Notes under the pieces: generated by a model
Database searches by the model: none
Told to the model about the DNA's origin: nothing
What the model saw: the letters and a program-made list of their open reading frames with translations, nothing else
Assembly: GCA_017499595.2 (NCBI GenBank)
Contig: CM039005.1
Coordinates: 2,666,001 to 2,730,000 of the forward strand
Direction of reading: 5' to 3'
Source of the DNA: Psilocybe cubensis
Lineage: Eukaryota
Length of the DNA stretch: 64,000 bases
Part shown: positions 1 through 64,000 of the stretch, piece by piece
Layout of the letters: each line of letters opens with the position of its first letter
How positions within the stretch are numbered: the stretch's first letter is position 1
Program-made: the position numbers and the translations under genes

Positions 1-2054
1 GTCCGGCGGACAGTCCGCCAGACAGTCCGCGCAAAAAAAACTCGTGGACGAACCTTTCTGACAGAGGCGGCCTAAAGATTGGTGGTAAAAAACCACCGAA
101 TACACAGTGTAGACGATAAAAGAGCATCGTCGGTGGCAAAACATCCGGAGTTTTGAGAACCTGGTCGTCCTGAAAGTAAAACAGATGAAACGTAATGAAG
201 AGTAAAGTCGTACTTGCAAGACCCCCACACGACTACAACCATCCTCCTGGAGGATAGCAGTGCTGCGCAAATAAGCTGCCTTGTAGTGAGAAGTCCCACC
301 ACCTTTTCTGAGACGCGCTATGCATTGAAAATTTGATGGATGTATATAGAACGGAACCTTACCTCAAGCAAAGGCGAGACTATGCAGCGTCGTTAGTAGG
401 AATTGTTGGTGGAAATTGTATAGACAGCACCGAACACACTTGACCAGAGGAGAGGGCGCAACGAACCAATTCAGTAAGAATCGTGAATGTCTAATTGCAC
501 TGTTATCTTAGCAAACAGCAGGTACACTAGAGTTGCTACTTACCAGACATGTTGCGAAACTTTGAGTTATTCTGTCTGCTGGACTGGATCTGCGATGAGT
601 AACTGACCAAAGATACATCGCCGTGTAGAAAATTGAAGGGCTTACGGCGACTCTACAGATATCGTTCCGTCCTCATTTCATGGCTGAAAGTTTCCTTTTA
701 GTGACATTTGCATTGTACACTACGCTATATTATGTAGATGGATTGCTACGCTACTCGTTCTGTATGTGCTGCATCACCCGCTGGTTGTGCATGGATGGAA
801 CAGAGGAAAAAGGAACTGTGAGAACCTGTCCAGCTCGCCAATGTGTACCGCAGAAGTTCGATGCCGCATTGCCGTCACCACATTCGTGATGGTACATACG
901 GCATGAGCGGCATCAAACTCCTGTCCTTTATCATAATCAAGGCGTTCCTCTCTCTCTCAGCCCTCGATCTTCCATGTAGCACATCGTATGGGATACGTAC
1001 AGTTGCACATTAGATTTAATAAATTTAAATCAACTGACACGGCAGATGAAAAGATCCAGTCATCAACAACACGTCTGTGGTAAAACTTCGTGAAATACGA
1101 GCAGTGCACCCGTGCTTTGCACGGAAAGACCGGAGCATGCTACTTATAGTTTATTTTGAACTTTGCATGGAAAGATGTGCTTCCATGTTGTACGAGTAGC
1201 CGTGCCCATGCGCAACGCTACTCCGAGCTTTGTATTTGTATCTCTCCGCATAATTCTATAGCATTCTGTACGCCCGAGCGCAAACAGAATGTCTTTCTGG
1301 CTATCCACCCTATTGTGTGTGTCTCGTGCGAATCATTGGATGTGCATCAAGTTTACATGTTATTTGTTTTTCAACCCATTACGACGTTTTTTTTGATTTT
1401 TTGGGTCAAAAAAAAACGATGTTGGTTTGATTATATTGATACCACCCAATGTTGTCATTGTTAAGATCGAAAAGTTTTTATGTCTCAGTTTTGGAGTCTA
1501 ACATAACGTTTTTGAATAAATCGTGGCTCTGTTTGGTGGGGGAACACATGCGCGTGAAAGTACTACAGTGAGCCAATGCTTATATAAAATTACCTGATGC
1601 ATTATACTCTGCCGAAGCGGCATGGAAATATTTTCACTATAAAAGTTACCCAGGAGCATATTCACACGCTTTCCTCTTTCCCCGGTCCAATCCGTAGCTC
1701 CTCAAGTGTATAGTGTTACCACCTCTTGACAGTCAGATTAGTTCATTTAACACGTACAGTAAGATAAAATAGAACTCCTAATAGGCACCACCTGTTTGAA
1801 CGAAGGAAGGATTATTTCAGGTCCCAGTAAGAGAATAAACGAAGCAAACCGATTACCGATATCATTTCGCCGATATCTCAGTGAGTGTTGGACGGCGAAT
1901 CCTGCGCCTAGGGATACTTTCGGTGAGTCAAAATACAACATGCGCATTTGGGATGTCATTCTTACCGATGAGACGGCAGAATAAAAGCACCTTCAGGTCC
2001 TTTAAGGCCTCATTCGCACGTACACCGCGTAAACCTCTGTCATATTCCTGAAAT

Positions 2055-3345
2055 ATGAACTTGGTACATGGCAATGTAGTTTACAACATGTTTTTACTCT
2101 AACGGTGCCTCAGAACGCCCCTTTCGTCCTGGCAAAGAAGTTCAAAAACCCTGGTCTCAAACGTATTCATCATTTGCTCTTTTCGAGCAATGCAAAATTT
2201 CTAGTTGTTGCAGGTATACCATCCTCTTTTACGGTTGAAACGAAAACTTCATGCGACGGACTAGGTGATGGTGGCAAAGTCTTAATATGGAATATGGAAA
2301 CTTTCAGGACTGAGCAAGTCCTAGAGAACAAAAAATGGGGCCAAGTTAGCTCCCTAGCATGGGCCTATTCCGAATCGCCTTCGAGAGAACTGTCAACTAT
2401 CTTATGTGTCGGAAATGTCTTTGGTGGTATGAGCATGTTCCTAATGGATTCCCTATCCGTCAAGGTGCGTCAGTCAGAAAATATCCTGGGACGTTTTGCT
2501 TACGTTGCGTAGCCTTTCATAGAGAGAGGCGCTGTAATACAGCTGTTTACCCCAGATGACATTGTGGAGAATCTTGTATTCGATAAAGTAAATGGTAGGC
2601 TGGTCACTTCCAGCCATTCTGGGGTGGTTAAAATGTATCTTGTTGATGGCGCCGGTAAGATCTATTCCTGGATTCACCTTCAAGATTATTCATTCCCTGT
2701 AGCTAGCTTCGTGAACCTCGTTTGGGAAGCTCGGAGTAACAACCCGAGTATCCTCGCGTCGGTGCTTTTTTTTGGGGCATCAAACGAAAGGTTGTTGTTG
2801 TTTGAACTAGAAAGCGGTGAAGTGTAAAATATATCAATCGAACCGCACTTCGACTGTTCTCACGCCCCCTAGTTGTTGCAGGGACGCCTCTAATGGCAAA
2901 ATGCTTTGGGCAAAAAAACTCGCGAGTGGGATGCGCGTATATATTTTAATACCTTTTTCTCTCATTTGACTGAGGATCTCTTATAGCGGATCAGCCACGA
3001 TGCCAAGCGACCAGAAAGTCCTAATTGTCAACAATCTCAACAACGGCAATTTTGACGTTTACCAACCTCACGATATGTCTCTTCTTGAAACTCTAGCCGT
3101 TGGAGACTCCGCAACCACCCACAAACACTTCATAAAACAGTGCCATTTCATTGAAGGCTCAAAGCTGTCAGTCTGCGGGAGCCATACAAACAAGGTGCAT
3201 ATCTTTGACGTGGCCAATAATAACATTCTGCAAACCCTTACTTCGAGTTCAGAAGGTTTATTTTTCGCTGTGTTTACGACTTCTGATACTCAAATTGGAT
3301 TTGTTCCCAAATCATAGAGACGCATATGACCCAGGTAGTTGCTGT
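2055..3345 (+). pseudogene. WD40-repeat protein, 5' part of a multi-exon gene interrupted by the Plavaka element
   Basis: Exons encode WD-like strands (LLFSSNAKFLVVAG..DGGKVLIWNMET, SVCGSHTNKVHIFDV) separated by GT..AG introns. The last exon ends TQVVA at a GT donor just before the TIR at 3368. It is a paralog of the 25231-27264 gene. Confidence 0.7.
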
Positions 3346-3762
3346 AACCACATCATAAAAAGTGCGGGTAGATTACAAAGCATTGTAAACCCAATTAAAT
3401 ATTTTTTTATTCGAAATTCTCACACTGCGTTACAACCCTCTTGAAATGTTGTGAGAAACCGGAAATATTGCAGTGTGAATAAAATAATTTGAGGTTTACA
3501 ATATTTTTGGGTATTGCAATATGAAAGAATAAGCGGCTAGTTTATAATCTCAACAAATTACTGTATGAGATGACAAGGAATCAAGAGCGTTATAAAACAT
3601 TGCGAGAATTTATTGGGTTTCTCAATGATAAGGAGGATTGAATGGGATTTTGAGGCACCCAGCAGATTATAATAGAACAAATTTATTTATTCAGTAATAA
3701 AAGTACAGGCATGGTATGTAAAGCAGGGCAGAGCAGAGCAATAATTACAGCAATGAGAGACA

Positions 3763-5886
3763 TCAGAATTTCTTAGCCTTACGTTTGATAGGTTGGCGCG
3801 TTCCCTTGGCCTGGGTCCTGGCCTTTTTAGCTGGTGGTTCTTCACCGTCGGCGGCGGTGGCGTCAGAATTGGGAGCAGGAACGGCATCAGCGTTGGGAGT
3901 AGGCAGGGCCTCATCCCCGGTCTCGAAGGGGTCTGAAGGTGGTGCCTGTAGCTAATATGAGCCCTAGATAGAGAATGTAATAAATGCACTCACGTCTTTA
4001 CGCTTTGGACCAGGGCGGCGTGGCGCCGCTTTCCTCTTTGCAGGGAGCTAATCATAATATTAGTGTAATGAACCAATCTCGAGTGAAAACGCACCTTGAT
4101 CTTGATCGGGGCTGGTGGGGAAGGGGAGCGTTCGTTTTCGGAAGAAAGAGAGGAAGAATCCTCGGAAGGGAGGTCAGGGGGGGATTCTGAAGGGATCCTA
4201 ATCGCGTTTAATGCCATTCGGCGACGGGAGACTTGTTGAGGCACAGGTTCCGCCAGTGAAACAGCTGCAAATGCTTTAGCTAGCGCTGGTGCAGACCCAT
4301 TATCTGGGGCGGGGTGGGAGGAGGGTGCGCGTGCTTGAGGAGATGCAGGTGCGGGTGTGGGTACACGAGCAGGTTCGGGTGTGGGTGCACGAGGGGGTGC
4401 GGGTGCAGGTGCACGAGCAGGTGCACGAGCAGGTGCAGGTGCTTGAGCCGCAGCGGCCATTTGAGCTTTACGCCGTTCTACCGGGTCTCTGAGGCGTCCG
4501 TCGCGTGCACTACCTTCCAAAGGGGACGACTTCTTGTCATGATCCACGGGCTCAGATGGCAAGATAATGTTCCTAGAAATTCATTAGCATAAAATCAAGC
4601 GCGTAAGGCACGCTTACTCTTGCCACCAAGCCACAGTCTCCTTGGCCCACGTATCGTCATCAGAAAGACCCGACAGAAGCGTCAGAATAGATGCGTAGAG
4701 GCGGTCGGCCTTCAAAATGCTCTTCGCCTCAGGCCAAGTCTTACCGCTGATTGCAATGACAAGCTTTGAAGGAGGTTAGCACTGACAGACTACTGACAAT
4801 GTCCACTTACCATCATGCAATAATAACATATGAGTCTTATCGTTAGTTCATATACTTTGTGAATCTGTCCTTTGCTGGCACGTCCTCCAAGCCTGTTGGC
4901 CTCGCCTACAAGCATACGTTGGACAAACTAGAGTGCCAATATGTATCAATGACATGTCAAAACATAAAAAAAAACTTACTTGGGGACCCAAGGGTGGTCG
5001 AAACAGACCTTGGACCTCGTCGTCTATGTCAAATGGGATGTCAGGGTCATACAAGCAAGCTGGCCAATCCAGCGCGTCTCCATTTTTGGTATCGGCTTCG
5101 AGTGATTCACATCGCACGCTATCCACAAATAAATCAACTCATATTCGCAGAAAATAACAAGCCGACTTACAGAATTTCACGCGCATTGAGGTCGGCGAGC
5201 TCGGCGAACTTGACACGCGGGATTAAAAGAGCGGCGTATGCAGGGTGTTTATAGCCCCGGTTCACCCTGGCACAGGCCAGTTTGTAGGCCTGTAGGTCAA
5301 GTGGGACCCTCAGATCAAATGGGATCAACTCCGGGATCAACTTATGTGCCTTGAAGAGATCGTCGGATCGCGAATGAGCTGCAGCACTCGATACCTTACA
5401 AGTATGGTTAGTCGATCTGTACATGCGACCTCACAAAATTCTTACCAAATCAATGACTTTGCCAATCAAGGCAGAATTGTCCTCGCACTTCTTGATGATA
5501 TCCATAAGGTCGGGCATCAAGTCCTGCATCTCATAGAAGGACCAGAGCTTGGGTTGTAAACTAATATATGCATAAATCAATGCCCCAGGAAAAAAAAGGC
5601 GCATATACTTACTCCAATATTTGTTGTCGGGTCATACCATCCGTTATATGGTTGGCCAGAAACTCGAGACCCTCTTGGATGACGCTCTTTACGTTCATAA
5701 ATGGGTCGATGGACTGGTGAATCCATCTCGCGCCCTTCAGAGTGTCTGCTAGTTCGGGGCATCTACAAATAACGTTAGCGGTTAACGCGCACGGGGACGG
5801 GGGAGGGGGGGGATTCAGGCTTACTCGAGTTCTTTGTTGGTGTCGATAGCCGTGAGGGCTTTTTCAATCTGGGTCGGGGTGAGCAT
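3763..5886 (-). CDS. Multi-exon Agaricomycete protein, DUF6698-like, with a Pro/Ala-rich basic C-terminus
   Basis: Spliced exons give MLTPTQIEKAL..WIHQSIDPFM..RSDD..RGYKHPAYAALLIP..WPACLYDP..GLFRP, ending KRKAKKF*. The family call is from memory of the motifs. Confidence 0.6.
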
Positions 5887-6109
5887 GGTGGTGGATGGTG
5901 GTGGTACGGGAAGAAAAGGGATGAAAAAAACTCCCTTCCGCATATACCGAGCGCAGTGGTTATGTAATGGACACCTGAGGAGGTACAGATGTCCGCGCTA
6001 TTCCGCGCCATTGCCATAACTAGCGGGCGAAGGAGGCGCGATCGCCATCGACAGCGAGCTGTCAGAGGATAAAAATAGCCCACCGCGAATCACCATAGCC
6101 AGGAGGTAG

Positions 6110-6683
6110 ACACCCAAGACGCCCCAGGTATACCCGTGCGTTGAAGCTTGTGGCCAGGGCTTTCGACGACGAGAAGGGGTGTATACGCGCACCGAACGAA
6201 CCCCCAGGTATCTCCGTGGGTTGAAGGGGGCTGGTAGTCCGTAGCAGCGACAGGAGCACCCTACAGAGTACAGAATTGCCATAGTCAAGCAGCCGCACCC
6301 AACGAACCCTCAGGTATTTCCGTGGGTTGAAGGGTGTGAGCACCGACTTGACCAGCCTACAGACTACGGAATCACCATAGTCAGCAGACTGCCACCAAAC
6401 TCCGAGACGAACAACCGCCAGACTACAGAAATACCATAGTCAAGCAGCCGCACCCAACGAACCCCCAGGTATTTCCGTGGGTTGAAGGGTGTGGGCACCG
6501 ATTTGAGCAGCCTACAGACTACGGAATCACCGTAGTCAGCAGACTGCCACCCAACGAACCCCCAGGTATTTCCGTGGGTTGAAGGGTGTGGGCACCGACT
6601 TGAGCAGCCTACAGACTACGGAATCACCGTAGTCAGCAGACTGCCACCCAACGAACCCCCAGGTATTTCCGTGGGTTGAAGGG
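6110..6683. repeat. Complex tandem repeat, ~97-bp unit, 5-6 copies of core aacgaacccccaggtatttccgtgggttgaaggg
   Basis: Core copies near 6195, 6297, 6452, 6547 and 6644, plus a degenerate copy near 6113. Confidence 0.9.
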
Positions 6684-6815
6684 TGGTAGTGGTGCGGAAG
6701 TCAACAGAGCCAACAAACGGAACCCTACCCAAATTCAGATTCCGCCTGATGGCAATTTCAAACTCCGACACGCGTGGTGATCTCAACACGTTCCTGCGTC
6801 ATTGGTTCTTCTTCG

Positions 6816-7011
6816 CTACCCAGGCTCATTGCTCGGGCAGCCTCACTACCCAGGCTCATTGCTCGGGCAGTACGCGCAAACTACCCAGGCTCATTGCTAG
6901 GGCAGAACGCGAGACACTACCCAGGCTCATTGCTTGGGCAGAACTCATAAACTACCCAGGCTCATTGCTAGGGCAGAACGCTTAAACTACCCAGGCTCAT
7001 TGCCAGGGCAG
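6816..7011 (+). repeat. Array 1 of the hairpin repeat ctacccAGGCTCATTGCnngggcag (6 copies, variable 5-11 nt spacers)
   Basis: Read directly from the sequence. It lies upstream of the 7314 gene. Confidence 0.92.
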
Positions 7012-7313
7012 TACGCACAGATAAATTGGAATTCCTGCTCCCCCGACTGTCCATAATGCCCCCCGTATGTATCTTACAATATCGAGGTGTATTTGGTTGC
7101 TAATTCTACGTACAACAGACTACGCCCTCCTTTGACTGGTCCCAGGGCTCCGTCTTCCTACAAGATGGTATAATTTACTACTCTCCCAATTGTAACCGAC
7201 CAGTCCGTATCAAGGCCCCAGAGCGGAATCACCCCCACCCATTCCCCGAACGTGCAGAGCCAGATCCCACCTCTGTCAAGCATCCTGTCTGGTGGACAGA
7301 CACCTTTGGGTGG

Positions 7314-10165
7314 ATGTCCTTCATACCGCTCAACCCATCCTTTATCTCCGACCCCTTCGACACCTTTACCTGGCAGCCTGAGCTGGATGTAACTCCTAGC
7401 TATAATACTCCACCCGGTCCCACTCTCTACCAGCTCGAAATTCATACTATAAAGCATTGGCGGTTTAAGGAACAATGTTTACTGGAAGCTGCGCACAAAA
7501 TGAAGCTATGGTACCACGTACCAGCCAGTCAACCACCCCCGCCTTCCATCTTTAAATACGATGAGCCCTACACATCGAAAGAAGAAGCTTATCGCCAGAT
7601 TAAATTGGCGCGAGATTGGTTTGCCGTATGGATGGGATTCTTTGCATATTTCGCTGCGTGTGCAAAGTATGACAAGTATTGTGCAGGAAAGATGGTGAGA
7701 GAACAGGGCGAGTTACTACCCCGATGGTATACCAGGCTGCTCGAGGAGGTTCCGATGCTACAGCGATCCTGGTTGGACGGGCTTTTAACATCGCCAGCGT
7801 GTGTATTCTCACCCGACACTCAGCGTGCAGGGATAGTTATTCCCTGGTATGAATATGACAATCGGAGGCCCGAGATACAGTTCTTCCTGGACCAGCAGAT
7901 TCCTGTTTTCTTTCCGTGGTGTGCCATCGCAGAACAGGCCATCATAAACAACCCCACCCTTCGCTATCTTGAGCCTCCTGCAAACCTTGTTCGGGATGCC
8001 CTTGAGAAGTTTCTGAACCGATTCCCCAGTGTTCCTCTCGCTGGCCTAATCCTTAGGTCCTACTTTCGATTTCATGATGGCCCGCTGCACTCCACCAAAC
8101 ATATATTGAGAATGGAACACAGTACGTCGTTGGTCACGAAATATATGTATGAAAAATTTGCCTCGCAAACCGACAAGGTCAAGGCGGCTATGGAGGAGAA
8201 CCAGGTGGAGGCCACGGTTGCAGAATTGAGGGAGATAGTAAGCCGAGCCATGGACATGGACCTCGCAGAGGCCGAGCGAGCCATAGCAAATCTCCCCACT
8301 CACGATTGGATGGACAAAGGTGACTACCACCGGAGAGGAGAGTTGTACGACCACGTCTCGATATTCTTGGAGAAACGCGAGAGAAACCAGCGCTTTATCA
8401 TTGCGACTGAGACCGAGGACGCAAAGATCAAAAGGCTTCAAAGAGAGGAGGCCCTCCCGGGGTACAACACATCGGTCTATAGGTGGAAAAGTGTCACGAC
8501 GCCGGGGGGGAAGGAATTATACATGCGAGTTCGCCTCCTTCGATCAAAGCACGAGAGACTGTTCGCAAAGGTGCCTCCCTCTCAACGAACATACAATGCA
8601 GTCTCAAACGAGTGGGACATTTTTGATGAAGTGGATTTGCCACGAAAATATTTGCAATTTGTGGACCCCCCTCCTAGGAAGGACGGTTATATCTACGACT
8701 ATCCTATCCAAGCCGCCCGCATCAATCCCCAGTCCATCATCCCCGACAACGATGTACCCCGTGTGGAATCCGTTCCCGTCATCCCAGAACCCTGTGTAGA
8801 CTCTTCCTCGGGTGGTGCGACTTCCCCTCATGAACCTCAGTACGAAACATTCCCCATGGACACGGAGGAATTTCAGGAGGGGCCTTCCCAGCCTCCGGTA
8901 CATCGTCCAGAGCCGGGCCCCTCCACCATGGATACGGACACTGATGAAGCTTCGAAAATCCACGATTACGATTGGGACACCGCCGACCTCATCTCCAACT
9001 TGCGATACAGCTATGGATTCGTAGCCTCTGTAGTCCCGAAGAAGGAGGATAAGACACCGGAAGGCTGGAAACACGCCTGTCAACACTTTGGGTTTAGGAA
9101 GGATGGGGCAGAACAGTTTGTCTCAAACACGGATCGTCAACTCATCTGTCAGTTTCATGACGGTTTGATGGGGTCAACTGACCGTCCGCTCCCTCAAGAC
9201 ATTCACGATCTCCACCCGCAAAATTACCTATCCCTTCAAGTTTTAGGGAATCTCAGCCTCATCCATCGGCCCATCCCAAATCTATTTGTTTTCGCTCATC
9301 ACGACATACGTGCACCTCAGGAAGAGTCCGACAGAATGTCTGCTGATTGGAGTATTGGAGTCGAAACCCCAGAGGCTGCTTTATATGTCTTACGAGTCTT
9401 CCAGTCCCATCCTGGGCATACAGTTGTCAGTGTGGCACACAGACTTTTGTCCAAAGGAGTGCAGTTTCGAACTCTTGTCGGGCGTAAAAATGTGGTTCAG
9501 GTGCATCAACCCTACAAGGAAGTTACCTTTTACCGCAAAGTCAGCTACAAGTTTACCAACGACGACTATGAGTCCTCGATGCTGGCCTGTTGGCAGATAC
9601 TGGACCAACAACGCGGTCGTGCAGCGCTACTCATGGGTGGAATAGTAGGACGAATCGCCAAAGAGTATCTGAGCACAGAGTCTGTTCTCCAGGGCCCATC
9701 AGTGGAATTGCTGAGAAATGGACGCGGATATGTCGCTAATCCAGAGGCCGAGTTGCTGGCTTACTGCGATGACGGGCTTACAGAACACGATATTGCGATT
9801 ATTATCGGGTCGTATTCTCTCATGACGGGTAAGTGTTCACTACATTTAACTGATCGCTCTATTTAATGTTGTTTTTAGATTTTAAAAATCAGGTCGGAGT
9901 CAAGTCTTGGTTTCCTCCCCCGGCGGTATGGAATGAAATCGACAGGAATGGGATAGGATGGCTGGAATGGACTGAACGCAACGAGTACTGGTACCAGACT
10001 AGGCTGGAATTAATTCGAAATGGCAAAGCGCAACCTTTAACGCTTCAAGACTGGAAGAGCCTTCTCAAAAATAAGCCAGTCCGTGTTCTAAGGGAATCGG
10101 TGCGAGCTCGATCAGCGGCATTTGTCCATGAACATATCCCCGTAACCAGGAATCCTCGTAGATAG
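7314..10165 (+). CDS. Large hypothetical protein (~930 aa, 2 exons), Plavaka cargo
   Basis: An 850-aa ORF, an intron at ~9829-9879, and a 3' exon. Motifs RGRAALLMGGIVGRIA, SWFPPPAVW and WTERNEYWY resemble uncharacterised Agaricomycete proteins. Confidence 0.75.
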
Positions 10166-10496
10166 GTAGCACATTTTTCTTGTTTCTTCATTCACGGATC
10201 TACACCACTACTCACAGTCTATTTTTGCCTTCGTACATACTACAAAACAAATTTTATGTATACTATCTATATTTCTTCGTACAAACTATTGGTCAGATAT
10301 CATGTATACCACGGAAAAAATTGTTTGGACCTGCATCGAAACATGTGTGAATCAATTCTGAGCCCAAAAAACATAAAAAAAACATGAGATTGCTTACAGT
10401 AAGCCGGTTAGGCCAATCAAAACTCCGCTAAGTTTTGAACTCCGACACCGCGCCCTATCACGCCTGAGGTTGATGTCTGCACTCTCCTTATTCGCT

Positions 10497-10793
10497 CTAC
10501 CCAGGCTCATTGCTCGGGTCAGAACGAATCGGTGGCTCGCTATCCAGGCTCATTGCCGGGATAAGAGCTTCCTATCCACTGTCCAGGCTCATTGCTAGGA
10601 CAAGGATTTTCTACCCCCTATCCAGGCTCATTGCTGGGATAAGGGTGTCGTTCGCCTGCCCAGGCTCATTGCTTGGGCAAGGATATCCCCCCTATCCAGG
10701 CTCATTGCTGGGATAAGGGTATCGTTACTCTGCCCAGGCTCATTGCTTGGGCAAGGATTTTCTACTCCCTATCCAGGCTCATTGCGTGGATAG
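10497..10793 (+). repeat. Array 2 of the hairpin repeat (8 copies of ccAGGCTCATTGCnngg with co-varying arms)
   Basis: Read directly from the sequence. It ends ~25 bp before the transposase ATG. Confidence 0.92.
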
Positions 10794-10816
10794 TTGTACT
10801 TCAGCAGGCCGTAATT

Positions 10817-13800
10817 ATGTCCGACGAAAAAAGACCCTGCTTAGGGTGCCATAAACTCTTCGTACCAGGTCGCTCCTTGAAGCAGCATACCAACAAATGT
10901 AAAAAATATCCTGCTGCAATGAGCAAGGTCCTGAAGGGGTTCCAGGAAAACTTCAGCAGGCAGAATCAGAACAGTAATGTTGCCAGTGGTTCTTCGCACC
11001 AGGCAACCCTTAATAATGAGCCCGGGCCTATGGACGTTGATGTCCATCATGAGTATCTCGATGTGGATATGGTACCACCTCCAATGCCCCCTGCGCCTCC
11101 ACCTAAATCACCAACACCACCACCACATCCCCCGACACCACCACCTCCCATTGAACGGCCCAGAGGACTTCCTCCACGCGTTATTAGATTGCCACAGCGC
11201 TTCCGAGACGAGGTCCCACCCGAACCTCCTCTAATTATACCACCAGTCGTGGAGGAGGAACCACCTCAGCCTCAGGAACCTCCATCTGTGGAGAGTCTGT
11301 ATCGAACACCAATGAATGGCTATGGGATATTTCGAGAGTATACCTATGGTCCCCCTTCTATTACTCCTGACGAACATTTCACACTGTCATCAGTGTCCGA
11401 TTCTCCAAATATTGCCAAAGACCCAGCCGACTCTTTGAGAAAGGCGTCAGAGGGAACACCAATGGCCCTACCTTCGGATTGGTCCTTGGATTCTGAGCCA
11501 AAAGACGACAAGAGCTTGCTATTCAAAAATCGTTCTACTCAACTTATCATGTCTTGGTTTTACAACGGCCACGGTACTAAATCCTATGCTGATACCGACA
11601 AATTGATTCACCAAGTCGTACTGGACCCGGATTTTGACCCCAAGGACTTTGATTCCTCCTTTTCTACTGCTCGAGAGGCAGCGCGTCTGGACGAAATCTC
11701 CACCCAAAAAAATTCTACAGATCCTACTTTGTCAGAAGTGTGTCGACCGGAAGCTGGGTGGATCAAGGGCAGCTTTTCAATACCAGTGCCATGCGACGGT
11801 TTCATATTCGATTCGGAAGAGGAGGCTCCTCAATTTGTTGTTGAAAACGTCATGTATCGAAAACCTCTAGAAGTTATCAAACAGGCCTTTGCAGAATGCA
11901 CCTCTGAGACGTATACGACCATACCGTACAGAGAATTTTGGCGTCCCTCACCCGACGAACCACCCGAACGCTTATTCTCAGAGTCCTACGTGGCGGACAT
12001 TTTCAATGAAGAGTATGAAAAGATCAAGTCAGAGCCACGCACAGGTCCCCACAGACACCTGGAGCCCTTTGTCGTTGGTATCGGGATTTTTTCAGATTCT
12101 ACCCACCTGACCAGTTTTGGCGATGCTTCTATATGGCCGATCCTTATGTATATCCTCAACCAGTCAAAATACACCAGAGGGAAACCTAAAGAATTCGCTG
12201 CGCACCATATTGCGTATATCCCTAAAGTAAGTTTGTATTGACTGGCATGTACTATTCATATTAACGTTTGGGTCATAGCTCACAGACACTTTTCAAGATT
12301 GGCATCAGCGACAGTTTGGCAAAGCTGCGACATCTGAAATGCTCACCCATATGAGACGCGAGGTCAATACAGGCGTCTGGGGGCTATTACTTGATGAGGA
12401 TGTCAAACGAGCGTATGCTGAAGGAGAGGCCGTAGAACTGGCCGACAGAGTATGTCGAGCTATGTATCTCCGTTTTATTTTTAGTTCAAATGACTACCCC
12501 GAAAAGTAAGTCAACATTTACTCGTTATTTCGTTTGATAACTAATGTACAAGCAGAATGCTGCAGTCCTGCTGCAAGTGTCGCGGCACTTGCTTGTGTCC
12601 ACGTTGTTTAATTCAAACTATGAATGTCCCAAAGGTTGGATCAAAGATGGATATGCGAAACCGGCTCAAGCTAGCTCGCGTTGACAGCGAAACTCGTCAA
12701 TTTGACATCGAAACTGCCCGTAAAGCATTGTTCTTGGGGAAAAAGGTTAACAGCAAGGCGGTTAATGGCTTGCTGCAACAGACCTCTGCTTTTCCAACTC
12801 GGGTATATTTTTATTTCCTCATATCTACGTATTTTGTCTAAGAGTATTACATAGAACGCTTTTTCCAAGGCTTTATTTGAATATGGCTTCAACTTTTATC
12901 GGATGTTTACTGTCGACTTCATGCACGAAGTGGAACTGGGTGTCTGGAAGGCCCTATTTAGTCACCTACTCCGGATTCTTTATACCTCTAGCAACCAGAA
13001 CGCCATTGCAACTCTGAACAAAAGGTATTGTCGTGATATCTCGATTCTTACTCAAACTAACTATAGATTTAGATACCGCCAAGTCTCCCCTTTCGGCCTC
13101 ACAACTATCCGACGTTTTGCTAGGAATGCTTCAGATATGAAGAAACTGGCAGCACGGGATTTTGAAGATCTCCTTCAGGTAGGCCTCAATTGCGTGTGAT
13201 GTTTGATTTTAATTATTAATGATTCCATAATAGTGCTCTATACCAGTCTTTGAGGGCTTGTTGCCAGAACCTGCACACAATAAAATTATTCAAAACCTCT
13301 TGTTTGAAATGGCGACATGGCACGCCCTAGCCAAGCTTCGACTTCACACCGATACCACTCTGGACGAGTTGGGGAATTCGTGTACTCGGTTATGTGATCT
13401 CCTTCGTCAGTTCCAAAAGGAGGTTTGTAGTCAGTACGCCACTCGCGAGCTTCCATCAGAAACAGCCGCGAGAGGAAGAAGACAGGCAGCCAAGGCCAAA
13501 AAGGCAGCGAGTGCGGGTCTGCCAGTACCTCCGACTCAACCCAATGAACCCAAGACCCGCACGTTCAATATGCAAACGTACAAATTGCATTCCCTTCCCG
13601 ATTACGTCGATTCCATTCGCCAATTTGGCACCACTGACGGCACGAGCACTCAGATGGGCGAAAGCGAGCACAAGAGAGCGAAACTCTTCTACAAACGGGT
13701 CAAGAAAGGTGATCATATTCGAGGTATCGCCAAACACATCTACCGAGAACGTGTGGTACACCGCACTAACCGTGTCGAGATACGCAAGCTGCTGCGTGAG

Positions 13801-14973
13801 GACAGGGAGTTACTGGAGCCCACTCCTCCTGATTTACATTATCACATCTCATCAGACGTGCGTCGAAAGTTAGATATACTACCCTGGATGTCACAAAACC
13901 AAAACGATCCGGCGACAAGGGTAAGCCGGATTTTTCGCTTGTTTTTATATACTCAATGTCGTATTTAGGACTTTATGCTTCGTCTCAAAACTCACCTTTA
14001 TGCCTGCTTATCAGGGGTAAACGAATTCAGTGATAGCATTGGTACCCATGAGCGACTCCAAATCACAATACTCGGTGACCGAATTTACGAACATCAGGTT
14101 CTACGCATCAACTATACTTCGTATGATATGCGTCGAATACAAGATACCTTGAAGCCAAACTCTTCCCGATGTGACATCATGGTACTCGCTAGCAACAAAG
14201 GTGCAGATCAGCAGGTTCATCCTTATTGGTATGCCCGTATCATTGGAATCTACCACGCCAATGTGGTAATATCTACCCCTGATGATTACTACCGTGCCTC
14301 CAAGCACAAAGTGGATTTTCTTCATGTCCGATGGCTGGGTGTTTGTGAAGATTGCCATTACGGTTGGAAATATAGAAGGCTTCCACAGTTGGCGTTTGGT
14401 GATATCAATGACTCTGCGTCGTTTGGTTTTGTGGACCCATCCCTCGTACTTCGTGCAACCCATTTGATCCCTCGCTTCATTCTTGGAAAAATACCGACTC
14501 TCGGCCCATCTGTAGCTTATAGAAGCAAAGAAAATAATGAAGGGGAAGAATGGGAGAGATATTATGTCAATTTGTGAGTACATTTAGTCACTTCTTACCT
14601 TTTACTAATTTTTTACAGTTTTGTGGATCGCGACATGGTCATGCTGTACAGAGGGGGTGGAGTTGGCCACGCTAGCACGCGAGCCGCTACCGATTCTCTT
14701 AGGCAAGACCGACGTGCAGACGACATTGCCTCTCGCAAAAAACGCCGCGAGGCACATGAAGCTCCCGATCCTGATCTGGAACCAGATGGGGCCTCAGACC
14801 AGGAGCAAGACGCTCAGGACCAGGCTGAAGTGGCACCTGAAAACAGCGCCGATTCTGATGACAATGAAGACGACAGCGACCAGCATACCGATTCTGAAGA
14901 GGAGGAGGAGGAGGAAAGCGACGAGGATGAGGACCGGGGTGACCTCGATGAACTCGGGTTTGCTGAATACTAA
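10817..14973 (+). CDS. Plavaka transposase (multi-exon)
   Basis: N-terminal Zn-finger-like CLGC..H..KC. Motifs FSDSTHLTSFGDASIWP..NQSKYTRGKP..HHIAYIP, DYPEK, CPRC, VDFMHEVELGVWK, KKLAARDFEDLLQ, TYKLHSLPDY, GESEHK and RINYTSYDMRR..HPYWYARIIGIYH, then an acidic tail. Confidence 0.92.
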
Positions 14974-15194
14974 CTGTAGCTTTATGTGAGTCTGTCGTTG
15001 ATTCTCTTGTACCTCTACTAACACCTTTTTAGATGTATCCTTGTCTTGGCGAGTAATACACAATACTTTTCTTGATTTTCGCGTGATTCGGTAAGGAAAT
15101 GTATTGATATTTAACTGAAATTTTATTGTAACATCCCTATACATCGCTGTACGCCCTTTGGGCTCTACTCTCTCATTGTGCAACTACGTATGTG

Positions 15195-15306
15195 TGCCTT
15201 ACCCCCTTCACATCAACCCTCATACACCACCTTAGCTGCAGCCCGACACGTGCCTTACCCCCCTCACATCAACCCTCATACACCACCTTAGCTGCAGCCC
15301 GACACG
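15195..15306. repeat. Tandem duplication, 2 x 56 bp
   Basis: tgccttaccccc(t/c)tcacatcaaccctcatacaccaccttagctgcagcccgacacg starts at 15195 and again at 15251. Confidence 0.92.
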
Positions 15307-15394
15307 ATACCGCCCTTATATTTCAGCGATAAGGACAGCACCGAGCATCGCCCCCAACCCAGTTCCGCAGCCTATTTCGACCTGGACGTGCCTG

Positions 15395-15838
15395 GCGCGC
15401 GCCACGCGTGTGCTGCGTATGCGTGCGCCACGCGTTTGAGGCGTATGCGTGCGCCACGCGTGTGCTGCGTATGCGCGCGCCACGCGTGTGTTGCGTATTG
15501 CGCGCGCCACGCGTTTGATGCGCGCGCCACGCGTTTGATGCGTATGCGCGCGCCGCGCGTTTGATGCGCGCGCCACGCGTTTGATGCGCGCACCACGCGT
15601 TTGATGCGCGCACCACGCGTTTGATGCGCGCACCACGCGTTTGATGCGCGCACCACGCGTTTGATGCGCGCGCCACGCGTGTGATGCGCGCGCCACGCGT
15701 GTGATGCGTATTGCGCGCGCCACGCGTGTGATGCGTATTGCGCGCGCCACGCGTGTGATGCGTATGCGCGCGCCACGCGTGTGATGCGTATGCGCGCGCC
15801 ACGCGTGTGTTGCGTATGCGCGCGCCACGCGTGTGCGT
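15395..15838. repeat. CpG-rich minisatellite, ~19 units of 20-27 bp with core gcgcgCCACGCGT
   Basis: 18 exact CCACGCGT cores plus one variant, counted by eye. Confidence 0.95.
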
Positions 15839-15967
15839 GTTTGTCCAGATACAAAGAGGCGTCGATACGGGGAGGGAGGGGTATACATGGATGTGTTTTG
15901 AAAAATAAAACTTGATTTCATTGTACACGCGTCACGGTAAACTCAGAGTGCCTGTCAAACGGGCCCT

Positions 15968-16486
15968 TTATTCCATCATCTCAACGTCCTGATCATCCCC
16001 CTCCCCATCGCGCATCTCGACGTCGCTGTCTTCGACGGTCCCCGAGTCCTCGATACGATTTTCGACTGCGACAACCTGTTCCTCCCGCTCTCGAATTTCG
16101 CCGTGGGTCGAAACGACGGGTTCGGTGTCGACTCGCCCGGTCGCGGGCTCTTCTACGCTGACAACGATCTCGACCTTGTTGTCGGTATCGACGTTGACGC
16201 CGATTTTTGCGTGCCCGTTGCGGCCATCGACGGCGACGTTGAGCCTGAGGCCGTCGCAATCGATCGCGAGGCCGAATTGTACTCCTTGGGGTGCAAAAAA
16301 AAATTAACAGTGAGTACTTACTTTGAATATTGAAGACTCACCTTGCTCATCCATTTGTCGTCTTCCGTTAACTCTTGTTATGCCGTTAGAAAGCTGTGGT
16401 GACTCGCTGGCGCGCTGTGGCGGGTTTGGTGGTGGTGGTGGTGGTGGTGGTGGTGGTGGTAGTTGAAAAGAAGCACGCGCCGCCAT
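15968..16486 (-). CDS. Small two-exon hypothetical protein with a poly-Pro N-terminus and an acidic C-terminus
   Basis: MAARASFQLPPP..MDEQ, then a GTGAGT..AG intron, then in-frame GVQFGLAIDCDGLRLNVAVDG..DVEMME*. Confidence 0.55.
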
Positions 16487-16911
16487 CGTTGATGACTGCG
16501 GCGCGCTTTTCCACGCCCGTTTTGGTCATCGTCGTCGACGATGAGCTCGATATCGACGAATTTTGAACGGATTAATGTAGTTATTACATGTATACGTAGA
16601 GAAATATAACGCTTACCGTGATTGGAACTTCGTTTGAGCGATCGTATGTTATATTTAACACACGCGCCGGGCCAAGACATACGGCCCCTATGTCGCCCGG
16701 TTATGTAATGTCCGGTCAACCGGACTTGTCGTAAACATACGAAAATTCTTACTTGATTTTGCAGGGTAAAACAAATAATTGTTTGCATATTGTAAAGCTA
16801 ATAAAAATATTACTTAACATTGTAAACCGGGCCCCGAAATTTGGGTGCATTTGTAAGACCAAAAATTTATTGTATTGGATTACATTGCTTTGTAATCTAC
16901 TGTCTGTTTAG

Positions 16912-17104
16912 TTGATGCATGCGGGAGAGTCACAAGGTCTCGCTTGCAGCCTCGTCCGATGGATGTATTTATCTGTGGGAAAAAAGTAGCCAGCGCGTTG
17001 AAACTCGAATGCTCTTCAATTGCGTTGGAGCTAAAAAGCTTGTATTTGCTGCTGTCCTAGCCGTTGCTTGCGTTAAATGGTCGTCGTACTTTTTTGCTGT
17101 ATGA
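16912..17104 (+). pseudogene. Probable 3' exon of the interrupted WD40 gene
   Basis: After a tttag acceptor it encodes LAASSDGCIYLWEK and a hydrophobic segment. This matches the paralog's IASAS..LHIWQW plus TM segment. A frameshift appears to be needed. Confidence 0.55.
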
Positions 17105-19286
17105 ACTTACCAACTTGCCTTGGTTGTATTTCTAATGGATCATCTACCCTTAGGTGTTGGCCTTCTTGACTTCAAAGGCAGACAAATACGGCCTTCTCAA
17201 AGCAAACGAGGGATATTTATGACCGTAGTTCATGTTGCTAGTTAGGCGCACTCACGGTAATATAGATTTGAATTCGCCTTGTTTTAATGTCAGGAAGTGG
17301 TTAGAGGCACTGACCTAAAAATCTGGGTTACATACACAGCTTAAGGCGGTGTGTAAGTAATAAAGGCGTACTTGGGTGACATCGTCATGGGAGTCGAGTG
17401 CGTGTGTTAACGTCTTTTCTATAGCTGCAATGTGCCCGAGTCGAAGTTGGGAAAGGCAAAGCCAAGTGCTCTGTACTCTGGAAGAAGAAAGGTGCGATCG
17501 CTAATGGTCCGTCCACACCGTGCTCAGCGAGGACAGCTCCTGGGTTATCGCGTCTGTCATTGGTGTACTTCCTTCCCACTCCCGGTAAGCAGAGAATTTT
17601 TTCTGTTTTCTGATATCTGCATCAACTGAGCAAAAATGATCAAGGTTTTCCCGCTGCTTGGGATTTCGTTTGAACTTGTTGATTTGACCCTAACTCTCAC
17701 CATGGACACTAAACTCGAAGGCTATCCTGTTGATGAAGATCCCTCTATCATCATTAAAGCACCGCGTAAGCTCTTGATGTTGCCCGCGAGGGACATGGTC
17801 GCTGAGACCTCGCTGAAATTCTGTTACAATTTCAGGAAAGGTGGATTTCGATCGTTGCATTCGGTTGGTTCACACCACTCAAGGTTGCATTCCCAAACAC
17901 AGTGCTCGTAAGCGAATTCGAACCACCTGATGTAGATGGGGAGATTTTCACGGGAGGCCGACGGATGTTGACTGAGCTACAAACGAGGATCCAAAGTCTT
18001 GATTGAGATGGATTTGCCGCTCTGTTCCCAATTTCAGTGTTTCTCCCTGATTTAAACTAATAGGGTGCTACTATTATTCACTCTTTCTTTGTCTCCCATT
18101 CTTATATTCTACAACAGATCCAGGGACAAAATGGCCCACTCCTCAGGCTCTCAGTTTTATTTCGAGGACCGAGACATCCCTGAAAGCGCCTACCCCGCCT
18201 AGATTGGTTGACTCAACAATGAAAAGGTAGACGAACTCGTCTACGGAAATGATACGGGAGAATAAAGAATTTCCCAAGGCCTTCGACCACTGCAAGGTAA
18301 ATTTCCTGTGCTCTCATGTATCAGAATTCCTGGCAGATCATGATCGCCTTCAGGCTGACACGAAGCCTCCTGAACTTCCGTGTTCTTCTCCGGATAAGAT
18401 GGCCTCCTTTTCTTTTTTCATTCCTTGTTCTCCGAAATCTCTCTCAAAATAAAATTCTTTCACAATGGGGCGTAACTCCTAGACTCTTCCATCAAATAAC
18501 AAACGATGGATTGACTCCATTGAATTCTCCCTGTTGTACATGTACTCCTTCCATGCTCACAGCGTAAACCTGCTTTCATGCGGCCCATCTATCTCCCAGA
18601 CCGGCCGAATCCCCGTACGCGCAGGCTATATCAACTGCTGGCGTCAGATCGTCCTCTTACCTCGGGATTCGGACAAATCGTGAAATTATAGGCAATAGTC
18701 ACAGCGATCATTGAGCATTTGTAATCAGGAAGCACTTAGGGTCCAAGAGCGTTGTGTGTGGCATTGTGGTGCTGGTGCATGCTGGTATGATCGGTTGTGA
18801 GTGCAGGTGCGGTAGCTGTGGCTTCCCATGAGATAAGGATTTGATGCGCAACGGGCGTTTCCCAACATGTCAGCCGCCACATCCAATGCTTACAGTGTGC
18901 TTTTGCTTTGCGGCTGGTGTTTAACGCATACGCCATCACACCGCTGCAAGACGGGCGTACTAAGTACGTGAGTTATGTGATGGTGCTGGATCAAAGTGAC
19001 AGTGTAGGTCGTCTATGAAGCAAACTGCTTGACTAGACGAGCCTGCCGCGGACACCGACGAAGATCGGCGAGTTACCACTTCGCGTAACCTGTCTCTCGT
19101 TGTACTCAAACACACGGAGAAGAAGACAAGTGAATTGCAAGTCTACGTCACCTGTTAAATTTTTGTTTTCAATTTCTCTGAATACTTACAGAAGTGCTGT
19201 TTGGATTCCATCATACACGGCGGTTCATTGACTAAGCAGTTTCTTCGGACACACAAATAGTCGGTTATGACTTATAATTGCAGATT

Positions 19287-20068
19287 TTAAAACCAAAAAT
19301 GAAGGCGCGTAGTTAAATCAGGATCGCCAAAAGTACGGGAGTCCACTAGAATGCCATCAAGCATCTCCGCTGTTTCGATGCTACTATCAGCTATCTCCGG
19401 TATATCTATGTTTCTCAGCTCATGAGCAGCGCCAGACTTAGCTTCCAACCTATTGTAAATAGGCTTGGTGGTGCGAGGTGAGGTTGTTGCGCTATTCACA
19501 ATGAAACGGTGCTCAAAATGACTCTGTAGCCGGATCTCGATCCGGTTCTCATATATTAAGATCTCCAATTTGGTCTATGGTCATGGGAAAGAATTAAAGG
19601 ACCAGGCCCGGTTAATTGACGCTGCCACAGATTATGACAGGAGCAAAGCGTACATACCACGGTATGATTCAATCTATCAAGTGGGGATCGCTATCGTAAT
19701 GACCAACACAATCAATGTTAAAAATACACCCTCATTATTTCGCGAACAAAGCGTACCTCACTCAAATTAACTTCAAGCGAGGTCCAAGACGTAGTAAAGA
19801 TAGTATTTCTATCATGTATTGGTCTCGGTGAGCGATGAATTGTTATTGCTTTTGAAGTTGCTCCACGTTGACCCAGGATAAAGTTTGCTGAGGGTTCGTG
19901 CTGAGCGATATCAATGGATTCGGTGACTGAAGACTCAGAGGCAATAAGCGGATATTCTGTATCATACTGAGGTAGAAGTGGTGTTGGTTGGGCTCGGATA
20001 GAAGGTGTAGCGAGCGGGGGGATATGTCTTCGACCCCGAGGAATGTAGCAAGTAGAAAGGTTGATCAT
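19287..20068 (-). CDS. Hypothetical multi-exon protein, possibly degenerate
   Basis: ORFs 19718-20185 and 19287-19568 are linked by GT..AG intron-like segments. No domain recognised. Confidence 0.3.
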
Positions 20069-20561
20069 TCTAGTAAATTCGAATGTTTGGTTTGAAATGT
20101 GAGCAATGGGGCGAGATAAGATATAAAGCTTTGAACAATAGGGGGAAATCATGCATGCGGAATGCGCGTGGCACTGAGGACACAACGAATAAAGATAAGC
20201 AATTCATTTCGTTTCCTATCTTCTCTTCTACTTTGTCGCACCACATGGCGAAGACTCAACAGGTCAAGCCTCAATAGTAGATTGTGAACCAAATTAATTC
20301 TTTTCACCCCGGCTACATTAGGTTCCAGATTGCCGACCTTGAATATGATTTGTATACAAGAAATCTCAGAGACTGGAAGAGCACGTCTTCCATGGTGCCT
20401 TTAGAAGCCTCTCCAATAGTCTGGCCCTCCAACTTCATTCGTCAATGGAGTTGATGCGGGTTTAACCATATCTATTTCATCGGGCCTTTATGTAACAACA
20501 TACGCCACATCTTTCTCTGAAGATTTAAGAGTCTCCCTCCGTTAAGACGCCCACCTCTTCA

Positions 20562-21568
20562 ATGCACATCAAGCAGGGTAAGTGCGCCGATCCCAACTTA
20601 AATGTCAAAAGGGAGCTCACTTTCTCATCATACTACGTAGAGGGAATAAAACCTGTCTCTGGGTCTAACGACCTTCCCGACGCCAAAACAGAAGGAGACT
20701 ACAATAATAACGAGTTCATTTTGGCCGATGACTATGTCGACACTCTGACAACAGAAGATCTAAGGCTTCTCCATGAGGCCGAAGAGAGGGCCCTCCGTAA
20801 CGCCCCTCCTATTACCCAAACTTCTTCTCCCCAACGCACAGGAAACTATGCTGCATACGTGGTATTCTGTGGTAGATCAACCGGCGTCTTCAGAACTTGG
20901 TGAGCATATAGATCGCGGTTGAGATGATAAGGTGGCACCAGTCCTCATTATTTTTTTTGCTCACAGGGCAGCTACCAAGGCTCAAGTCTCAGGGTGGCCC
21001 GGTGGGTGCCAAAAAGGATATAATTCTCTTAAGGAGGCCCAGGATGCATGGGTGTATTCTTTGGCCAATGGTACCGGCCGCGAGTCAGGGACGCTGGGTC
21101 CAAACATCAATCGCAGTCCTGCCCGTCCCTATTCACCTCCAAAAAGATCAACAACTATCACTCCAGATGCTGTTGCTTTTGACCCTTCTGTCGTCATTGA
21201 GGGATTAACACAGCTCTCTCTCAATGAAGGTAAAAGCTTCACCACTTCATCTCCAAAGACAAATTCTAGAGCGGACGCGCCTACCCCGAAAAACAAGAGA
21301 TCGCCTCACCGGGAAGATGTTTCTTTCTCAACACTTGACGTTTGGTGGGTCGTGTATAAAGGGTCCAAGCCGGGAGTGTATCACAGTCTGTAAGAGTTAT
21401 CTATCACTACGATCGAGCTGTACCTCATAAATTAAATACTTTAGTCGTGATGCTCTGTCGGCATCAGGGACTCACCCAAAACGACTCCTCGGCAAGGCCG
21501 CTTCTGAAGATATGGCTAATCAAGAATTTGTCAATGCCTCCATGAGCGGACTGGTCGAATGCTTATAG
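20562..21568 (+). CDS. Protein with two RNase H1 N-terminal-like (Cauli_VI / hybrid-binding) domains
   Basis: YVVFCGRSTGVFRTW/AATKAQVSGWPGGCQKGYNSLKEAQDAW and WWVVYKGSKPGVY, joined across introns. No RNase H catalytic domain seen. Confidence 0.75.
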
Positions 21569-22882
21569 GAAACCGGGGTCCTATATTTATAATGTAACAA
21601 ATGTCCCTCCGTTTGCATTGTGTACCTATGACAATAGGTATACATATGAATGATTGGGTATGATTTGAGGGAAGCTTTGAGAAGGATGAGTTGAAATGGC
21701 TGGTCATTCGCGTTCAAGAATTCACGCGTAACGTGCTAATGGCCTCTGTCTAGACTCTTTGTGGAGAACTGATAAACAAGGCCCCGGGTATAACTTGCGA
21801 AAAAAATATATTCCCTATGTTCTTCGGGCTGTCTCGGTCAAAATAATGGAAAGATAAAATATTTCCACCCTCATCATCCTTTCTCGCGTCCCGTTTTATG
21901 TTGCGATGCCTTGCGCTTGAATTCGTCGATCGTTAATTTTTATGAATGTGTTTGCTCTTTGTGTTTCATTCGGAAAGACCAGTTCAACGCCACAGAAATC
22001 TAAGAGAAGGCGTGAACAGTGTCACCAGCTTCGTCCTCTTCTTTTTGGGAGAGTTGAATGTAGTGAAATGGAGGTTATTCTTTGCACTCGGAGTCGGACC
22101 GTAATGCAAACGTTGCATTTTCAAGTCCATCCATATTTCCTCGGAATGGTGATTCAAAGTTCACCTGAATGGAGGTAAATGCACCCAATGCTTGTTTCTT
22201 TCAGGAATCTTATCTTTTTTTCTGTTCTCGAAGTCAGACGTTGCAATTGATCACCGTATACGTTAGGTCGCTCAGATTTTGCATGAGTATGACAACATCT
22301 GACCAGGCCAGGGATCGATGACTTCTACGACAATTGTTGATACTCAAATTGTGCCCAATTGTAAGTAATCAAACACATTCCTGAGTGAAAATTGCATTCT
22401 ATGGAACCCCCGGCTTGACGCTAACCTAGCCACTTATTAAACTTCAGAACCTGAATCAAGCATTTCTCCTACCTACTGTCCGCCTAGGTTACTTACATCT
22501 GGCGTCGTGTGCATTCAAATCTCCGGCGTTCGTTATTGCACATTTCACGTGTTGCCATGTCCTCATGGCAGTCCTCGAGGATTTTGGAAACAAAGGGGAT
22601 TTCTGCTCGGGTCGTTTAGTCGTTTGAAGTGTTTTCACCTTCACCTTTCAAATCGCTGACTTTTTAACTGCAAAGAACTGTAATCGAAACCATGGTTGCG
22701 ACCAGACAAAGCATGGTGCGTCGTTTATACAGAGACAAAGGTTCTCCATTCATTTATTGTTGGAAGAATTATACTAGCAAGCCAATCAACATGGTGAGAT
22801 CAGCCTCTCCGTCAATTCATGTATCTCATATTCCTGCTAGTCCATTGGGTTTGTCCATACAAGGGGAACGCTTGACCATTAT

Positions 22883-23844
22883 GTGGCGGTACTACGCCAA
22901 AAGCCTGAAATGGCAAATACCATCGATATCCTCGACATCTCCTTGCTCGACCTGACCAAGCCGTTACCGATATTGAAAGTCAAGAGTTTGCTCGCCTTTG
23001 CCGCCAACATAACGACTCTTTCTATAGACATTACCGGGATTTCGTCTCGCCAAGCCCGTCTGCTTATAAAGGATATTAAATTAGATTCATTAATCGCCTT
23101 TTCGACTTCCACTCTGCCTCATGACGCTGCAGCTCTATTCTTCGTCAATCATCCAAGGATAGTCTCGCTTTCTATCGGTATCTGTACAGAGCACAGTGGC
23201 AGTTGTGATCTCTTGCACGTACCGCGACTCCAACTACTTGAGGAAATAAGAGGCCCAGCAGCATGTAGCGTCAACATTGTTTCTTCGCAAACTAGGACGA
23301 TCGCCGTATCCCATGGCACCGCGAATGAATGCATCGCCCTTTTCGCAGGTCTACGCGACACTAACGCCGTAGTTTTTACTCTTGACATCCCTTTTGTCCA
23401 CAAAGACGTCTACATTTTGATCCAGGGATTGCAAGCATTACCCACGGTCTCAGCTTTACGACTGCGTGAAGCAGAGACAATGAATTCGACGGTAAGCGTT
23501 ATAAATAACCTGTTTTCCTGTGACGTCACCTTCATCCTTTCCAGAGTTATAAATGGTTACACAATCAACTCTGGAATACGGCATTTCGTCGCATGCACAA
23601 TCTTAAACAATTCGAGCTTCGAACGAGCACAGCTTTGATTGCCAATCCCGGTGCGATGGAAGAAGAAAGATGGTTGATCGGTTCTTGGGTGGGCGCTTCT
23701 CAGAAGAAGTTGGAGCGCATCATTCTTCTTTATAATTATTCAGAAAACACAATTACAAGCGAATGGAAGAAAAGTCGAGGATCAGTATGGGAACGGTATT
23801 CTGTTCGAATTGAAACCACCCGTACCAGTCAAGAACCGCGGTGA
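22883..23844 (+). CDS. Hypothetical LRR-like protein; 5' end unclear, possibly degenerate
   Basis: Leu-rich periodicity (ITTLSIDI, IVSLSIG, LEEIRGP, VSALRLR) and an intron at ~23492-23544. Confidence 0.4.
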
Positions 23845-24285
23845 GAAATGTATGTCTGTATCTACTCCATCTGCCTTTCGTAGCACTAACAACACTACTC
23901 AGATTTGAGACTATATTAAGACAGTGGCGTTATGGTTCAGCCATTTAGTCTTCACACCAGCAGTTGTTTCTACGTTTTAAAGGTATACAGCCTGCTACTT
24001 TTCTTGACTTTAAATATAGAGGAAGATCCTTGTCTGAGATGAGATTCTGTGACCGCTTCTCAACCTGAACCCAGAAAGGTAAAACATTTGTGTCGCAGCG
24101 TAACTTAATATACTCAGAAGGTTACACAACGCTTAATGCATTAGAGTAAACCAGAACTGAAGTTCGTAAACCTTCGAATCAGTTACGATGAGGTGTAGAA
24201 ATACATATACCCCCAGAATTATACAAGATAGAGAGAATTAGCATACTGTGTGTTGATATGGATTCTCCCATGGTATTGATCACTT

Positions 24286-25147
24286 TCAAGCCGTAAGGGA
24301 AGGCCCTGGTTTGATGACCCTATGACGTTTGCGCCTCGCCAAATACGTGAAACGGGCGCGTACCAATTCCTCAATCGGCCAACAATTTTCATAATTGATC
24401 AAATGAGGATATTTCTGCGTGGTCTGGGGATTTCTTAGTCGCGACACTCCATGATATTAATTTATCAAGATACTGTACCAGGTGTTTGATATCATCCAGC
24501 CTGTCAGCGGGTTGCTCAGAGAAAGGCTTTGTTGCATCCAGAACGTTTGCAACGTGTTCGTTGACCAAGGTCTGCCCAGAATAACATCAGACTTCGTTCT
24601 AAAGTATGACGGAACATATAATATTGAATTCACATACCTTTAGCGCATTAAAATCCTTTTTCTCCCACCCAAGCTCTTGTTCAACACTGAATCCACCGCG
24701 GCGAGGAGAACCCATCTCTCCCGCAGGCCGTGGAACAAGGAGACTGGTCCTTGCAATCGCAGGGGTCAATTCCCGACGATATGGGGCTGGTCGTGGAGGC
24801 TTAGCAGCGGCGTCAGGTGGGGTCCGGCGCACAGGGGGAAGGATATCGATATCCTCGGGTGGTCGGTGGGGAACCTGGCTAAGTCCTATTTCGTGTTGTG
24901 ACATTAAATGATTGCCATTGTCGGTGGGTAGCTCGGTCAAAGCAAGTAGTGTGCCCTTATCAGCGCGGAGGCTACCAAGGGCATAGAAGGGAGGAATAGA
25001 TTTGAAGGTCTGCATCGCATGAGCGTGTACTGGGATGCGGGCAATCATGTAGGTGAGACTCTTGCCGAAAAGCATGCTTATAAATTCTTCGGTAGTAAAA
25101 GCCAAAAATGATAACAAAGGGGCCTCGAGGTCAGGCTGAAGCGCCAT
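24286..25147 (-). CDS. Hypothetical three-exon protein
   Basis: A 182-aa ORF (GEMGSPRRGGFSVEQELGW) splices to exons ending KYPHLINYENCWPIEELVRARF..TA*. Confidence 0.6.
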
Positions 25148-25230
25148 GATACCATGCGCCGTCGAGTGATCGTCTTCCTATCTACCACCACTTGCCTTCT
25201 ACACCTCAGCCCAAGCTATCCACAACCTCA

Positions 25231-27264
25231 ATGCCTTTTTCTTTCAACATTTGGCCATTTTCTATGAGCCGCCAAAGGTTTCTTGTGTCGCTGCGGGACC
25301 AAAAGGGCCCAATCACGTCACTTGCATTTTCTCCTAGTGGAAAATATCTTGCTAGCGGCGGTTGGTCTCTCCTGAACTTCCAATATGCTAGTGTTGACCG
25401 ACCTTCGTTGATCAGGAATTTCGCAACTAACAATTTGGGACTTGGAGAAGAGACGGGTCTTGGAGACGTCCCCTCAGAGCTACTATGAAAGGTCTGAAAT
25501 CTCGACTATTTGTTGGGTCACACGGACCAAGGAAGGCTTTGATATCTTGAGCTACGGTAATGCAAAGGGATTCTTGGTCTTTTTAATTCATCGTCCATCG
25601 CAGGTACGTGGAAACATGGTCATATACTATCAAACACACTGATTCAATTTGATAGGATCGCTTCGATGTTCTGCATGCCGCTCGCGTAGCTCTAGGCGGC
25701 GAGATTACGTGCATCGCTGTTAAGGCGGAATCTTCCAATGTAGAAATCAGCCGTATTGCTCTGGGGACAAGAGATAAGTGCATCATGGTCTTTACCTTCA
25801 ATCCGACGACCAAAGAGTTGGTTCCCATACACTCCATTACCTACGGAGACGGGCAAGGCACAATCCCTAAAGCAATGGCATTTGACAACAATACGAGGGC
25901 CGACTTGTACGTCTTTGGACTTTACGATGGAGGGCTTTACCGTTACGATGGCAAGGATATGTCCGAAATCTCCAAGCATCAGTTAGGATCACAAATGTGA
26001 GTGTGGATTTACCTTAATGAACTGTATTGTCTAATGAAATTTTATAATCGAGTGGGAATGCTGTGATCGACATCGAAAGAAAAATTTGCGTCATTGACAA
26101 CGTCAGAAATGGTTTTTCTGTGTATCAGGTGGATTTGGGAAGTTTCGTACGAGATTTAACAACCCGAGACGCTAAACACACATTTCCCAAGCAAGTTGCG
26201 TTGGGAAACGATTCGGGCTTGGTAATAGGGGGGAGTGACCACGGCCTGATATATATATTTGAGCGGGATACGGGCAAATGTTTAAAGGCTTTCAAGCATG
26301 GGCGTATGAGGGGAGTCGAAACTATTGCGGTAAGATTGTCAACCAATAACACACTAACAATAAACCCTGAACTAACCTGCGACCAGTCACACGATAACAA
26401 CAATGGAACCATTACAATCGCCTCCGCCTCTTCGTCAGTTTCGGTCAACGATCAACAGGCGTTACACATCTGGCAGTGGAACACCAACAAGACTGATTAC
26501 AGAGGATGGTCCCTGAAAGAAGTATTCGAATTCTTCTGGAAACTGACGTTGATCTTTTTACTGGCATACGGCATCCGCCTCTTGCATATCAGCGTGTCCT
26601 CTGGCAAAGAGCTAATGTACCCAAGTTTACGTCAGAACGACGGCAATACTGGAGAAGGACACGCACAGGGAACTGTCAAGCCCTCCTTCGTTGCGAATAC
26701 AGGTGGAACAGCCGATCGAGCCTATATGAAAGATGGTGATGAGTACAGCGAGAAACTTGATGACTCGGAGTATGAAAGCTGCCAACCGCAAAGAACTCGT
26801 CATACGAGAGCAGAGCGCAGTGTTAGGGATCGAAATGAACAACTGGAGGAAGACCGCAACGAAAAAGGCAATGGTCACCGTTTTAAAGAAGGCCAGCGTT
26901 CGAGGAAGGCAGCCAGTCGTGTTTGGAACGAGGAACAAGATACTGATGATGCAAACGAAGACGATGGTCTGTATCTTAGATTTGTTCAGACAATTTTATA
27001 ACAAACGCACCTTGACTCTGCACAGACATCGAACTTCCGGAAGGAAGACGCCAAGCAATCGTCAACAAGGACAAGGCAGTTGGCAAGAGTGACAATGAAG
27101 AGACCAGAAACACGAACATCCCCAGGAAGCATATGAAAAAAAAATCGAAAAAACTGGAGCATCCTATCAGAGATGAGGACTTCTATGAGAGCAAGGACAG
27201 ACGATCGGGGGTAGCAGAGAATATCGAGAAATACACGAAGGATTTAATGATTAGAGAGGATTAA
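25231..27264 (+). CDS. WD40-repeat protein with a C-terminal TM segment and charged tail (multi-exon)
   Basis: GPITSLAFSPSGKYLASGG, VIGGSDHGLIYIFE and LHIWQW, followed by hydrophobic FFWKLTLIFLLAYGIRLL. Confidence 0.8.
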
Positions 27265-27686
27265 CGGTGTACGTCAACAAAAACTTCGATCTTTGTACGA
27301 CATTATAGTGAACACAATTTAAGCAACAAACCGGGATGTTACAGAATGCTTGCAATTACCGGACAGTTAAGCTAAGGTAGATACAGGCGTGATGTGGTTA
27401 TATGAATAAGACTTGAGGTGAAGAAAAGATTGAGCAACAAACAATGAAGAAAAGGGATAGTTATGCATGCCATGGATGAGGATACCAATATCGGGGCACT
27501 TTGCAGTAGGAGAAAACGGAAATTACACGATCTGAGGGGTAAAGCGGCTCGTTCTCGGAGAGAATGGGAATAATAGGAGACAGCATTGAAAGGATCTGAC
27601 AATAATGAGCTGAAGCCAAGAGTCTGAGTGAAGGTGGGTGAAACTTACCAAAAGAAAAGGCCTGTCATCCAGAGATTGTTTAGTCG

Positions 27687-28503
27687 GGCGCAGAGGATCT
27701 TTGAACACTGGCGACACGGTGATAAATTGGAAAGACTTACAGAGACTGCGTTCATATCACAGTCGAAGGCCCAAGGAACACGAGAGTGTTTATTGTCGCT
27801 TCAGAGACGCAAACAAGCATTTCGAGAGACGTCGTCAATTGCAGAGAGATTGCTTATACTGAGCGCGTTCGTTCCGAGTCAGAAAGGTGCAACGAGCCGG
27901 CCCTGTTGTCTCCCGCGAGAGCACTTATGAACGGGTACCAACTGAATGGATACATTTCAGCGAAGCAAACATGAAAGATATTTCGAGAAACGCGTACCTG
28001 ATAACCCGAACTGTTTCGAAGAACTCCTCTGCGTCTTGGGCGCGGGCATCCGGGGACAATAACGAAGCAGGCAGACTCGTTGATCCTGATGTTGTCGCAC
28101 CTCAAATGGTTATGCGAGTGCAGCCAGACTCAGAGTTGACCTGGCTAGAACAAACTCGCAGTGTCGGGGATGTATAGATTATACCATGTCTGGATTTCGA
28201 ACGAGCGTCAATATTATTAGCCTACAAAGATAATTTATAGCACTTACGGGTTCTCCTATTTGGTATACAACGGTGGGCGGATTTGCTGGAGCGCGAGCGC
28301 GCGGGCGGGATGTCTGAGTAACCCTACTGTGGTGGTCAGAAGAGAGAGAGAAGAAAGCGTGAGAACTTGTCAACAGCGTTATGATATCCCACTCAAAATT
28401 TGATGCCGCTCTGCCGGACACAGATCACCACCGGCTTGAGCGGCTTGAAATTTCCGACGGTACATATTGCGGTGCCAGACATGATGGATCGCTTTCCTTC
28501 TCA
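27687..28503 (+). repeat. Dispersed repeat copy 1 (817 bp, inverted relative to 36340-37156)
   Basis: Near-identical sequence. The translated ORFs are identical apart from one residue. Confidence 0.95.
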
Positions 28504-28757
28504 ACAACGACAAGATCTAACAAGGTTCACCTTCACCGTTTAGCAAGTTCGCGTTTTCTTGTGAGTCCCGACAAATGCAAGCATCAAAATCAAACAATGA
28601 CCTTACCCAACTAGAACATTTCACACTTTCTTTTAATACTCTACTTTTTCTCAAGGGCCTCAACCTATCAAGGTCGGCCTCAGATCTAGTCACGCAATTA
28701 ATTTACTGAAAACACATATCGAACCTTTTTTCCCCTCAGAAACCTATATCTAACACA

Positions 28758-30221
28758 GTGAACAGCATGCCCAACAGTGCAATCAACGTATCACAAACCC
28801 CAAAAAGAGGAAAAATTGTTAACATGGCCCCAGAACCTTTGAAAATCGAATCGTCGCTTATATCCCGTCTAAACGCCGATATTGTCGGTGAAATATTTAC
28901 CGTTTACGTCGACCAGTGGATAAAAGACAACCGCCAAGAAACGACACCCACTCAGCCAGCTATTTATGTTCTTTGCAAAGTAAACCAAGAATGGAGAAGG
29001 CTTGCCCGCCGAACGCCGCGACTTTGGAGATGTATAATCATATGGTATTCGACACGAACATGGAACACCTGTGAAGCTCTCTTATCTGACTGGATACAAT
29101 GCGCCGCATCATCACCTCTTCAAGTTTATGTTTTCTCCACAGAAGCGCCTGACACAGAACTGCATCCGTTGCTGCGCGAAACCCTGATGCTAAATGCATC
29201 TAAATGGTCTTCTTTCATATGTTTAGGACCCACGCCATTTTGGGGCACACCCGTCAAGGAATATTGGTCGTTCCCACAGCTCAAATCCATTGCGATTAGT
29301 TTAGACGACGACACATACTGTAATTTCAGCGATGCACCACTTCTTAAGGAGTTGGTCGTGAGAAATTTGCAAAAGAACGTCAGTGTCCATTGGAGCCAAC
29401 TAACACTAGTTGACATAGCAGTCGAGAAGCTTGAATATGCGATTTTACCGCTAAAGGAACTTAAAGTTGTACAGGATCTTAGGTTAACGGTTGAACAATG
29501 GCTACTTGAAGACCAGTTAACCGTCGTGACGCCAAAGTTGCACCCCCACCTAAGAAAGCTCTCTTTGCACATGCCAAAACAGACATCGGTCATTATATTC
29601 AATGCGCTCTCGACCCCCGCCCTGACCGATGTCTCTTTATACTTGCAATCAGACCCCAACAAAAGCGACGAAGATTGGCTACGTTCCTTTTTAGCATTGA
29701 TCTCCAGACCAGGGCGACTTCAATCTCTGACAAGTCTAAAACTCGGCCGCCTTGGTAACATCACTGAAGCAAAGTTTGTCAGTCTTCTGGCACAGATTCC
29801 TTCAATCATCAATATAGAGATACTCAACCCTGGATTTGTGATCTCTGATACTATCGTTGATGCCATGAACCCGCAAAACGGCATACAGGGAAGATGCATG
29901 CTTCCCAACGCGACACACGTGATGTTCAAGAATGTGAAGATCCAATTCGATGGTTTTCTTCTTCTCAACATGCTCAAACAAAGGAAAAAATGCACAGAAC
30001 ACCCGAACGATTCGAATGCAGTACTACTCAACAAAATACCTGTCATCACGTCCTTCAAGAAAATCGAGTTTTGGTACAACAACCCTGAATGGATTAGGTC
30101 GGATTCGTTTGAAGACCCGAACCTAGTCATGTTATTCTTCTACGAGGTCTTCAAGCTCAAAAATTCCAACAAAATCCTTCTTAAATTCTGCTGCCTGCAT
30201 GACGATCCGTTTGAGGACTAA
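28758..30221 (+). CDS. F-box / LRR-like protein (single long exon)
   Basis: ISRLNADIVGEIF..LCKVNQEWRRLARRTPRLW is an Agaricomycete F-box-like motif, followed by LRR-like repeats. Confidence 0.8.
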   Translation: MNSMPNSAINVSQTPKRGKIVNMAPEPLKIESSLISRLNADIVGEIFTVYVDQWIKDNRQETTPTQPAIYVLCKVNQEWRRLARRTPRLWRCIIIWYSTRTWNTCEALLSDWIQCAASSPLQVYVFSTEAPDTELHPLLRETLMLNASKWSSFICLGPTPFWGTPVKEYWSFPQLKSIAISLDDDTYCNFSDAPLLKELVVRNLQKNVSVHWSQLTLVDIAVEKLEYAILPLKELKVVQDLRLTVEQWLLEDQLTVVTPKLHPHLRKLSLHMPKQTSVIIFNALSTPALTDVSLYLQSDPNKSDEDWLRSFLALISRPGRLQSLTSLKLGRLGNITEAKFVSLLAQIPSIINIEILNPGFVISDTIVDAMNPQNGIQGRCMLPNATHVMFKNVKIQFDGFLLLNMLKQRKKCTEHPNDSNAVLLNKIPVITSFKKIEFWYNNPEWIRSDSFEDPNLVMLFFYEVFKLKNSNKILLKFCCLHDDPFED

Positions 30222-31719
30222 AGTCAAATTTGTTTCCATTTCTGATTTCTTGACCTTTTTGTCGTTCCATGATCACGTACAGTCAAAAGTAAACAGAATT
30301 AGATCAATCGAGCTAGAAACCATGTAAATTGTTCCATTGACCAAATGTTGAAGCACACAATACAATACAGTAGATATGGTGGGTCTCAAAACAATGATGA
30401 GAAAGTATAAAAACGAAAGCCATCTGTGCAATCACTACCCAGGTTGTGCCGACGATGCCATGCAGGAAAAAAAAAATCGCCAGATCAGAGCGCTGACATC
30501 ACTCGGTCAAAATCAGCAAAAAAACAGTTGCTTGTTAATCTTGACCCGACCGCGAACAAGGCTCACGCCGTATCGTCTTCACATCAGACCAGGGCAAAGA
30601 GAGAGCATTGTAGGGGATTAAGTGCAAACTAGGTTTATGCAGCGTCCGGTACATACGTGAACGACGGACTGCCATTGAGAACGGAGAACGGAGCGTACAT
30701 CAATCAAACTTCTCGTGCTTGTAGGTGCTGAAGTTTTCTCAGGAGAAGGGCGGCGTGGTGTGGACTTTATGGACTCGTCCGTTTTACCGGGTTCCATTTG
30801 TCTTGTGTGATTCAGGCTGCTCATCATGGTAACTGACGTGGATGAGTCTCTCCAATCACGAATGAGGCGATTTTCTGCCAGTCTTTCTACAAGCAACCTG
30901 TTCAGAATGAGATAGGTGTCGAGTTTAAAATGCAAGATTTAAGGCAAAGATTACACACTTGTAATGCGTATAATCAGTCTTCAGTTCGACAATACTCACT
31001 AAGTACGCTTCCCGGTTGAGACTGCCAAATTTGTAACTTGAACCTGCAGTTAACACAATCCGCTTAATTTGAAGCTCTTCAAGATACAGGAGGGTCTGGA
31101 AAAGCCAAGTATATGCACTTTCGTTTAAAACAGTGGGAATGTAGTGCTCAGCACCCGTTTCACCGCAAACACCATTTTGACAAGGTGTTCAGGACGATAT
31201 TACGGAAGTAATCTGTCTACTCAAATTGTCCTTTGCCCAAGTTGGGCACAGCATGCTAGGCTATGCTAGGAAATACCGCACTGATGGGATTAATCCCGAA
31301 GATCCTGCAGGGCATGTAAGCTGTTTTAGCTCTGAGCTACCAGTGGTCCTCTGCCGGTGGCCGCGACGCGACGCGACGCTTCGCTTAACGAGGAACGTAG
31401 AACATTTCTCCAAGTCGAAGAAGACGACCAAAGATGGCGTTGTATTTTCCAACGTACGATGAATGCAATACAACGGAGAAGTGTGCAGGCCAACAAAAAG
31501 CTGAGAATATGAAAGTTTGTCGCCCGTGATGCTATAGTGAGGACCGACCTGCAGCATCAAATGGTTGTTAAATTATCTGCTTGTATAATCAGTCTACCCG
31601 TGCCTCAGGCATCGATCACATCAGCCAATGAGAGTGAGATGGATCTATCACATTTGCATGGAAATTTACAAGATGGCCATATATCGCTAATAGCTAACCG
31701 CAGTCCGAATCAGCAAACT

Positions 31720-32774
31720 CTAGTCCGAATCAACCAGCATCGCTATCTCGCGCCGGACGAAGTCGAAGGTAGGAAGCTCGTTGTCGATGATATCCAGGCA
31801 CTTTGCAGCAATGAGCGCTGTAAGTTGAGCAGGCACTGAGGAAATGAATGTGAAACAAGGTAACTTGAGGTCCTTTCTGCCCGCAAGTCGAAGAGATTCC
31901 TTCATTTTCCCTATATCGGCCATCTGATCCAACACACAGATCCATCCGTAGAGATCAGCTTTGCACCCGTTGCATATCTTTATGGGATTCTCCGCCTCCA
32001 AGTCCCTCTCCACCCCATGGCATTCCTTCTCGACGCACAACGGAAACTTCGAAATGAACTCGACAATAGGCTGAAACTTTTCTGCCCAAACCTTTTGCAA
32101 TTCAACCTAATCGATATAACAATCATTAGTGCACGGCTAAGTATAGCCATAAATGTTATTGTTACCAAAGGTAACAGAAGGTCCTTAGAAACCCTCACGG
32201 CCAGGCTACCGAAGCTGTATTCGGAGCTGCAGAGGTAAGTTGCAGCCTCATCCAACAGTTTCGTTTGCTTATGGTCAGCAGCGAAACAAAATACAAATAG
32301 CGGGTAGTGTGGCATGAGAGCTCTATAGTTCAATGCGTGCATCAATGAAGAGCCAAAACAATGTTTGCGTGGAGGTTTGCGCACCTCATTCTCGCCAAGC
32401 AAGTGTTCATCCCGGAGAAGACTTCATACTTGAAGACAGCATTCGCGACATCGATCAGCATCTCGATATTAGTGATTTGCTCAAGATTTGGGTGACGTTC
32501 GCGCTTCATGAAAGAAAAGACGACATCGAGGACAAATCCATATTCTTCGACTATAGTTGTTCGGGATTCAGCAAGCGTTCCTGGTATGGGTTCCTCTGCC
32601 AGCCTGGCTAAACCGGGGGCAAATGCCACAACATCTGAAGTCTGGATTTTGTAATATTTTCCATCGATGGAGCGAAACGCCTTCTGTTTGAAGTGGTCAG
32701 TAAGCATTGCAATATTAATCTCAACATCAACTCACATAGTTTTTATCTCCATTTTCTTCGTTAGAGGTGGGCAT
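31720..32774 (-). CDS. BTB/POZ-like domain protein (multi-exon)
   Basis: MPTSNEENGDKNY/KAFRSIDGKYYKI..EEYGFVLDVVFSFM..LIDVANAVFKYEV..HYPLFVFCFAADH. Confidence 0.65.
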
Positions 32775-33143
32775 TGCGACGGTAGTTGAACTGTAAGTTG
32801 AACTGTAAGTGGTAGAAAGCACAAAGGCGACACAATTTAAAGGAGTGTTATTGCCGGCGTTTTTAGTGATTTTGGTCAGGTGCTAGGCCGGTGCAAGTGG
32901 GTGTACTGAATTGATCAGGCATCGTAAGTTATACTACTTGGGCAACATGTTTAATTGGTGATATATAAATATAGACTTCAAAAAGAGAGTAGGTACACAC
33001 CCCCTATCCTTTTGTTTCTCTCTGTACCAGCAGAGGTTACCCCCGCCCAAAGGCCAGACAGGGGTGACCTCTGGGTAAAATCAACATCCAGACGTACAAC
33101 AGATGGCTTCAGTCATGGCCGTAAGTACAAGTCTGGCGGGTCA

Positions 33144-33589
33144 AATATTATTAGCCTACAAAGATAATTTATAGCACTTACGGGTTCTCCTATTTGGTAT
33201 ACAACGGTGGGCGGATTTGCTGGAGCGCGAGCGCGCGGGCGGGATGTCTGAGTAACCCTACTGTGGTGGTCAGAAGAGAGAGAGAAGAAAGCGTGAGAAC
33301 TTGTCAACAGCGTTATGATATCCCACTCAAAATTTGATGCCGCTCTGCCGGACACAGATCACCACCGGCTTGAGCGGCTTGAAATTTCCGACGGTACATA
33401 TTGCGGTGCCAGACATGATGGATCGCTTTCCTTCTCACTCCGTCCCTCAACTGTGAGCGTAGTGTTCGTACGCCTCTGCATGCCCTCATTGCCTGACAAC
33501 ATCCAATCATCTGCACGGTTATATCACCATTTATAATATTCTAGCGCTTTTCTTACGTTCAGTGTGATAAGTCAAGAAAATCTGTATAC
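33144..33589 (+). repeat. Dispersed repeat copy 2 (446 bp, inverted relative to 36188-36633)
   Basis: Appears identical to the reverse complement of 36188-36633. Its first 294 bp also match 28210-28503. Confidence 0.95.
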
Positions 33590-33733
33590 ATCGATGTCAT
33601 AAACTGTAAGAATTGAATGAATGCAATGTCGATATCATAAACTCCCACCCAAGAGTGCAATGTCAGAATGCGTCAGGTTATGTCATTGATATAATAAGAA
33701 CTGTAGGCTCTCTATTTGTTGTGATAAACCGAC

Positions 33734-34490
33734 ATGGTAACGCGCACGCGCAACAAAAGTAAAGCGATAGACATTCACAACCATAATCCTCCTCGCATAG
33801 ACAAAATGAAAAAGGTATGCAACAATTCCTCAGGGCTAAGACTGGTTTCGTTCACACATGTTTCTCAGGTCGATCCAGAAATCCGCCAGTTTCTGGATAT
33901 GGAAGCTCAAGTAGACGAAGGAGTCGATTCGGAGGAAGATGAAAGTGTGAGGGGGAAGGCTAGCTTCATTGCGATTTATGTTCTCGTATCGATCTATGCT
34001 GACGACGCCCTTCAGATGTGTTCATTGATGACGGTGCGGCTATGGAGGATAGTCTAAGACCGGGGTGTACCGCTCTACCAGTCGATTTCTCTCCACATAA
34101 GGACAACGAAAGCTCTTTGAAATTATTGATTTCTTGCATTGAAGAGACAACTACTCTGGGTCATAGAAAGTCCACCATTCCTCAAGACGAAAGGGAGGTT
34201 GAACTTGATGGAATTTTTTCTACGTCCATCTCCAGGGCGATTATACTTTGTGGCGGGTTGGATGCCGAGTGTGTACCACTCATGCTCTATTCGGTGCTCA
34301 TCAAATGAACGACGAAACCGAAGATTGGTGTTGAAGAGTCAGTTGTGATGTCCCTGCTCAACATAGTTGGAGAGCGCTATTAAGTTCGTGCTACGTTCAG
34401 TCAAGGGTCCACACCGGGATGTATTCACATTGAATGCATTATGAATCAGAACATCGTCAACCTTCTGCTTCTTCTAACTCCTGGTGTACT
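33734..34490 (+). pseudogene. Truncated Spt5/NGN-like gene fragment
   Basis: QFLDMEAQVDEGVDSEEDE..FIDDG and IGVEESVVMSLL..TPGCIHIE, with internal stops. Confidence 0.4.
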
Positions 34491-34806
34491 CTTTCCTTCT
34501 CAACAACACTCCGTCCCTTCATTACAGCGGGTTAATATAATAAAATCAAGTTACTATAAATGAAAATGGCACAACGCAAGACAACACGACAATTAGTAGA
34601 TCCTCTTAAACATTGTCACAAAGAGCACCCTTAGATTCACTGCTTGCTTGAAGACAATATCGATTTGTAGGTATATTTGCTTTGCTATTTAATCTAGAAT
34701 ATGATGACATCCTTCACAGCTATCTATCGCACCTGGCTGTCATTCCTAGTTAGGCATTAACTCTCATTAACTTCACTATTAATGTGGGACGTGTCTATCA
34801 GTCTCG

Positions 34807-35806
34807 TTAAAAAACCCCATTCAAAACAACTACTGGCTTCACGAGTAAAGCCATTTCCACTTCGCCCGACTTGCTCACTGGCATGACAACTTTCTTTAAT
34901 CCCATCCCAACTGTACATAGTACCCGGTTTGCTTTTTCCGCCGTATCACATTCTTTATCCACGACGTATCCGTTTTCCATAGAATCGTTGAAGTGACCTC
35001 CGGGAGGGATAATAAAGGTCTCCATATCTCCCGTTATGATACCTTCATGCATTGCCTTCTTTAACTTGTAACTTAATTTCAGAATTGCGGCCGCCTTGCT
35101 TTCGATAACACGTATCTGCGACTCTGATGATGACCAGAGACAAAGATAAAGAATGCTTTTGATCCCCATTGTCGCTGCTTCGGTATCTGCACTCAGATCG
35201 GGGTCCGGAATATGCGCGCTTGCAATCGCCCTCCATCTTGTGGCCACTGTTCGTTGTTCTATTCACAAGGAAGTAGGGGTTAAAACATTGCGCATTGGCG
35301 TTTATATCTGATGACACACCGAAGGACTTGATTTTCTTGTACAGTACCATGAACTGACCCCCTTGGTTTTCGGAAAAAACTTGTGTTTTTTGCATGCAAG
35401 TATGTGTGATAAAGGCCTGGATCGCCAACTGAAGTGCAAAGGGATCCTGTCGTAGATGCTTATACGTCCCGGTAAGCTGTAATGATAGTTCCGCTCCTAT
35501 CACTTGAAATACGGCATTTAAATGACCTAAAACAGCATCCAAATTTCGGGCACGTTCCTCTTCCGTAGCTACCACGGCCTCGTTTTCAAACAAATCTGCT
35601 ACAACCGCAGCGAGTTGGAAAATGTCTGCGTTTAACGCATTAACCATTTGTATGATTTCGGCGCTGGAGTAGACGTCTGTTGCTGTTAAGAACGTGCGAG
35701 TTCCAATTAATTCAGCATTTCGTTCTTGTAAGACCATTGTCGTTCGACTTAATTTCTCTTCACACACGCGCAACTTTTCCCGCAGCAAGCTTGTTTCATC
35801 CTTCAT
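34807..35806 (-). CDS. Hypothetical two-exon protein with an N-terminal coiled coil
   Basis: ORFs of 253 aa and 146 aa: FLTATDVYSSAEIIQMVNALNADIFQLAA..RWRAIA..VLCTVGMGL. Confidence 0.65.
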
Positions 35807-36187
35807 CGTGATGGGGGGGGGGGGGGCGGGTGGACTGCCTAATTGACTTTAGTTGGTTGAGTTACAATTCCCTGTGAGCCGCTATCGATTGCTGAGCGAT
35901 CGTGGTGTTGGTAGTCAGAGATCGGTACCAGATACCATTCCTTTGGCATTCCTTTGTCGAAACGAATCCCCGTGATTATTTCTTGACTACTTCGACCCGG
36001 GGTAATGTAACGAAATTATGTTTTAATTAGTTTTACCCTTAACCAATTCCTTTCACCATTAGTCTATTCAATTTACCCACATTTTGGTTCCGATACTCTA
36101 CTATACATAAGAAAAGGTGTAGGTACTGGTATTGTAAAAATTACAGATCATGAAAAATCGGCAAAGTGCTACACCTCTAATCGCATC

Positions 36188-37156
36188 GTATACAGATTTT
36201 CTTGACTTATCACACTGAACGTAAGAAAAGCGCTAGAATATTATAAATGGTGATATAACCGTGCAGATGATTGGATGTTGTCAGGCAATGAGGGCATGCA
36301 GAGGCGTACGAACACTACGCTCACAGTTGAGGGACGGAGTGAGAAGGAAAGCGATCCATCATGTCTGGCACCGCAATATGTACCGTCGGAAATTTCAAGC
36401 CGCTCAAGCCGGTGGTGATCTGTGTCCGGCAGAGCGGCATCAAATTTTGAGTGGGATATCATAACGCTGTTGACAAGTTCTCACGCTTTCTTCTCTCTCT
36501 CTTCTGACCACCACAGTAGGGTTACTCAGACATCCCGCCCGCGCGCTCGCGCTCCAGCAAATCCGCCCACCGTTGTATACCAAATAGGAGAACCCGTAAG
36601 TGCTATAAATTATCTTTGTAGGCTAATAATATTGACGCTCGTTCGAAATCCAGACATGGTATAATCTATACATCCCCGACACTGCGAGTTTGTTCTAGCC
36701 AGGTCAACTCTGAGTCTGGCTGCACTCGCATAACCATTTGAGGTGCGACAACATCAGGATCAACGAGTCTGCCTGCTTCGTTATTGTCCCCGGATGCCCG
36801 CGCCCAAGACGCAGAGGAGTTCTTCGAAACAGTTCGGGTTATCAGGTACGCGTTTCTCAAAATATCTTTCATGTTTGCTTCGCTGAAATGTATCCATTCA
36901 GTTGGTACCCGTTCATAAGTGCTCTCGCGGGAGACAACAGGGCCGGCTCGTTGCACCTTTCTGACTCGGAACGAACGCGCTCAGTATAAGCAATCTCTCT
37001 GCAATTGACGACGTCTCTCGAAATGCTTGTTTGCGTCTCTGAAGCGACAATAAACACTCTCGTGTTCCTTGGGCCTTCGACTGTGATATGAACGCAGTCT
37101 CTGTAAGTCTTTCCAATTTATCACCGTGTCGCCAGTGTTCAAAGATCCTCTGCGCC
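36188..37156 (-). repeat. Dispersed repeat copy 3 (969 bp, the union of copies 1 and 2, inverted)
   Basis: Reverse-complement match to 33144-33589 and to 27687-28503. Confidence 0.95.
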
Positions 37157-37833
37157 TCTAGTGCCGTATCTATTCTTTTCGAGCACCAGCCGCTTTCAAC
37201 CTGGGTCTGAGTGAGTTCCTTCCGCTTCATCGCTAATTTCTGCATCCGTACTAATGCATACAACAACACACAGGCAGCCATGTTGCCTCTTTGTGGCGAT
37301 GGAACAACGATCCGCGTATCTGTGTATAGAGACGGAGAATGTCGCGCTGTTGTTGTGTTTTCATCGATGACTGAAACAGTATGTTATCGGCGGGAAACCG
37401 ACTTTCCGACGGCTAATGTAGTCCCAATTTTATACTCAATTGTTTTAGCAAATATACATCGATTACCCCTTTATAGATTCATAATCATTTCGCTCGTAGA
37501 CGTTACCTACACCCTCTTTTCTTCTGCGCTTTGTCAACCCATCCTGTTGTTTCATTATGAATTAGTGCACTTTTAATTAATGCTACCACCATTTGGTCAT
37601 TCTTTGGATCGGTCGCTGTCACCCCTCCCTCGTTTTTTGATTTTGGCATATTTGTGCAAACAACACGTTGCCGATGTAGAGTGAGGATTCGCCTGACACC
37701 TCAGAGGAATACATTACCCGAAAGACCGGAAAGGTTCCTATCGTGATCATTACTTCAAACACCGAGAACCCGACCGCAAGTACCTTCCTTTGTTTTCCAG
37801 TCTACTATTTTCATCAATTACTTTTTATAACAG

Positions 37834-40800
37834 ATGTCTGAACACTTCAGGGTTATCGAAGACATGGAAGACGAAGATATGATGGAGGACGGACCACCGG
37901 ACGATCTCTATTTTCATCCTGAACCAGGGAGAGAGTCTCTGTCTGGAGACGAGCAGTGGGTCCCAGGTAGTAGAAAACCTTATCAGCCAGATCCGTTATT
38001 CTATGACGCACTATCGGAACGTTCGAGCAATACTCCTCTTCGAGAACGTTCAGAAGAGCCCGACTTGCTTGATACACCTCGACCAAACCGAATTCTAGGG
38101 CATGGCGAGGAACCAAATCAACTTATGCCGTTGTCGCCTACCAAGCGAATGAAGCGTACACGGAGTACCTTGCCTGGGCCTGACTTTGAAGACAGAGTTG
38201 AAGCAGCTTCAGTGGAGGTGTCACCGACGGATAGCAGCGGTCAACTTGAAACATTGCCCACTGTTCAAAGCCTTGTTGAAGCCTCGGCCGGTCCTTCATC
38301 TGACGATCCAATGCCACACCGGGATCAGCTAGTGGATCCCAGGATTTCTCATAATAAACGGCGTCGCAAGCCTCTAAAGGTGCCCCAAGAGACGAAAATC
38401 ATCATTTCTAATGAGAAGTTAAGGAAGCAGGTTCGCACTTTGCAGCATGTCGTGCAAACTACAGAAGCAGTAAGTGATAGATCTCTCCCATGAATTCCGC
38501 AGCCAATTTTTGCTACAGGGAGAAGTATTGAAAGTAAGACAAGAGAAGGCCATTCTGCAATTGGGTCTTCAGAAAGCCACCACTCTAATATCTTCACAAG
38601 CGGTAGGTATAAAGCTTACACCGGCCTTTCCTGATTGATCATATTTCTAGGACCGCACTGCCGATGTCTCTTCGGAACGAGACGATTTCGAGGTGAAGTA
38701 TAACACTGCAGAAGTAGGTCCGATTTCGTTGTTTGCCATACACATATTCATCTTGCATGCGCCACAAAAGAGTGAACGAGAGGCTGTCGAATCAGAGCTA
38801 ACAGCGGTCTGCGTGAGTAGCAACAGTTTTGTTCTCTTCATCAGTCATAATTCTTCCTGATGCTTTTGTAGAACAACGTACAAAATCTACTTGCCGAAAC
38901 TGGATCAAAGGACCAAATTATATTCGATCTTAATGCCACTGTAACATCAAAGACCGAAGAAATTTCCAAGCTAAACGAGATGGTGCAAGCAAAGGATAAA
39001 GATCTCTCCGATCTACGTGCCGCTCTCGACTCCAAGGATGTTGAACTGCGCAAACTTAAATCTGATATGGACTCAGCTGAAGCTCACAAGAAGCAATCAG
39101 AGGTTGTTATCGTATGTTTTAACACCATTTCTCTTGATCTCATTCATTTTGTTTGCAGTCAGACCTTCGGAAAGTCGAGGAACAATTACAAGAAGCAAAT
39201 CGTCAAATACAACTGCTGAAGGACACGATGGAAGCGAACATTGCATATAAAAATGAGCTTGATCAAATGCGCTATAATCTGGAGTCCGACCGACAAATCT
39301 TTCAGGAAGATTTACTGACGCACCTCGATGTGTTAGAAAAACACAGAATCTCTGAAGAACGACTGGAGTCGCTGACCGAAGAGGCAAAAAAGGCGATCGA
39401 AACTTCTAAAGAAGAAATTTCCAAAGCTAAAACCATGGAGGAGAAGGCTTCCGCAGCTATGCTTAAAGCAGATCGAAATTTGAAAGTCGCATCCCAAGAT
39501 TTGGAGCAAGCCAGGAAATTACGCAGTACTTCCGAGGAAATGAAGACTACCACCGAGACTTTGAAGGCGGAGGTTCTTACCGAAAAAGCGTCTGTCGAAC
39601 TTTTGAAACGTTCAGCCAAGGATTCGCTAGAGCAGGCAAAGCGATTGAAAGAAGATGCCTCTACAGAGATGAAAAAGGCGAACCGATTGAGGGAACATTA
39701 CACCAATGTGAGTAGATTATATCGTGTTTAAGTCATATGCTCCTTACATTTAATTTAGAGTATAAAAAATCTTGACCGACTGATTGAAGAAGCAAGCAAC
39801 GAAGTGGAAAACGCCCACAATAATTGTTCTGGATTCCAGAGAGCCAGTCAGGAAGCCTCGGCACAGATTGCAGAGTTGAAAGCAAAATTAAAGATCGCCG
39901 AAATCAAGCTCCAAGCAATGGCCGTCCCCGTCGACGCAAGTAAGGGCAAAGATAAGGCGCCTACCACCACCGCACCAACGAACGTGGTAAATCGTAAAGT
40001 TACCTCCGTGATTAGTAACCGTGGTCTAATGTTTGTCTTTCAGGCCTCTGTCAATACCGGTCAGGATAAAGAAATGCAATCCTCCAATATACCAACAACA
40101 GCTGTGGTAAGGCAGTTTTCCCCCTGATTGGTAACCGTGATTTAAAGTCCGTTGTGATTTAGGACCACGTCAATTCCGGTAAGGGTAAAGAAAAGGCATC
40201 CACCAGCACAGCAACGGTTGTGGTAAGGTGACAATATTCTCCCTGGTAACTGTGATATAACTCTTTTTGCAAGGACGATCATGATTCGAGTATCCCAAAC
40301 AGAACTGATGTAAGTCGTTGTCTAGCTATTTTGATTGGGTCTGGGACACTTAGGGCCGCAAGGCGGATCATGACACACAAAGAATGGTAGAGGAACAGTC
40401 ACAAATACGCCAAAGTTGGCTCTCAAAGTTCAAATCTATCAAACCTTCAGTGATTTTTGGCCGTGCAAACGCCCAAGCTGGTTCGAGCGGTACACAACCA
40501 GGTGACGAGGATGAGGATGATCCTATGGCTAGGTGGAATGCAAAAATATCCCAGGATGATAACGGTGAGAATGTCAATCGCCTTAACTCCACTCACAGGG
40601 TTAATCAAAAGGGTACTTTGAAAGGTAAAGCCAAGCATTCGACCATTGCGCCCGATTTCCCTGTGGGCAGTGGGAAGGAGTTGCAAATTGAGGAGAATGA
40701 GGACCAGGAGATGTTGGACACGCTGCCCGCAGAAGGTGGCGGTGATGATGGGGATGGAGATGGAGATGGAGATGACGAGAATGATCAAGAAGAAGAGGGT

Positions 40801-42020
40801 GAAGAGGAGGATAAAGAAATTGAAGAGGAGGTTAACGAAGACGAAGAAGAAAGAGCAGTAACCAATATCCTCACCAGGACAGGTTCTGCCTCTACACTTG
40901 GAGGCCAATACTCGAGAGATGCCTCGCGATCGTTTGTGATGGGGGGCAAGAACGGTTCAAAAAGGGAAAAAATTGATTTAGAGAAGGACAATAAAGAAGT
41001 CCGAAAACAATATTTTGTGAGATTTCTTTTGCTAATGTCAATAGATGCTGACTGGAAGATAGGCCCTCGTTCGCAGCGTTGTGAATGACAAATTTGGCGT
41101 AGAACGAGACCCGGAGTTTGTCAATCACATACCACCAAGTCCCGGTGACATTATGCAATTCGAAACCACGAAGCGCCCAGAAGATGGCCCCAAGATAGCA
41201 GATCTCCGCATTGACATGAAGGGCGAAATATCCAGCGATTGGAACAAAGAACTCGTATCTATACTGGTTACATTTGCGACCAACAGAAAGGTCTCACAAT
41301 TCCCTGACCTTCCTCATCGGCCCCAAGACTACCTAGCTCAAATGTTCTTTCAAACGCTGGAGCGCGCAAGGACCTTTTGGAGAGATAACCAGCCTCAGGC
41401 TACCGATCTGGGAAAAATAGAAACCAGCGCCAAAAGGGAAGCAAGAGTGGAGGCAAAAAGGAAAAAAGAGGAAAAAAGGAATCGAAAGAATAGTAGATGT
41501 TCAATTGTGAGCATTTCGGAGTCTACGTAGTTCAACAACTAATATAAGCATACAGAAATATTCCGAGCGTTTGTTCACAGTGAAAAGAATGATCGCAGAA
41601 AGTGAGAAAAGGGACGACACCGCAATGTTTAACCTATGGAGTCGTTTGCTATCACTTCTCGAGGCCCTAGAGGAAGATGGAATGAGCTCGGAGGACTCTG
41701 AAGCTGACGATGATGGGGATACCGTATATCATGTCAGGCAGATGCCGTATCGTCGCAGCGTTGACAAGCATATGGCAATCATCGACGCTGAAACAAAGCG
41801 TTATAAACGCACCATTGCTACTCAAGGCTCGAACAAATCACGAAGAATCAGAGGGGAAGATATATTTTCGCTTCGCAGACCTTTCGTCGGGAAACCGAGA
41901 CCACTTTATGCACCACCTTGGTTAAAACAGCAGACCCGAACGACTATCAACAGTCTGAAAATTCCAGAAAAACATCCATTCAAATTTTTCGAGATCAAGG
42001 TGCCGGACCCGAGTGCATGA
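37834..42020 (+). CDS. Large multi-exon coiled-coil/acidic protein, possibly an accessory gene of the Tnp2-like element
   Basis: A chain of same-strand ORFs with GT..AG introns, a long coiled coil and an acidic tract. The C-terminus has LEEDGMSSEDS..YHVRQMPYRR. Confidence 0.65.
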
Positions 42021-42834
42021 GTAGTCATTTCTGTTAGCTCAAATCGTGCAGTCATTAGTAACTATTGAAAATGATATGATCTTCGGCCTGATAATATGTA
42101 CCTGTAATTATACCGCCAGTTGCATGAACCTTTGATCACACTGGTGCTTATTGGTTCGTTTCTCTTGTATTTGTTTATTTCCTCTTTGTCAGTTCTGCTG
42201 TTCGCCTCTTTCAGTTTCCGATACCGACGGCATGAAAATCTCAGTCACCTATCAAACACAGAACCACACTATGAGTATCTGAGTTTGAGGCACGATGCCG
42301 CTGTCTTAAAGTCTGATACGTAGGGTAGAATCACCAATATCCTTAAAATATCAGGGATTCTCCCAGCTCGGGACTTGAAATAACATTTTTCGGTCGCGAT
42401 TCTGCGACGTAAGCCGAGTTCTTCCTTTTGGTATAATTTCTAAATTTTCTATAGCAAAGCTTTGTGTATGAATGGTTACAAATTGGCGGGTGTTCCTCTG
42501 TAAGTGTCGGCAAGGTTCTTACTTTCTCTAAAGTACGTGGTGTCATTTACTTCTCACGATAGGTTGCAAGTTCTAAGATGTTTTCTTTGTACATTTCTAG
42601 GAGGGTTTTGGGGGTTGTGGCCAGCTGTCCGACATGCTTTCAATGCAAGGAGCCTCCACGCCGCTTTCAGTCAACTTTACCAGCCTAACTGGAGTTACGA
42701 CCATGAATGGGTAGTATGCAATTCCAGTGAGTGGGATCCTCGGAGCCAAAAACATTTGTACTTTGACCCTCTTTCTATCTAGTGTAGCTATTATAACCCC
42801 GAAGCAAAATACTCTGCGCCCTTGAGAACTCAAA

Positions 42835-43048
42835 CACTGCTGGCGCTGATACATATTTGATAGAAAAATATGTATTGGTAATTATGTTTCCTGTTGGTTT
42901 TTGACGTATTTTTCTCGTATATAGAGTCCGGGGTTACCCAATTAGGGAAGCCCGAAGCCTATATTCCAATAAAATACGTCAAAAAAATGTAGGAAACATA
43001 ATTACTGGGTCTTATTTTCTTTGAAAATATGTATGAGCGCCAGCGGTG
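42835..43048. mobile_element. 214-bp palindromic MITE with CACTG/CACCG termini (CACTA-like)
   Basis: Left end cactgctggcgctgatacatattt; reverse complement of the right end caccgctggcgctcatacatattt. The imperfect palindrome continues to the centre, and AAA flanks both sides. Confidence 0.85.
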
Positions 43049-44747
43049 AAACCACACTCGCTACTTGCCCAGTCACGTGGTGTTCAGCGAGAACTACTCC
43101 AGGTCCATCTCATCAGCCTCCCATTCCTGGTAAGCAGATAAATTTCGTTCTGATGTCTTCGTCAATTCACATTTAGCAACAAACAAGTTTTCTCTGATGC
43201 ATAGACATGAAACCGCACTCGTATTTTGTATGATTCGCCATCCTTACAGTCGTCAGCACGAACCTTGCGGGAGATGTTGTCAAGGTCTATATTCATTTTA
43301 CCCCACTCGAGCTGCACCCTAAATCTAATTATAAACACAGATTCTGTAGACCGCTACCATGTTAATGTGTCCTGCTTCATGTGCCTCATCCTAGGCTTTC
43401 CAACAACACCGAGTGGTTAAATGTCCTTCGGTTGCACCTGCTTTGAACATCTTGGTGGTATCCTACCGCCTGCAGGAGGCTTCTGCAATTTCTTTTAAAG
43501 ATCCCACTAGGATCTCATAAGGGGTCTCTCCATTCTCCCCACATCCTAACCACTGCGACGTCTACTGGCATTTATTCAACAGCATCACACCCTTTCACAC
43601 ACCCGGACCGCTGTGACGTCTGATGTACACCGCACTCGTCTTCATATTTTGACCGCTGCATTTGTCCGTGGACATTGCACTCGTCCACATCCATCTTCCG
43701 TCCGTGGCACATGGCACCACGGTAGTTATTACTCTTTCAATACCTCTCCACACACCCATACCACCCCTACTACGCTGGCCTTGCAATGTCCTGACGCGAC
43801 ATTCGTTACATCTGTCCAGCAAAACACACTATGCGAACAATAGCAGTGGTACATCTGTCTCACTTTACCAATCATTGATGCTCATGGTGATCACAGGTAG
43901 AAAAGGGATCAGGAGACATGGTGGAAGAGGACACTTTACTCTTTAAACGCCCAAATTCGTAATATTACAACCGAAAACCCTTTAATGTATGCTTAGGGTC
44001 GAGATAGATACTATTGTTCATCATAAGAAATTATCAATAAATCTCTGCTAATAATATCATCGAAAACAAGAACAGTAAGATGTAGAAGTCACAGAGATCT
44101 ACGTCAAAAACGGCAGGATCGAATGCTGGTCTCTTCGAATACGCTCTGGGTGTCAACATGCCCTCCTCCATAGCAGCATAATCCTTTATGGGGTCTAGCA
44201 TGATATCGTGACTGGACTTGCAGTTCATACAGCTGCTCTTCGTATAGGCGAACCTGAGGGACACTCTAATAAATACTCGGTATCATTTCGACAAGGATGA
44301 GTGCCTTACGCACCAAGGAATCATATATAACCGGGTATCCTAGTAAAACAATCAGACGATCCGAGGCCTGTTCAATGTGGACACGTATGTTATTATAATC
44401 CAAATATCCTTCCAGACATAAGTTAATAATGCTAAAAATCGTTCATTAGTTGGGTTTACAGACAAATAAATGCAGAGCGTACACGCACGTCTAACTCGAT
44501 CTACGATGTGATTAAATTCAATATTTTCAAGCCTGGGACTGGGCAGGACTCCTCATGACTTCAATATTGCATCCGAGGCCTGTCCTTGCTGGATCCGGGT
44601 AGTTGATTTTGCATCATTTCTTTCTTTTAGGCGTCCCTCTACCTTTTCCTCGTGTTGCTGGCATGTTGACAGCATCATCATAGATATACTTCTATCTTAC
44701 CATATATCTAAACTTTATTATTTGACACATCTTGCCACAAGTGCGAC

Positions 44748-45846
44748 ATGTCGGATTCCATCCGCGACGCTCAATCGAGTCGTGCAGCCGCGGAAATGTT
44801 CCTGCTTACTCTGGCGGACGAAGGTCCCAACGTCAACAGGCAGCTATCGCCGTTGTGGGCTTCACGAGACGAATTCCAGAGGACACTAGAGCAACCGGGA
44901 CTTCAGGGGACTTTAGAAGATATCGTAATGCATGACCATGAAAACTTAGTGCCAACGTTCGACGGTGCCCCGACGTTAAAGTCATCCCATCACTCTTCGG
45001 GAAACCCTACACCTGCCCTGTCTGCAAATAATAAGAAGAGCAAATACGAACGCAGCCAATATACATCCAGAGCAATTACGATCTTGGATGATATCTCAAA
45101 ATCTGTGGAGGCTTGTTCGGCCAATCTTCAAAGGGATGCACAACTCCCAGATGCCCTGGAACACGCAAGAAAACGAATTGCGCAGCTGCATCGCAAGCTG
45201 GACAAAGTCAAGCGCAAGACCCCCTCCATTTTGGAAGAGAAGGAACGCATTCGGCGAAGACTATTAGATTTGAACGCACAACTGAACGAGATGCAAAAGG
45301 AGCGGACAACTTCTGGCAACAATTCCCCTCTTCTCTATGATTCCAGTAAGCTCTTCATCATGCATCATATGCAAATATAAGTTCATATGTGTATAACAGG
45401 CCATCATTTTGAGCCCCTCGTTGACAACCAAGATCCTCCGGCTCAGATCGCAACATTTATTGGGGTTGTATCGGCAGTGATGATAGGTGCAGGTCGGCGC
45501 ATGGCCGAGTTTATCCTCAAGACAATGCCCATTATGTTGCGCAGCGCTTTCGAAATCTCTTCGATTGAAATCGATATGCAACAGCAACATATCTTGGATC
45601 AAATACCGTCAACACTGAATACAGCCCTCTCCAAATTCAACTTATCTTCGAAAACCGTTACCTACGCGGTCTGTCCTGCCTGCCATTGCACATACCCACC
45701 CGCCTTTCCACTGGATCCAAATAAACCGGAGTATCCGTCCGTCTGCAATAATTTTCCCAATCTAGGTTCAGATCTGTGTGGGATCCCTCTTTTGGAAAGC
45801 GACGCCGATGACGGGGGGAATCCTGTTCCCATCAAAACTTTTGTCT
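44748..45846 (+). pseudogene. CACTA/EnSpm Tnp2-like transposase, 5' part (interrupted)
   Basis: Two exons with YAVCPACHCTY..C..C. It ends PVPIKTFV at the TSD. Confidence 0.85.
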
Positions 45847-46150
45847 CACATAAGACAGTTTATTTATAACGTACATTACCTAAGATTTAATAATAAGGAT
45901 ATTACGTGAGACACGGTGGATTTACTCCCGCTACCTAATTAGGAGATTAGCGTGATGTACGTGTGATTTATCCTGGCAAATCATAGCGTACATGACGTGC
46001 CATTTAGCACTAAATGGAGCCGCCGGGTGGCATGCGGGATCCGCGTGTCGGGCTGCACGGGAAAAACACGGGCCGCAAATGAACCGGACGGGTCCATCTA
46101 CATCCCGTGTATTGCAAGCAGACGGATCCGTTTTGACCCGTGTTGTGCTG
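45847..46150 (+). repeat. Left TIR (304 bp, begins CACATAAGAC)
   Basis: Reverse complement of 61212-61515; no mismatch noticed. Confidence 0.95.
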
Positions 46151-46243
46151 TCAGACGGACCCATTTGACCCGTGTCTTCCCAGAGAGGGAGGGTTATTTA
46201 TGGGGTATTGCAAGTCAATGAGCACAAGGGCTCCAAAAATAAT

Positions 46244-47673
46244 TTATTCATCTCTACCGGTATACAAATGCTTTTCCAAACTCGATTCAATCCCTGCCAG
46301 CCCAGCGTCAATTTCCTCCAGCGCATTATAAGTCAGAATCTCTGACTGCAGCTGATGCAGCCGGAGGTTCTTGAACGTTGTAACCTTTCCGTCATAACTA
46401 CTGTTGCCGACGGAACTGTCAATTATTTGGTCGTATGTTGCCCGTAGCTGCTGCTCGGTATAATTCTAAAATAGTTGTCAGTATCTAGTGCTTGGTAATA
46501 TCTGAGTACATACATATAGAAAAGGAGGGTTAAAATACGCCGTCTGATCTGTTACATTCTTGAACTCAATGTCAGACTGGGTGGGAGGCGAACCGGGGTA
46601 GCCGCCCATGGGATCAAACCTGCCGTAGGTTCGAAAATAAGGGTTTTGAAGGAGCAGGTGGCATGCTTCAGGGGGTGGAGAATAGCAACCTTGCTTCCTC
46701 TCAGAGGAAATAGCTGGACGAGAGTCCATAATGATTTTGTCGACGACAGACGTGTATGAAACATGTGCTGCCATCAACGGCGGAGCCGCATCATCCCGGA
46801 TGACAGGCATAGGTGGAGGATCCAGGGTATCTGGAATAACAGGCATAGGGGGAGGATCCAGGGTAGGTGGAATGACAGGCATAGGGGGAGGAGCTAGGTT
46901 ATTTGGAATGATTGGCATTGGCGGCGGAGCCAAGTCGTTCCGGATGACAGGCATTGGCGGCGGAGCCGTGTCGTTCCGGATGACTGGCATTGGCGGCGGA
47001 GCCAGGTTAGCTGGAATGACTGGCATAGGGGGTGGAGCCAGGCTAGCTGGAATTACTGGCATTGGCGGCGGAGCCAGGTCTTTCCGGATGACTGGCATAG
47101 GGGGCGGAGCCAGGCTAGCTGGAATTACTGGCATTGGCGGCGGAGCCAGGTCTTTCCGGATGACTGGCATAGGGGGCGGAGCCAGGTTAGCTGGAATAAC
47201 AGGCATAGGGGGTGGAGCCAGGTTAGCTGGAATTACTGGCATAGGGGGTGGAGCCAGGTTAGCTGGAATTACTGGCATTGGCGGCGGAGCCAGGTCTTTC
47301 CGGATGACTGGCATAGGGGGCGGAGCCAGGTTAGATGAAATGACTGGCATAGGGGGAGGAGCCAGGTTAGCTGGAATAACAGGCATAGGGGGTGGAGCCA
47401 GGTTATCTGGAATGACTGGCATTGGCGGCGGAGCCAGGTCATCCGTCCTTGCTGTGCGTTTGCTTTCCTTAGAGTTGCTAATATTTGAAGACATTGCTGA
47501 TGCTCAGAAATCAATTTAAATTTACTTGAATTAATGCAATTAGTCTTACATTTTATAGGTTTTACGGGAGGAGGTTCCTTCAGTTTTTCGAGAAGCCTGG
47601 TAAGATTGTTGAGACTGGTGTAGTCAATGGGGGAATTTTTGCTAGAGGTGGGAATAAAGTTGTAGGAGGACAT
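46244..47673 (-). CDS. Hypothetical protein with 18 tandem 12-aa repeats (LAPPPMPVIxxx)
   Basis: A 36-bp repeat at ~46790-47437 inside a 338-aa ORF. The last exon reads NYTEQQLRATY..TGRDE*. The start codon is uncertain. Confidence 0.6.
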
Positions 47674-47977
47674 ACAGTCCAGAAAGTGCAACTGGGTGGG
47701 CTTGTTTATATATCTCACGGAATACAATACTATCCGAGGATTCTCCATGACACGGAAATAGATTCACCCGTGTATCGAACTTAGCAACTTTTGCACAAAC
47801 TGGATCTGGTGAAGAAATCACATGACTCAGATTGTACATGTTTGTGTATGGTTTTGTTTTGCGGGACCGCTTTTTTTTAGACTTTTTTTAGACTAACTCC
47901 AACCACGATCACCACCCCACGTTCTACCGTGCCTCACCCATTAACGCGTCTTCCCCCCAAAAAAAAACGCTTTCCCA

Positions 47978-50555
47978 ATGGCCTCTTCATCTTCCACCAC
48001 CGCCACCTTCGCCCAACGCCTTGCTGACTGGGAAAAAACCTTTACAGAGTGCTACCGCAATGGCGAAAGCGCGTTCAACGCTCAGTTGGAGCAGCTCTAC
48101 AGGGACTTGGTGAGTAATCGATATCCCTTGAGCATAAGACTTACTGAACAAAAAAAATTCATCCAAATAGGTTCCACTGTGTCAAGAACACGTCAGGGAC
48201 GCGGCCAACTTCCGCCTCGTGGATTATGTCGCAAGCCCTGTCGTGTATTCATACAAGACCAGCCAGGGCAAGGACGGCAAGCAGGTAGCAAGGTTCGAGG
48301 TCGACTGGGCAAATTTGCATCATCAAGTCGCAAATTTCAAGGCATACCAGCAAGGCCAGGAGGCACAGAGGAAGAGGAGGGAGGAGGAAGAGCAAGAGAA
48401 GAGGAGGGAGAAGGAGGAGCAAGAGGAGGAGGAGAGGCAGAGGGTGGAGGAGAGGAGGAAGAGGGAGGTGAGGAGGAAGAGGGAGGAGAAGAAGAAGAGG
48501 GAGGAGGAAGAGGAGAGGCAGAGGGAGGAGGAGGAGGAGAGGCAGAGGGAGGAGGAGAGGAGGAAGAGGGAGGAAGAGAAGCAGAAGGTGGAGGAGAGGA
48601 GGAAGGAGGAGAGGAGGAAGAGGGAGCAGGAGAGGAAGACCAGGGAGCAGGAGAGGCAGAAGGCGGAGGAGAGGAGGAAGAGGGAGCAGGAGCAGGAGCA
48701 GGAGACAGACGAGGAGAGGAACAAGGAGGAGACGGAGAAGAGACGGGCCGAGAAGGGCAAGGGCAAGGCAGTCGAACCCCCGGTGGAAGACGGACCCGTG
48801 ACAGACGCCCACAAAGACAAGGGCAAACGGAAAGCGGCGGACCCCGTGGAGTCCATTCAGTTGGCTCCAGCGGACTACAGGGGCCCACGGACAAGGAAGG
48901 GGGAAATCATTCCCCACATCACCGCCTCCAACATGCCTGGTCACCCAGCGTACAGGGAGAAGCTGGAAAGATTGGCGAAGTCCAAGCAGGGGAAGTTCAA
49001 GAGCAAAGCAATCATAGGAAGCCACACGGACGAAGACGCGGACGCGGACGTCGACGAGGACGACGAAGGCGATGACCAAGAGGCCCCGCCTACCACCCCC
49101 ACCCGGAAGATGCTCACCCGGTCTGCAAAGAAGGACGCCAACCAGGACAATATCCCCCCCATCAGGAAGGCGCGGTCGAGATCCGAGAAAGCGCGCCAGG
49201 TGCCGGAGGGGATGGTGGATATGGTGGAAAGGTGCACGGGATGCACCAAATTCAAGGTGCCGTGCCATGTCAAGGGAGAGACAGGCACTGAGCCTCTCGT
49301 CCCCATAAAGCACCAATCTTGCGAGTCTTGCAAGTCTCGCAAGATTCACTGCAGTTTCTACCCGGGACGTTTCTACCCGGGACGCAACACTGTCGCCGGG
49401 CAATTCAACCTCTCGACGCCGCTGGGAAGTTACGGGGAGGTGTTGAAGTTGGAGGAGGGAGAGGATGTTCCGGCGAAGGGGAAGGCCGGGGAAGGGTCGT
49501 TCCCCGAGGATGTGGGAGAGCTGCTTGTGCAGCTGTTTGAGCGACAAGGCCGACTGATGGAACGGATGGATGGCCTTTCCGCGTCCATGACGGCGATAAA
49601 CGCACGGATTGCAACGTTCGCCGAGACAAACTTGGCGGTGGAGAAGAGGATGAAGACCGTCGAGGACAGCTTCCAAGAGCTGAAGGCCGAGTGGACCACG
49701 GCAAAAGAACAAGTGGCAGGAAACACTTCGCTTTCCGTCACGATGTTCAACAACATCAAGCAGGCGATCCAGGACGTTCAGTACGTGGTCGGGGTTTTGC
49801 TGGAGCAGGATGAACAAAGGAATCCCGCCCCCAAACAGGCAGCAGAACCCTCCAAGACGGAGGTCGAACAAGAATCGGGTCCGTCGCGGACCCGTGAACC
49901 CACCTCTGCGCCACAATCCCCCAGCCCACCACCACCGCCAGCACCCCTCCCTTCCCCACCTCCACCTCCAGCAGCACCCATTCTCCCTTCCCCTCCTCCA
50001 CCACCGCCAGCACCTGTCCTCCCTTCCCCACCCCCACCTCCACCCGCACCCGTCTTCCCTGCCGTGTCTGCGCCACCAACAGAGCTATTCTTGCCCGGTT
50101 CGACTCCAGAAGCGCCTTCGCCCCCCCCAGCTGGCCGACCCTCGCTCCCACCGGTACCACCCGTCCTTTCCCTATCTCCACCACCCCCTCTCCCAGCTCC
50201 ACGTCCTCGAAGTTCGACGTCAAAGGCCGCACCGTTGTCAAAGGGTGCACCATCGTCAAAGGCCGCGCCATCGTCATCGTCAAAGGCCGGCCCATCCTCA
50301 AAGGCTAAGCCATTGTCAAAGGCTAAGCCATCCTCCAAGGCTGGGCCATCCGGGAATGGACACTCATCGGAGTTGTCTGATCCCTCGGACAGCGACGAGG
50401 TTGAAATTGTGGAGGAGGATGTTGAGATCGTGGCGTCCACGCTGCCCGCGTCGAACATAGCCACAAAGACAAGGGCTGGACGGAAGCGAAAGGCGGAAAC
50501 GACTCTGGCTGAAGCATCGCGCTCGCCCAAAAAACCCAAGGCCCAAAAAAAGTAG
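47978..50555 (+). CDS. Zn(II)2Cys6-like cluster protein with an E/R/K-rich helix, a coiled coil and a Pro-rich tail
   Basis: Two exons (intron 48110-48170). C-x2-C-x6-C-x18-C-x2-C-x6-C (CTGCTKFKVPC..CESCKSRKIHC) and a basic NLS-like end. Confidence 0.75.
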
Positions 50556-50820
50556 TGTATTTCAAATCTTTGTAACTTTTTTTGGTCTCCTTTTTTGCCT
50601 TGTCTCATAGATTGCATTGTACAATTTTTAATATTTGGACTGTATATAGTTTTTACTCTCATGTGCTCATCTGTTTTATATCTCTCCCAAAAAGTAGCAC
50701 TTGATGATTTTTAATGAACCCGCTTTCTGTTTTGATTTTGTGTGAAAACATGTTTGAGAAACATCAAGATAAGAATAAAAAGCATCACATTCAATAGGTA
50801 TCATGAATCTACTTCAACAG

Positions 50821-53131
50821 CTAGGCTTTCAAAGTTTTTTTTCTTTGTCTTTTACCTGCTACAGCAAGCAGACTTGCTTCCTGAAGTGCTAAGGCATCCG
50901 AAGTCACATTCCTGCGGGCCCGTGTTTCATCCGTATCTGGACTTGTTACTGTCTCCACAAAGGCATCACAAGTCACGTCCCTGCCGGCCCGTGTATTATC
51001 CGTGTCTTGGGTTGTTCCTGTTTGGACTCCATCTTCTTCCACTGTGTCAAGTGGATCTGAGTAGGGCTTTGTTCTTTTCCTAGGTTGAATCCTTCTAGTT
51101 GGTTTTGGCTTAACTGGGGGGGGTACAGAACTCTCTTCATCGGGTCCGTCCATTTCCGCCGTTCCGACATATGGCTTTGTTCTTTTTCTTGGCATAATCT
51201 TTCTAGCTGGCTTGGGAGGCGCCTCCTCAACCTCTGGAGTTGGGCTGGATGATGGATTGACAATTGTTGGGCTGGATCTACTTGGTAGAGAGGGTGGCTC
51301 GCTAGATCTTGAAGGTGCGTCGGTAGGAGTCTCATCCGTCTCTGGCGTGACTTCAAATCTGGCAGTAGTGCGTGGCATCGCGGATGCCGGACTGCCCCGT
51401 CCATTATCAAACTCTGACAGATTGGATGATTCAGAGTCGCTTGAAGATTGGGTTTGAAGTCGTATAGCTTTTTGCCTCAGGCGACGTTTGGTTATTGCTG
51501 CAGGAGGTGGAGGTATCGGGTGGGCTTCTAGGCCGTCAAACAAGTTGGACGGATAGAGAGGTTCCATAATATCATAGCCATTTCCAAAAACCTTTGAAAA
51601 TTTAAAGGGGATGTCTCCTTGGGCTTGACGGTCCCTCCATAGCTTGAGAATTGCAGAGGTTGACTCCAGGCGGAGCCGGCTCGGATCCGTCACGGGGATT
51701 GAACTTGGCCAATACTCTGGATCAATCATTTCTGCAGAACGCCTTTCAAGAGCATCCCAAGGAACACTTGAACCAGGCCTGTCCTTGGCTAAAGCTGTAT
51801 ACATAGTTAGCAAGTTTGTTGAGGACATAGACAAATTACACACCATAAACCTTGTTCATGTAAATTCTAATAATTGACTTTTGTGCATAAGCGACTTCTC
51901 TCCCAGTTGAGCCATAGATAGGACTAGGTACTATTGGAAATCCATTGCTGCTAAACTTGAGGGATTTTTCATGAAACGATGCATCTGGCAGTGCTGGATT
52001 GGCCACACCCTTCTCTATTTCTGAAATGTGGACGAGGTATTGAACAAACGCTCTGCGAAAAGCGGCCAACTCGGATGGAAAGAGTTGCCCAAAGGAAGGA
52101 ATTCTGACATCGTCGAGTGCTAGATCGCTTGTCTGGGTCCTTCAATGCCCATCAGTCAACATTAATACGGGCCAAATTATTCCGCCGCGAATGCTTACGG
52201 CGGAAACTTTATCCGCCGTAGGGTGTTTACGGCGGATAAAGTTTCCGCCGTAAGCATTCACGGCGGAACTTGTTCATGCCGTGTTTAACACTTACATTGA
52301 GTATTTGATTTTACCCTCAATATCATAATGCCCCTCAAAGGTAATGGACCTCATACCCATTCTCTGCCACTTAAGTTTCTCCATTTGTCGAAGTATTTTT
52401 CTGCCTTGCCTGGCAGCAGTCCTGCAGATGTCAGATTGACGGCGGAAACAAGTTCCACCGACTCACTTTGCCTTCATTGATTTTGAAACACCTTTCTTAT
52501 TCCATTCCTCGAGGATCTCCATGAACCTGTCCCGCTCCTCCTGAGTCAATCTGGCCTCAACCTGCTTACGTCCTTGTTGATAAAACTTCATCCAATCTTT
52601 ACTTCCACGAGCAGCATTCCCTGATAGAAGCGCAACCTCGGAGTCAATCTCTGCCGACTTCTCCTCACGGAATACCGTCTGAAAGGTTATACGGGAGTTC
52701 AATCCTTCCAATTTTACACCAATTCGATTTGACGCATGGTTTCTAAACCAATTAAATATTCGCTATTGTGATGGTTTATGTGTGTAACAAAATTTTCAAA
52801 GAAACAACGAGCTCACATGCTTCTTCACCTTCCATTCTTTGTGTAGTTGCTTATCTTCCTTCCTAGCACGTCTAGAGTATCTGTGATCCCATGTAGCTTG
52901 CAGCTCAGGTATGACAGTGTTCTGTATGTAGTCTGCTTTGGATGACTTTGATGTATCTTTGTAGGGCTGTACATGCTTTTTCAACACGCGCATTTCCTTT
53001 GTTGTCCAAATATTTGATTCTTCCGGCGGAAAGTCACCCTCCGCCGTCTGTCCGTTTCTGGGTCCGTTGTGGGTTGTGGCATTTGCGGTAGAAGGAAGCG
53101 GATCCGCGTCGGGGGATGCATTGGTGGGCAT
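50821..53131 (-). CDS. Multi-exon KDZ-associated protein with homeo-like (IFNWFRNH) and HMG-like helical segments
   Basis: Exons at 52796-53131, ~52463-52760, ~52297-52420, 51836-52140 and 50821-51780. Contains WMKFYQQGRKQVEARLTQEERDRFMEILEEWN. Confidence 0.6.
52180..52268. repeat. Intronic palindrome with 41-bp arms (1 mismatch) and a 7-nt loop
   Basis: ttccgccgcgaatgcttacggcggaaactttatccgccgta-gggtgtt-tacggcggataaagtttccgccgtaagcattcacggcggaa. Confidence 0.95.
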
Positions 53132-54010
53132 AATTGCAGTGATGTAACAAGTAGCTTATCGATGAGTATCTGTGTGATCTGGTCAAATCTCACGTTATAC
53201 GGAGATAAAATAAGCTTCCGATCATACTAAATAAATGATGTGATGTCATATTTTTCCCAATCAGGTAATCCCGCTTCATCGTCGGCCACGATGATCAAAG
53301 CATGCTGGTCGCTGTCACATACATTGACCTCATGATTTTGCAATAGTTCCCTCTGCATTCAATCAATAAACATGGAATTTTGTAAACATTTAGCGCTTTA
53401 TATAAAGATAATTTTACAAGGTTTTAAATTCTTGTCAGATGGCTGTAAAGATACAGAAACACAAAATGCAAATTCACGTCTTCTCACCCAAAACTTGTGA
53501 AACCCAAAACGGCAGTCATCTCAGAGACCATGAGAGGTATTCAAATGCATAATTTTTTTCAAAAAATATAATGATCCCAGTGAGCTCATTTTGACACATT
53601 TTCTAGTATATTGAGAATATCTCCTTAAATACGAGGATTCACATTCTACAAAAAATGTCATTCGGTAGCTATTAAAAATATCTTTCATATGATATACGCC
53701 GGAGGAATGAGGGGCCAGCCAGTGAAAAGATATTTCAAAAACACTCCAAAGTGTGGTTCTGAAAGGGTCGTTCTGCATCATATTGTACATTTATGATGGG
53801 ATCACGTCCATTTTGTGCATCTCTGGATTAAGTTTTGTTCATAACATTTCACTCACTCATCCAAATATGCTGCAAGATAAGTCATATGAAAGCTATTTTT
53901 CTCCTCTTTAAAACGGCATAATTGAGGGAAATTTATCTACAGAAATAAACATGTTATACTACATTTAGATCTGCGCTCACAGGCTGTCAGACTCTTTGTT
54001 TCCAACATCC

Positions 54011-57000
54011 ATGGGCTTCAAGAAAGTACCTGATAGGGGATCGGATGAGGAGTTTCCCAATGTTCGGGAGGCCTCCTGGTCTAGTGGGGCCAAGAAACGA
54101 AAGAGAGGGCGGCCGAGGATCCACAAACTTCCTGCAGAATCATCATCAACAAACCTCCCTCAAACAACGACTTACTCTTTCCAAAACCATGAACACAACA
54201 TTCTGGAAGAAGAAATACCTCATTATCCGGGAGATCTAACTGATCAGCAGGTACTTGATAACCTGAGACAGCTAGATGACGACAGAACGGGAGGAAAGGT
54301 ATGTTTTAACATGTTTTCAGTAGAATGATCAGGATGACTTTACCTATCCAGTCTCAAAATGATTACCTGAGGGAATGGCTCCCGAAACGAGAGGTGTATC
54401 TTGGAACAATGATTGGAGGAGAAGCCCCGGATCCGGATCTGAATGGACAGTGTCAGCAATGTCAAGGAATGTCTGGAGTGTGGAGATGTTGCCAATGCTT
54501 TGGCTCTAGAATTTTGTGTTCTGAATGCCTGCGAAGAAACCATCAATTTACACCTTTCCACCGCGTTGAGAAGTGGACGGGTCTATATTTCCGTCCGGGA
54601 GCTCTGTGGGAAGTGGGTGTCAAGTTGTATTTGGGTCATAATGGGAAACGTTGTCCTTATCCCACGGATCCGAGCCACCTAGGATGGGACGGCGGAAACA
54701 ATTCATCCGGGAGTCATGGGCACGGCGGAAACAATTCGCCCGTCTTTGAAGATGAACACGGATTGGACCTGGATCCGCTTCCTGCGAGCAATGACCAAGA
54801 ATCCTTTACGGCTCAGCTTCTGGCGGACCCGGAGGTACCCCATTTGGTTGAGCTGGACGATGGAGACGATGAAGACGATGATCTATTCGAGGAAGTCGAT
54901 ACAACCTATCTGGACCAACCTCGTCCAAAGGCAGCAGACAACAATGGAATTCCTTTCAAGGCAATTGTGCACACCTCCGGAGTCCATTATCTGCCCGTGC
55001 GAACATGCACATGCCGGTCCGTCCGCCTTCCGTCTATCGATTTACAGTATCTGGAGATGGGATTATTTGCAGCCAGCTTTGAAAACGTTCAAACTGTGTT
55101 CACAGTTGAGGTCCTTGAGGACTTTCGGATGGACAACCTCGAGTGCAAAACGTCGGCTTATCAGTATTACCAAAAGTTGCGAAGACTGACTTCGCCAGCG
55201 TTTCCAAAAAAGGTGCTGAACCGCTATCGTGAATTGAGAAGGCTTAGTAGAGAATACAGGGACCTTGTCCTGAGACGACAATACGGAGAAGGGCATACAA
55301 GAGAAGCGGTGGTCCCTTACTATCGTCATTGCCATGATTCATCACCAGAGAGGATGGGTATTAATGTATCTGATCCAATTGACGGCGGATCTGATAGTCC
55401 GTCTCAAGAAGTCGGAATGTCAACGGACCCGTCTCTGGGACACGGCGGATTAGATGGTCCGCCTGTACCACAAATGACGCGGACCGAGGATCATCCCGAA
55501 GTTGAAGATAGGAGAGGGAAGTTGGCCTTATTCTGCCCCGCCTGTCCACAGCCTGGAATAAACCTACCTGATACCTGGATTGATGATGCTGATAGGCAAG
55601 TTTTAGTTATTCTTCAAGGGTGACTGCAATTAACAGCAAGTAGCAATCTGTACATACGTAGTTATGTTGCAGATGGTAATTTCAAAGCAGATCACCTCAA
55701 TCAGAAAAACGAGGGAGACGATGTTTGGTTGAGCGTTGGAGAAGGATACATGACTGCTCCGGGCCCTTACAAGGAGCACATTAAGGAAGCAATTTCTCTT
55801 GCTCCACGTTATAAACGGGTGCGTTATCTACCATGATTTATCTTTCACGGCGGATGCTTACGCTCCGTGTCAAAATCTTCTACGGCGGATGCTTACTTTC
55901 CGTGTCAAAAAATATCAGGAACAAACATGTCATAACTACCACGCCCAGAAAGCTGAAAACAGAGTCAGCCCGGGTAAGAGAGTACGTGGAATTGGGGCAC
56001 ACGCTTGCGCTAGGCACGGATGCTTCTGTCCATCCAGCGTTGTCGATTTTGACAAAGGTGAAAAGCAGATGCACATGGATTGGTCTTTGACTCAGGCCAG
56101 GGAAACTACCAACACACAGGGAATCACAAAACATTTGGAAATCTACGATATAAACTGTCAATATTGCGTTAACTTGGCAAGGCGTCTCTCAGAGTCCACA
56201 AAAATGCATTGGCCACCTTCTGTTAAAATGATTTTTGCAATTGGTTTATTTCACGTCCACGGGCACAAGACGGAATGTCTTTACAACTACGCATCCACCT
56301 ATGTCCCGGGTGTGGGAATCATTGACGGAGAAATCCTGGAGCCGTTGTGGTCCGTGTTAAATGACACATCCCGGAGTACACGTTCCGCTACCACTGCCCA
56401 TCGAGCAGAGGTTTTGGACGACCACATGGGGGATTCCAACTGGAAGAAGACCATTAATATGGCTGCAACAATTGCTGCAAAGTTCAAACGGGCACGGGAA
56501 CAGTCCGGAATCACAGACCGATTTTATAGGGGTATCACGGATCAACAAGATTCCGGGCTCATCAACACTTGGGAAGATGAAATTTCAAAAGCAGAAGCGG
56601 ACCGAGAACAAGGTGTGGCCGACGCTGTTGGCAAGGTAATGGCAAGCAAAGTGAAAACGGCTGCTGGACGCCAAGAAATTGAATTGCATCTTTCAAATAT
56701 GGAACTTACATCTAATGGTGCTACTGGAAAGGCAGCATGGATATCATCCGGCTTAAAACTGGAGCAAGCGCAGTACGATTATTTCAATTGCATCCTACAG
56801 AATTTAACATGTTTTTAGATTGGAGCTCAGGGACCATGTCAGAAAGCTCGGAAAGCATCCTTCCACCGCGCAGAAACTTGACTTGGTCAATAAACGTCGC
56901 TCCATGCGGACCCGCGTTGAAGCCTTCTGTCGATCCGCTATGACCTTCATGGGCGAAGATGTCTTGGAGGATATTCAAGGGGACATCGCTCCCATACTTG

Positions 57001-57894
57001 ACTATGAAGTCAGTGACAACGACGATCCTGATCTTGGAAATGTCAACATTACCCGCGCGGATCCGGAACGACAGCCGCTTCCGTTTCCCTCCGCCGTCAA
57101 ACAAGATTTCTTTGACGGCCTTGACGCGGGAACAAACCTCATTTTAAAAGGGCTTCGCAAACTTGAACTTCAAATAAGACATGGCCACGCAGAGGACTGT
57201 CTGGAAGCGGTCCGGTCAGCCTTGATCCAGCTTTCTTGGCAGTATAAATATCAGGTTCGGACCGCCGACTCCGTCTATATGGGGACTCGTGCTTGGGATG
57301 GCGTCAAGCTTTTGAATGCTTCCTGGAAATTGCACCGGCGACTCTACAACACAAACCGTCAGAAGATGATCTATTTATCTGCTGGCGTGCGAGACGAGGA
57401 TAATATTCGGAAACAATATCCCATTCTGCAAGTCCATGATTGCAAGCATAGTAATGCCGTGTCGGATCCGAACATTCGCGGAGGAAGCTCGGACCGTCTA
57501 AGTTGGATTTGGAGATCCCGTCAGGGCCTGGACAATGATAATCAATTATACGTTAATGAGTGTGAGTACTGCTATTTGTATTTCTAATTTTTTTCTCAAG
57601 GGCTTCTTAGTCTTTAGGCTAAACTGGCTCCGCGCGCGAGCTCAGAGGAATAGATGGCAAGAGGAGCTGGCCTTGACAAAAAAGGAAATGGAATGGACTG
57701 TCAGATTTTATGTGTATATGGCAAAGACATGGCGTGCACGGCATGATTTTGTTCCTGACAGGTTAGTTGGTCACAGGGCAAATGCTCAAAAGCAGATTGC
57801 CATGTGGAATGATCTGGGGCGGGCCGCGGATAAGGTCTTCCGTCAAATTAACCCGGAGTATCCGTCCGTGTGGAGATTTATAATTACAGATTAA
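54011..57894 (+). CDS. KDZ transposase with a CxC2 cysteine cluster (multi-exon)
   Basis: CxC2-like HQFTPFHRVEKW..VHTSGVH..CTC..GLFAAS..TVFT. KDZ core: CPACPQPG, ADGNFK, CARHG, GEKQ, YDINCQY, FHVHGH, DGEILEPLWS. Confidence 0.93.
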
Positions 57895-57938
57895 CCAGTT
57901 CTTTGAACATTCTTGTTGTATCTCATCTTGTTGAATTC

Positions 57939-59563
57939 ATGCACTTACCGCGGCTTTTTAAACCTCCTGTCGAGGACGAACATCATCTCCTTACCTATGA
58001 TGAGCGACGTGCTCTGGCCAAAGTTCATGTCCATATTTGTGGTGCACGGATCCGTGCCGGATACCGTTTGTTCATTGCAAACGGAGACTCTGTTTCCTCC
58101 GTGCGTCGCCAAAAATGGATGTATTTGCTTGACCTAGAGGTGGTAAGACAGTAATTTTGAACTATTATATCTTGCATTGAGAACTGCTCGATAGGCTATA
58201 CTGCTGAGAGTACTCGGATACTGCTATGTCAATGGATTCCAAGTCGATATTCCATTTTTTATATCAGAAATTCTCAATCAGAGCGTACATGCCGTTTTGA
58301 ACCGAACTCCCCACCATCGAGCTGTTCTATTTGAATCTCTAAATCAAAGCTGGTCAGCATGGGAAGATGATGAAATTTTAAATCAGACCAAGAGCTGGGG
58401 ATATTGGTGGAGGGACGGATTTGCTGAAGGCGATGAGTGGCAAGTTGCCTTTGTTACCGTTGAATCGCAAGCAAGAGAATTTTGGAACAAGGTATGTTTT
58501 TTTATTGCTGTGGATTATATCTGATTTGCGTCCTTCCCACCAGGTGGTTCTGCCTGAATACCAACAAGAGGTACTCCGGCTAAACAATCAGAGGAAAGAA
58601 GCTAAGGAGGGCGCAAGTTCATCCACCTCTGGGCCTCCAAGAAATCAAGAAAACAATCCCAAGGGCAAGGGAAAGGCGGCTGAACGGACATCCGTCCCCA
58701 CCTCGGGGAAGCACGGATCCGCGTTGACGGGAAAGCACGGCTCCGCGTTTTCACCGCCCACGGGGAAACCCAATCCGCCGACCCGTGTTGCAAACACGCG
58801 GGATGAAACATCCCCAATTGCAATTTCTGACCACAGACCGCCCTACTGTCCCCGCTGCGGTCAGCCTATCCTAACGGGCGTAATGAGGGAGTTGGCTCAC
58901 CTGCGCCGGAATGTGGCGGACAAAATGAAGAATGCCCATAAAGCAGTGACTACTTCTTCGGCCGCCTTGGGCAGATATTCTGTATTGGAGAAGATGTGGA
59001 TTGACTCTAAGGAGCTCCCGTTCTCTAACGGCAAGGGGCTTTCAGCCAAATACAAATTTCAGCATCCCGTTCACCCTTCTCCTGACAGTTGGGGCGCTAT
59101 AACGGCTCAAGCCCGGTCCTTCGAGGTCTCAAAGCTCAAAGTCGCTTCATTTTACATCAACGACATTTTTTATTCTTTTATTGCCGTCAAGGAACTACCT
59201 TTTCATCCACTCTGGTATCATTCGCCACCCTCCAACACTGCAAATATTCATCTCCCAACAGATACTCTGCCTACGCCCGGTTCCGTCAGCCCTCCGTCAA
59301 ATGCACACACCAGCAATGCCTTCCTTTTTAACGCAAGGTCAAGACCTGTTTTCCCGGGAGAAGAGGATGATATTGATAGTACGTCTGATACCACTGAATC
59401 CTCTACACCAGCTACGTTTTTAGAGCATCTCGCACAGGACTTTGAAGAGGAGGCGGATGAGGAGTCTTCCGCCGGTGATACGACGGAGGAGTCAGATGCT
59501 TCCGGTAACTCAGAAGAGCTTAGCGAGGACGTGTCGGAAACACCCTGGGATGAGGAATCTTAG
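57939..59563 (+). CDS. Hypothetical multi-exon protein (CPRC motif, acidic tail)
   Basis: Successive ORFs at 57870, 58297 and 58421 are linked by GT..AG introns. Confidence 0.6.
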
Positions 59564-59711
59564 TTGCCCACCTCTCGCACAGGACATCGAAGAGGAGGCG
59601 GATGATGCCTTTTCCGCCGGTAATACGACGGCGGAGTCCAATGATTCCGGTAACCTTGGAAGAGCTCAGCGCGGACGCGTCGGAAACACCCTGGGACAGA
59701 GAATTCTGGTT
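59428..59711. repeat. Imperfect tandem duplication, 2 x ~145 bp
   Basis: tctcgcacaggac..gaagaggaggcggatga..ggaaacaccctggga starts at 59428 and again at 59573. Confidence 0.85.
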
Positions 59712-59790
59712 GTGCTGTAGCTTTCGTACTGTTTTGGTTTGGAAATATAAAAAAATCTTCCCCAAACCCAACTTCCAAGTCAAAAACTGA

Positions 59791-61070
59791 TCATATTTCA
59801 AAATCAAAAGCGTTGGTGGCCGGTAAATTTGCAAAAAGATCGTACGTAGTAGACCATCCCGCCTCTTGGACTCCCAGCTCTTCAAATACAGTCCTACGCA
59901 TGTAATAGACTATGACTGCCCTGTCTCCATCGCACACCGCGCCGTGTTGAAGCAACCTGCCGGTAATTGCAACAAGGGTCATGGGATCATACTTGTACCG
60001 AAGTCCAAGGCCCGGAAGCTCAAGCCGTCCGTGTTCACCCTTCCCAAGCGGCATCAAAAAATCGTACCATGAGTAGCACGACCCATTATCCCGATGGTAT
60101 GGTGTATCTCGGTTGCTGATCACGGTCATGACTCCAAAGGGCGAACTCCAAATTGTGAGAATTTGCTTCAATATTTCAGCCTTATGGACAAGCTCCGGTT
60201 CCGCAGCAAGCCGTTGAAGAAATTTCATTCCCGCCCGGTACTGCTCGGGATGTATAATGCTCAAGATGGCTCCCAGCAAAGCCGAAGATGTCGTCGTGTC
60301 TCGTATAAACTCCTGTCCAATTGGATTACACAAGTCCAAGGAGACCTCAAGCGGGTTGGACGTCTGAGGAAAATATGAGGCAGTATAATAATTAGCATAC
60401 AAGTTTCTCACCTCATGGCCTTGCTGAAACCATGCCGGGGAGAAGTTAATATTTCCAGGTTGAACCCAACCTGGCTCATGTCGAAAGTAACTGTCATTGA
60501 CCCTCCAGCTTGTGGCCAAAGGTACCGCCTTGTGAATCATTGTTTCAATATCCCGTAATGAATTCCACACACTCTCCTGTTACTCTTTAGAAAGCATAAT
60601 ATATGAATTAATTGGTCTGTTTCTAAAACTCACCACCCTTGTCTCTGACAAAATACCTGGCAGGTACCACACCAATATGTTGCCTGCACTATCGACCACA
60701 GTTCCGGGCAGGGTTTGGTACTGTAACGCGGAATGCACCGGAGAAAACTTGTTTTTCAGGCGAGCCTCAACGGTAAAATTCTGACCCGTGCAACGTGCAC
60801 TGAGATGAGTCAAATATTCTTCTGCATCCCACGTCGTATATTCTGCCATTCACACATTATTTAATCTCAATTTTCAAAGCTTATTGATTGCATACCTTGA
60901 TTTTCAAATGCCTGCAAAATCACCTCCACAGCTAGATTGCACTCAAACATGGTCTCAGCACTGAAGTTTTCCCGGATTTGATTAGGCAGTTCTGCATGCC
61001 AAAGACGACTAGCTATTTGTGCCTTCATGTAGTTTGAGAGGGATTGGGTTAGCTCAAAGGCATAATCCAT
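59791..61070 (-). CDS. TET/JBP-family 2OG-Fe(II) dioxygenase (4 exons)
   Basis: VVDSAGNILVWYLPG, SPAWFQQGH, NRDTPYHRD (HxD), LLQHGA (distal His) and GDRAVIVYYMR (2OG-binding Arg). This is the fungal TET/JBP pattern. Confidence 0.9.
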
Positions 61071-61211
61071 GCTATCAGGGTATGTGGAAAGGAATGTGCT
61101 GCCAGTATAATCTATACACCTTATTACATATATTAACGGTCATCCGATGTATGATTCTTCAAGGCGGATATTTGTCGGAATACAGAAGCGGGTGGATGAA
61201 TGGACCCGTCT

Positions 61212-61515
61212 CAGCACAACACGGGTCAAAACGGATCCGTCTGCTTGCAATACACGGGATGTAGATGGACCCGTCCGGTTCATTTGCGGCCCGTGTTTTT
61301 CCCGTGCAGCCCGACACGCGGATCCCGCATGCCACCCGGCGGCTCCATTTAGTGCTAAATGGCACGTCATGTACGCTATGATTTGCCAGGATAAATCACA
61401 CGTACATCACGCTAATCTCCTAATTAGGTAGCGGGAGTAAATCCACCGTGTCTCACGTAATATCCTTATTATTAAATCTTAGGTAATGTACGTTATAAAT
61501 AAACTGTCTTATGTG
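61212..61515 (-). repeat. Right TIR (304 bp)
   Basis: Ends ...gtcttatgtg and is followed by the TSD tttgtct. Confidence 0.95.
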
Positions 61516-63980
61516 TTTGTCTACCATTCTTTCCACGATTACCTTGCTGAACTCCTCTCGAACAAAGAGCTGGAGACAATGATGGATGAGGCCTGTGACA
61601 AATTTGTCAAATCTATCAACGAAATGGACACGGTAGAGAAAATGGCTGCCCACCCTGAATTTACTTCAGATGTTTTCGAGGCAGAGTTTGTGCGGACATT
61701 TGAAGGGCCAGAGGTGGGTAAGCTTTTTCTGGATAGACCTGAAGGTCAAGGACGCTACCTTTTTGCTTTCAATTTCGATTTTTTCACTGCTGAGCGAAAA
61801 ACGATCCGAGGAGCATCCGCATCTTGCGGAATTCTGTCCGCCGCCTGCTTGAACCTTCCTCTTCATCTGCGGTACAAACCAGAAAATATGTATATCGCAG
61901 GTGTAATACCCGGACCATTGGAGCCTCATGAAACAGAACTCAATCACTACCTACGCATCCTTGTTGACGACCTTTTAGTCTCTTGGAAGGATGGTGTCCG
62001 CTTCTCACGCACTGCTAACCATCCTAATGGAAAGACAACTCAATGTGGTCTTGCAATCAGTGTAAACGATCTTGTGGCGGCCAGACAAATTAGCCAGTGT
62101 GCGAGTCACATAAGCAATCACTTTTGTTCACGTTGCAAGGTTTTCGGACGCGCCAGTCTGGGCAGGGTCGACATCCAGGAAAAAGATTGGGCACCCAAAG
62201 AAAATAACACTCTACGAGAGCATGCCGAGAAATGGAAAGCCGCGACCAGCAAAAAGGATAGGGATGATCTTTTCACAAAAAATGGGATGCGTTGGTCTGA
62301 GCTATGGCGCCTGCCGTACTGGGATCAGGCGAATATGCTGGTCGTTGATTCGATGCATTGTCTTTTGGAAGGACTGGCTCAGTTTCATTTTAGGAAAGTA
62401 CTGAAGCTCCAAGATGTCGATGCTCTCTCCAGAGAGGTGGGCGAAGACGCGTTTGAGCTGGAACCATCGATGCCCAATGAAGCATATATCGAAGCCCAGG
62501 AATTAACTGATAATGACCTACAACACATCTCTCAGATCTACAAACTTCTTGTTTCTCCCATCCTTGTGGTCGAGCTAGCGTCTTTGCCCACCATATCATT
62601 GGATCTTAATACACGTCTTCAAAGAAAGAACCTCAAGTCGTTACGCTTTGTTGCTGAAGAACTGTACAACGCAGAAGGACTAACTTTAACGGTTGCAGCC
62701 ACTAATAGAAAGGCCGAGTACTGTGATGCTCTGGTCCAATGGGTATGATCCAGCATTCTTTTTATGTCTCTTCACTGGCGCTCATTTGAAGCTTCAGCGC
62801 ATGGCAAAACCACTTGTCTCAGAGAATGTAAAAGTAAAATTTGGGACTGTGAATGTCATGAAGCATATTCGAGACGTTATTCGAGACACGGAGGTCCCAG
62901 CGTGGCTTCCTTCTGTCCCTCACAACTTTGGTCAAGCTGCAGCGGGATCGTTAAAAGCAGATGAGTGGCGTACCATGAGCACAATCTACCTTCCACTTGC
63001 CCTCATTGCTATGTGGGGCGAAGGATCGCAACAGACAAACACATCAACAGCAGCAGTAACGCGTCAAGTCCTTGATCATACTATGCACCTAGTCTCGGCA
63101 ATTAATATAGCATGCATGAGAACAATGACGAAGAAACGTATGGACGCCTACCTCTTTTTTATAACTTCGTGGCTTGAAAGCCTTATTATTCTCCATCCGG
63201 AGGTCAGACCTAGACCAAATTGTCATATGGCGATTCACATATATGAATTCCTGGTCCTATTTGGTCCTGTGCGATCGTGGTGGTGTTTTCCATTTGAAAC
63301 ATTGATTGGTCAATTGCAAAGGCTTCCGCATAATCACAAATTTGGTATGTACTTTTTTGCTATTTAATTTCATGATATTAACATTCATCGCTTGGTAGGT
63401 CAGCTTGAGGCTACAATGCTGTCCTCTCATACAAAATCAACGAGGTTGAGACGTTGGCTTAACCGGGCTGATTGTCCTCCTGCTCTCAAGGAATGCCAGA
63501 AAGCATTCAATGAATGTTTTTCAGATGCTACGTCGCTGCGTTCCATTGAAAAGCAAGTTCCCACATCTGCATTTATCCCCGTCCCAAGCCAATTAAAACA
63601 TCTGATTTCTGATCATGAAGTTGCATTTCGCGCTCGCCATAACTTTGATGATACGATATACACGCGAGCTGAGACCCACATTGGAAATAGTCTGATCTTG
63701 TACCACCATAATGGCAACTTAACCTCCTCTCCGATCCCGGCGTCGATTCAGTATATTGTGGTGAACAAGAAGAACATGGTTACTTACATCGTCCGACGAC
63801 AATTATCTGCACCAACGACAACCGTTGATCCTTACAGGCATTATCCGTATTTCCCTGCCAAAGTATATTCAAATGAACTGTCGGCTGAATTTACTCTCGT
63901 CCAACCAGAATGGGTAATGTCGCATTATGCTCGGATAAGATTGGACGACGAAAGAGCAGTGGTTCTCACTCTTGCTCGTG
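61516..63980 (+). pseudogene. CACTA/EnSpm Tnp2-like transposase, 3' part (may continue beyond the window)
   Basis: FVYHSFHDYLAELL, FNFDFF, CLNLP..RYKPEN..GVIPGP, NDLVAAR, RWSELWRLPYWD..VDSMH, LKADEWR, HMAIH, FGPVRSWWCFPFE. Confidence 0.88.
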
Positions 63981-64000
63981 TATGGTTATTTTTTGTTTTA

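Follow-up and report, generated by a model that had tools for sequence, protein, structure and literature searches.

Paralogous motif arrays as probable 5' control modules of both genes in a PlavakaB transposon of Psilocybe cubensis

Introduction

Why should one short motif, flanked by arms that can pair with each other, stand in tandem before each of two genes of a single DNA transposon? The question is raised by a 64-kb stretch of Psilocybe cubensis DNA (referred to as the window), in which a 15-base motif precedes both genes of a Plavaka element and is found with natural stem variants that are compensated in the array before the transposase gene (array 2) and mismatched in the array before the other gene, ORF1 (array 1). 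Mushroom-forming fungi carry Plavaka elements in abundance. Should the motif work at the RNA level, a DNA transposon would here be controlled by a stem-loop array of a kind rarely met in nature; should it work at the DNA level, it would point to the factor site through which the element is coupled to the regulatory state of its host. Either outcome would help explain the timing of element movement. The most likely explanation is that ORF1 and the transposase gene of one PlavakaB transposon each possess a 5' control module, and that the two modules, to which the arrays belong, are paralogous. We put at roughly 0.8 the probability that the invariant part of the motif, CCAGGCTCATTGC..GG, is the putative recognition site of one sequence-specific factor and that its multimers would couple the expression of both genes.

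Results and Discussion

The Host Transposon and Its Genes

Both arrays and both genes are located in a 13,567-bp DNA transposon at 3351..16917 (+), which begins with CATCA (3351-3355), ends with TGATG (16913-16917) and carries a 57-nt inverted repeat, I1, that is 70% complementary between its arms (3351-3407 and 16861-16917). The element is flanked by a CA target duplication (3349-3350 and 16918-16919), which comes from a single insertion and, as a 2-bp match, would be expected by chance in about 1 in 16 cases. For PlavakaB, the termini are defined as 5'-CATCA..TGATG-3' and the target duplication as 2-3 bp (PMC12730594, section 3.2.2; 2025). Because its termini and its target duplication fit this rule, we regard the 13,567-bp element as a complete PlavakaB transposon, which also encodes a Plavaka transposase and is apparently intact; the A/B assignment is made from the ends. 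Plavaka itself is placed in the cut-and-paste CMCT clade (CACTA-Mirage-Chapaev-Transib) by the same source (PMC12730594).

The hexamer TTACAA is found near both ends of the element, within 3373..3501 on the left (3373, 3430 and 3496 on the + strand and 3383 on the - strand) and within 16790..16895 on the right, where it is inverted relative to the left end and is present as the reverse complement at 16790, 16820, 16851 and 16890. With four copies per end, TTACAA is likely the true subterminal binding motif, still putative, of the PlavakaB family here, and it is unrelated to the motif of the arrays. The left 2.7 kb of the element (3687-6089) contains only short or low-complexity open frames, such as an Ala/Pro-rich frame at 3990-4580 (-), and the open frames within 3687-6089 have no Pfam match. 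Downstream of the transposase gene, the element also contains a GC-rich tandem array at 15395-15835 with 20/26-nt periods and about 19 copies, whose unit includes the palindrome CACGCGTG (with ACGCGT), and adjoining it a 56-nt unit that is repeated twice at 15194-15306.

The ORF1 gene (7056..10165, +) starts with the ATG at 7056, contains an intron at 7065-7118 and further introns, and ends with the stop codon at 10163-10165. Its open frames are 97% identical to a 976-aa hypothetical protein of Psilocybe cubensis that starts with MPPTTPSFDW and ends with NPRR, and the start and last residues of ORF1 agree with this annotated homologue. Homologues of ORF1 also exist in related Strophariaceae, Pholiota among them. 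PF28437 is listed for ORF1 homologues in the search table; ORF1 itself has no match in the Pfam library searched, even at E up to 10, and no PDB sequence match. Its structure-atlas matches score no higher than 0.75 and are uninformative, and an AlphaFold2 model built from 10 sequences (mean pLDDT 43.9) is too poor for a fold search.

Co-oriented with ORF1 within the element, the Plavaka transposase gene extends over 10817..14577 (+), with an approximate 3' limit. Its exon 1 (10817-c.12241) starts with the first ATG in its frame, at 10817, and residues 344-469 encoded by this exon match Pfam PF18759 Plavaka with an E-value of 5.1e-11 and 42.8 bits against a cut-off of 26.3 bits, while the exons after exon 1 are predicted from downstream open frames. 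A Cys/His motif is present in the N-terminus of the transposase.

Two Arrays before Two Start Codons

Array 2 (10497..10793, +) begins 332 nt past the ORF1 stop codon and ends 23 nt before the transposase ATG, which bears out the placement directly before the Plavaka transposase given in the first-pass annotation of this DNA. The eight units with an invariant core that were described there are also recovered, with exact AGGCTCATTGC in 8/8, and so are their arms: TATCC..GGATA in four units, TGTCC..GGACA in one, TGCCC..GGGCA in two and ACCC..GGGT in one. The units start 36-43 nt apart. The spacers, which had been said to differ from each other, recur in a pattern: a 74-nt period (3.3 copies, 85% matches) outscores a 39-nt period in TRF, and successive 71-nt double units are 94% identical, which reveals two alternating spacer classes. 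The units alternate between an A-type (TATCC..GGATA) and a B-type (TGYCC..GGRCA). Given the two alternating unit types, array 2 is a minisatellite without repeat-spacer character and, because the 74-nt period is a higher-order repeat, its eight units are not equivalent to eight independent observations.

Array 1 (6816..7011, +) consists of six units of the form CTACCC-AGGCTCATTGC-NN-GGGCAG, which start 30-36 nt from each other, and stops 44 nt short of the ORF1 ATG. The two arrays are 3.5 kb apart, and their spacers cannot be aligned with each other. With up to one mismatch allowed, the 11-mer AGGCTCATTGC is found at 16 sites in the window, of which 14 are exact and all of these on the + strand, whereas dinucleotide shuffles average 1.12 sites and never exceed 4 (n=100; 0/100 reach 16). 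The units of the two arrays (14/14 on the + strand) are found nowhere else in the 64-kb window.

Each array also lies behind the same 11-nt box, AACTCCGACAC, which is identical in both modules and is found at 6761..6771 (+), 55 nt before the first unit of array 1, and at 10438..10448 (+), 59 nt before the first unit of array 2. The stretch from box to array consists of about 45 diverged nt that end in a pyrimidine-rich tract, and in a gapped alignment the upstream 116/117 nt of the two modules are 69% identical (71/103 aligned positions). Each of the proposed modules comprises, in this order, the box AACTCCGACAC, the approximately 45 diverged nt, 6 or 8 copies of a 25-nt motif, and the start codon.

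A short motif that is multimerised beside a transposase gene, in an element of the CMCT clade, calls to mind the subterminal repeats of CACTA (En/Spm) elements. These repeats are bound by TnpA and overlap the element promoter. In En-1, a CACTA element, there is a 12-bp subterminal direct repeat motif (PMC2613891). The arrays described here share with the CACTA repeats a short repeated motif, membership of the same clade and a place next to the 5' end of genes, and the likeness makes autoregulation through a protein of the element plausible. They differ in being internal, on one strand and absent from the right end, and in that each of them heads a gene. As sites for the transposase or a TnpA-like protein that would define a transposon end, the arrays are rejected by their position, provided that CATCA and TGATG mark the true ends: arrays 1 and 2 start 3,465 and 7,146 nt inside the left end, respectively, array 2 stops 6,124 nt from the right end, near which none of the 14 units is found, and the likely real subterminal motif is TTACAA, inverted between the ends. 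We consider that this reading has next to no probability.

Conservation of the Core

None of the 15 specified bases of CCAGGCTCATTGCNNGG varies among the 14 units, and the invariant part, CCAGGCTCATTGC..GG, is retained in 14/14 while the arms and spacers diverge. When the 14 units are aligned over 26 columns, 18 columns are invariant, and the variable places include unit positions 18 and 19, arm positions 3, 4, 22 and 23, and all spacers. A search of the 64-kb window for CCAGGCTCATTGCNNGG with up to three mismatches returns only the same 14 sites, each with 0 mismatches, and no degenerate copies. A covariance model of the 14 units likewise gives significant E-values to those 14 alone; of the 10 further matches, all at E >=0.17, six come from the opposite strand of these units.

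Contigs of public sequencing runs that cover the arrays are mostly near-identical, and no independent arrays are found among them. One contig over the last unit of array 1 is diverged, with 16 substitutions and 4 indels along some 190 nt, its limits being deduced from the contig-end column of the alignment table. Two of the 16 substitutions fall inside the core, and the core is therefore no mutational cold spot. The one run that is labelled RNA, by guess only, contributes a single contig (10871-11178), which stops short of array 2 and is uninformative on transcription.

These observations bear on the possibility that the arrays are neutral minisatellites, i.e., that a functionless, hairpin-prone unit was amplified by slippage in two places and kept uniform by concerted evolution. 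Palindromic units favour replication slippage, and the units here are of this slippage-prone kind; array 2 forms a higher-order repeat with double units that are 94% identical, and the same element has tandem repeats at 6087-6700, 15194-15306 and 15395-15835 as well, which makes at least three additional arrays. Nevertheless, 15 positions are fixed in 14 units while positions 18-19, the arms and the spacers vary, each array precedes a start codon and follows the box AACTCCGACAC, in matching position and orientation, and the core is mutated in the diverged copy. Furthermore, because the core is identical in arrays that are 3.5 kb apart with diverged surroundings and unalignable spacers, whole-unit homogenisation by concerted evolution is no explanation. 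We therefore regard a neutral origin as improbable. Judged from their sequence, the core and the upstream box are very probably selected elements.

Stem Pairing and Covariation

The arms of each unit can pair at positions 1-26, 2-25, 3-23, 4-22, 5-21 and 6-20, with A7 unpaired opposite N19 and an upper stem of the pairs 8-18, 9-17 and 10-16 around a TCATT loop. Position 19 is random (C in 3 units, A in 4, T in 4 and G in 3), while position 18, which faces the invariant G8, is a pyrimidine in 13/14 units, so that pair 8-18 is G.T in 11 units, G-C in 2 and G.G in 1. In array 2, the inner stem is kept by G.T or G-C at G8-N18 in 7/8 units, in agreement with the earlier count, and the last unit has G.G.

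Changes in the arms are found in two adjacent pairs. Pair 4-22 is C-G in 9 units and T-A in 5 and thus Watson-Crick in 14/14, and pair 3-23 is A-T in 5 and G-C in 3 units of array 2 and A.C in 6/6 units of array 1, so that it is paired in 8/14; these counts represent few events, as the units are related by duplication. For pairs 3-23 and 4-22 together, all four Watson-Crick combinations are present, and A.C occurs as an intermediate. Among the 10 rows of the alignment that are distinct, 90% of cells are paired and 2/9 pairs have changed on both sides. The observed covariation score is reached by 0/500 shuffles, a comparison in which related sequences can beat every shuffle, and when the partner columns are slid, pairing falls to 10-56%. 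In a simulation on ten arm positions, two random substitutions restore pairing in 4-9% of trials and four do so in 0.5-3%. Arm complementarity is greater than expected by chance, with about three compensated steps versus one uncompensated step in a small, post hoc sample that comprises two adjacent pairs, about three events and one array, and gene conversion could lower the count.

The covariation had been described earlier as beyond what simple tandem drift readily explains. It does exceed what independent substitutions would produce, but the events are few and template switching could yield the same pattern. Template switching in replication can create or restore stems in single events and without selection (PMC8794818), and it would turn an A.C quasi-palindrome into G-C or A-T, as array 2 shows. 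The units resemble template-switch quasi-palindromes in being short imperfect inverted repeats, both arms of which change in single events (PMC8794818). They differ in that template switching is a mutational process, by which neither the invariant asymmetric core nor the placement before two start codons is explained.

A control hairpin is provided by the 97/155-nt tandem repeats at 6087..6700 (+), upstream of array 1, each unit of which contains a GACTACGG-AATCA-CCGTAGTC palindrome. In this stronger palindrome, two of the five full copies are perfect and three carry 1-3 bare mismatches, mostly CpG-to-CpA, none of which is compensated. Template-switch repair is therefore not pervasive in the element, and the control palindrome tilts the balance towards selection over template switching in the array 2 stem, without settling it. 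The 6087-6700 units also hold a hairpin-capable segment, AACCCCCAGGTATTTCCGTGGGTT, with a loose likeness to the array unit (ACCC..CAGG..ATT..GGGT), of which it may, by sequence, be an older relative.

RNA, Single-Stranded DNA or Duplex DNA

In RNA folding, the same hairpin is predicted for 14/14 units with energies from -7.4 to -17.2 kcal/mol, and the minimum found for the whole of array 2 keeps all eight local hairpins. By unit stability, the + strand is better in 8/8 units of array 2, and the - strand is better in 5/6 units of array 1 and tied in the remaining one. Folded as whole-array RNA, array 2 has z values of -6.9 on the + strand and -7.0 on the - strand, and array 1 has -2.5 (+) and -5.9 (-). 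There is no strand preference in folding that is consistent over the two arrays. In ssDNA folding, the energies of the 9/14 units tested are no better than -2.4 to -8.3 kcal/mol, and the three array 1 units tested against shuffles have z values of -0.2 to -1.95.

If the units acted as ssDNA hairpins or cruciforms, for example when the element replicates, recombines or transposes, the presence of inverted-repeat arms and their maintained complementarity would be accounted for. However, the ssDNA energies are weak and those of array 1 are near shuffles, a 5-nt loop and internal mismatches disfavour the extrusion of cruciforms, and Plavaka belongs to the cut-and-paste CMCT clade (PMC12730594), in which the element ends are acted on; the arrays are 3.5-7.1 kb away from these ends. 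A role of this kind is very improbable. For the selected RNA or ssDNA hairpin array proposed in the first-pass annotation, the constraint on the core and the complementarity of the arms are retained, but the A.C mismatch of array 1 and the weak ssDNA folding count against it.

The form of the control-module reading that we favour, at somewhat short of even odds, is that the units are transcribed as 5'-leader stem-loops and bound by a protein. A small stem-loop would form from each unit in the 5' leader of the + strand transcript: a lower stem of variable sequence, then an A that is invariant and unpaired, and above it a stem of G.Y, G-C and C-G with a UCAUU loop. The array would be bound by the ORF1 protein, the transposase or an RNA-binding protein of the host, and the bound protein would set the translation or stability of both mRNAs. 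That a single RNA-binding protein, possibly the ORF1 product, jointly controls both mRNAs through the 6 + 8 leader stem-loops is less likely than not. To our knowledge, no post-transcriptional autoregulatory circuit of such a kind has been described for cut-and-paste transposons.

The position of the arrays is relevant to this proposal. No ATG is found on the + strand in the 304 nt that precede the ORF1 start or in the 341 nt that precede the transposase start, where about five would be expected per stretch from the ATG density in the element (0.017 per nt), a comparison to which the repeats give modest weight. Because a start site downstream of array 2 would leave an unusually short leader in the 23-nt gap to the ATG, it is probable that at least some of array 2 is transcribed or that the array contains the start site. 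The suggestion that the array belongs to a 5' leader gains from these ATG-free stretches and from the distances of 23 and 44 nt to the start codons. Against the RNA stem-loop proposal stand the A.C mismatch in 6/6 units of array 1, the better folding of array 1 on the opposite strand and the inconsistent strand preference. It has no Rfam family: a search of 6000-11000 on both strands against Rfam 15 at E up to 1 gives 0 matches. In addition, the invariant asymmetric 13-mer looks like a site for a factor that binds duplex DNA.

Tandem multimers directly 5' of transposon genes are a known promoter design. The units may instead be duplex-DNA sites in the promoter or leader for a transcription factor, encoded by the host or by the element, and act like enhancer or promoter monomers, with the arm complementarity being a by-product of template switching; we give this possibility about one chance in three. 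Proteins that bind DNA typically have sites like the invariant asymmetric 13-mer plus GG of the 14/14 units, dimers often recognise sites with partial dyad symmetry, and tandem multimerisation 5' of the genes fits the promoter design mentioned above. The tolerance of an arm mismatch in 6/6 units of array 1 and the fact that neither strand is consistently favoured in folding also agree with duplex-DNA sites, as does the ability of template switching to make or restore stems in single events (PMC8794818). On the other hand, such sites give no reason for the joint change at 3/23 and 4/22, and the neighbouring palindrome is unrepaired. The 23 nt to the ATG hardly leave room for a core promoter and a leader downstream of array 2, and the unit spacing of 30-43 nt lacks helical phasing.

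Comparison with Known Systems

The arrays would belong to a known kind, the tandem control repeats that head the genes of mobile elements. Tandem promoter or leader repeats of this kind, which are transcribed in part or in whole, include the 5' monomers of mouse L1 and the array of Su(Hw) sites in the 5' untranslated region of gypsy. As in L1 and gypsy, the units here are tandem copies of one site, putative in this case, that lie directly 5' of coding sequence in one orientation, co-oriented with the genes that they precede. The difference is that L1 and gypsy are retroelements, the units of which have no co-varying hairpin arms, whereas here two genes of a DNA transposon have one array each.

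Among RNA elements, the stem-loops of MS2/PP7 reporter arrays, iron-responsive elements and Smaug recognition elements are bound by proteins. The units are similar to these stem-loops in their invariant loop and upper stem, their invariant unpaired purine and their several copies per putative leader, as well as in a lower stem that varies in sequence yet stays paired. They are different in the mismatch found in every unit of array 1 and in having no Rfam match, and the comparison is made here from the DNA sequence. CRISPR arrays are similar in look only, with a constant, partly palindromic repeat that alternates with short variable stretches; the arrays described here are from a eukaryote host, have two repeated spacer classes and varying lengths, and have no cas context.

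Relatives, Earlier Descriptions and Other Repeats of the Window

When metagenomes were scanned for pairs of cores separated by 15-45 nt, at least 117 loci were returned, and three of the 117 listed have the full CCAGGCTCATTGC context. Among the matches listed, neither these three nor the six most core-rich loci include a true relative, and the closest of them (L102) was rejected as a duplication inside a bacterial-type coding region. The sole match in prokaryote genomes, at 3599-3719 of a Lachnospiraceae contig (L118), was dismissed as a chance match: it consists of four copies of TCCTCCAGGCTCATTGCTTGG, which encode a PSNEPGG repeat on the opposite strand. Viral contigs gave 0 matches to the array pattern. 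As the metagenome, prokaryote and viral collections are not collections of fungal genomes, absence from them says little.

In the literature covered on Plavaka and Kyakuja/Zisupton, no description of such arrays was found. The main text of PMC12730594, in which the Plavaka ends are defined, does not contain the words "subterminal", "tandem repeat" or "hairpin", and the single mention of Plavaka in PMC9674265 is about a deletion event and has no bearing on the arrays. The core is not known to correspond convincingly to any transcription-factor site.

Other repeats are found in the window outside the PlavakaB element. A 36-nt repeat at 46800-47439 (about 18 copies) was considered as a second pre-gene array and rejected, since its period corresponds to 12 codons inside an open frame; it lies in a 341-codon open frame on the - strand (46478-47503) and is read as a 12-residue coding repeat. 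Between 27687 and 37156, there are an 817-nt inverted pair (27687-28503 and 36340-37156, 99.9% identical), a 446-nt inverted pair (33144-33589 and 36188-36633, 100%) and a 294-nt direct pair (28210-28503 and 33144-33437, 100%); by sequence, these long and near-perfect repeats suggest another nested or rearranged mobile element. Finally, a 319-nt inverted repeat with 98.7% identity, whose arms (45847-46165 and 61199-61515) are about 15 kb apart, may delimit another large element.

Follow-up and report, generated by a model that had tools for sequence, protein, structure and literature searches.

A probable autonomous Kyakuja-type KDZ transposon carrying a TET/JBP dioxygenase gene in Psilocybe cubensis

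We analyzed a window of 64,000 nucleotides from Psilocybe cubensis (contig CM039005.1, positions 2,666,001 to 2,730,000), to which all coordinates below refer. [quoted passage not shown] The features are:

45381..45846, plus strand: left half of an interrupted host ORF, which resumes at 61523-62748
45840..45846: left copy of the TSD, TTTGTCT; at the empty-site joint these 7 letters fit either side
45847..46150, plus strand: left TIR, 304 nt, tip CACATAAGAC; loose read ends at 45846/45847
46481..47494, minus strand: gene A candidate, a single ORF with ~18 tandem 12-residue proline-rich units (36-nt period)
47978..50555, plus strand: gene B, 838 aa, two exons (47978-48112, 48174-50552 plus stop)
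50821..53131, minus strand: gene C, conserved companion of the KDZ transposase, five exons (~53131-52817, 52762-52480, 52420-52298, 52138-51845, 51795-50824 plus stop), where exon 2 encodes a possible HMG-box-like domain and the last exon begins with a possible GTF2I-like repeat
52180..52268: cluster of palindromic ACGGCGGA/TCCGCCGT motifs within a gene C intron
54011..57894, plus strand: CxC2-KDZ transposase, ~1195 aa, frame unbroken, six exons (~54011-54298, 54352-55620, 55663-55818, 55919-56775, 56819-57560, 57613-57891 plus stop)
55840..55910, plus strand: 35-nt tandem repeat with ACGGCGGA, in transposase intron 3
57895..59563, plus strand: gene D candidate (ORFs 57852-58154, 58195-58524, 58382-59563)
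59791..61070, minus strand: CcTet-like TET/JBP dioxygenase, 373 aa if an in-frame 48-nt intron is spliced, exons 61070-60896, 60842-60634, 60576-60412 and 60363-59794 plus stop
61212..61515, minus strand: right TIR, 304 nt; loose read ends at 61515; a contig of read run X1 spans 61487-62800
61516..61522: right copy of the TSD, TTTGTCT

The two TIR arms (45847-46150 and 61212-61515) are 100% complementary over all 304 nt (304/304), and their similarity reaches 319 nt at 98.7% in BLASTN. The element's tips are CACATAAGAC...GTCTTATGTG, and its termini read CA..TG, as CACATAAG...CTTATGTG; both these 5'-CA..TG-3' ends and the 7-bp length of the TSD, which stands at 45840-45846 and again at 61516-61522, are those of Kyakuja transposons. 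The mismatch-free 304-bp TIRs, the TTTGTCT duplication and the exact ends given in the original prediction are therefore confirmed, the last two by both flanks and by an empty-site joint. In silico removal of the element with one TSD copy (15,676 bp) leaves a junction that is spanned by an open frame of 563 codons. Because excision restores this frame and the corresponding joint is seen in reads, the boundaries are not a product of chance. The interrupted host ORF has a weak similarity to Transposase_21 (1.5e-5), short of the 28.6-bit cut-off at 24.8 bits, which suggests that it is part of an older transposon. The inner part of the left TIR holds ~33-nt subterminal repeats (46104-46175), and ACGGCGGA palindromes are ~30-fold enriched in the element. 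At the intron 3 repeat (55840..55910), about half of the family's read depth carries 39 extra nt (joint 55912 to 55899, with 25 letters between).

The transposase was identified by two Pfam domains, CxC2 (PF18803) on ORF 54310-55623 (1.5e-21, 77 bits against a cut-off of 27) and KDZ (PF18758; RNase H-like DDE) on ORF 55754-56818 (1.2e-37, 130.1 bits against a cut-off of 26.6). The protein carries ADGNFK, YDINC and DGEILE. In a quick MAFFT alignment of 94 KDZ homologues, 85 share the D of ADGNFK and 88 that of YDINC, while the E of DGE is found in 89 and the E of ILE in 91. An intact CxC2-KDZ transposase with D..D..E candidates, as originally proposed, is thus supported by domains, motifs and conserved acidic residues alike. 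The gene matches P. cubensis hypothetical protein JR316_0009328 exon for exon. Its 90% identity cluster has 39 members, the 15 listed of which bear 15 different locus tags, and position 57891 is the end of 4 of these 15 P. cubensis models. More distant homologues include proteins of Laccaria bicolor and Coprinopsis cinerea at 34-41% identity.

The dioxygenase gene is likewise unbroken. Pfam Tet_JBP (PF12851) matches ORF 59791-60579 on the minus strand (9.5e-19, 67.7 bits against a cut-off of 34.9), so that the KDZ, CxC2 and Tet_JBP profiles all score above their Pfam cut-offs. Residues 200-419 of CcTet (7vpn) align with E 1.5e-27 and residues 79-146 with E 0.002; the first exon (~58 aa) has no detectable match. 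The HRD motif, the second His and the 2OG-binding Arg all align with those of CcTet, in agreement with the predicted intact HxD..H..R. The residue aligned with CcTet Asp337 is also Asp, and a Ser stands at the position of Gly331. The same pair, Ser for Gly331 with Asp337 kept (CcTet numbering), is found in Kyakuja TETs according to the accessible text of Kojima 2025 (PMC12730594), in which the CcTet-like "AG type" is borne in Agaricomycetes by Kyakuja and Zisupton; the criterion taken from that paper for this type is Asp at 337 with either Gly or Ser at 331.

Gene C, whose frame is also unbroken in the window copy, is conserved beside the transposase. Among metagenome loci with at least 2.5 kb of upstream sequence, gene C lies upstream of the transposase in 22 of 22 (18/18 groups at 95% nucleotide identity), and its strand is opposite to that of the transposase in 21 (17/18 groups). 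TET lies downstream of the transposase in 12 of the 15 loci with at least 3 kb downstream (11 of 14 groups, defined in the same way). Based on sequence and modeled structure, gene C looks like a DNA-binding protein with HMG-box-like and GTF2I-like parts. Exon 2 is modeled by AF2 at pLDDT 75, and the top rows of a wide structure search with VIA are mostly HMG boxes, all at Z below 8 (BAF57, Z 5.3, rmsd 2.7, 59 aligned; Abf2p and CIC, 5.1); Foldseek returned no match for this exon at E<=0.001. Pfam HMG_box_2 matches 4 of 12 gene C family members (best 2e-4), and the window's own exon is not matched. Of 40 family members, 17 match the profile of the GTF2I-like repeat (PF02946) at E<=1, the best at 3.3e-6, and one member, P0100, passes the cut-off of 27 (27.8 bits) among the 10 whose scores were inspected. 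The window's domain has no direct PF02946 match and is linked to the family profile via P0100 alone (E 1.3e-9).

Public sequencing reads contain a precise empty site, with 15,676 bp missing, in three of four runs (X5, X9 and X14). The joint of 45839 to 61516 lies in one 5,504-nt contig of X5 (depth 19.9), in one 5,689-nt contig of X9 (depth 15.1) and in 6 raw reads of X14. In X1 the site is filled, with direct bridging for the right junction only (61487-62800). Reads cover the element 13-31 times as deeply as its flanks: in the contig runs, ~220-400 inside against 15-24 outside, where contig depth is not to be equated with true copy number, and in the raw reads of X14, ~500 against ~11-22 (both directions summed). 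Loose read ends pile up at the left tip (45846/45847; 240 and 197 reads) and the right tip (61515; 170 reads), and their consensus agreement of 0.39 indicates many different flanks. The empty allele, the excess depth and the divergence of flanks exactly at the TIR tips together point to a multi-copy family that has moved recently, with about a dozen or more near-identical copies. Recent mobility, as originally suggested, is therefore supported, and the search for empty sites and further copies yielded an exact empty allele and many differently flanked copies. Deletion derivatives of the element also occur naturally, one of which loses part of TET. The window copy has private differences from nearly all other copies: among the 41 variant places listed of 555, CpG-to-TpG/CpA accounts for 7 of 10 T/A-for-C/G differences. 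Such changes are what methylated DNA would accumulate, so that any protection by TET is incomplete. Positions 46405 and 60753 are among its private variants.

Based on these data, we propose, with a probability of roughly 0.87, that the element is an autonomous cut-and-paste Kyakuja-type KDZ transposon, multi-copy in Psilocybe, that recently landed inside the ORF of an older transposon. The DDE-type KDZ transposase would bind the TIRs and subterminal repeats, excise the element and integrate it by way of a 7-bp stagger. The dioxygenase may oxidize 5mC in the DNA of the element, and possibly 6mA too, like CcTet, which would counter methylation-based silencing, and the conserved, divergently transcribed gene C may act as a DNA-binding cofactor. 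TET-carrying Kyakuja transposons have already been described, and an anti-silencing role of their TET proposed (Kojima 2025, PMC12730594, accessible text); neither is new here.

It is possible, if doubtful, that the window copy is instead a passive passenger of an active family, either mobilized in trans or silenced, and that its intact ORFs reflect nothing but youth. The family comprises about a dozen or more near-identical copies, and the window copy has private CpG-type changes. However, the transposase, gene C and TET of this copy are free of frame breaks, its TIRs are perfect, and the insertion is missing from three of the four runs.

A second alternative is that the TET/JBP gene is mainly a domesticated enzyme serving the host. 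Maps of oxidized mC cover many transposon types in Coprinopsis and Laccaria, which suggests untargeted TET action (Kojima 2025, PMC12730594, accessible text). We consider this improbable, given that the gene sits between the TIRs and is covered by reads as deeply as the remainder of this multi-copy element, from which it follows that TET travels with the element, and that its linkage to the transposase persists in 11 of 14 related loci once redundancy is removed.

A third, very improbable reading is the originally proposed one in which all six genes cooperate as a self-contained anti-silencing module. Six ORF sets do lie within the TIRs and are open in the window copy, and the order of gene B followed by the transposase recurs in P. 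cubensis, with locus tags 2 apart in five pairs and 3 apart in one. Yet what related elements share of this set is gene C, the transposase and TET alone: tblastn with genes A, B and D gave 0 matches in 80 related KDZ loci, our searches found no relatives of these three outside Psilocybe, and nothing ties them to DNA modification. Gene A has no Pfam match, and its exact ORF is absent from the protein collection. Its repeat number varies among copies (read joints going back 36, 72 or 288 nt), and we regard it as a variable minisatellite of uncertain coding status. Gene D has no Pfam match and no usable Atlas match, and is often fused to the transposase in the P. cubensis annotation. Gene B, when spliced, matches hypothetical protein JR316_0009326 (P0225) with 0 mismatches in 838 residues; its relatives in a protein search form three clusters, all P. 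cubensis paralogues. The protein combines an E/R/K-rich helix with two CX2CX6C motifs and a coiled coil, and its tails are proline-rich and basic. Its six cysteines, in the pattern CX2CX6C-X18-CX2CX6C, are invariant in 10 paralogues; the fungal Zn2Cys6 definition is CX2CX6C-X(5-12)-CX2CX(6-8)C with a PF00172 match, and the Zn_clus (PF00172) score of gene B is 15.3 bits, below the cut-off of 21, over half of the profile. AF2 models this part at pLDDT ~30. Of the four further genes originally claimed, B and C hold up as annotated or conserved proteins, whereas A and D lack support outside the family. We take A, B and D to be additions specific to this lineage, of uncertain value.

Two-protein DNA transposons are known, such as PIF/Harbinger with its Myb/SANT partner, and RAG and Sleeping Beauty are assisted by HMGB1. 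By analogy, gene C may be a separate DNA-binding or DNA-bending protein beside a DDE transposase, with putative HMG-box-like and GTF2I-like domains in place of the Myb/SANT domain of the PIF/Harbinger partner. We tentatively suggest that Kyakuja has a conserved three-gene core, with divergent gene C upstream, the transposase, and TET downstream, in which gene C might be an obligatory partner, as a bending or recognition cofactor of the transposase or as a guide of the untargeted TET enzyme to element DNA; the ACGGCGGA palindromes are candidate targets for such a guide. We found no description of gene C in the literature available to us, and the accessible text of Kojima 2025 (PMC12730594) does not mention a third conserved Kyakuja gene. 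Gene C is the one part that might add to knowledge of how KDZ elements function. For transposon biology, the locus offers a cleanly bounded TET-carrying Kyakuja copy together with an empty allele and deletion derivatives that arose naturally, a ready comparison for asking whether a TET borne by a transposon shields the DNA that carries it from methylation. Psilocybe genetics gains an example of a large DNA transposon whose position differs between strains.

CxC2 was reportedly tied to Kyakuja by Iyer in 2014. We provisionally assign the element to the Kyakuja type of the KDZ superfamily by its domains, 7-bp TSD, termini and TET type. Membership in Dileera or Zisupton is scarcely credible, since although long TIRs are known from Zisupton and from the Dileera-clade KDZ1 of Cryptococcus (236 bp; PMC11588098, accessible text) and are not reported for Laccaria Kyakuja, the TSD is 7 bp and not 8, the N-terminal domain is CxC2 and not the CxC1 of Cryptococcus Dileera or the CxC4+SWIM of Zisupton (PMC11588098; PMC12810828), and the TET is of the AG type. 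Cryptococcus neoformans KDZ1, KDZ2 and KDZ3 (9-11 kb, TIRs of 236-241 bp, observed jumping in the laboratory) resemble the Psilocybe element as giant KDZ elements with long TIRs, TSDs and extra genes of uncertain function, but belong to the Dileera clade and differ by their CxC1 domain and 8-bp TSDs; the accessible parts of those accounts report no TET/JBP gene in them (PMC11588098; PMC12810828). The nearest solved structure to the element's TET is CcTet of Coprinopsis cinerea (PDB 7vpn, 8jkk), colinear over 79-146 and 200-419, with HxD, His, Arg and Asp337 in common and Ser in place of Gly331. Laccaria Kyakuja families are described without TIRs in the accessible text of PMC12730594, in contrast to the perfect 304-nt TIRs in Psilocybe, a genus with 0 mentions in the main text of that paper; element-spanning TIRs were found in 0 of 10 long related metagenome loci, on contigs that are possibly incomplete. 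The closest counterparts are Kyakuja-1_LB and Kyakuja-2_LB, which stand among the Agaricomycotina Kyakuja transposons described as complete and carrying TET, their TSDs 7 bp long and their ends CA..TG (Kojima 2025, PMC12730594, accessible text), and which, like the Psilocybe element, combine a KDZ transposase and an AG-type TET with Ser/Asp at CcTet 331/337 in one mobile unit of an Agaricales host.

The TET-carrying KDZ/Kyakuja transposon at 45847-61515 (15,669 bp; hereafter the element) is bounded by terminal inverted repeats (TIRs) at 45847-46150 and 61212-61515, which an inverted-repeat scan finds to be 304 nt each and 100% complementary; with BLASTN, the similarity reaches 319 nt at 98.7%. 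The tips read CACATAAGAC...GTCTTATGTG and abut a target-site duplication (TSD), and ORFs of the element match the Pfam domains CxC2 (1.5e-21, 77 bits), KDZ (1.2e-37, 130.1 bits) and Tet_JBP (9.5e-19, 67.7 bits), all above cut-off. Given that the TIR scan, the tips, the TSD heptamer and the Pfam matches agree, the coordinates and features of the original prediction, which had named these TIRs, TSD and three domains, are correct. BLASTN found no second copy of the element within the 64-kb window. [quoted passage not shown] The main features are:

45840-45846 and 61516-61522, the two TSD copies (TTTGTCT), abutting both tips
46481-47494, minus strand, gene A, about 18 tandem proline-rich 12-mers
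53131-50824, minus strand, gene C, five exons with GT..AG junctions
54011-57894, plus strand, transposase, six exons, about 1195 aa, frame unbroken
61070-59794, minus strand, TET gene, four exons

We used four public sequencing runs, mapped as reads or contigs against window positions 44500-62800, to look at the insertion itself. In three of them we find an empty-site joint, 45839 to 61516, that skips 15,676 bp and in which seven letters can be assigned to either side; it is carried by one 5.5-kb contig in run X5, one 5.7-kb contig in run X9 and 6 raw reads in run X14. In the remaining run, X1, a single-copy contig (61487-62800) spans the filled right junction, the left junction is unbridged and no contig has the empty site. 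The insertion is therefore polymorphic among the runs, and the empty allele is exact. When 15,676 bp, made up of the element plus a single copy of the TSD, are excised in silico, 45381-45846 fuses with 61523-62748 into one frame of 563 codons, and the right half of this interrupted ORF has a weak match, below cut-off, to the CACTA/EnSpm-type domain Transposase_21 (1.5e-5). The restored frame and its transposase likeness suggest that the element sits inside a gene of an older transposon, and hence that the two are nested. The window is rich in transposons; for instance, ORF 10643-12241 on the plus strand matches a Plavaka transposase (PF18759, 6.4e-11).

The element belongs to a multi-copy, recently active family. 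Depth in the three contig runs is 15-24 in the flanks versus roughly 220-400 in the interior of the element, and in the raw reads of X14 about 11-22 (both directions summed) versus about 500. Contig depth cannot be read as a copy number, so we put the family size only at roughly a dozen copies or more. At 45846/45847 and 61515, precisely, hundreds of X14 reads diverge into dissimilar sequence; their consensus agreement there is low (0.39), and they thus lead into many different flanks. The proposal that the unit was recently mobile was right, as the exact empty allele, the multi-copy depth and the many flanks at the tips all attest. The X14 reads also contain internal deletion joints:

47627 to 54532, 10 reads
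60170 to 61168, 27 reads, removing part of TET (60171-61167)
56831 to 56874, 33 reads

A 39-nt length variant at 55899-55912 falls in intron 3 of the transposase gene and accounts for about half of the family depth. Variation in the TIRs, where reads fit both arms and cannot be assigned to one, was left out of inference. Within 41 of 555 variant places, at least 10 have T or A in the window copy versus C or G in nearly all others (for example, 46405, 46687, 49305, 52306, 59386, 59512 and 59640), and 7 of those 10 are CpG-to-TpG/CpA differences, the signature of deaminated 5mC. The CpG observed/expected ratio is 0.80 in the element versus 0.95 in the left flank, so the element has no strong CpG depletion. 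Copies also differ in the repeat number of two coding minisatellites, one in gene A (46800-47439, 36-nt period, 17.8 copies) and one in gene B (48367-48720, GAG-rich, 18/39-nt period).

The two enzymes encoded by the element appear intact. In the transposase gene, the stop codon that separates the CxC2 and KDZ ORFs falls within a 42-nt GT..AG intron, and the motifs ADGNFK, YDINC and DGEILE are all present, with their acidic residues kept in 85/94, 88/94, and 89/94 and 91/94 homologues, respectively. These 94 proteins (E<=0.001, from 3,381 candidates) have Psilocybe cubensis hypothetical proteins as the closest, one of which (P0001, JR316_0009328) matches the window transposase exon for exon. 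The transposase cluster has 39 members, and the 15 members listed carry 15 different locus tags; the locus-tag gap between gene B and the transposase is 2 in five pairs and 3 in one. The TET protein is colinear with residues 79-146 (E 0.002) and 200-419 (E 1.5e-27) of CcTet, the Coprinopsis cinerea enzyme of known structure, and retains its HRD, His, Arg and Asp337, with Ser at 331. The first TET exon had no match in the PDB.

Which of the genes travel together can be asked of related loci. Scanning metagenomes with an alignment of KDZ proteins gave 80 loci (63 groups at 95% nucleotide identity), which we searched by tblastn with the window ORFs and family proteins. A gene C homologue lies upstream of the transposase in all 22 loci (18/18 groups) with at least 2.5 kb of upstream sequence, the other 58 having too little flank to be counted. 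In 21 of these 22 (17/18 groups) the homologue and the transposase lie on opposite strands. TET lies downstream in 12 of the 15 loci (11/14 groups) with at least 3 kb of downstream sequence, a count that excludes 65 loci; in one more it lies upstream. The metagenome gene order, C(-), transposase(+), TET(-), is identical to that of the window. By the same tblastn search, A, B and D matched none of the 80 loci. This recurrence argues for a conserved unit of three genes, gene C, transposase and TET, rather than the six-gene module once envisaged, which is unsupported. Element-spanning TIRs were found in none of 10 long metagenome loci, whose contigs may be truncated. Two loci have long internal inverted repeats, neither of which delimits the KDZ unit (L061:12035-16069 and L018:2657-7147; 224 nt at 88% and 491 nt at 91%).

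Gene C, the conserved companion, has homologues in 103 representative proteins at E<=0.001 by HMMER (3 at <=1e-10), and ten whose sources were looked up come from Psilocybe, Agrocybe, Ephemerocybe, Dentipellis, Lactarius and metagenome or read assemblies. The longer homologues are colinear with exons 1-4. Exon 2, modelled with AF2 (pLDDT 75), had no Foldseek match in the PDB at E<=0.001. In a VIA all-against-representatives search the top rows for this model are mostly HMG boxes, at Z values that are common for helical models: BAF57 (Z 5.3, rmsd 2.7, 59 aligned), Abf2p and CIC (5.1), and SSRP1, LEF1, Sox and TFAM (4.5-4.8). Pfam HMG_box_2 matches 4/12 members of the gene C family (best 2e-4), and the conserved domain with which the last exon opens matches the GTF2I-like repeat in 17/40 (best 3.3e-6), with one of 10 scored members just above cut-off; the window's own copy has no direct match to either. 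A profile of the C-terminal domain against PDB sequences gave only E 0.2-8 (GTF2I repeats 0.7-1.4). We propose that the product of gene C is probably a DNA-binding partner. Our literature search found no paper joining GTF2I with KDZ/Kyakuja, nor relevantly with transposase and fungi.

Pieces of genes A, B, C and D searched against Pfam at E<=10 gave nothing above cut-off. Gene B encodes a charged, coiled-coil, proline-rich protein of 838 aa with two CX2CX6C motifs; its two-exon model has 0/838 mismatches to P0225 (JR316_0009326), and its only relatives among 4,977 candidates are three P. cubensis clusters. Zn_clus scores below cut-off on it, and the AF2 model has pLDDT about 30 in the Cys region, being confident only in a long helix (114-198). 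Gene D has no Pfam match, and an Atlas search gave nothing usable; a second returned weak KDZ-context rows (0.88-0.90) with few features in common. Among the 15 P. cubensis transposase models listed, 4 stop at 57891, 10 extend into gene D, and the fifteenth is truncated; at 57560-58500 the public annotation thus joins the transposase to the gene D ORFs in 10 of the 15. KDZ proteins from other genera terminate at the end of ORF 57502-57894, which leads us to treat gene D as probably separate.

The element has 17 occurrences of the 8-mer ACGGCGGA and the remainder of the window has one, where 1.16 would be expected over the full 64 kb. Counted with its complement, the 7-mer reaches 1.9 per kb in the element versus 0.06 in the window outside it and 0.24 in the 80 related loci (1.2 in one of them, L034). 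The motif frequently forms TCCGCCG..CGGCGGA palindromes, in introns and coding sequence, and its main sites are:

52180-52268
55840-55910
54689-55449

Elements of this kind have been reported before. The portion of Kojima 2025 (PMC12730594) consulted here documents complete Kyakuja elements that carry TET, distributed across Agaricomycotina, with 7-bp TSDs and CA..TG termini, and CcTet-like AG-type enzymes in which Asp337 is conserved and position 331 is Gly or Ser; it already holds the hypothesis that TET enzymes counter methylation-based silencing. Likewise, the sections consulted of reports on Cryptococcus describe giant KDZ elements that jump, with 236-241-bp TIRs and 8-bp TSDs (PMC11588098, PMC12810828), and those of a report on Marasmius catalogue the TIR motifs of KDZ elements (PMC8290104). 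Together these features place the present element in a known kind, and the novelty first claimed for its type, anti-silencing idea included, is not borne out against the same part of Kojima 2025. A literature search of main texts never paired Psilocybe with KDZ, Kyakuja or Plavaka, nor Kyakuja with CxC2. The element is a well-bounded addition to the published Kyakuja kind, and the useful leads are its conserved HMG/GTF2I-like companion, gene C, and the natural TET-deleted derivatives. Two Laccaria Kyakuja families are described without TIRs in that portion of Kojima 2025 (PMC12730594), and compared with these the long perfect TIRs of the present element are the main structural difference.

Follow-up and report, generated by a model that had tools for sequence, protein, structure and literature searches.

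The 64-kb stretch of Psilocybe cubensis DNA that was analysed (the window) contains a KDZ transposon of 15,669 bp (15.7 kb; positions 45847-61515), in which the order is TIR, motif array, six-Cys gene (+), gene B (-), transposase gene (+), TET gene (-) and TIR (Table 1). The TIRs, 304 nt each, are 100% identical to one another, the element starts with CACATAAG and ends with CTTATGTG, and TTTGTCT is found on both sides as a target-site duplication (TSD). Pfam searches of the transposase identified a KDZ domain (1.2e-37) and an N-terminal CxC cysteine cluster (CxC2, 1.5e-21), as in Kyakuja transposases, and the annotated protein P0018 gave the same matches. A 7-bp TSD and 5'-CA..TG-3' termini, both found here, characterise Kyakuja-type elements in the part of the published description used here (Kojima 2025, PMC12730594). 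The window element is a recently inserted, multi-copy Kyakuja-type KDZ transposon. The Laccaria families Kyakuja-1/2_LB are described in the same part of that source as having no TIRs; as two of the relatives examined below (L058 and L012) have long TIRs, like the window element, a lack of TIRs probably does not define the Kyakuja lineage as a whole.

The TET/JBP gene product matched Tet_JBP (PF12851) at 67.7 bits, against a cut-off of 34.9, and an H-x-D (HRD) is present in the translated ORF of this predicted dioxygenase. Gene B is a conserved companion of KDZ transposases, and for its product no DNA-binding domain or known family was found in Pfam, PDB or Atlas searches, which returned only unnamed Basidiomycota clusters.

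Table 1. Features of the KDZ element and its candidate recognition sites (positions in the window)
Feature	Position	Strand	Remarks
Left TSD, TTTGTCT	45840..45846		same 7-mer repeated at 61516-61522
Left TIR	45847..46150		304 nt, starts CA; one CGGATCCG at 46123
36-bp tandem array	46780..47440	+	17.8 units; 540-1200 bp upstream of six-Cys gene
Six-Cys-cluster/coiled-coil gene	47978..50555	+	838 aa; annotated P0002
Cys cluster CX2CX6C-X18-CX2CX6C	49233..49352	+	second triad basic, resembles first half of Zn2Cys6
Long predicted helix, candidate coiled coil	49512..49721	+	residues 114-183 of a 216-aa piece; pLDDT ~85
Gene B	50821..53131	-	668-aa protein P0138, no known domain; between six-Cys gene and transposase
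M2 palindromes CGGATCCG, dispersed	51682..58721		at 51682, 53099, 54428, 54665, 57058, 57463, 58047, 58714; plus one per TIR
M1 cluster ACGGCGGA/TCCGCCGT	52180..52268		gene B intron ~52142-52294
M1 site	52439..52460	+	occupies most of a ~45-nt gene B intron
M1 site CCGGCGGA-N9-TCCGCCGT	53024..53047		N-terminal coding part of gene B
KDZ (Kyakuja-type) transposase gene	54011..59563	+	several exons; CxC2 and KDZ domains, C-terminal extension; annotated P0018, 1691 aa
Two M1 sites, 33 bp apart	54689..54745	+	hypervariable linker of transposase; D-G-G, H-G-G in frame
Two M1 sites, 60 bp apart	55382..55465	+	second hypervariable linker of transposase; D-G-G, H-G-G in frame
35-bp tandem repeat, 2 units	55840..55910	+	ACGGCGGA-N9-TCCGTG in each; transposase intron
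Three M1 sites (59452, 59597, 59628)	59452..59651	+	acidic tail/3' region of transposase gene
TET/JBP dioxygenase gene	59791..60849	-	Pfam Tet_JBP 9.5e-19
Right TIR	61212..61515		ends TG; CGGATCCG at 61232

Two motifs were examined, M1 (ACGGCGGA/TCCGCCGT), in which the left arm ACGGCGGA is followed after a spacer of 7-10 by TCCG (or TCCGCCGT), and the palindrome M2 (CGGATCCG). M1 occurs 17 times within the element and once in the other 48,332 bp of the window (ACGGCGGA 12 versus 0, TCCGCCGT 5 versus 1), M2 10 times in the whole element and not at all in the rest of the window, and GGCGGA-N6-12-TCCG 18 times versus 0. The simple pair CGG-N9-12-CCG is also concentrated in the element (59 versus 19, or 3.77 versus 0.39 per kb). 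In 300 dinucleotide-preserving shuffles, GGCGGA-N6-12-TCCG was found 0.10 times on average and at most 3 times, and for every motif the observed count was matched in none of 200-300 shuffles. The enrichment persists in positions 50600-61200, where arrays and TIRs are left out. An unbiased count of 8-mers (50600-61211) placed ACGGCGGA at the top with 16 copies, and the same kind of count exposed M2 (8 copies), which the first-pass annotation of this DNA had missed; 8-mers enriched in other parts of the window, which served as a control, come from localised tandem arrays and are not dispersed. Motif units evolve through tandem duplication (33-, 35-, 36- and 145-bp units), and several sites are local duplicates of this kind, leaving ~13 independent loci, not ~30, at which the 8-mer is identical and the flanks and spacers are unrelated. 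Conservation of the M1 left arm extends over 8 nt, and the right arm frequently consists of TCCG alone.

The first-pass annotation had described a motif of inverted CGG triplets recurring across the element. This motif is real and confined to the element, and the enrichment check that the annotation proposed gave a stronger result than it had stated. All 13 positions that it listed carry (A)CGGCGGA with TCCG or a near variant 7-10 nt on, and the three CGG-N11-CCG strings that it quoted are present; this pattern is nevertheless not the defining spacing, since the arms are ACGGCGGA and TCCG at spacers of 7-10, with CGGATCCG as a further form. The TIRs, as it had noted, are rich in ACGG/CCGT (26.3 per kb, versus 10.7 in the element and 5.1 outside).

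Sites were found in introns, in hypervariable protein linkers, in the single upstream 36-bp array and in the TIRs, in accordance with the earlier remark that the motif occurs in both introns and exons; the introns are two in gene B and one in the transposase gene. ACGGCGGA is not present in either TIR, and neither M1 nor M2 is found inside the TET gene. About half of the units of the 36-bp array include CGGCGGA-N10-TCCGG and the remainder resemble decayed versions (GTGGA, CTGGA); CGGCGGA, previously reported in several units, is found in 8, that at 46778 included. The intron cluster in gene B consists of two perfect ACGGCGGA-N7-TCCGCCGT palindromes in a 41-nt inverted repeat, a third unit of the 35-bp repeat was seen in runs X10, X11 and X12, and two of the three M1 sites at the 3' end of the transposase gene lie within a 145-bp duplication. 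The site-bearing linkers of the transposase are wholly different in the paralogue P0019 and short or missing in the Flammula and Galerina homologues, and four of the six Gly-Gly dipeptides in the exons of the element are encoded NAC-GGC-GGA.

The six-Cys gene consists of exon 1 (47978-48109), a GT..AG intron (48110-48170) and exon 2 (48171-50555). The cluster and subsequent coiled coil reported in the first-pass annotation correspond to a six-Cys cluster and a long, confidently predicted helix that begins ~60 residues past it. The description of the protein as Zn2Cys6-like held, and the protein departs from canonical Zn2Cys6 domains in several particulars. A profile of the six-Cys family matched AlcR, Leu3, Lac9 and Gal4 at E 0.004-0.045, and 21 of 22 Foldseek matches were Zn2Cys6 DNA-binding domains. 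However, Pfam Zn_clus (PF00172) scored 19.6 bits, against a cut-off of 21, on a 76-aa piece only, below the gathering threshold, and gave no match when the whole ORF was searched against Pfam; the Flammula homologue scored 21.7 bits against 21, covering just half of the profile. The canonical Zn2Cys6 spacing is CX2CX6C-X5-12-CX2CX6-8C, and the triads are separated by X18 in the window protein and X17 in the Flammula homologue. The halves are also in swapped order: the second triad aligns to Zn_clus profile positions 1-14 and to the first triad of Lac9, Gal4, AlcR and Leu3, while the first triad aligns to the second triad of these proteins, so that the basic, DNA-reading triad does not come first as in Zn2Cys6 domains. 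Judged by sequence, the 838-aa protein is Zn2Cys6-like and no closer than that, these domains being its only detectable resemblance.

A sample of 80 metagenomic KDZ loci, most of them short, was used for comparison. A regular expression for the six-Cys cluster matched nine ORFs in these loci, and one in the window. Eight of the nine are long and encoded on the + strand 4.9-7.9 kb upstream of the KDZ domain, like the window arrangement, and of the 7 loci whose upstream flank is 8 kb or longer, 6 contain a six-Cys ORF. The layout of the window protein (charged region, cluster, helix, Pro-rich region, basic tail) is shared by these ORFs, in which X6-10 lies between the triads, inside the canonical range. 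None of six locus ORFs reached the Zn_clus cut-off (all 14 bits or less), and tblastn retrieved none of these relatives; the family diverges fast.

Each complete KDZ element was found to have its own dispersed CGG-pair palindrome. L058, a complete relative with motif, six-Cys gene and gene B homologue, has 35 copies of GCCGCGGC within the element and 0 in 6.3 kb of flank, the distribution ending exactly at the TIRs. CCGA[GC]TCGG was observed 12 times in L062 (0.08 expected), and CGGA-N3-TCCG 8 times in L012 (0.12 expected), where an array lies upstream of the six-Cys ORF. CGGCGG-type motifs are enriched in L028 (TCGGCGGA, 10 copies) and in the L049/L045/L044 family, and no six-Cys ORF was found in the 6.9-7.9 kb of upstream sequence of these loci. 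L053 and L075 carry a six-Cys ORF and have weak or no motif enrichment. The CGGCGG density of the median locus (0.36 per kb) is near the background of 0.23 per kb, most loci being short. The observations are that the motifs are enriched in and confined to the element, its gene content, the architecture conserved among KDZ loci and the motifs specific to each family of relatives.

The explanation that we favour, though at somewhat less than even confidence, is that the motifs form a family-specific self-address code read by the zinc-cluster protein of the element itself, comparable to VANC, with TET cooperation optional. The inverted CGGA half-sites, in the forms ACGGCGGA-N7-10-TCCG(CCGT) and CGGATCCG, are candidate binding sites at the DNA level, which selection may keep where coding constraint is weak (introns, disordered linkers, the upstream array and the inner TIRs), and jointly they would identify the element as self. 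Their reader would most likely be the 838-aa protein, as a putative half-swapped Zn2Cys6 relative. Zn2Cys6 domains recognise CGG triplets, and a spacing of 7-10 would be atypical of a rigid dimer of such domains; the stretch past the cluster, a long flexible linker and the long helix, could let a dimer span variable spacers. The bound protein may activate or protect the element (anti-silencing, transcription) and, in elements that have a TET enzyme, could cooperate with it in cis or in trans. We infer that the sites are occupied by protein and that this protein is the binder and dimerises, as well as any link to 5mC oxidation. TET cooperation, which the first-pass annotation had put forward for the element, does not extend to a general rule, as no Tet_JBP domain was found in L058, which has both motif and six-Cys gene, and the window TET gene is without a site.

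The X18 spacer, the sub-threshold Pfam scores, the 7-10 spacers, the L028 and L049-family loci, and L053 and L075 were counted against the self-address explanation, as were the TIR sites, the near-background median locus, the site-free TET gene and the TET-less L058. A more elaborate and bolder form of it appears possible but doubtful, namely that Agaricomycete KDZ transposons have a private, co-evolving address code in which a family-specific CpG palindrome is sown element-wide, even in codons of disordered linkers, and has as its reader the half-swapped Zn2Cys6-like protein that the element encodes, directing demethylation or anti-silencing to self only, via TET in cis or in trans, as an independently evolved fungal counterpart of VANC.

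Alternatively, the motifs may be binding sites for the KDZ transposase (via CxC2 or another N-terminal zinc-chelating domain) used in recognising the ends of a very long element or in its synapsis, with the six-Cys protein doing something else, though this seems unlikely. The transposase is the sole component common to all motif-bearing loci, and as L028 and the L049 family are motif-rich without a six-Cys ORF, it could be the reader. The presence of one CGGATCCG per window TIR, and of one GCCGCGGC ~200 nt inside each L058 TIR, fits such a role, and the Laccaria Kyakuja families, which lack TIRs in the part of the description used here (Kojima 2025, PMC12730594), may need other recognition repeats. 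However, ACGGCGGA is missing from the TIRs, most sites are kilobases away from either end, with densities of 1-2.5 per kb and even in coding sequence, and transposition has no obvious need for such internal sites. Moreover, a grammar of CGG pairs with family-specific orientation and spacing is known for Zn2Cys6 proteins and, to our knowledge, for no transposase domain.

It is improbable that the gene B protein is the real reader or a co-reader. Homologues of gene B are encoded in 13-15 of the 80 loci, L058 among the elements that have one, and every CGGCGGA-enriched locus without a six-Cys ORF (L028, L049, L045, L044, L005 and L055) has gene B. However, the searches described above detected no DNA-binding domain or known family, and long loci tend to hold both gene B and motifs because such loci are more complete. 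A similarly low probability attaches to the view that host factors recognise the sites, such as one of the numerous Zn2Cys6 transcription factors of the host, and that the element has gathered host enhancer sites to drive its genes. Inverted CGG pairs are typical targets of fungal Zn2Cys6 proteins and the 36-bp array upstream of a gene start is UAS-like, but the extended motifs are essentially missing from the flanking genome (48 kb), many sites occupy introns and coding linkers instead of promoters, and a different motif in each KDZ family is a better fit to private recognition than to a shared host factor. Finally, an origin with no trans-acting reader, as DNA/RNA hairpins or as what local tandem duplication, gene conversion or palindrome-prone mutation leaves behind in unconstrained sequence, is very improbable: many sites are tandem duplicates, some have perfect 8-bp arms and they lie where constraint is low, but the same 8-mer recurs at ~13 separate loci with unrelated flanks and spacers, its sequence is fixed without covariation opposite a right arm often of 4 nt, too short for a hairpin, which favours sequence recognition, and different motifs recur in independent elements, ending exactly at the TIRs in L058.

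Transposon-borne TET/JBP genes of mushrooms are assumed to counter methylation-based silencing, and a recent survey, in the part used here, speculates that transposon TET acts non-specifically. A dispersed, element-private CGG motif together with a fast-diverging zinc-cluster-like protein would be a concrete, testable targeting mechanism for TET-bearing transposons. If the self-address explanation is correct, it would show how the TET enzymes of transposons, at present regarded as lacking target specificity, could be aimed. It would also add a new branch, with swapped halves, to the largest transcription-factor fold of fungi, and would be a second, independent example of a transposon that recognises itself by sequence in the manner of VANC. 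It further suggests a candidate role for the additional ORFs, with no predicted domain, that have been noted in KDZ elements, and motif/protein pairs of different specificity could become orthogonal DNA-targeting parts for fungi.

The window element resembles the TET-positive Kyakuja of Agaricomycetes in its KDZ transposase with CxC2, AG-type TET/JBP gene, 7-bp TSD and CA..TG termini, and differs from the described Laccaria families in its perfect TIRs; for TET-positive Kyakuja, the part of the source used here (Kojima 2025, PMC12730594) mentions no dispersed motif and no zinc-cluster-like accessory gene. Like the Zn2Cys6 factors (Gal4, Put3, Leu3, Hap1, AlcR, Pho7), the six-Cys protein has two CX2CX6C triads, at each of which a short helix is predicted to begin, with one triad basic, a helix after the cluster and paired CGG triplets as its candidate target. 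Unlike them, it has the basic triad second, an X18 spacer, a Pfam score below or at threshold and no fungal_trans middle homology region, and belongs to a transposon-encoded, fast-diverging family. In maize, TnpA of En/Spm, which is distinct from the transposase, recognises a repeated 12-bp motif in its own element and promotes reactivation and demethylation; unlike the element-wide KDZ sites, its repeats are subterminal, and the protein family is unrelated and the host a plant.

The closest parallel is with the VANC proteins of VANDAL elements in Arabidopsis, a sequence-specific anti-silencing system in which protein binding and hypomethylation have been shown, as described in the part of the source used here (Hosaka et al. 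2017, PMC5735166). The KDZ protein is by contrast an unrelated, zinc-cluster-like fungal protein known here from its sequence, the KDZ motifs, unlike those of VANDAL, are CpG palindromes found also inside coding linkers, and a KDZ element may carry its own TET enzyme. As in the VANDAL elements of that account, a short family-specific motif is dense only in the element's own copies and rare elsewhere, lies mostly in introns and upstream regions and evolves through the formation of tandem repeats, and related elements pair different motifs with a fast-diverging element-encoded protein. The likeness to VANC drawn in the first-pass annotation would be one of function, not homology, and is supported in that a six-Cys ORF and a CGG-pair motif private to the family recur together in related KDZ elements, much as in VANC systems.

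The sequence features that delimit and make up the Kyakuja-type KDZ element are listed in the table together with the motif sites. The length of the TSD and the element termini agree with those given for TET-positive Kyakuja elements in section 3.2.1 of Kojima 2025 (PMC12730594), whereas the Kyakuja Laccaria families described in that paper lack TIRs such as the 304-nt copies found here. The insertion site is an ORF with weak similarity to tnp2/Transposase_21 (E 1.6e-05; coordinates 44712-45869 and 61483-62748, + strand); the reading frame runs on across the insertion, and the KDZ element is nested in another, CACTA/Plavaka-like transposon gene. No second element of similar sequence was found elsewhere in the 64-kb window. 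The six-Cys protein belongs to a cluster of 10 proteins (identity of 90% and above) spread over several large contigs, and the gene order of the element recurs in the neighbouring locus tags of these members. As the TIRs are also identical, the element is judged from these features to be multi-copy and recently active. The annotated transposase (P0018, 1691 aa) fuses the transposase to a C-terminal region (58195-59563, + strand) that is shared with the Flammula homologue P0022 (1498 aa), and ends in an acidic tail with a 145-bp tandem duplication. Gene B (50821-53131, - strand; product P0138, 668 aa) commonly accompanies KDZ transposases, as in the metagenomic KDZ loci L016, L012, L055, L058 and others, and its homologues are confined to Basidiomycota and are without known domain.

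Features of the KDZ element and placement of its motif sites (window coordinates)
Feature	Position	Strand	Remarks
KDZ transposon	45847-61515		15,669 bp; bounded by TIRs and TSD
TIRs	ends of KDZ element		304 nt each, perfect
TSD			7 bp, TTTGTCT; element termini CA..TG
36-bp array	540-1200 bp upstream of six-Cys gene		tandem repeat
Six-Cys gene	47978-50555	+	one GT..AG intron; product 838 aa
Cluster CX2CX6C-X18-CX2CX6C	49233-49352		in six-Cys protein
Palindromic M1 cluster	52180-52268		one gene B intron
M1 site	52439		occupies most of a ~45-nt gene B intron
CxC2 cluster and KDZ transposase domain	54310-56818	+	Pfam
Four M1 sites	54689, 54722, 55382, 55442		transposase coding sequence, each translated [D/H]-G-G
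M1 pair	55847 and 55882		transposase intron
Tet_JBP oxygenase domain	59791-60579	-	Pfam

The first-pass annotation had listed positions of a recurring GGCGGA..(T)CCG motif, and the motif was present at every one. The core it described is real but longer, consisting of the arm ACGGCGGA followed by 7-10 nt and then TCCG (motif M1), with the full inverted arm TCCGCCGT in place of the bare TCCG at some sites. When the element was compared with the remainder of the window, as had been proposed, GGCGGA-N6-12-TCCG was found 18 times inside and never outside, ACGGCGGA 12 times inside and never outside, TCCGCCGT 5 times inside versus once outside, and CGG-N9-12-CCG 59 times inside versus 19 outside. 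For every motif, the observed count exceeded those of all 300 dinucleotide-preserving shuffles, and this result was unchanged when the arrays and TIRs were removed. An unbiased 8-mer count (50600-61211) placed ACGGCGGA first with 16 occurrences, and yielded a second motif, the palindrome CGGATCCG (M2), with 10 copies in the element, including one per TIR, and none outside. Both motifs are inverted CGGA half-sites separated by 0 (CGGATCCG) or 7-13 nt, and CGGA-N7-13-TCCG occurs 31 times inside the element versus once outside. Local duplicates make up many of the sites (the 36-bp array of 17.8 units and repeats of 35, 33 and 145 bp), and allowing for them leaves ~13 independent motif loci, where the expectation is far lower, at 0.1-0.3. 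As a control, further 15-kb slices were taken from the window; their enriched 8-mers all came from compact tandem arrays and none was dispersed. The first-pass observation is confirmed.

Further repeats were seen elsewhere in the window. Two 35-39-bp tandem arrays (6816-7016 and 10540-10792), ~3.5 kb apart, have the common core CCAGGCTCATTGCT and may be the subterminal arrays of another mobile element. In a 20-26-bp tandem array of ~18 units (15395-15835), the palindromic and CpG-dense core GCGCGCGCCACGCGT is abundant. Three identical copies of the 38-nt string ACGGTGGGCGGATTTGCTGGAGCGCGAGCGCGCGGGCG, at 28276 and 33210 (+) and 36562 (-), indicate a further repeat family in the window.

Sites were placed by mapping the annotated six-Cys protein (P0002), P0018 and P0138 onto the window. 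The two linkers that hold the four coding M1 sites are entirely different in a transposase paralogue (P0019, 53% identical), and are short or missing in the Flammula and Galerina homologues. In sequencing run X1, a diverged genomic copy gave no exact alignment across the three transposase segments that carry M1 sites (the intron and the two linkers), and in runs X10, X11 and X12 the 35-bp motif unit occurs a third time. The motif thus sits where coding constraint is weak. As the 8-nt M1 arm is also constant while spacers and flanks vary, this placement suggests that the DNA sequence itself is recognised, and speaks against a peptide, hairpin or single duplication as the source of the pattern. 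NAC-GGC-GGA does encode four of the six Gly-Gly dipeptides of the element's exons, but a peptide-driven reading was rejected because sites also fall within introns and differ in frame, and homologues lack the peptides. With its fixed arm sequence, and a right arm that in many cases is just 4 nt, the motif was not taken to be mainly a hairpin. Units of the 36-bp array alternate between intact CpG forms and forms with CG changed to TG or CA. No M1 or M2 site was found in the TET gene or the region upstream of it.

Two further observations concern coding potential at these repeats. The TCCGCCGT copy at 57090 encodes part of PFPSA, a conserved peptide, and could be there by coincidence of coding. 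Three frames are open through the 36-bp array, with a minus-strand ORF (46478-47503, 341 aa) of APPPMPVIPxNL repeats; as the unit length is divisible by three, this open frame is no evidence of a gene.

The six-Cys protein begins with a short N-terminal domain and a long Glu/Arg/Lys-rich stretch, followed by the cluster, a ~55-residue linker, a long predicted helix (pLDDT ~85), Pro-rich and Ser/Lys-rich regions, and a basic tail. The family is rare among known sequences: only five relatives were found among 1.84 billion representative proteins, comprising paralogues from Psilocybe, a further, short Psilocybe protein and a protein of Flammula alnicola that is laid out in the same way. A separate word-based search found three. 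Matches to the cluster region in the ESM Atlas were unnamed Basidiomycota clusters alone (0.81-0.83). The Zn2Cys6-like identity proposed in the first-pass annotation reflects a real but partial likeness: a 76-aa piece of the window protein scored 19.6 bits with Pfam Zn_clus, below the cut-off of 21, and the Flammula homologue scored 21.7 bits. Throughout the alignments, it is the second triad, the basic one, that corresponds to the first half of the canonical domain, and the first triad to the second half; the halves are swapped. An AF2 model of a 56-aa piece was mediocre (mean pLDDT 63, ~81 over each triad), and a co-fold of two 216-aa cluster-plus-helix copies with four Zn, run without controls, scored 0.12 (mark 0.32), a score that weighs neither way. 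The domain is regarded as zinc-cluster-like, of a related but rearranged kind, and is not filed in PF00172.

Relatives were also sought in 80 metagenomic KDZ loci (485 kb in all). Parts of the six-Cys protein gave no tblastn match in these loci, and an alignment search of metagenomes found no related locus; gene B was present in 13-15 and TET in 14 of the 80. Six-Cys relatives were detectable only with a regular expression for two CX2CX6C triads, which matched nine ORFs in the 80 loci and, across the 64 kb of the window, the six-Cys protein alone. Eight of these ORFs are long and on the + strand, with the KDZ domain 4.9-7.9 kb further downstream, an arrangement that the window shares. The ninth, in L068, is 65 aa long and lies on the downstream side of the KDZ match; it is probably spurious and was left out of the long-ORF counts. 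Of the seven loci whose upstream flank reaches 8 kb or more, six have a six-Cys ORF; a relaxed expression found no cluster ORF in L028, L049, L005, L019, L055, L016, L006, L052, L080, L037 or L032. In the locus ORFs the six Cys align and the spacers are X6-10, and the ORFs are built like the window protein (charged region, cluster, helix, Pro-rich region, basic tail). When the PDB was searched with a profile of the family, AlcR (0.0044), Leu3, Lac9 and Gal4 matched, the halves once more being swapped; the nominal top match, a TNF-receptor Cys-rich repeat, was compositional.

Complete elements among the loci, delimited by their TIRs, keep the order six-Cys gene (+), gene B (-), transposase (+). 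In L058, 35 copies of GCCGCGGC lie between the TIRs and none in 6.3 kb of flank. CCGA[GC]TCGG occurs 12 times in L062 (0.08 expected), CGGA-N3-TCCG 8 times in L012 (0.12 expected), where a motif array lies upstream of the six-Cys ORF, and CCG[AG][CG][TC]CGG 20 times in L052 (0.2 expected). None of 200 shuffles matched the count in any of these four loci, and each element has its own dispersed CGG-pair motif. The finding generalises to a conserved KDZ module, namely a six-Cys gene with a private CGG-pair motif. Several results count against so simple a story. CGGCGG-type enrichment was found in L028 (TCGGCGGA, 10 copies) and the L049/L045/L044 family, where no six-Cys ORF was found in 6.9-7.9 kb of upstream sequence, while L053 and L075 have a six-Cys ORF and little or no motif enrichment. 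Simple (CGG)n runs supply part of the pooled CGGCGG excess, and the median locus, most loci being short, is near background.

Two loci have other features of note. L049 contains an 80-bp array with ATCGGATCCGGCC (9 copies; 16166-17109) and a 19-bp array with GACGGCGGA (6 copies; 1-110), and these cores equal the two cores of the window element, from which the locus is distant, the transposases being only 34% identical. The complete KDZ element of L058 adjoins a non-LTR retrotransposon ORF with RVT_1 and endonuclease domains (15991-20022).

It is very probable that the motif sites are selected protein-binding sites, which would mark the element from end to end; that they are a by-product without any reader is very unlikely. 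Pairs of CGG triplets in varying orientation and spacing are the recognition grammar of Zn2Cys6 proteins, and the motifs of the KDZ families are CGG-triplet pairs with family-dependent orientation and spacing. Among the proteins that the element encodes, a module resembling a DNA-binding domain is recognisable in the six-Cys protein alone, which is the leading candidate, with about an even chance of being the reader. Reading by the KDZ transposase, which carries the CxC2 cluster, is unlikely. Gene B protein is a quite improbable reader, as are host factors. Its IFNWFRNH stretch may bear a faint resemblance to a homeodomain recognition helix. Tolerance of the 7-10-nt spacers could come from the six-Cys protein's linker, which is long and disordered and joins cluster to helix. 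The bound sites might serve in transcriptional activation or in protection from methylation, with TET as a possible effector in those elements that have it. As the Tet_JBP domain was not found in L058, the link to TET is optional at best. The earlier proposal, that the protein marks its own element and recruits or cooperates with TET, is supported in part, the binding itself being a prediction. The full statement, a family-specific self-address code read by the element's own zinc-cluster protein in a manner comparable to VANC, with TET cooperation optional, is put forward tentatively, at slightly under even.

In the main text of Kojima 2025 (PMC12730594), the terms zinc, Zn2Cys6, binding site and subterminal are absent, and the paper's discussion offers the speculation that TET acts without specificity. 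A paper on KDZ elements of Cryptococcus (PMC11343200) states that their extra ORFs have no predicted domains. In the main texts covered by a full-text search, no paper linking KDZ or Kyakuja with Zn2Cys6, a binuclear cluster, anti-silencing or VANC was found. Sequence-specific self-recognition by transposons is of a known kind, and the variant here, with a rearranged Zn2Cys6-like domain, appears to be new. The VANC systems of Arabidopsis VANDAL transposons pair a rapidly evolving protein with private motifs that are dense in introns and upstream regions and turn over through tandem repeats, and the window element would be close to them in logic.
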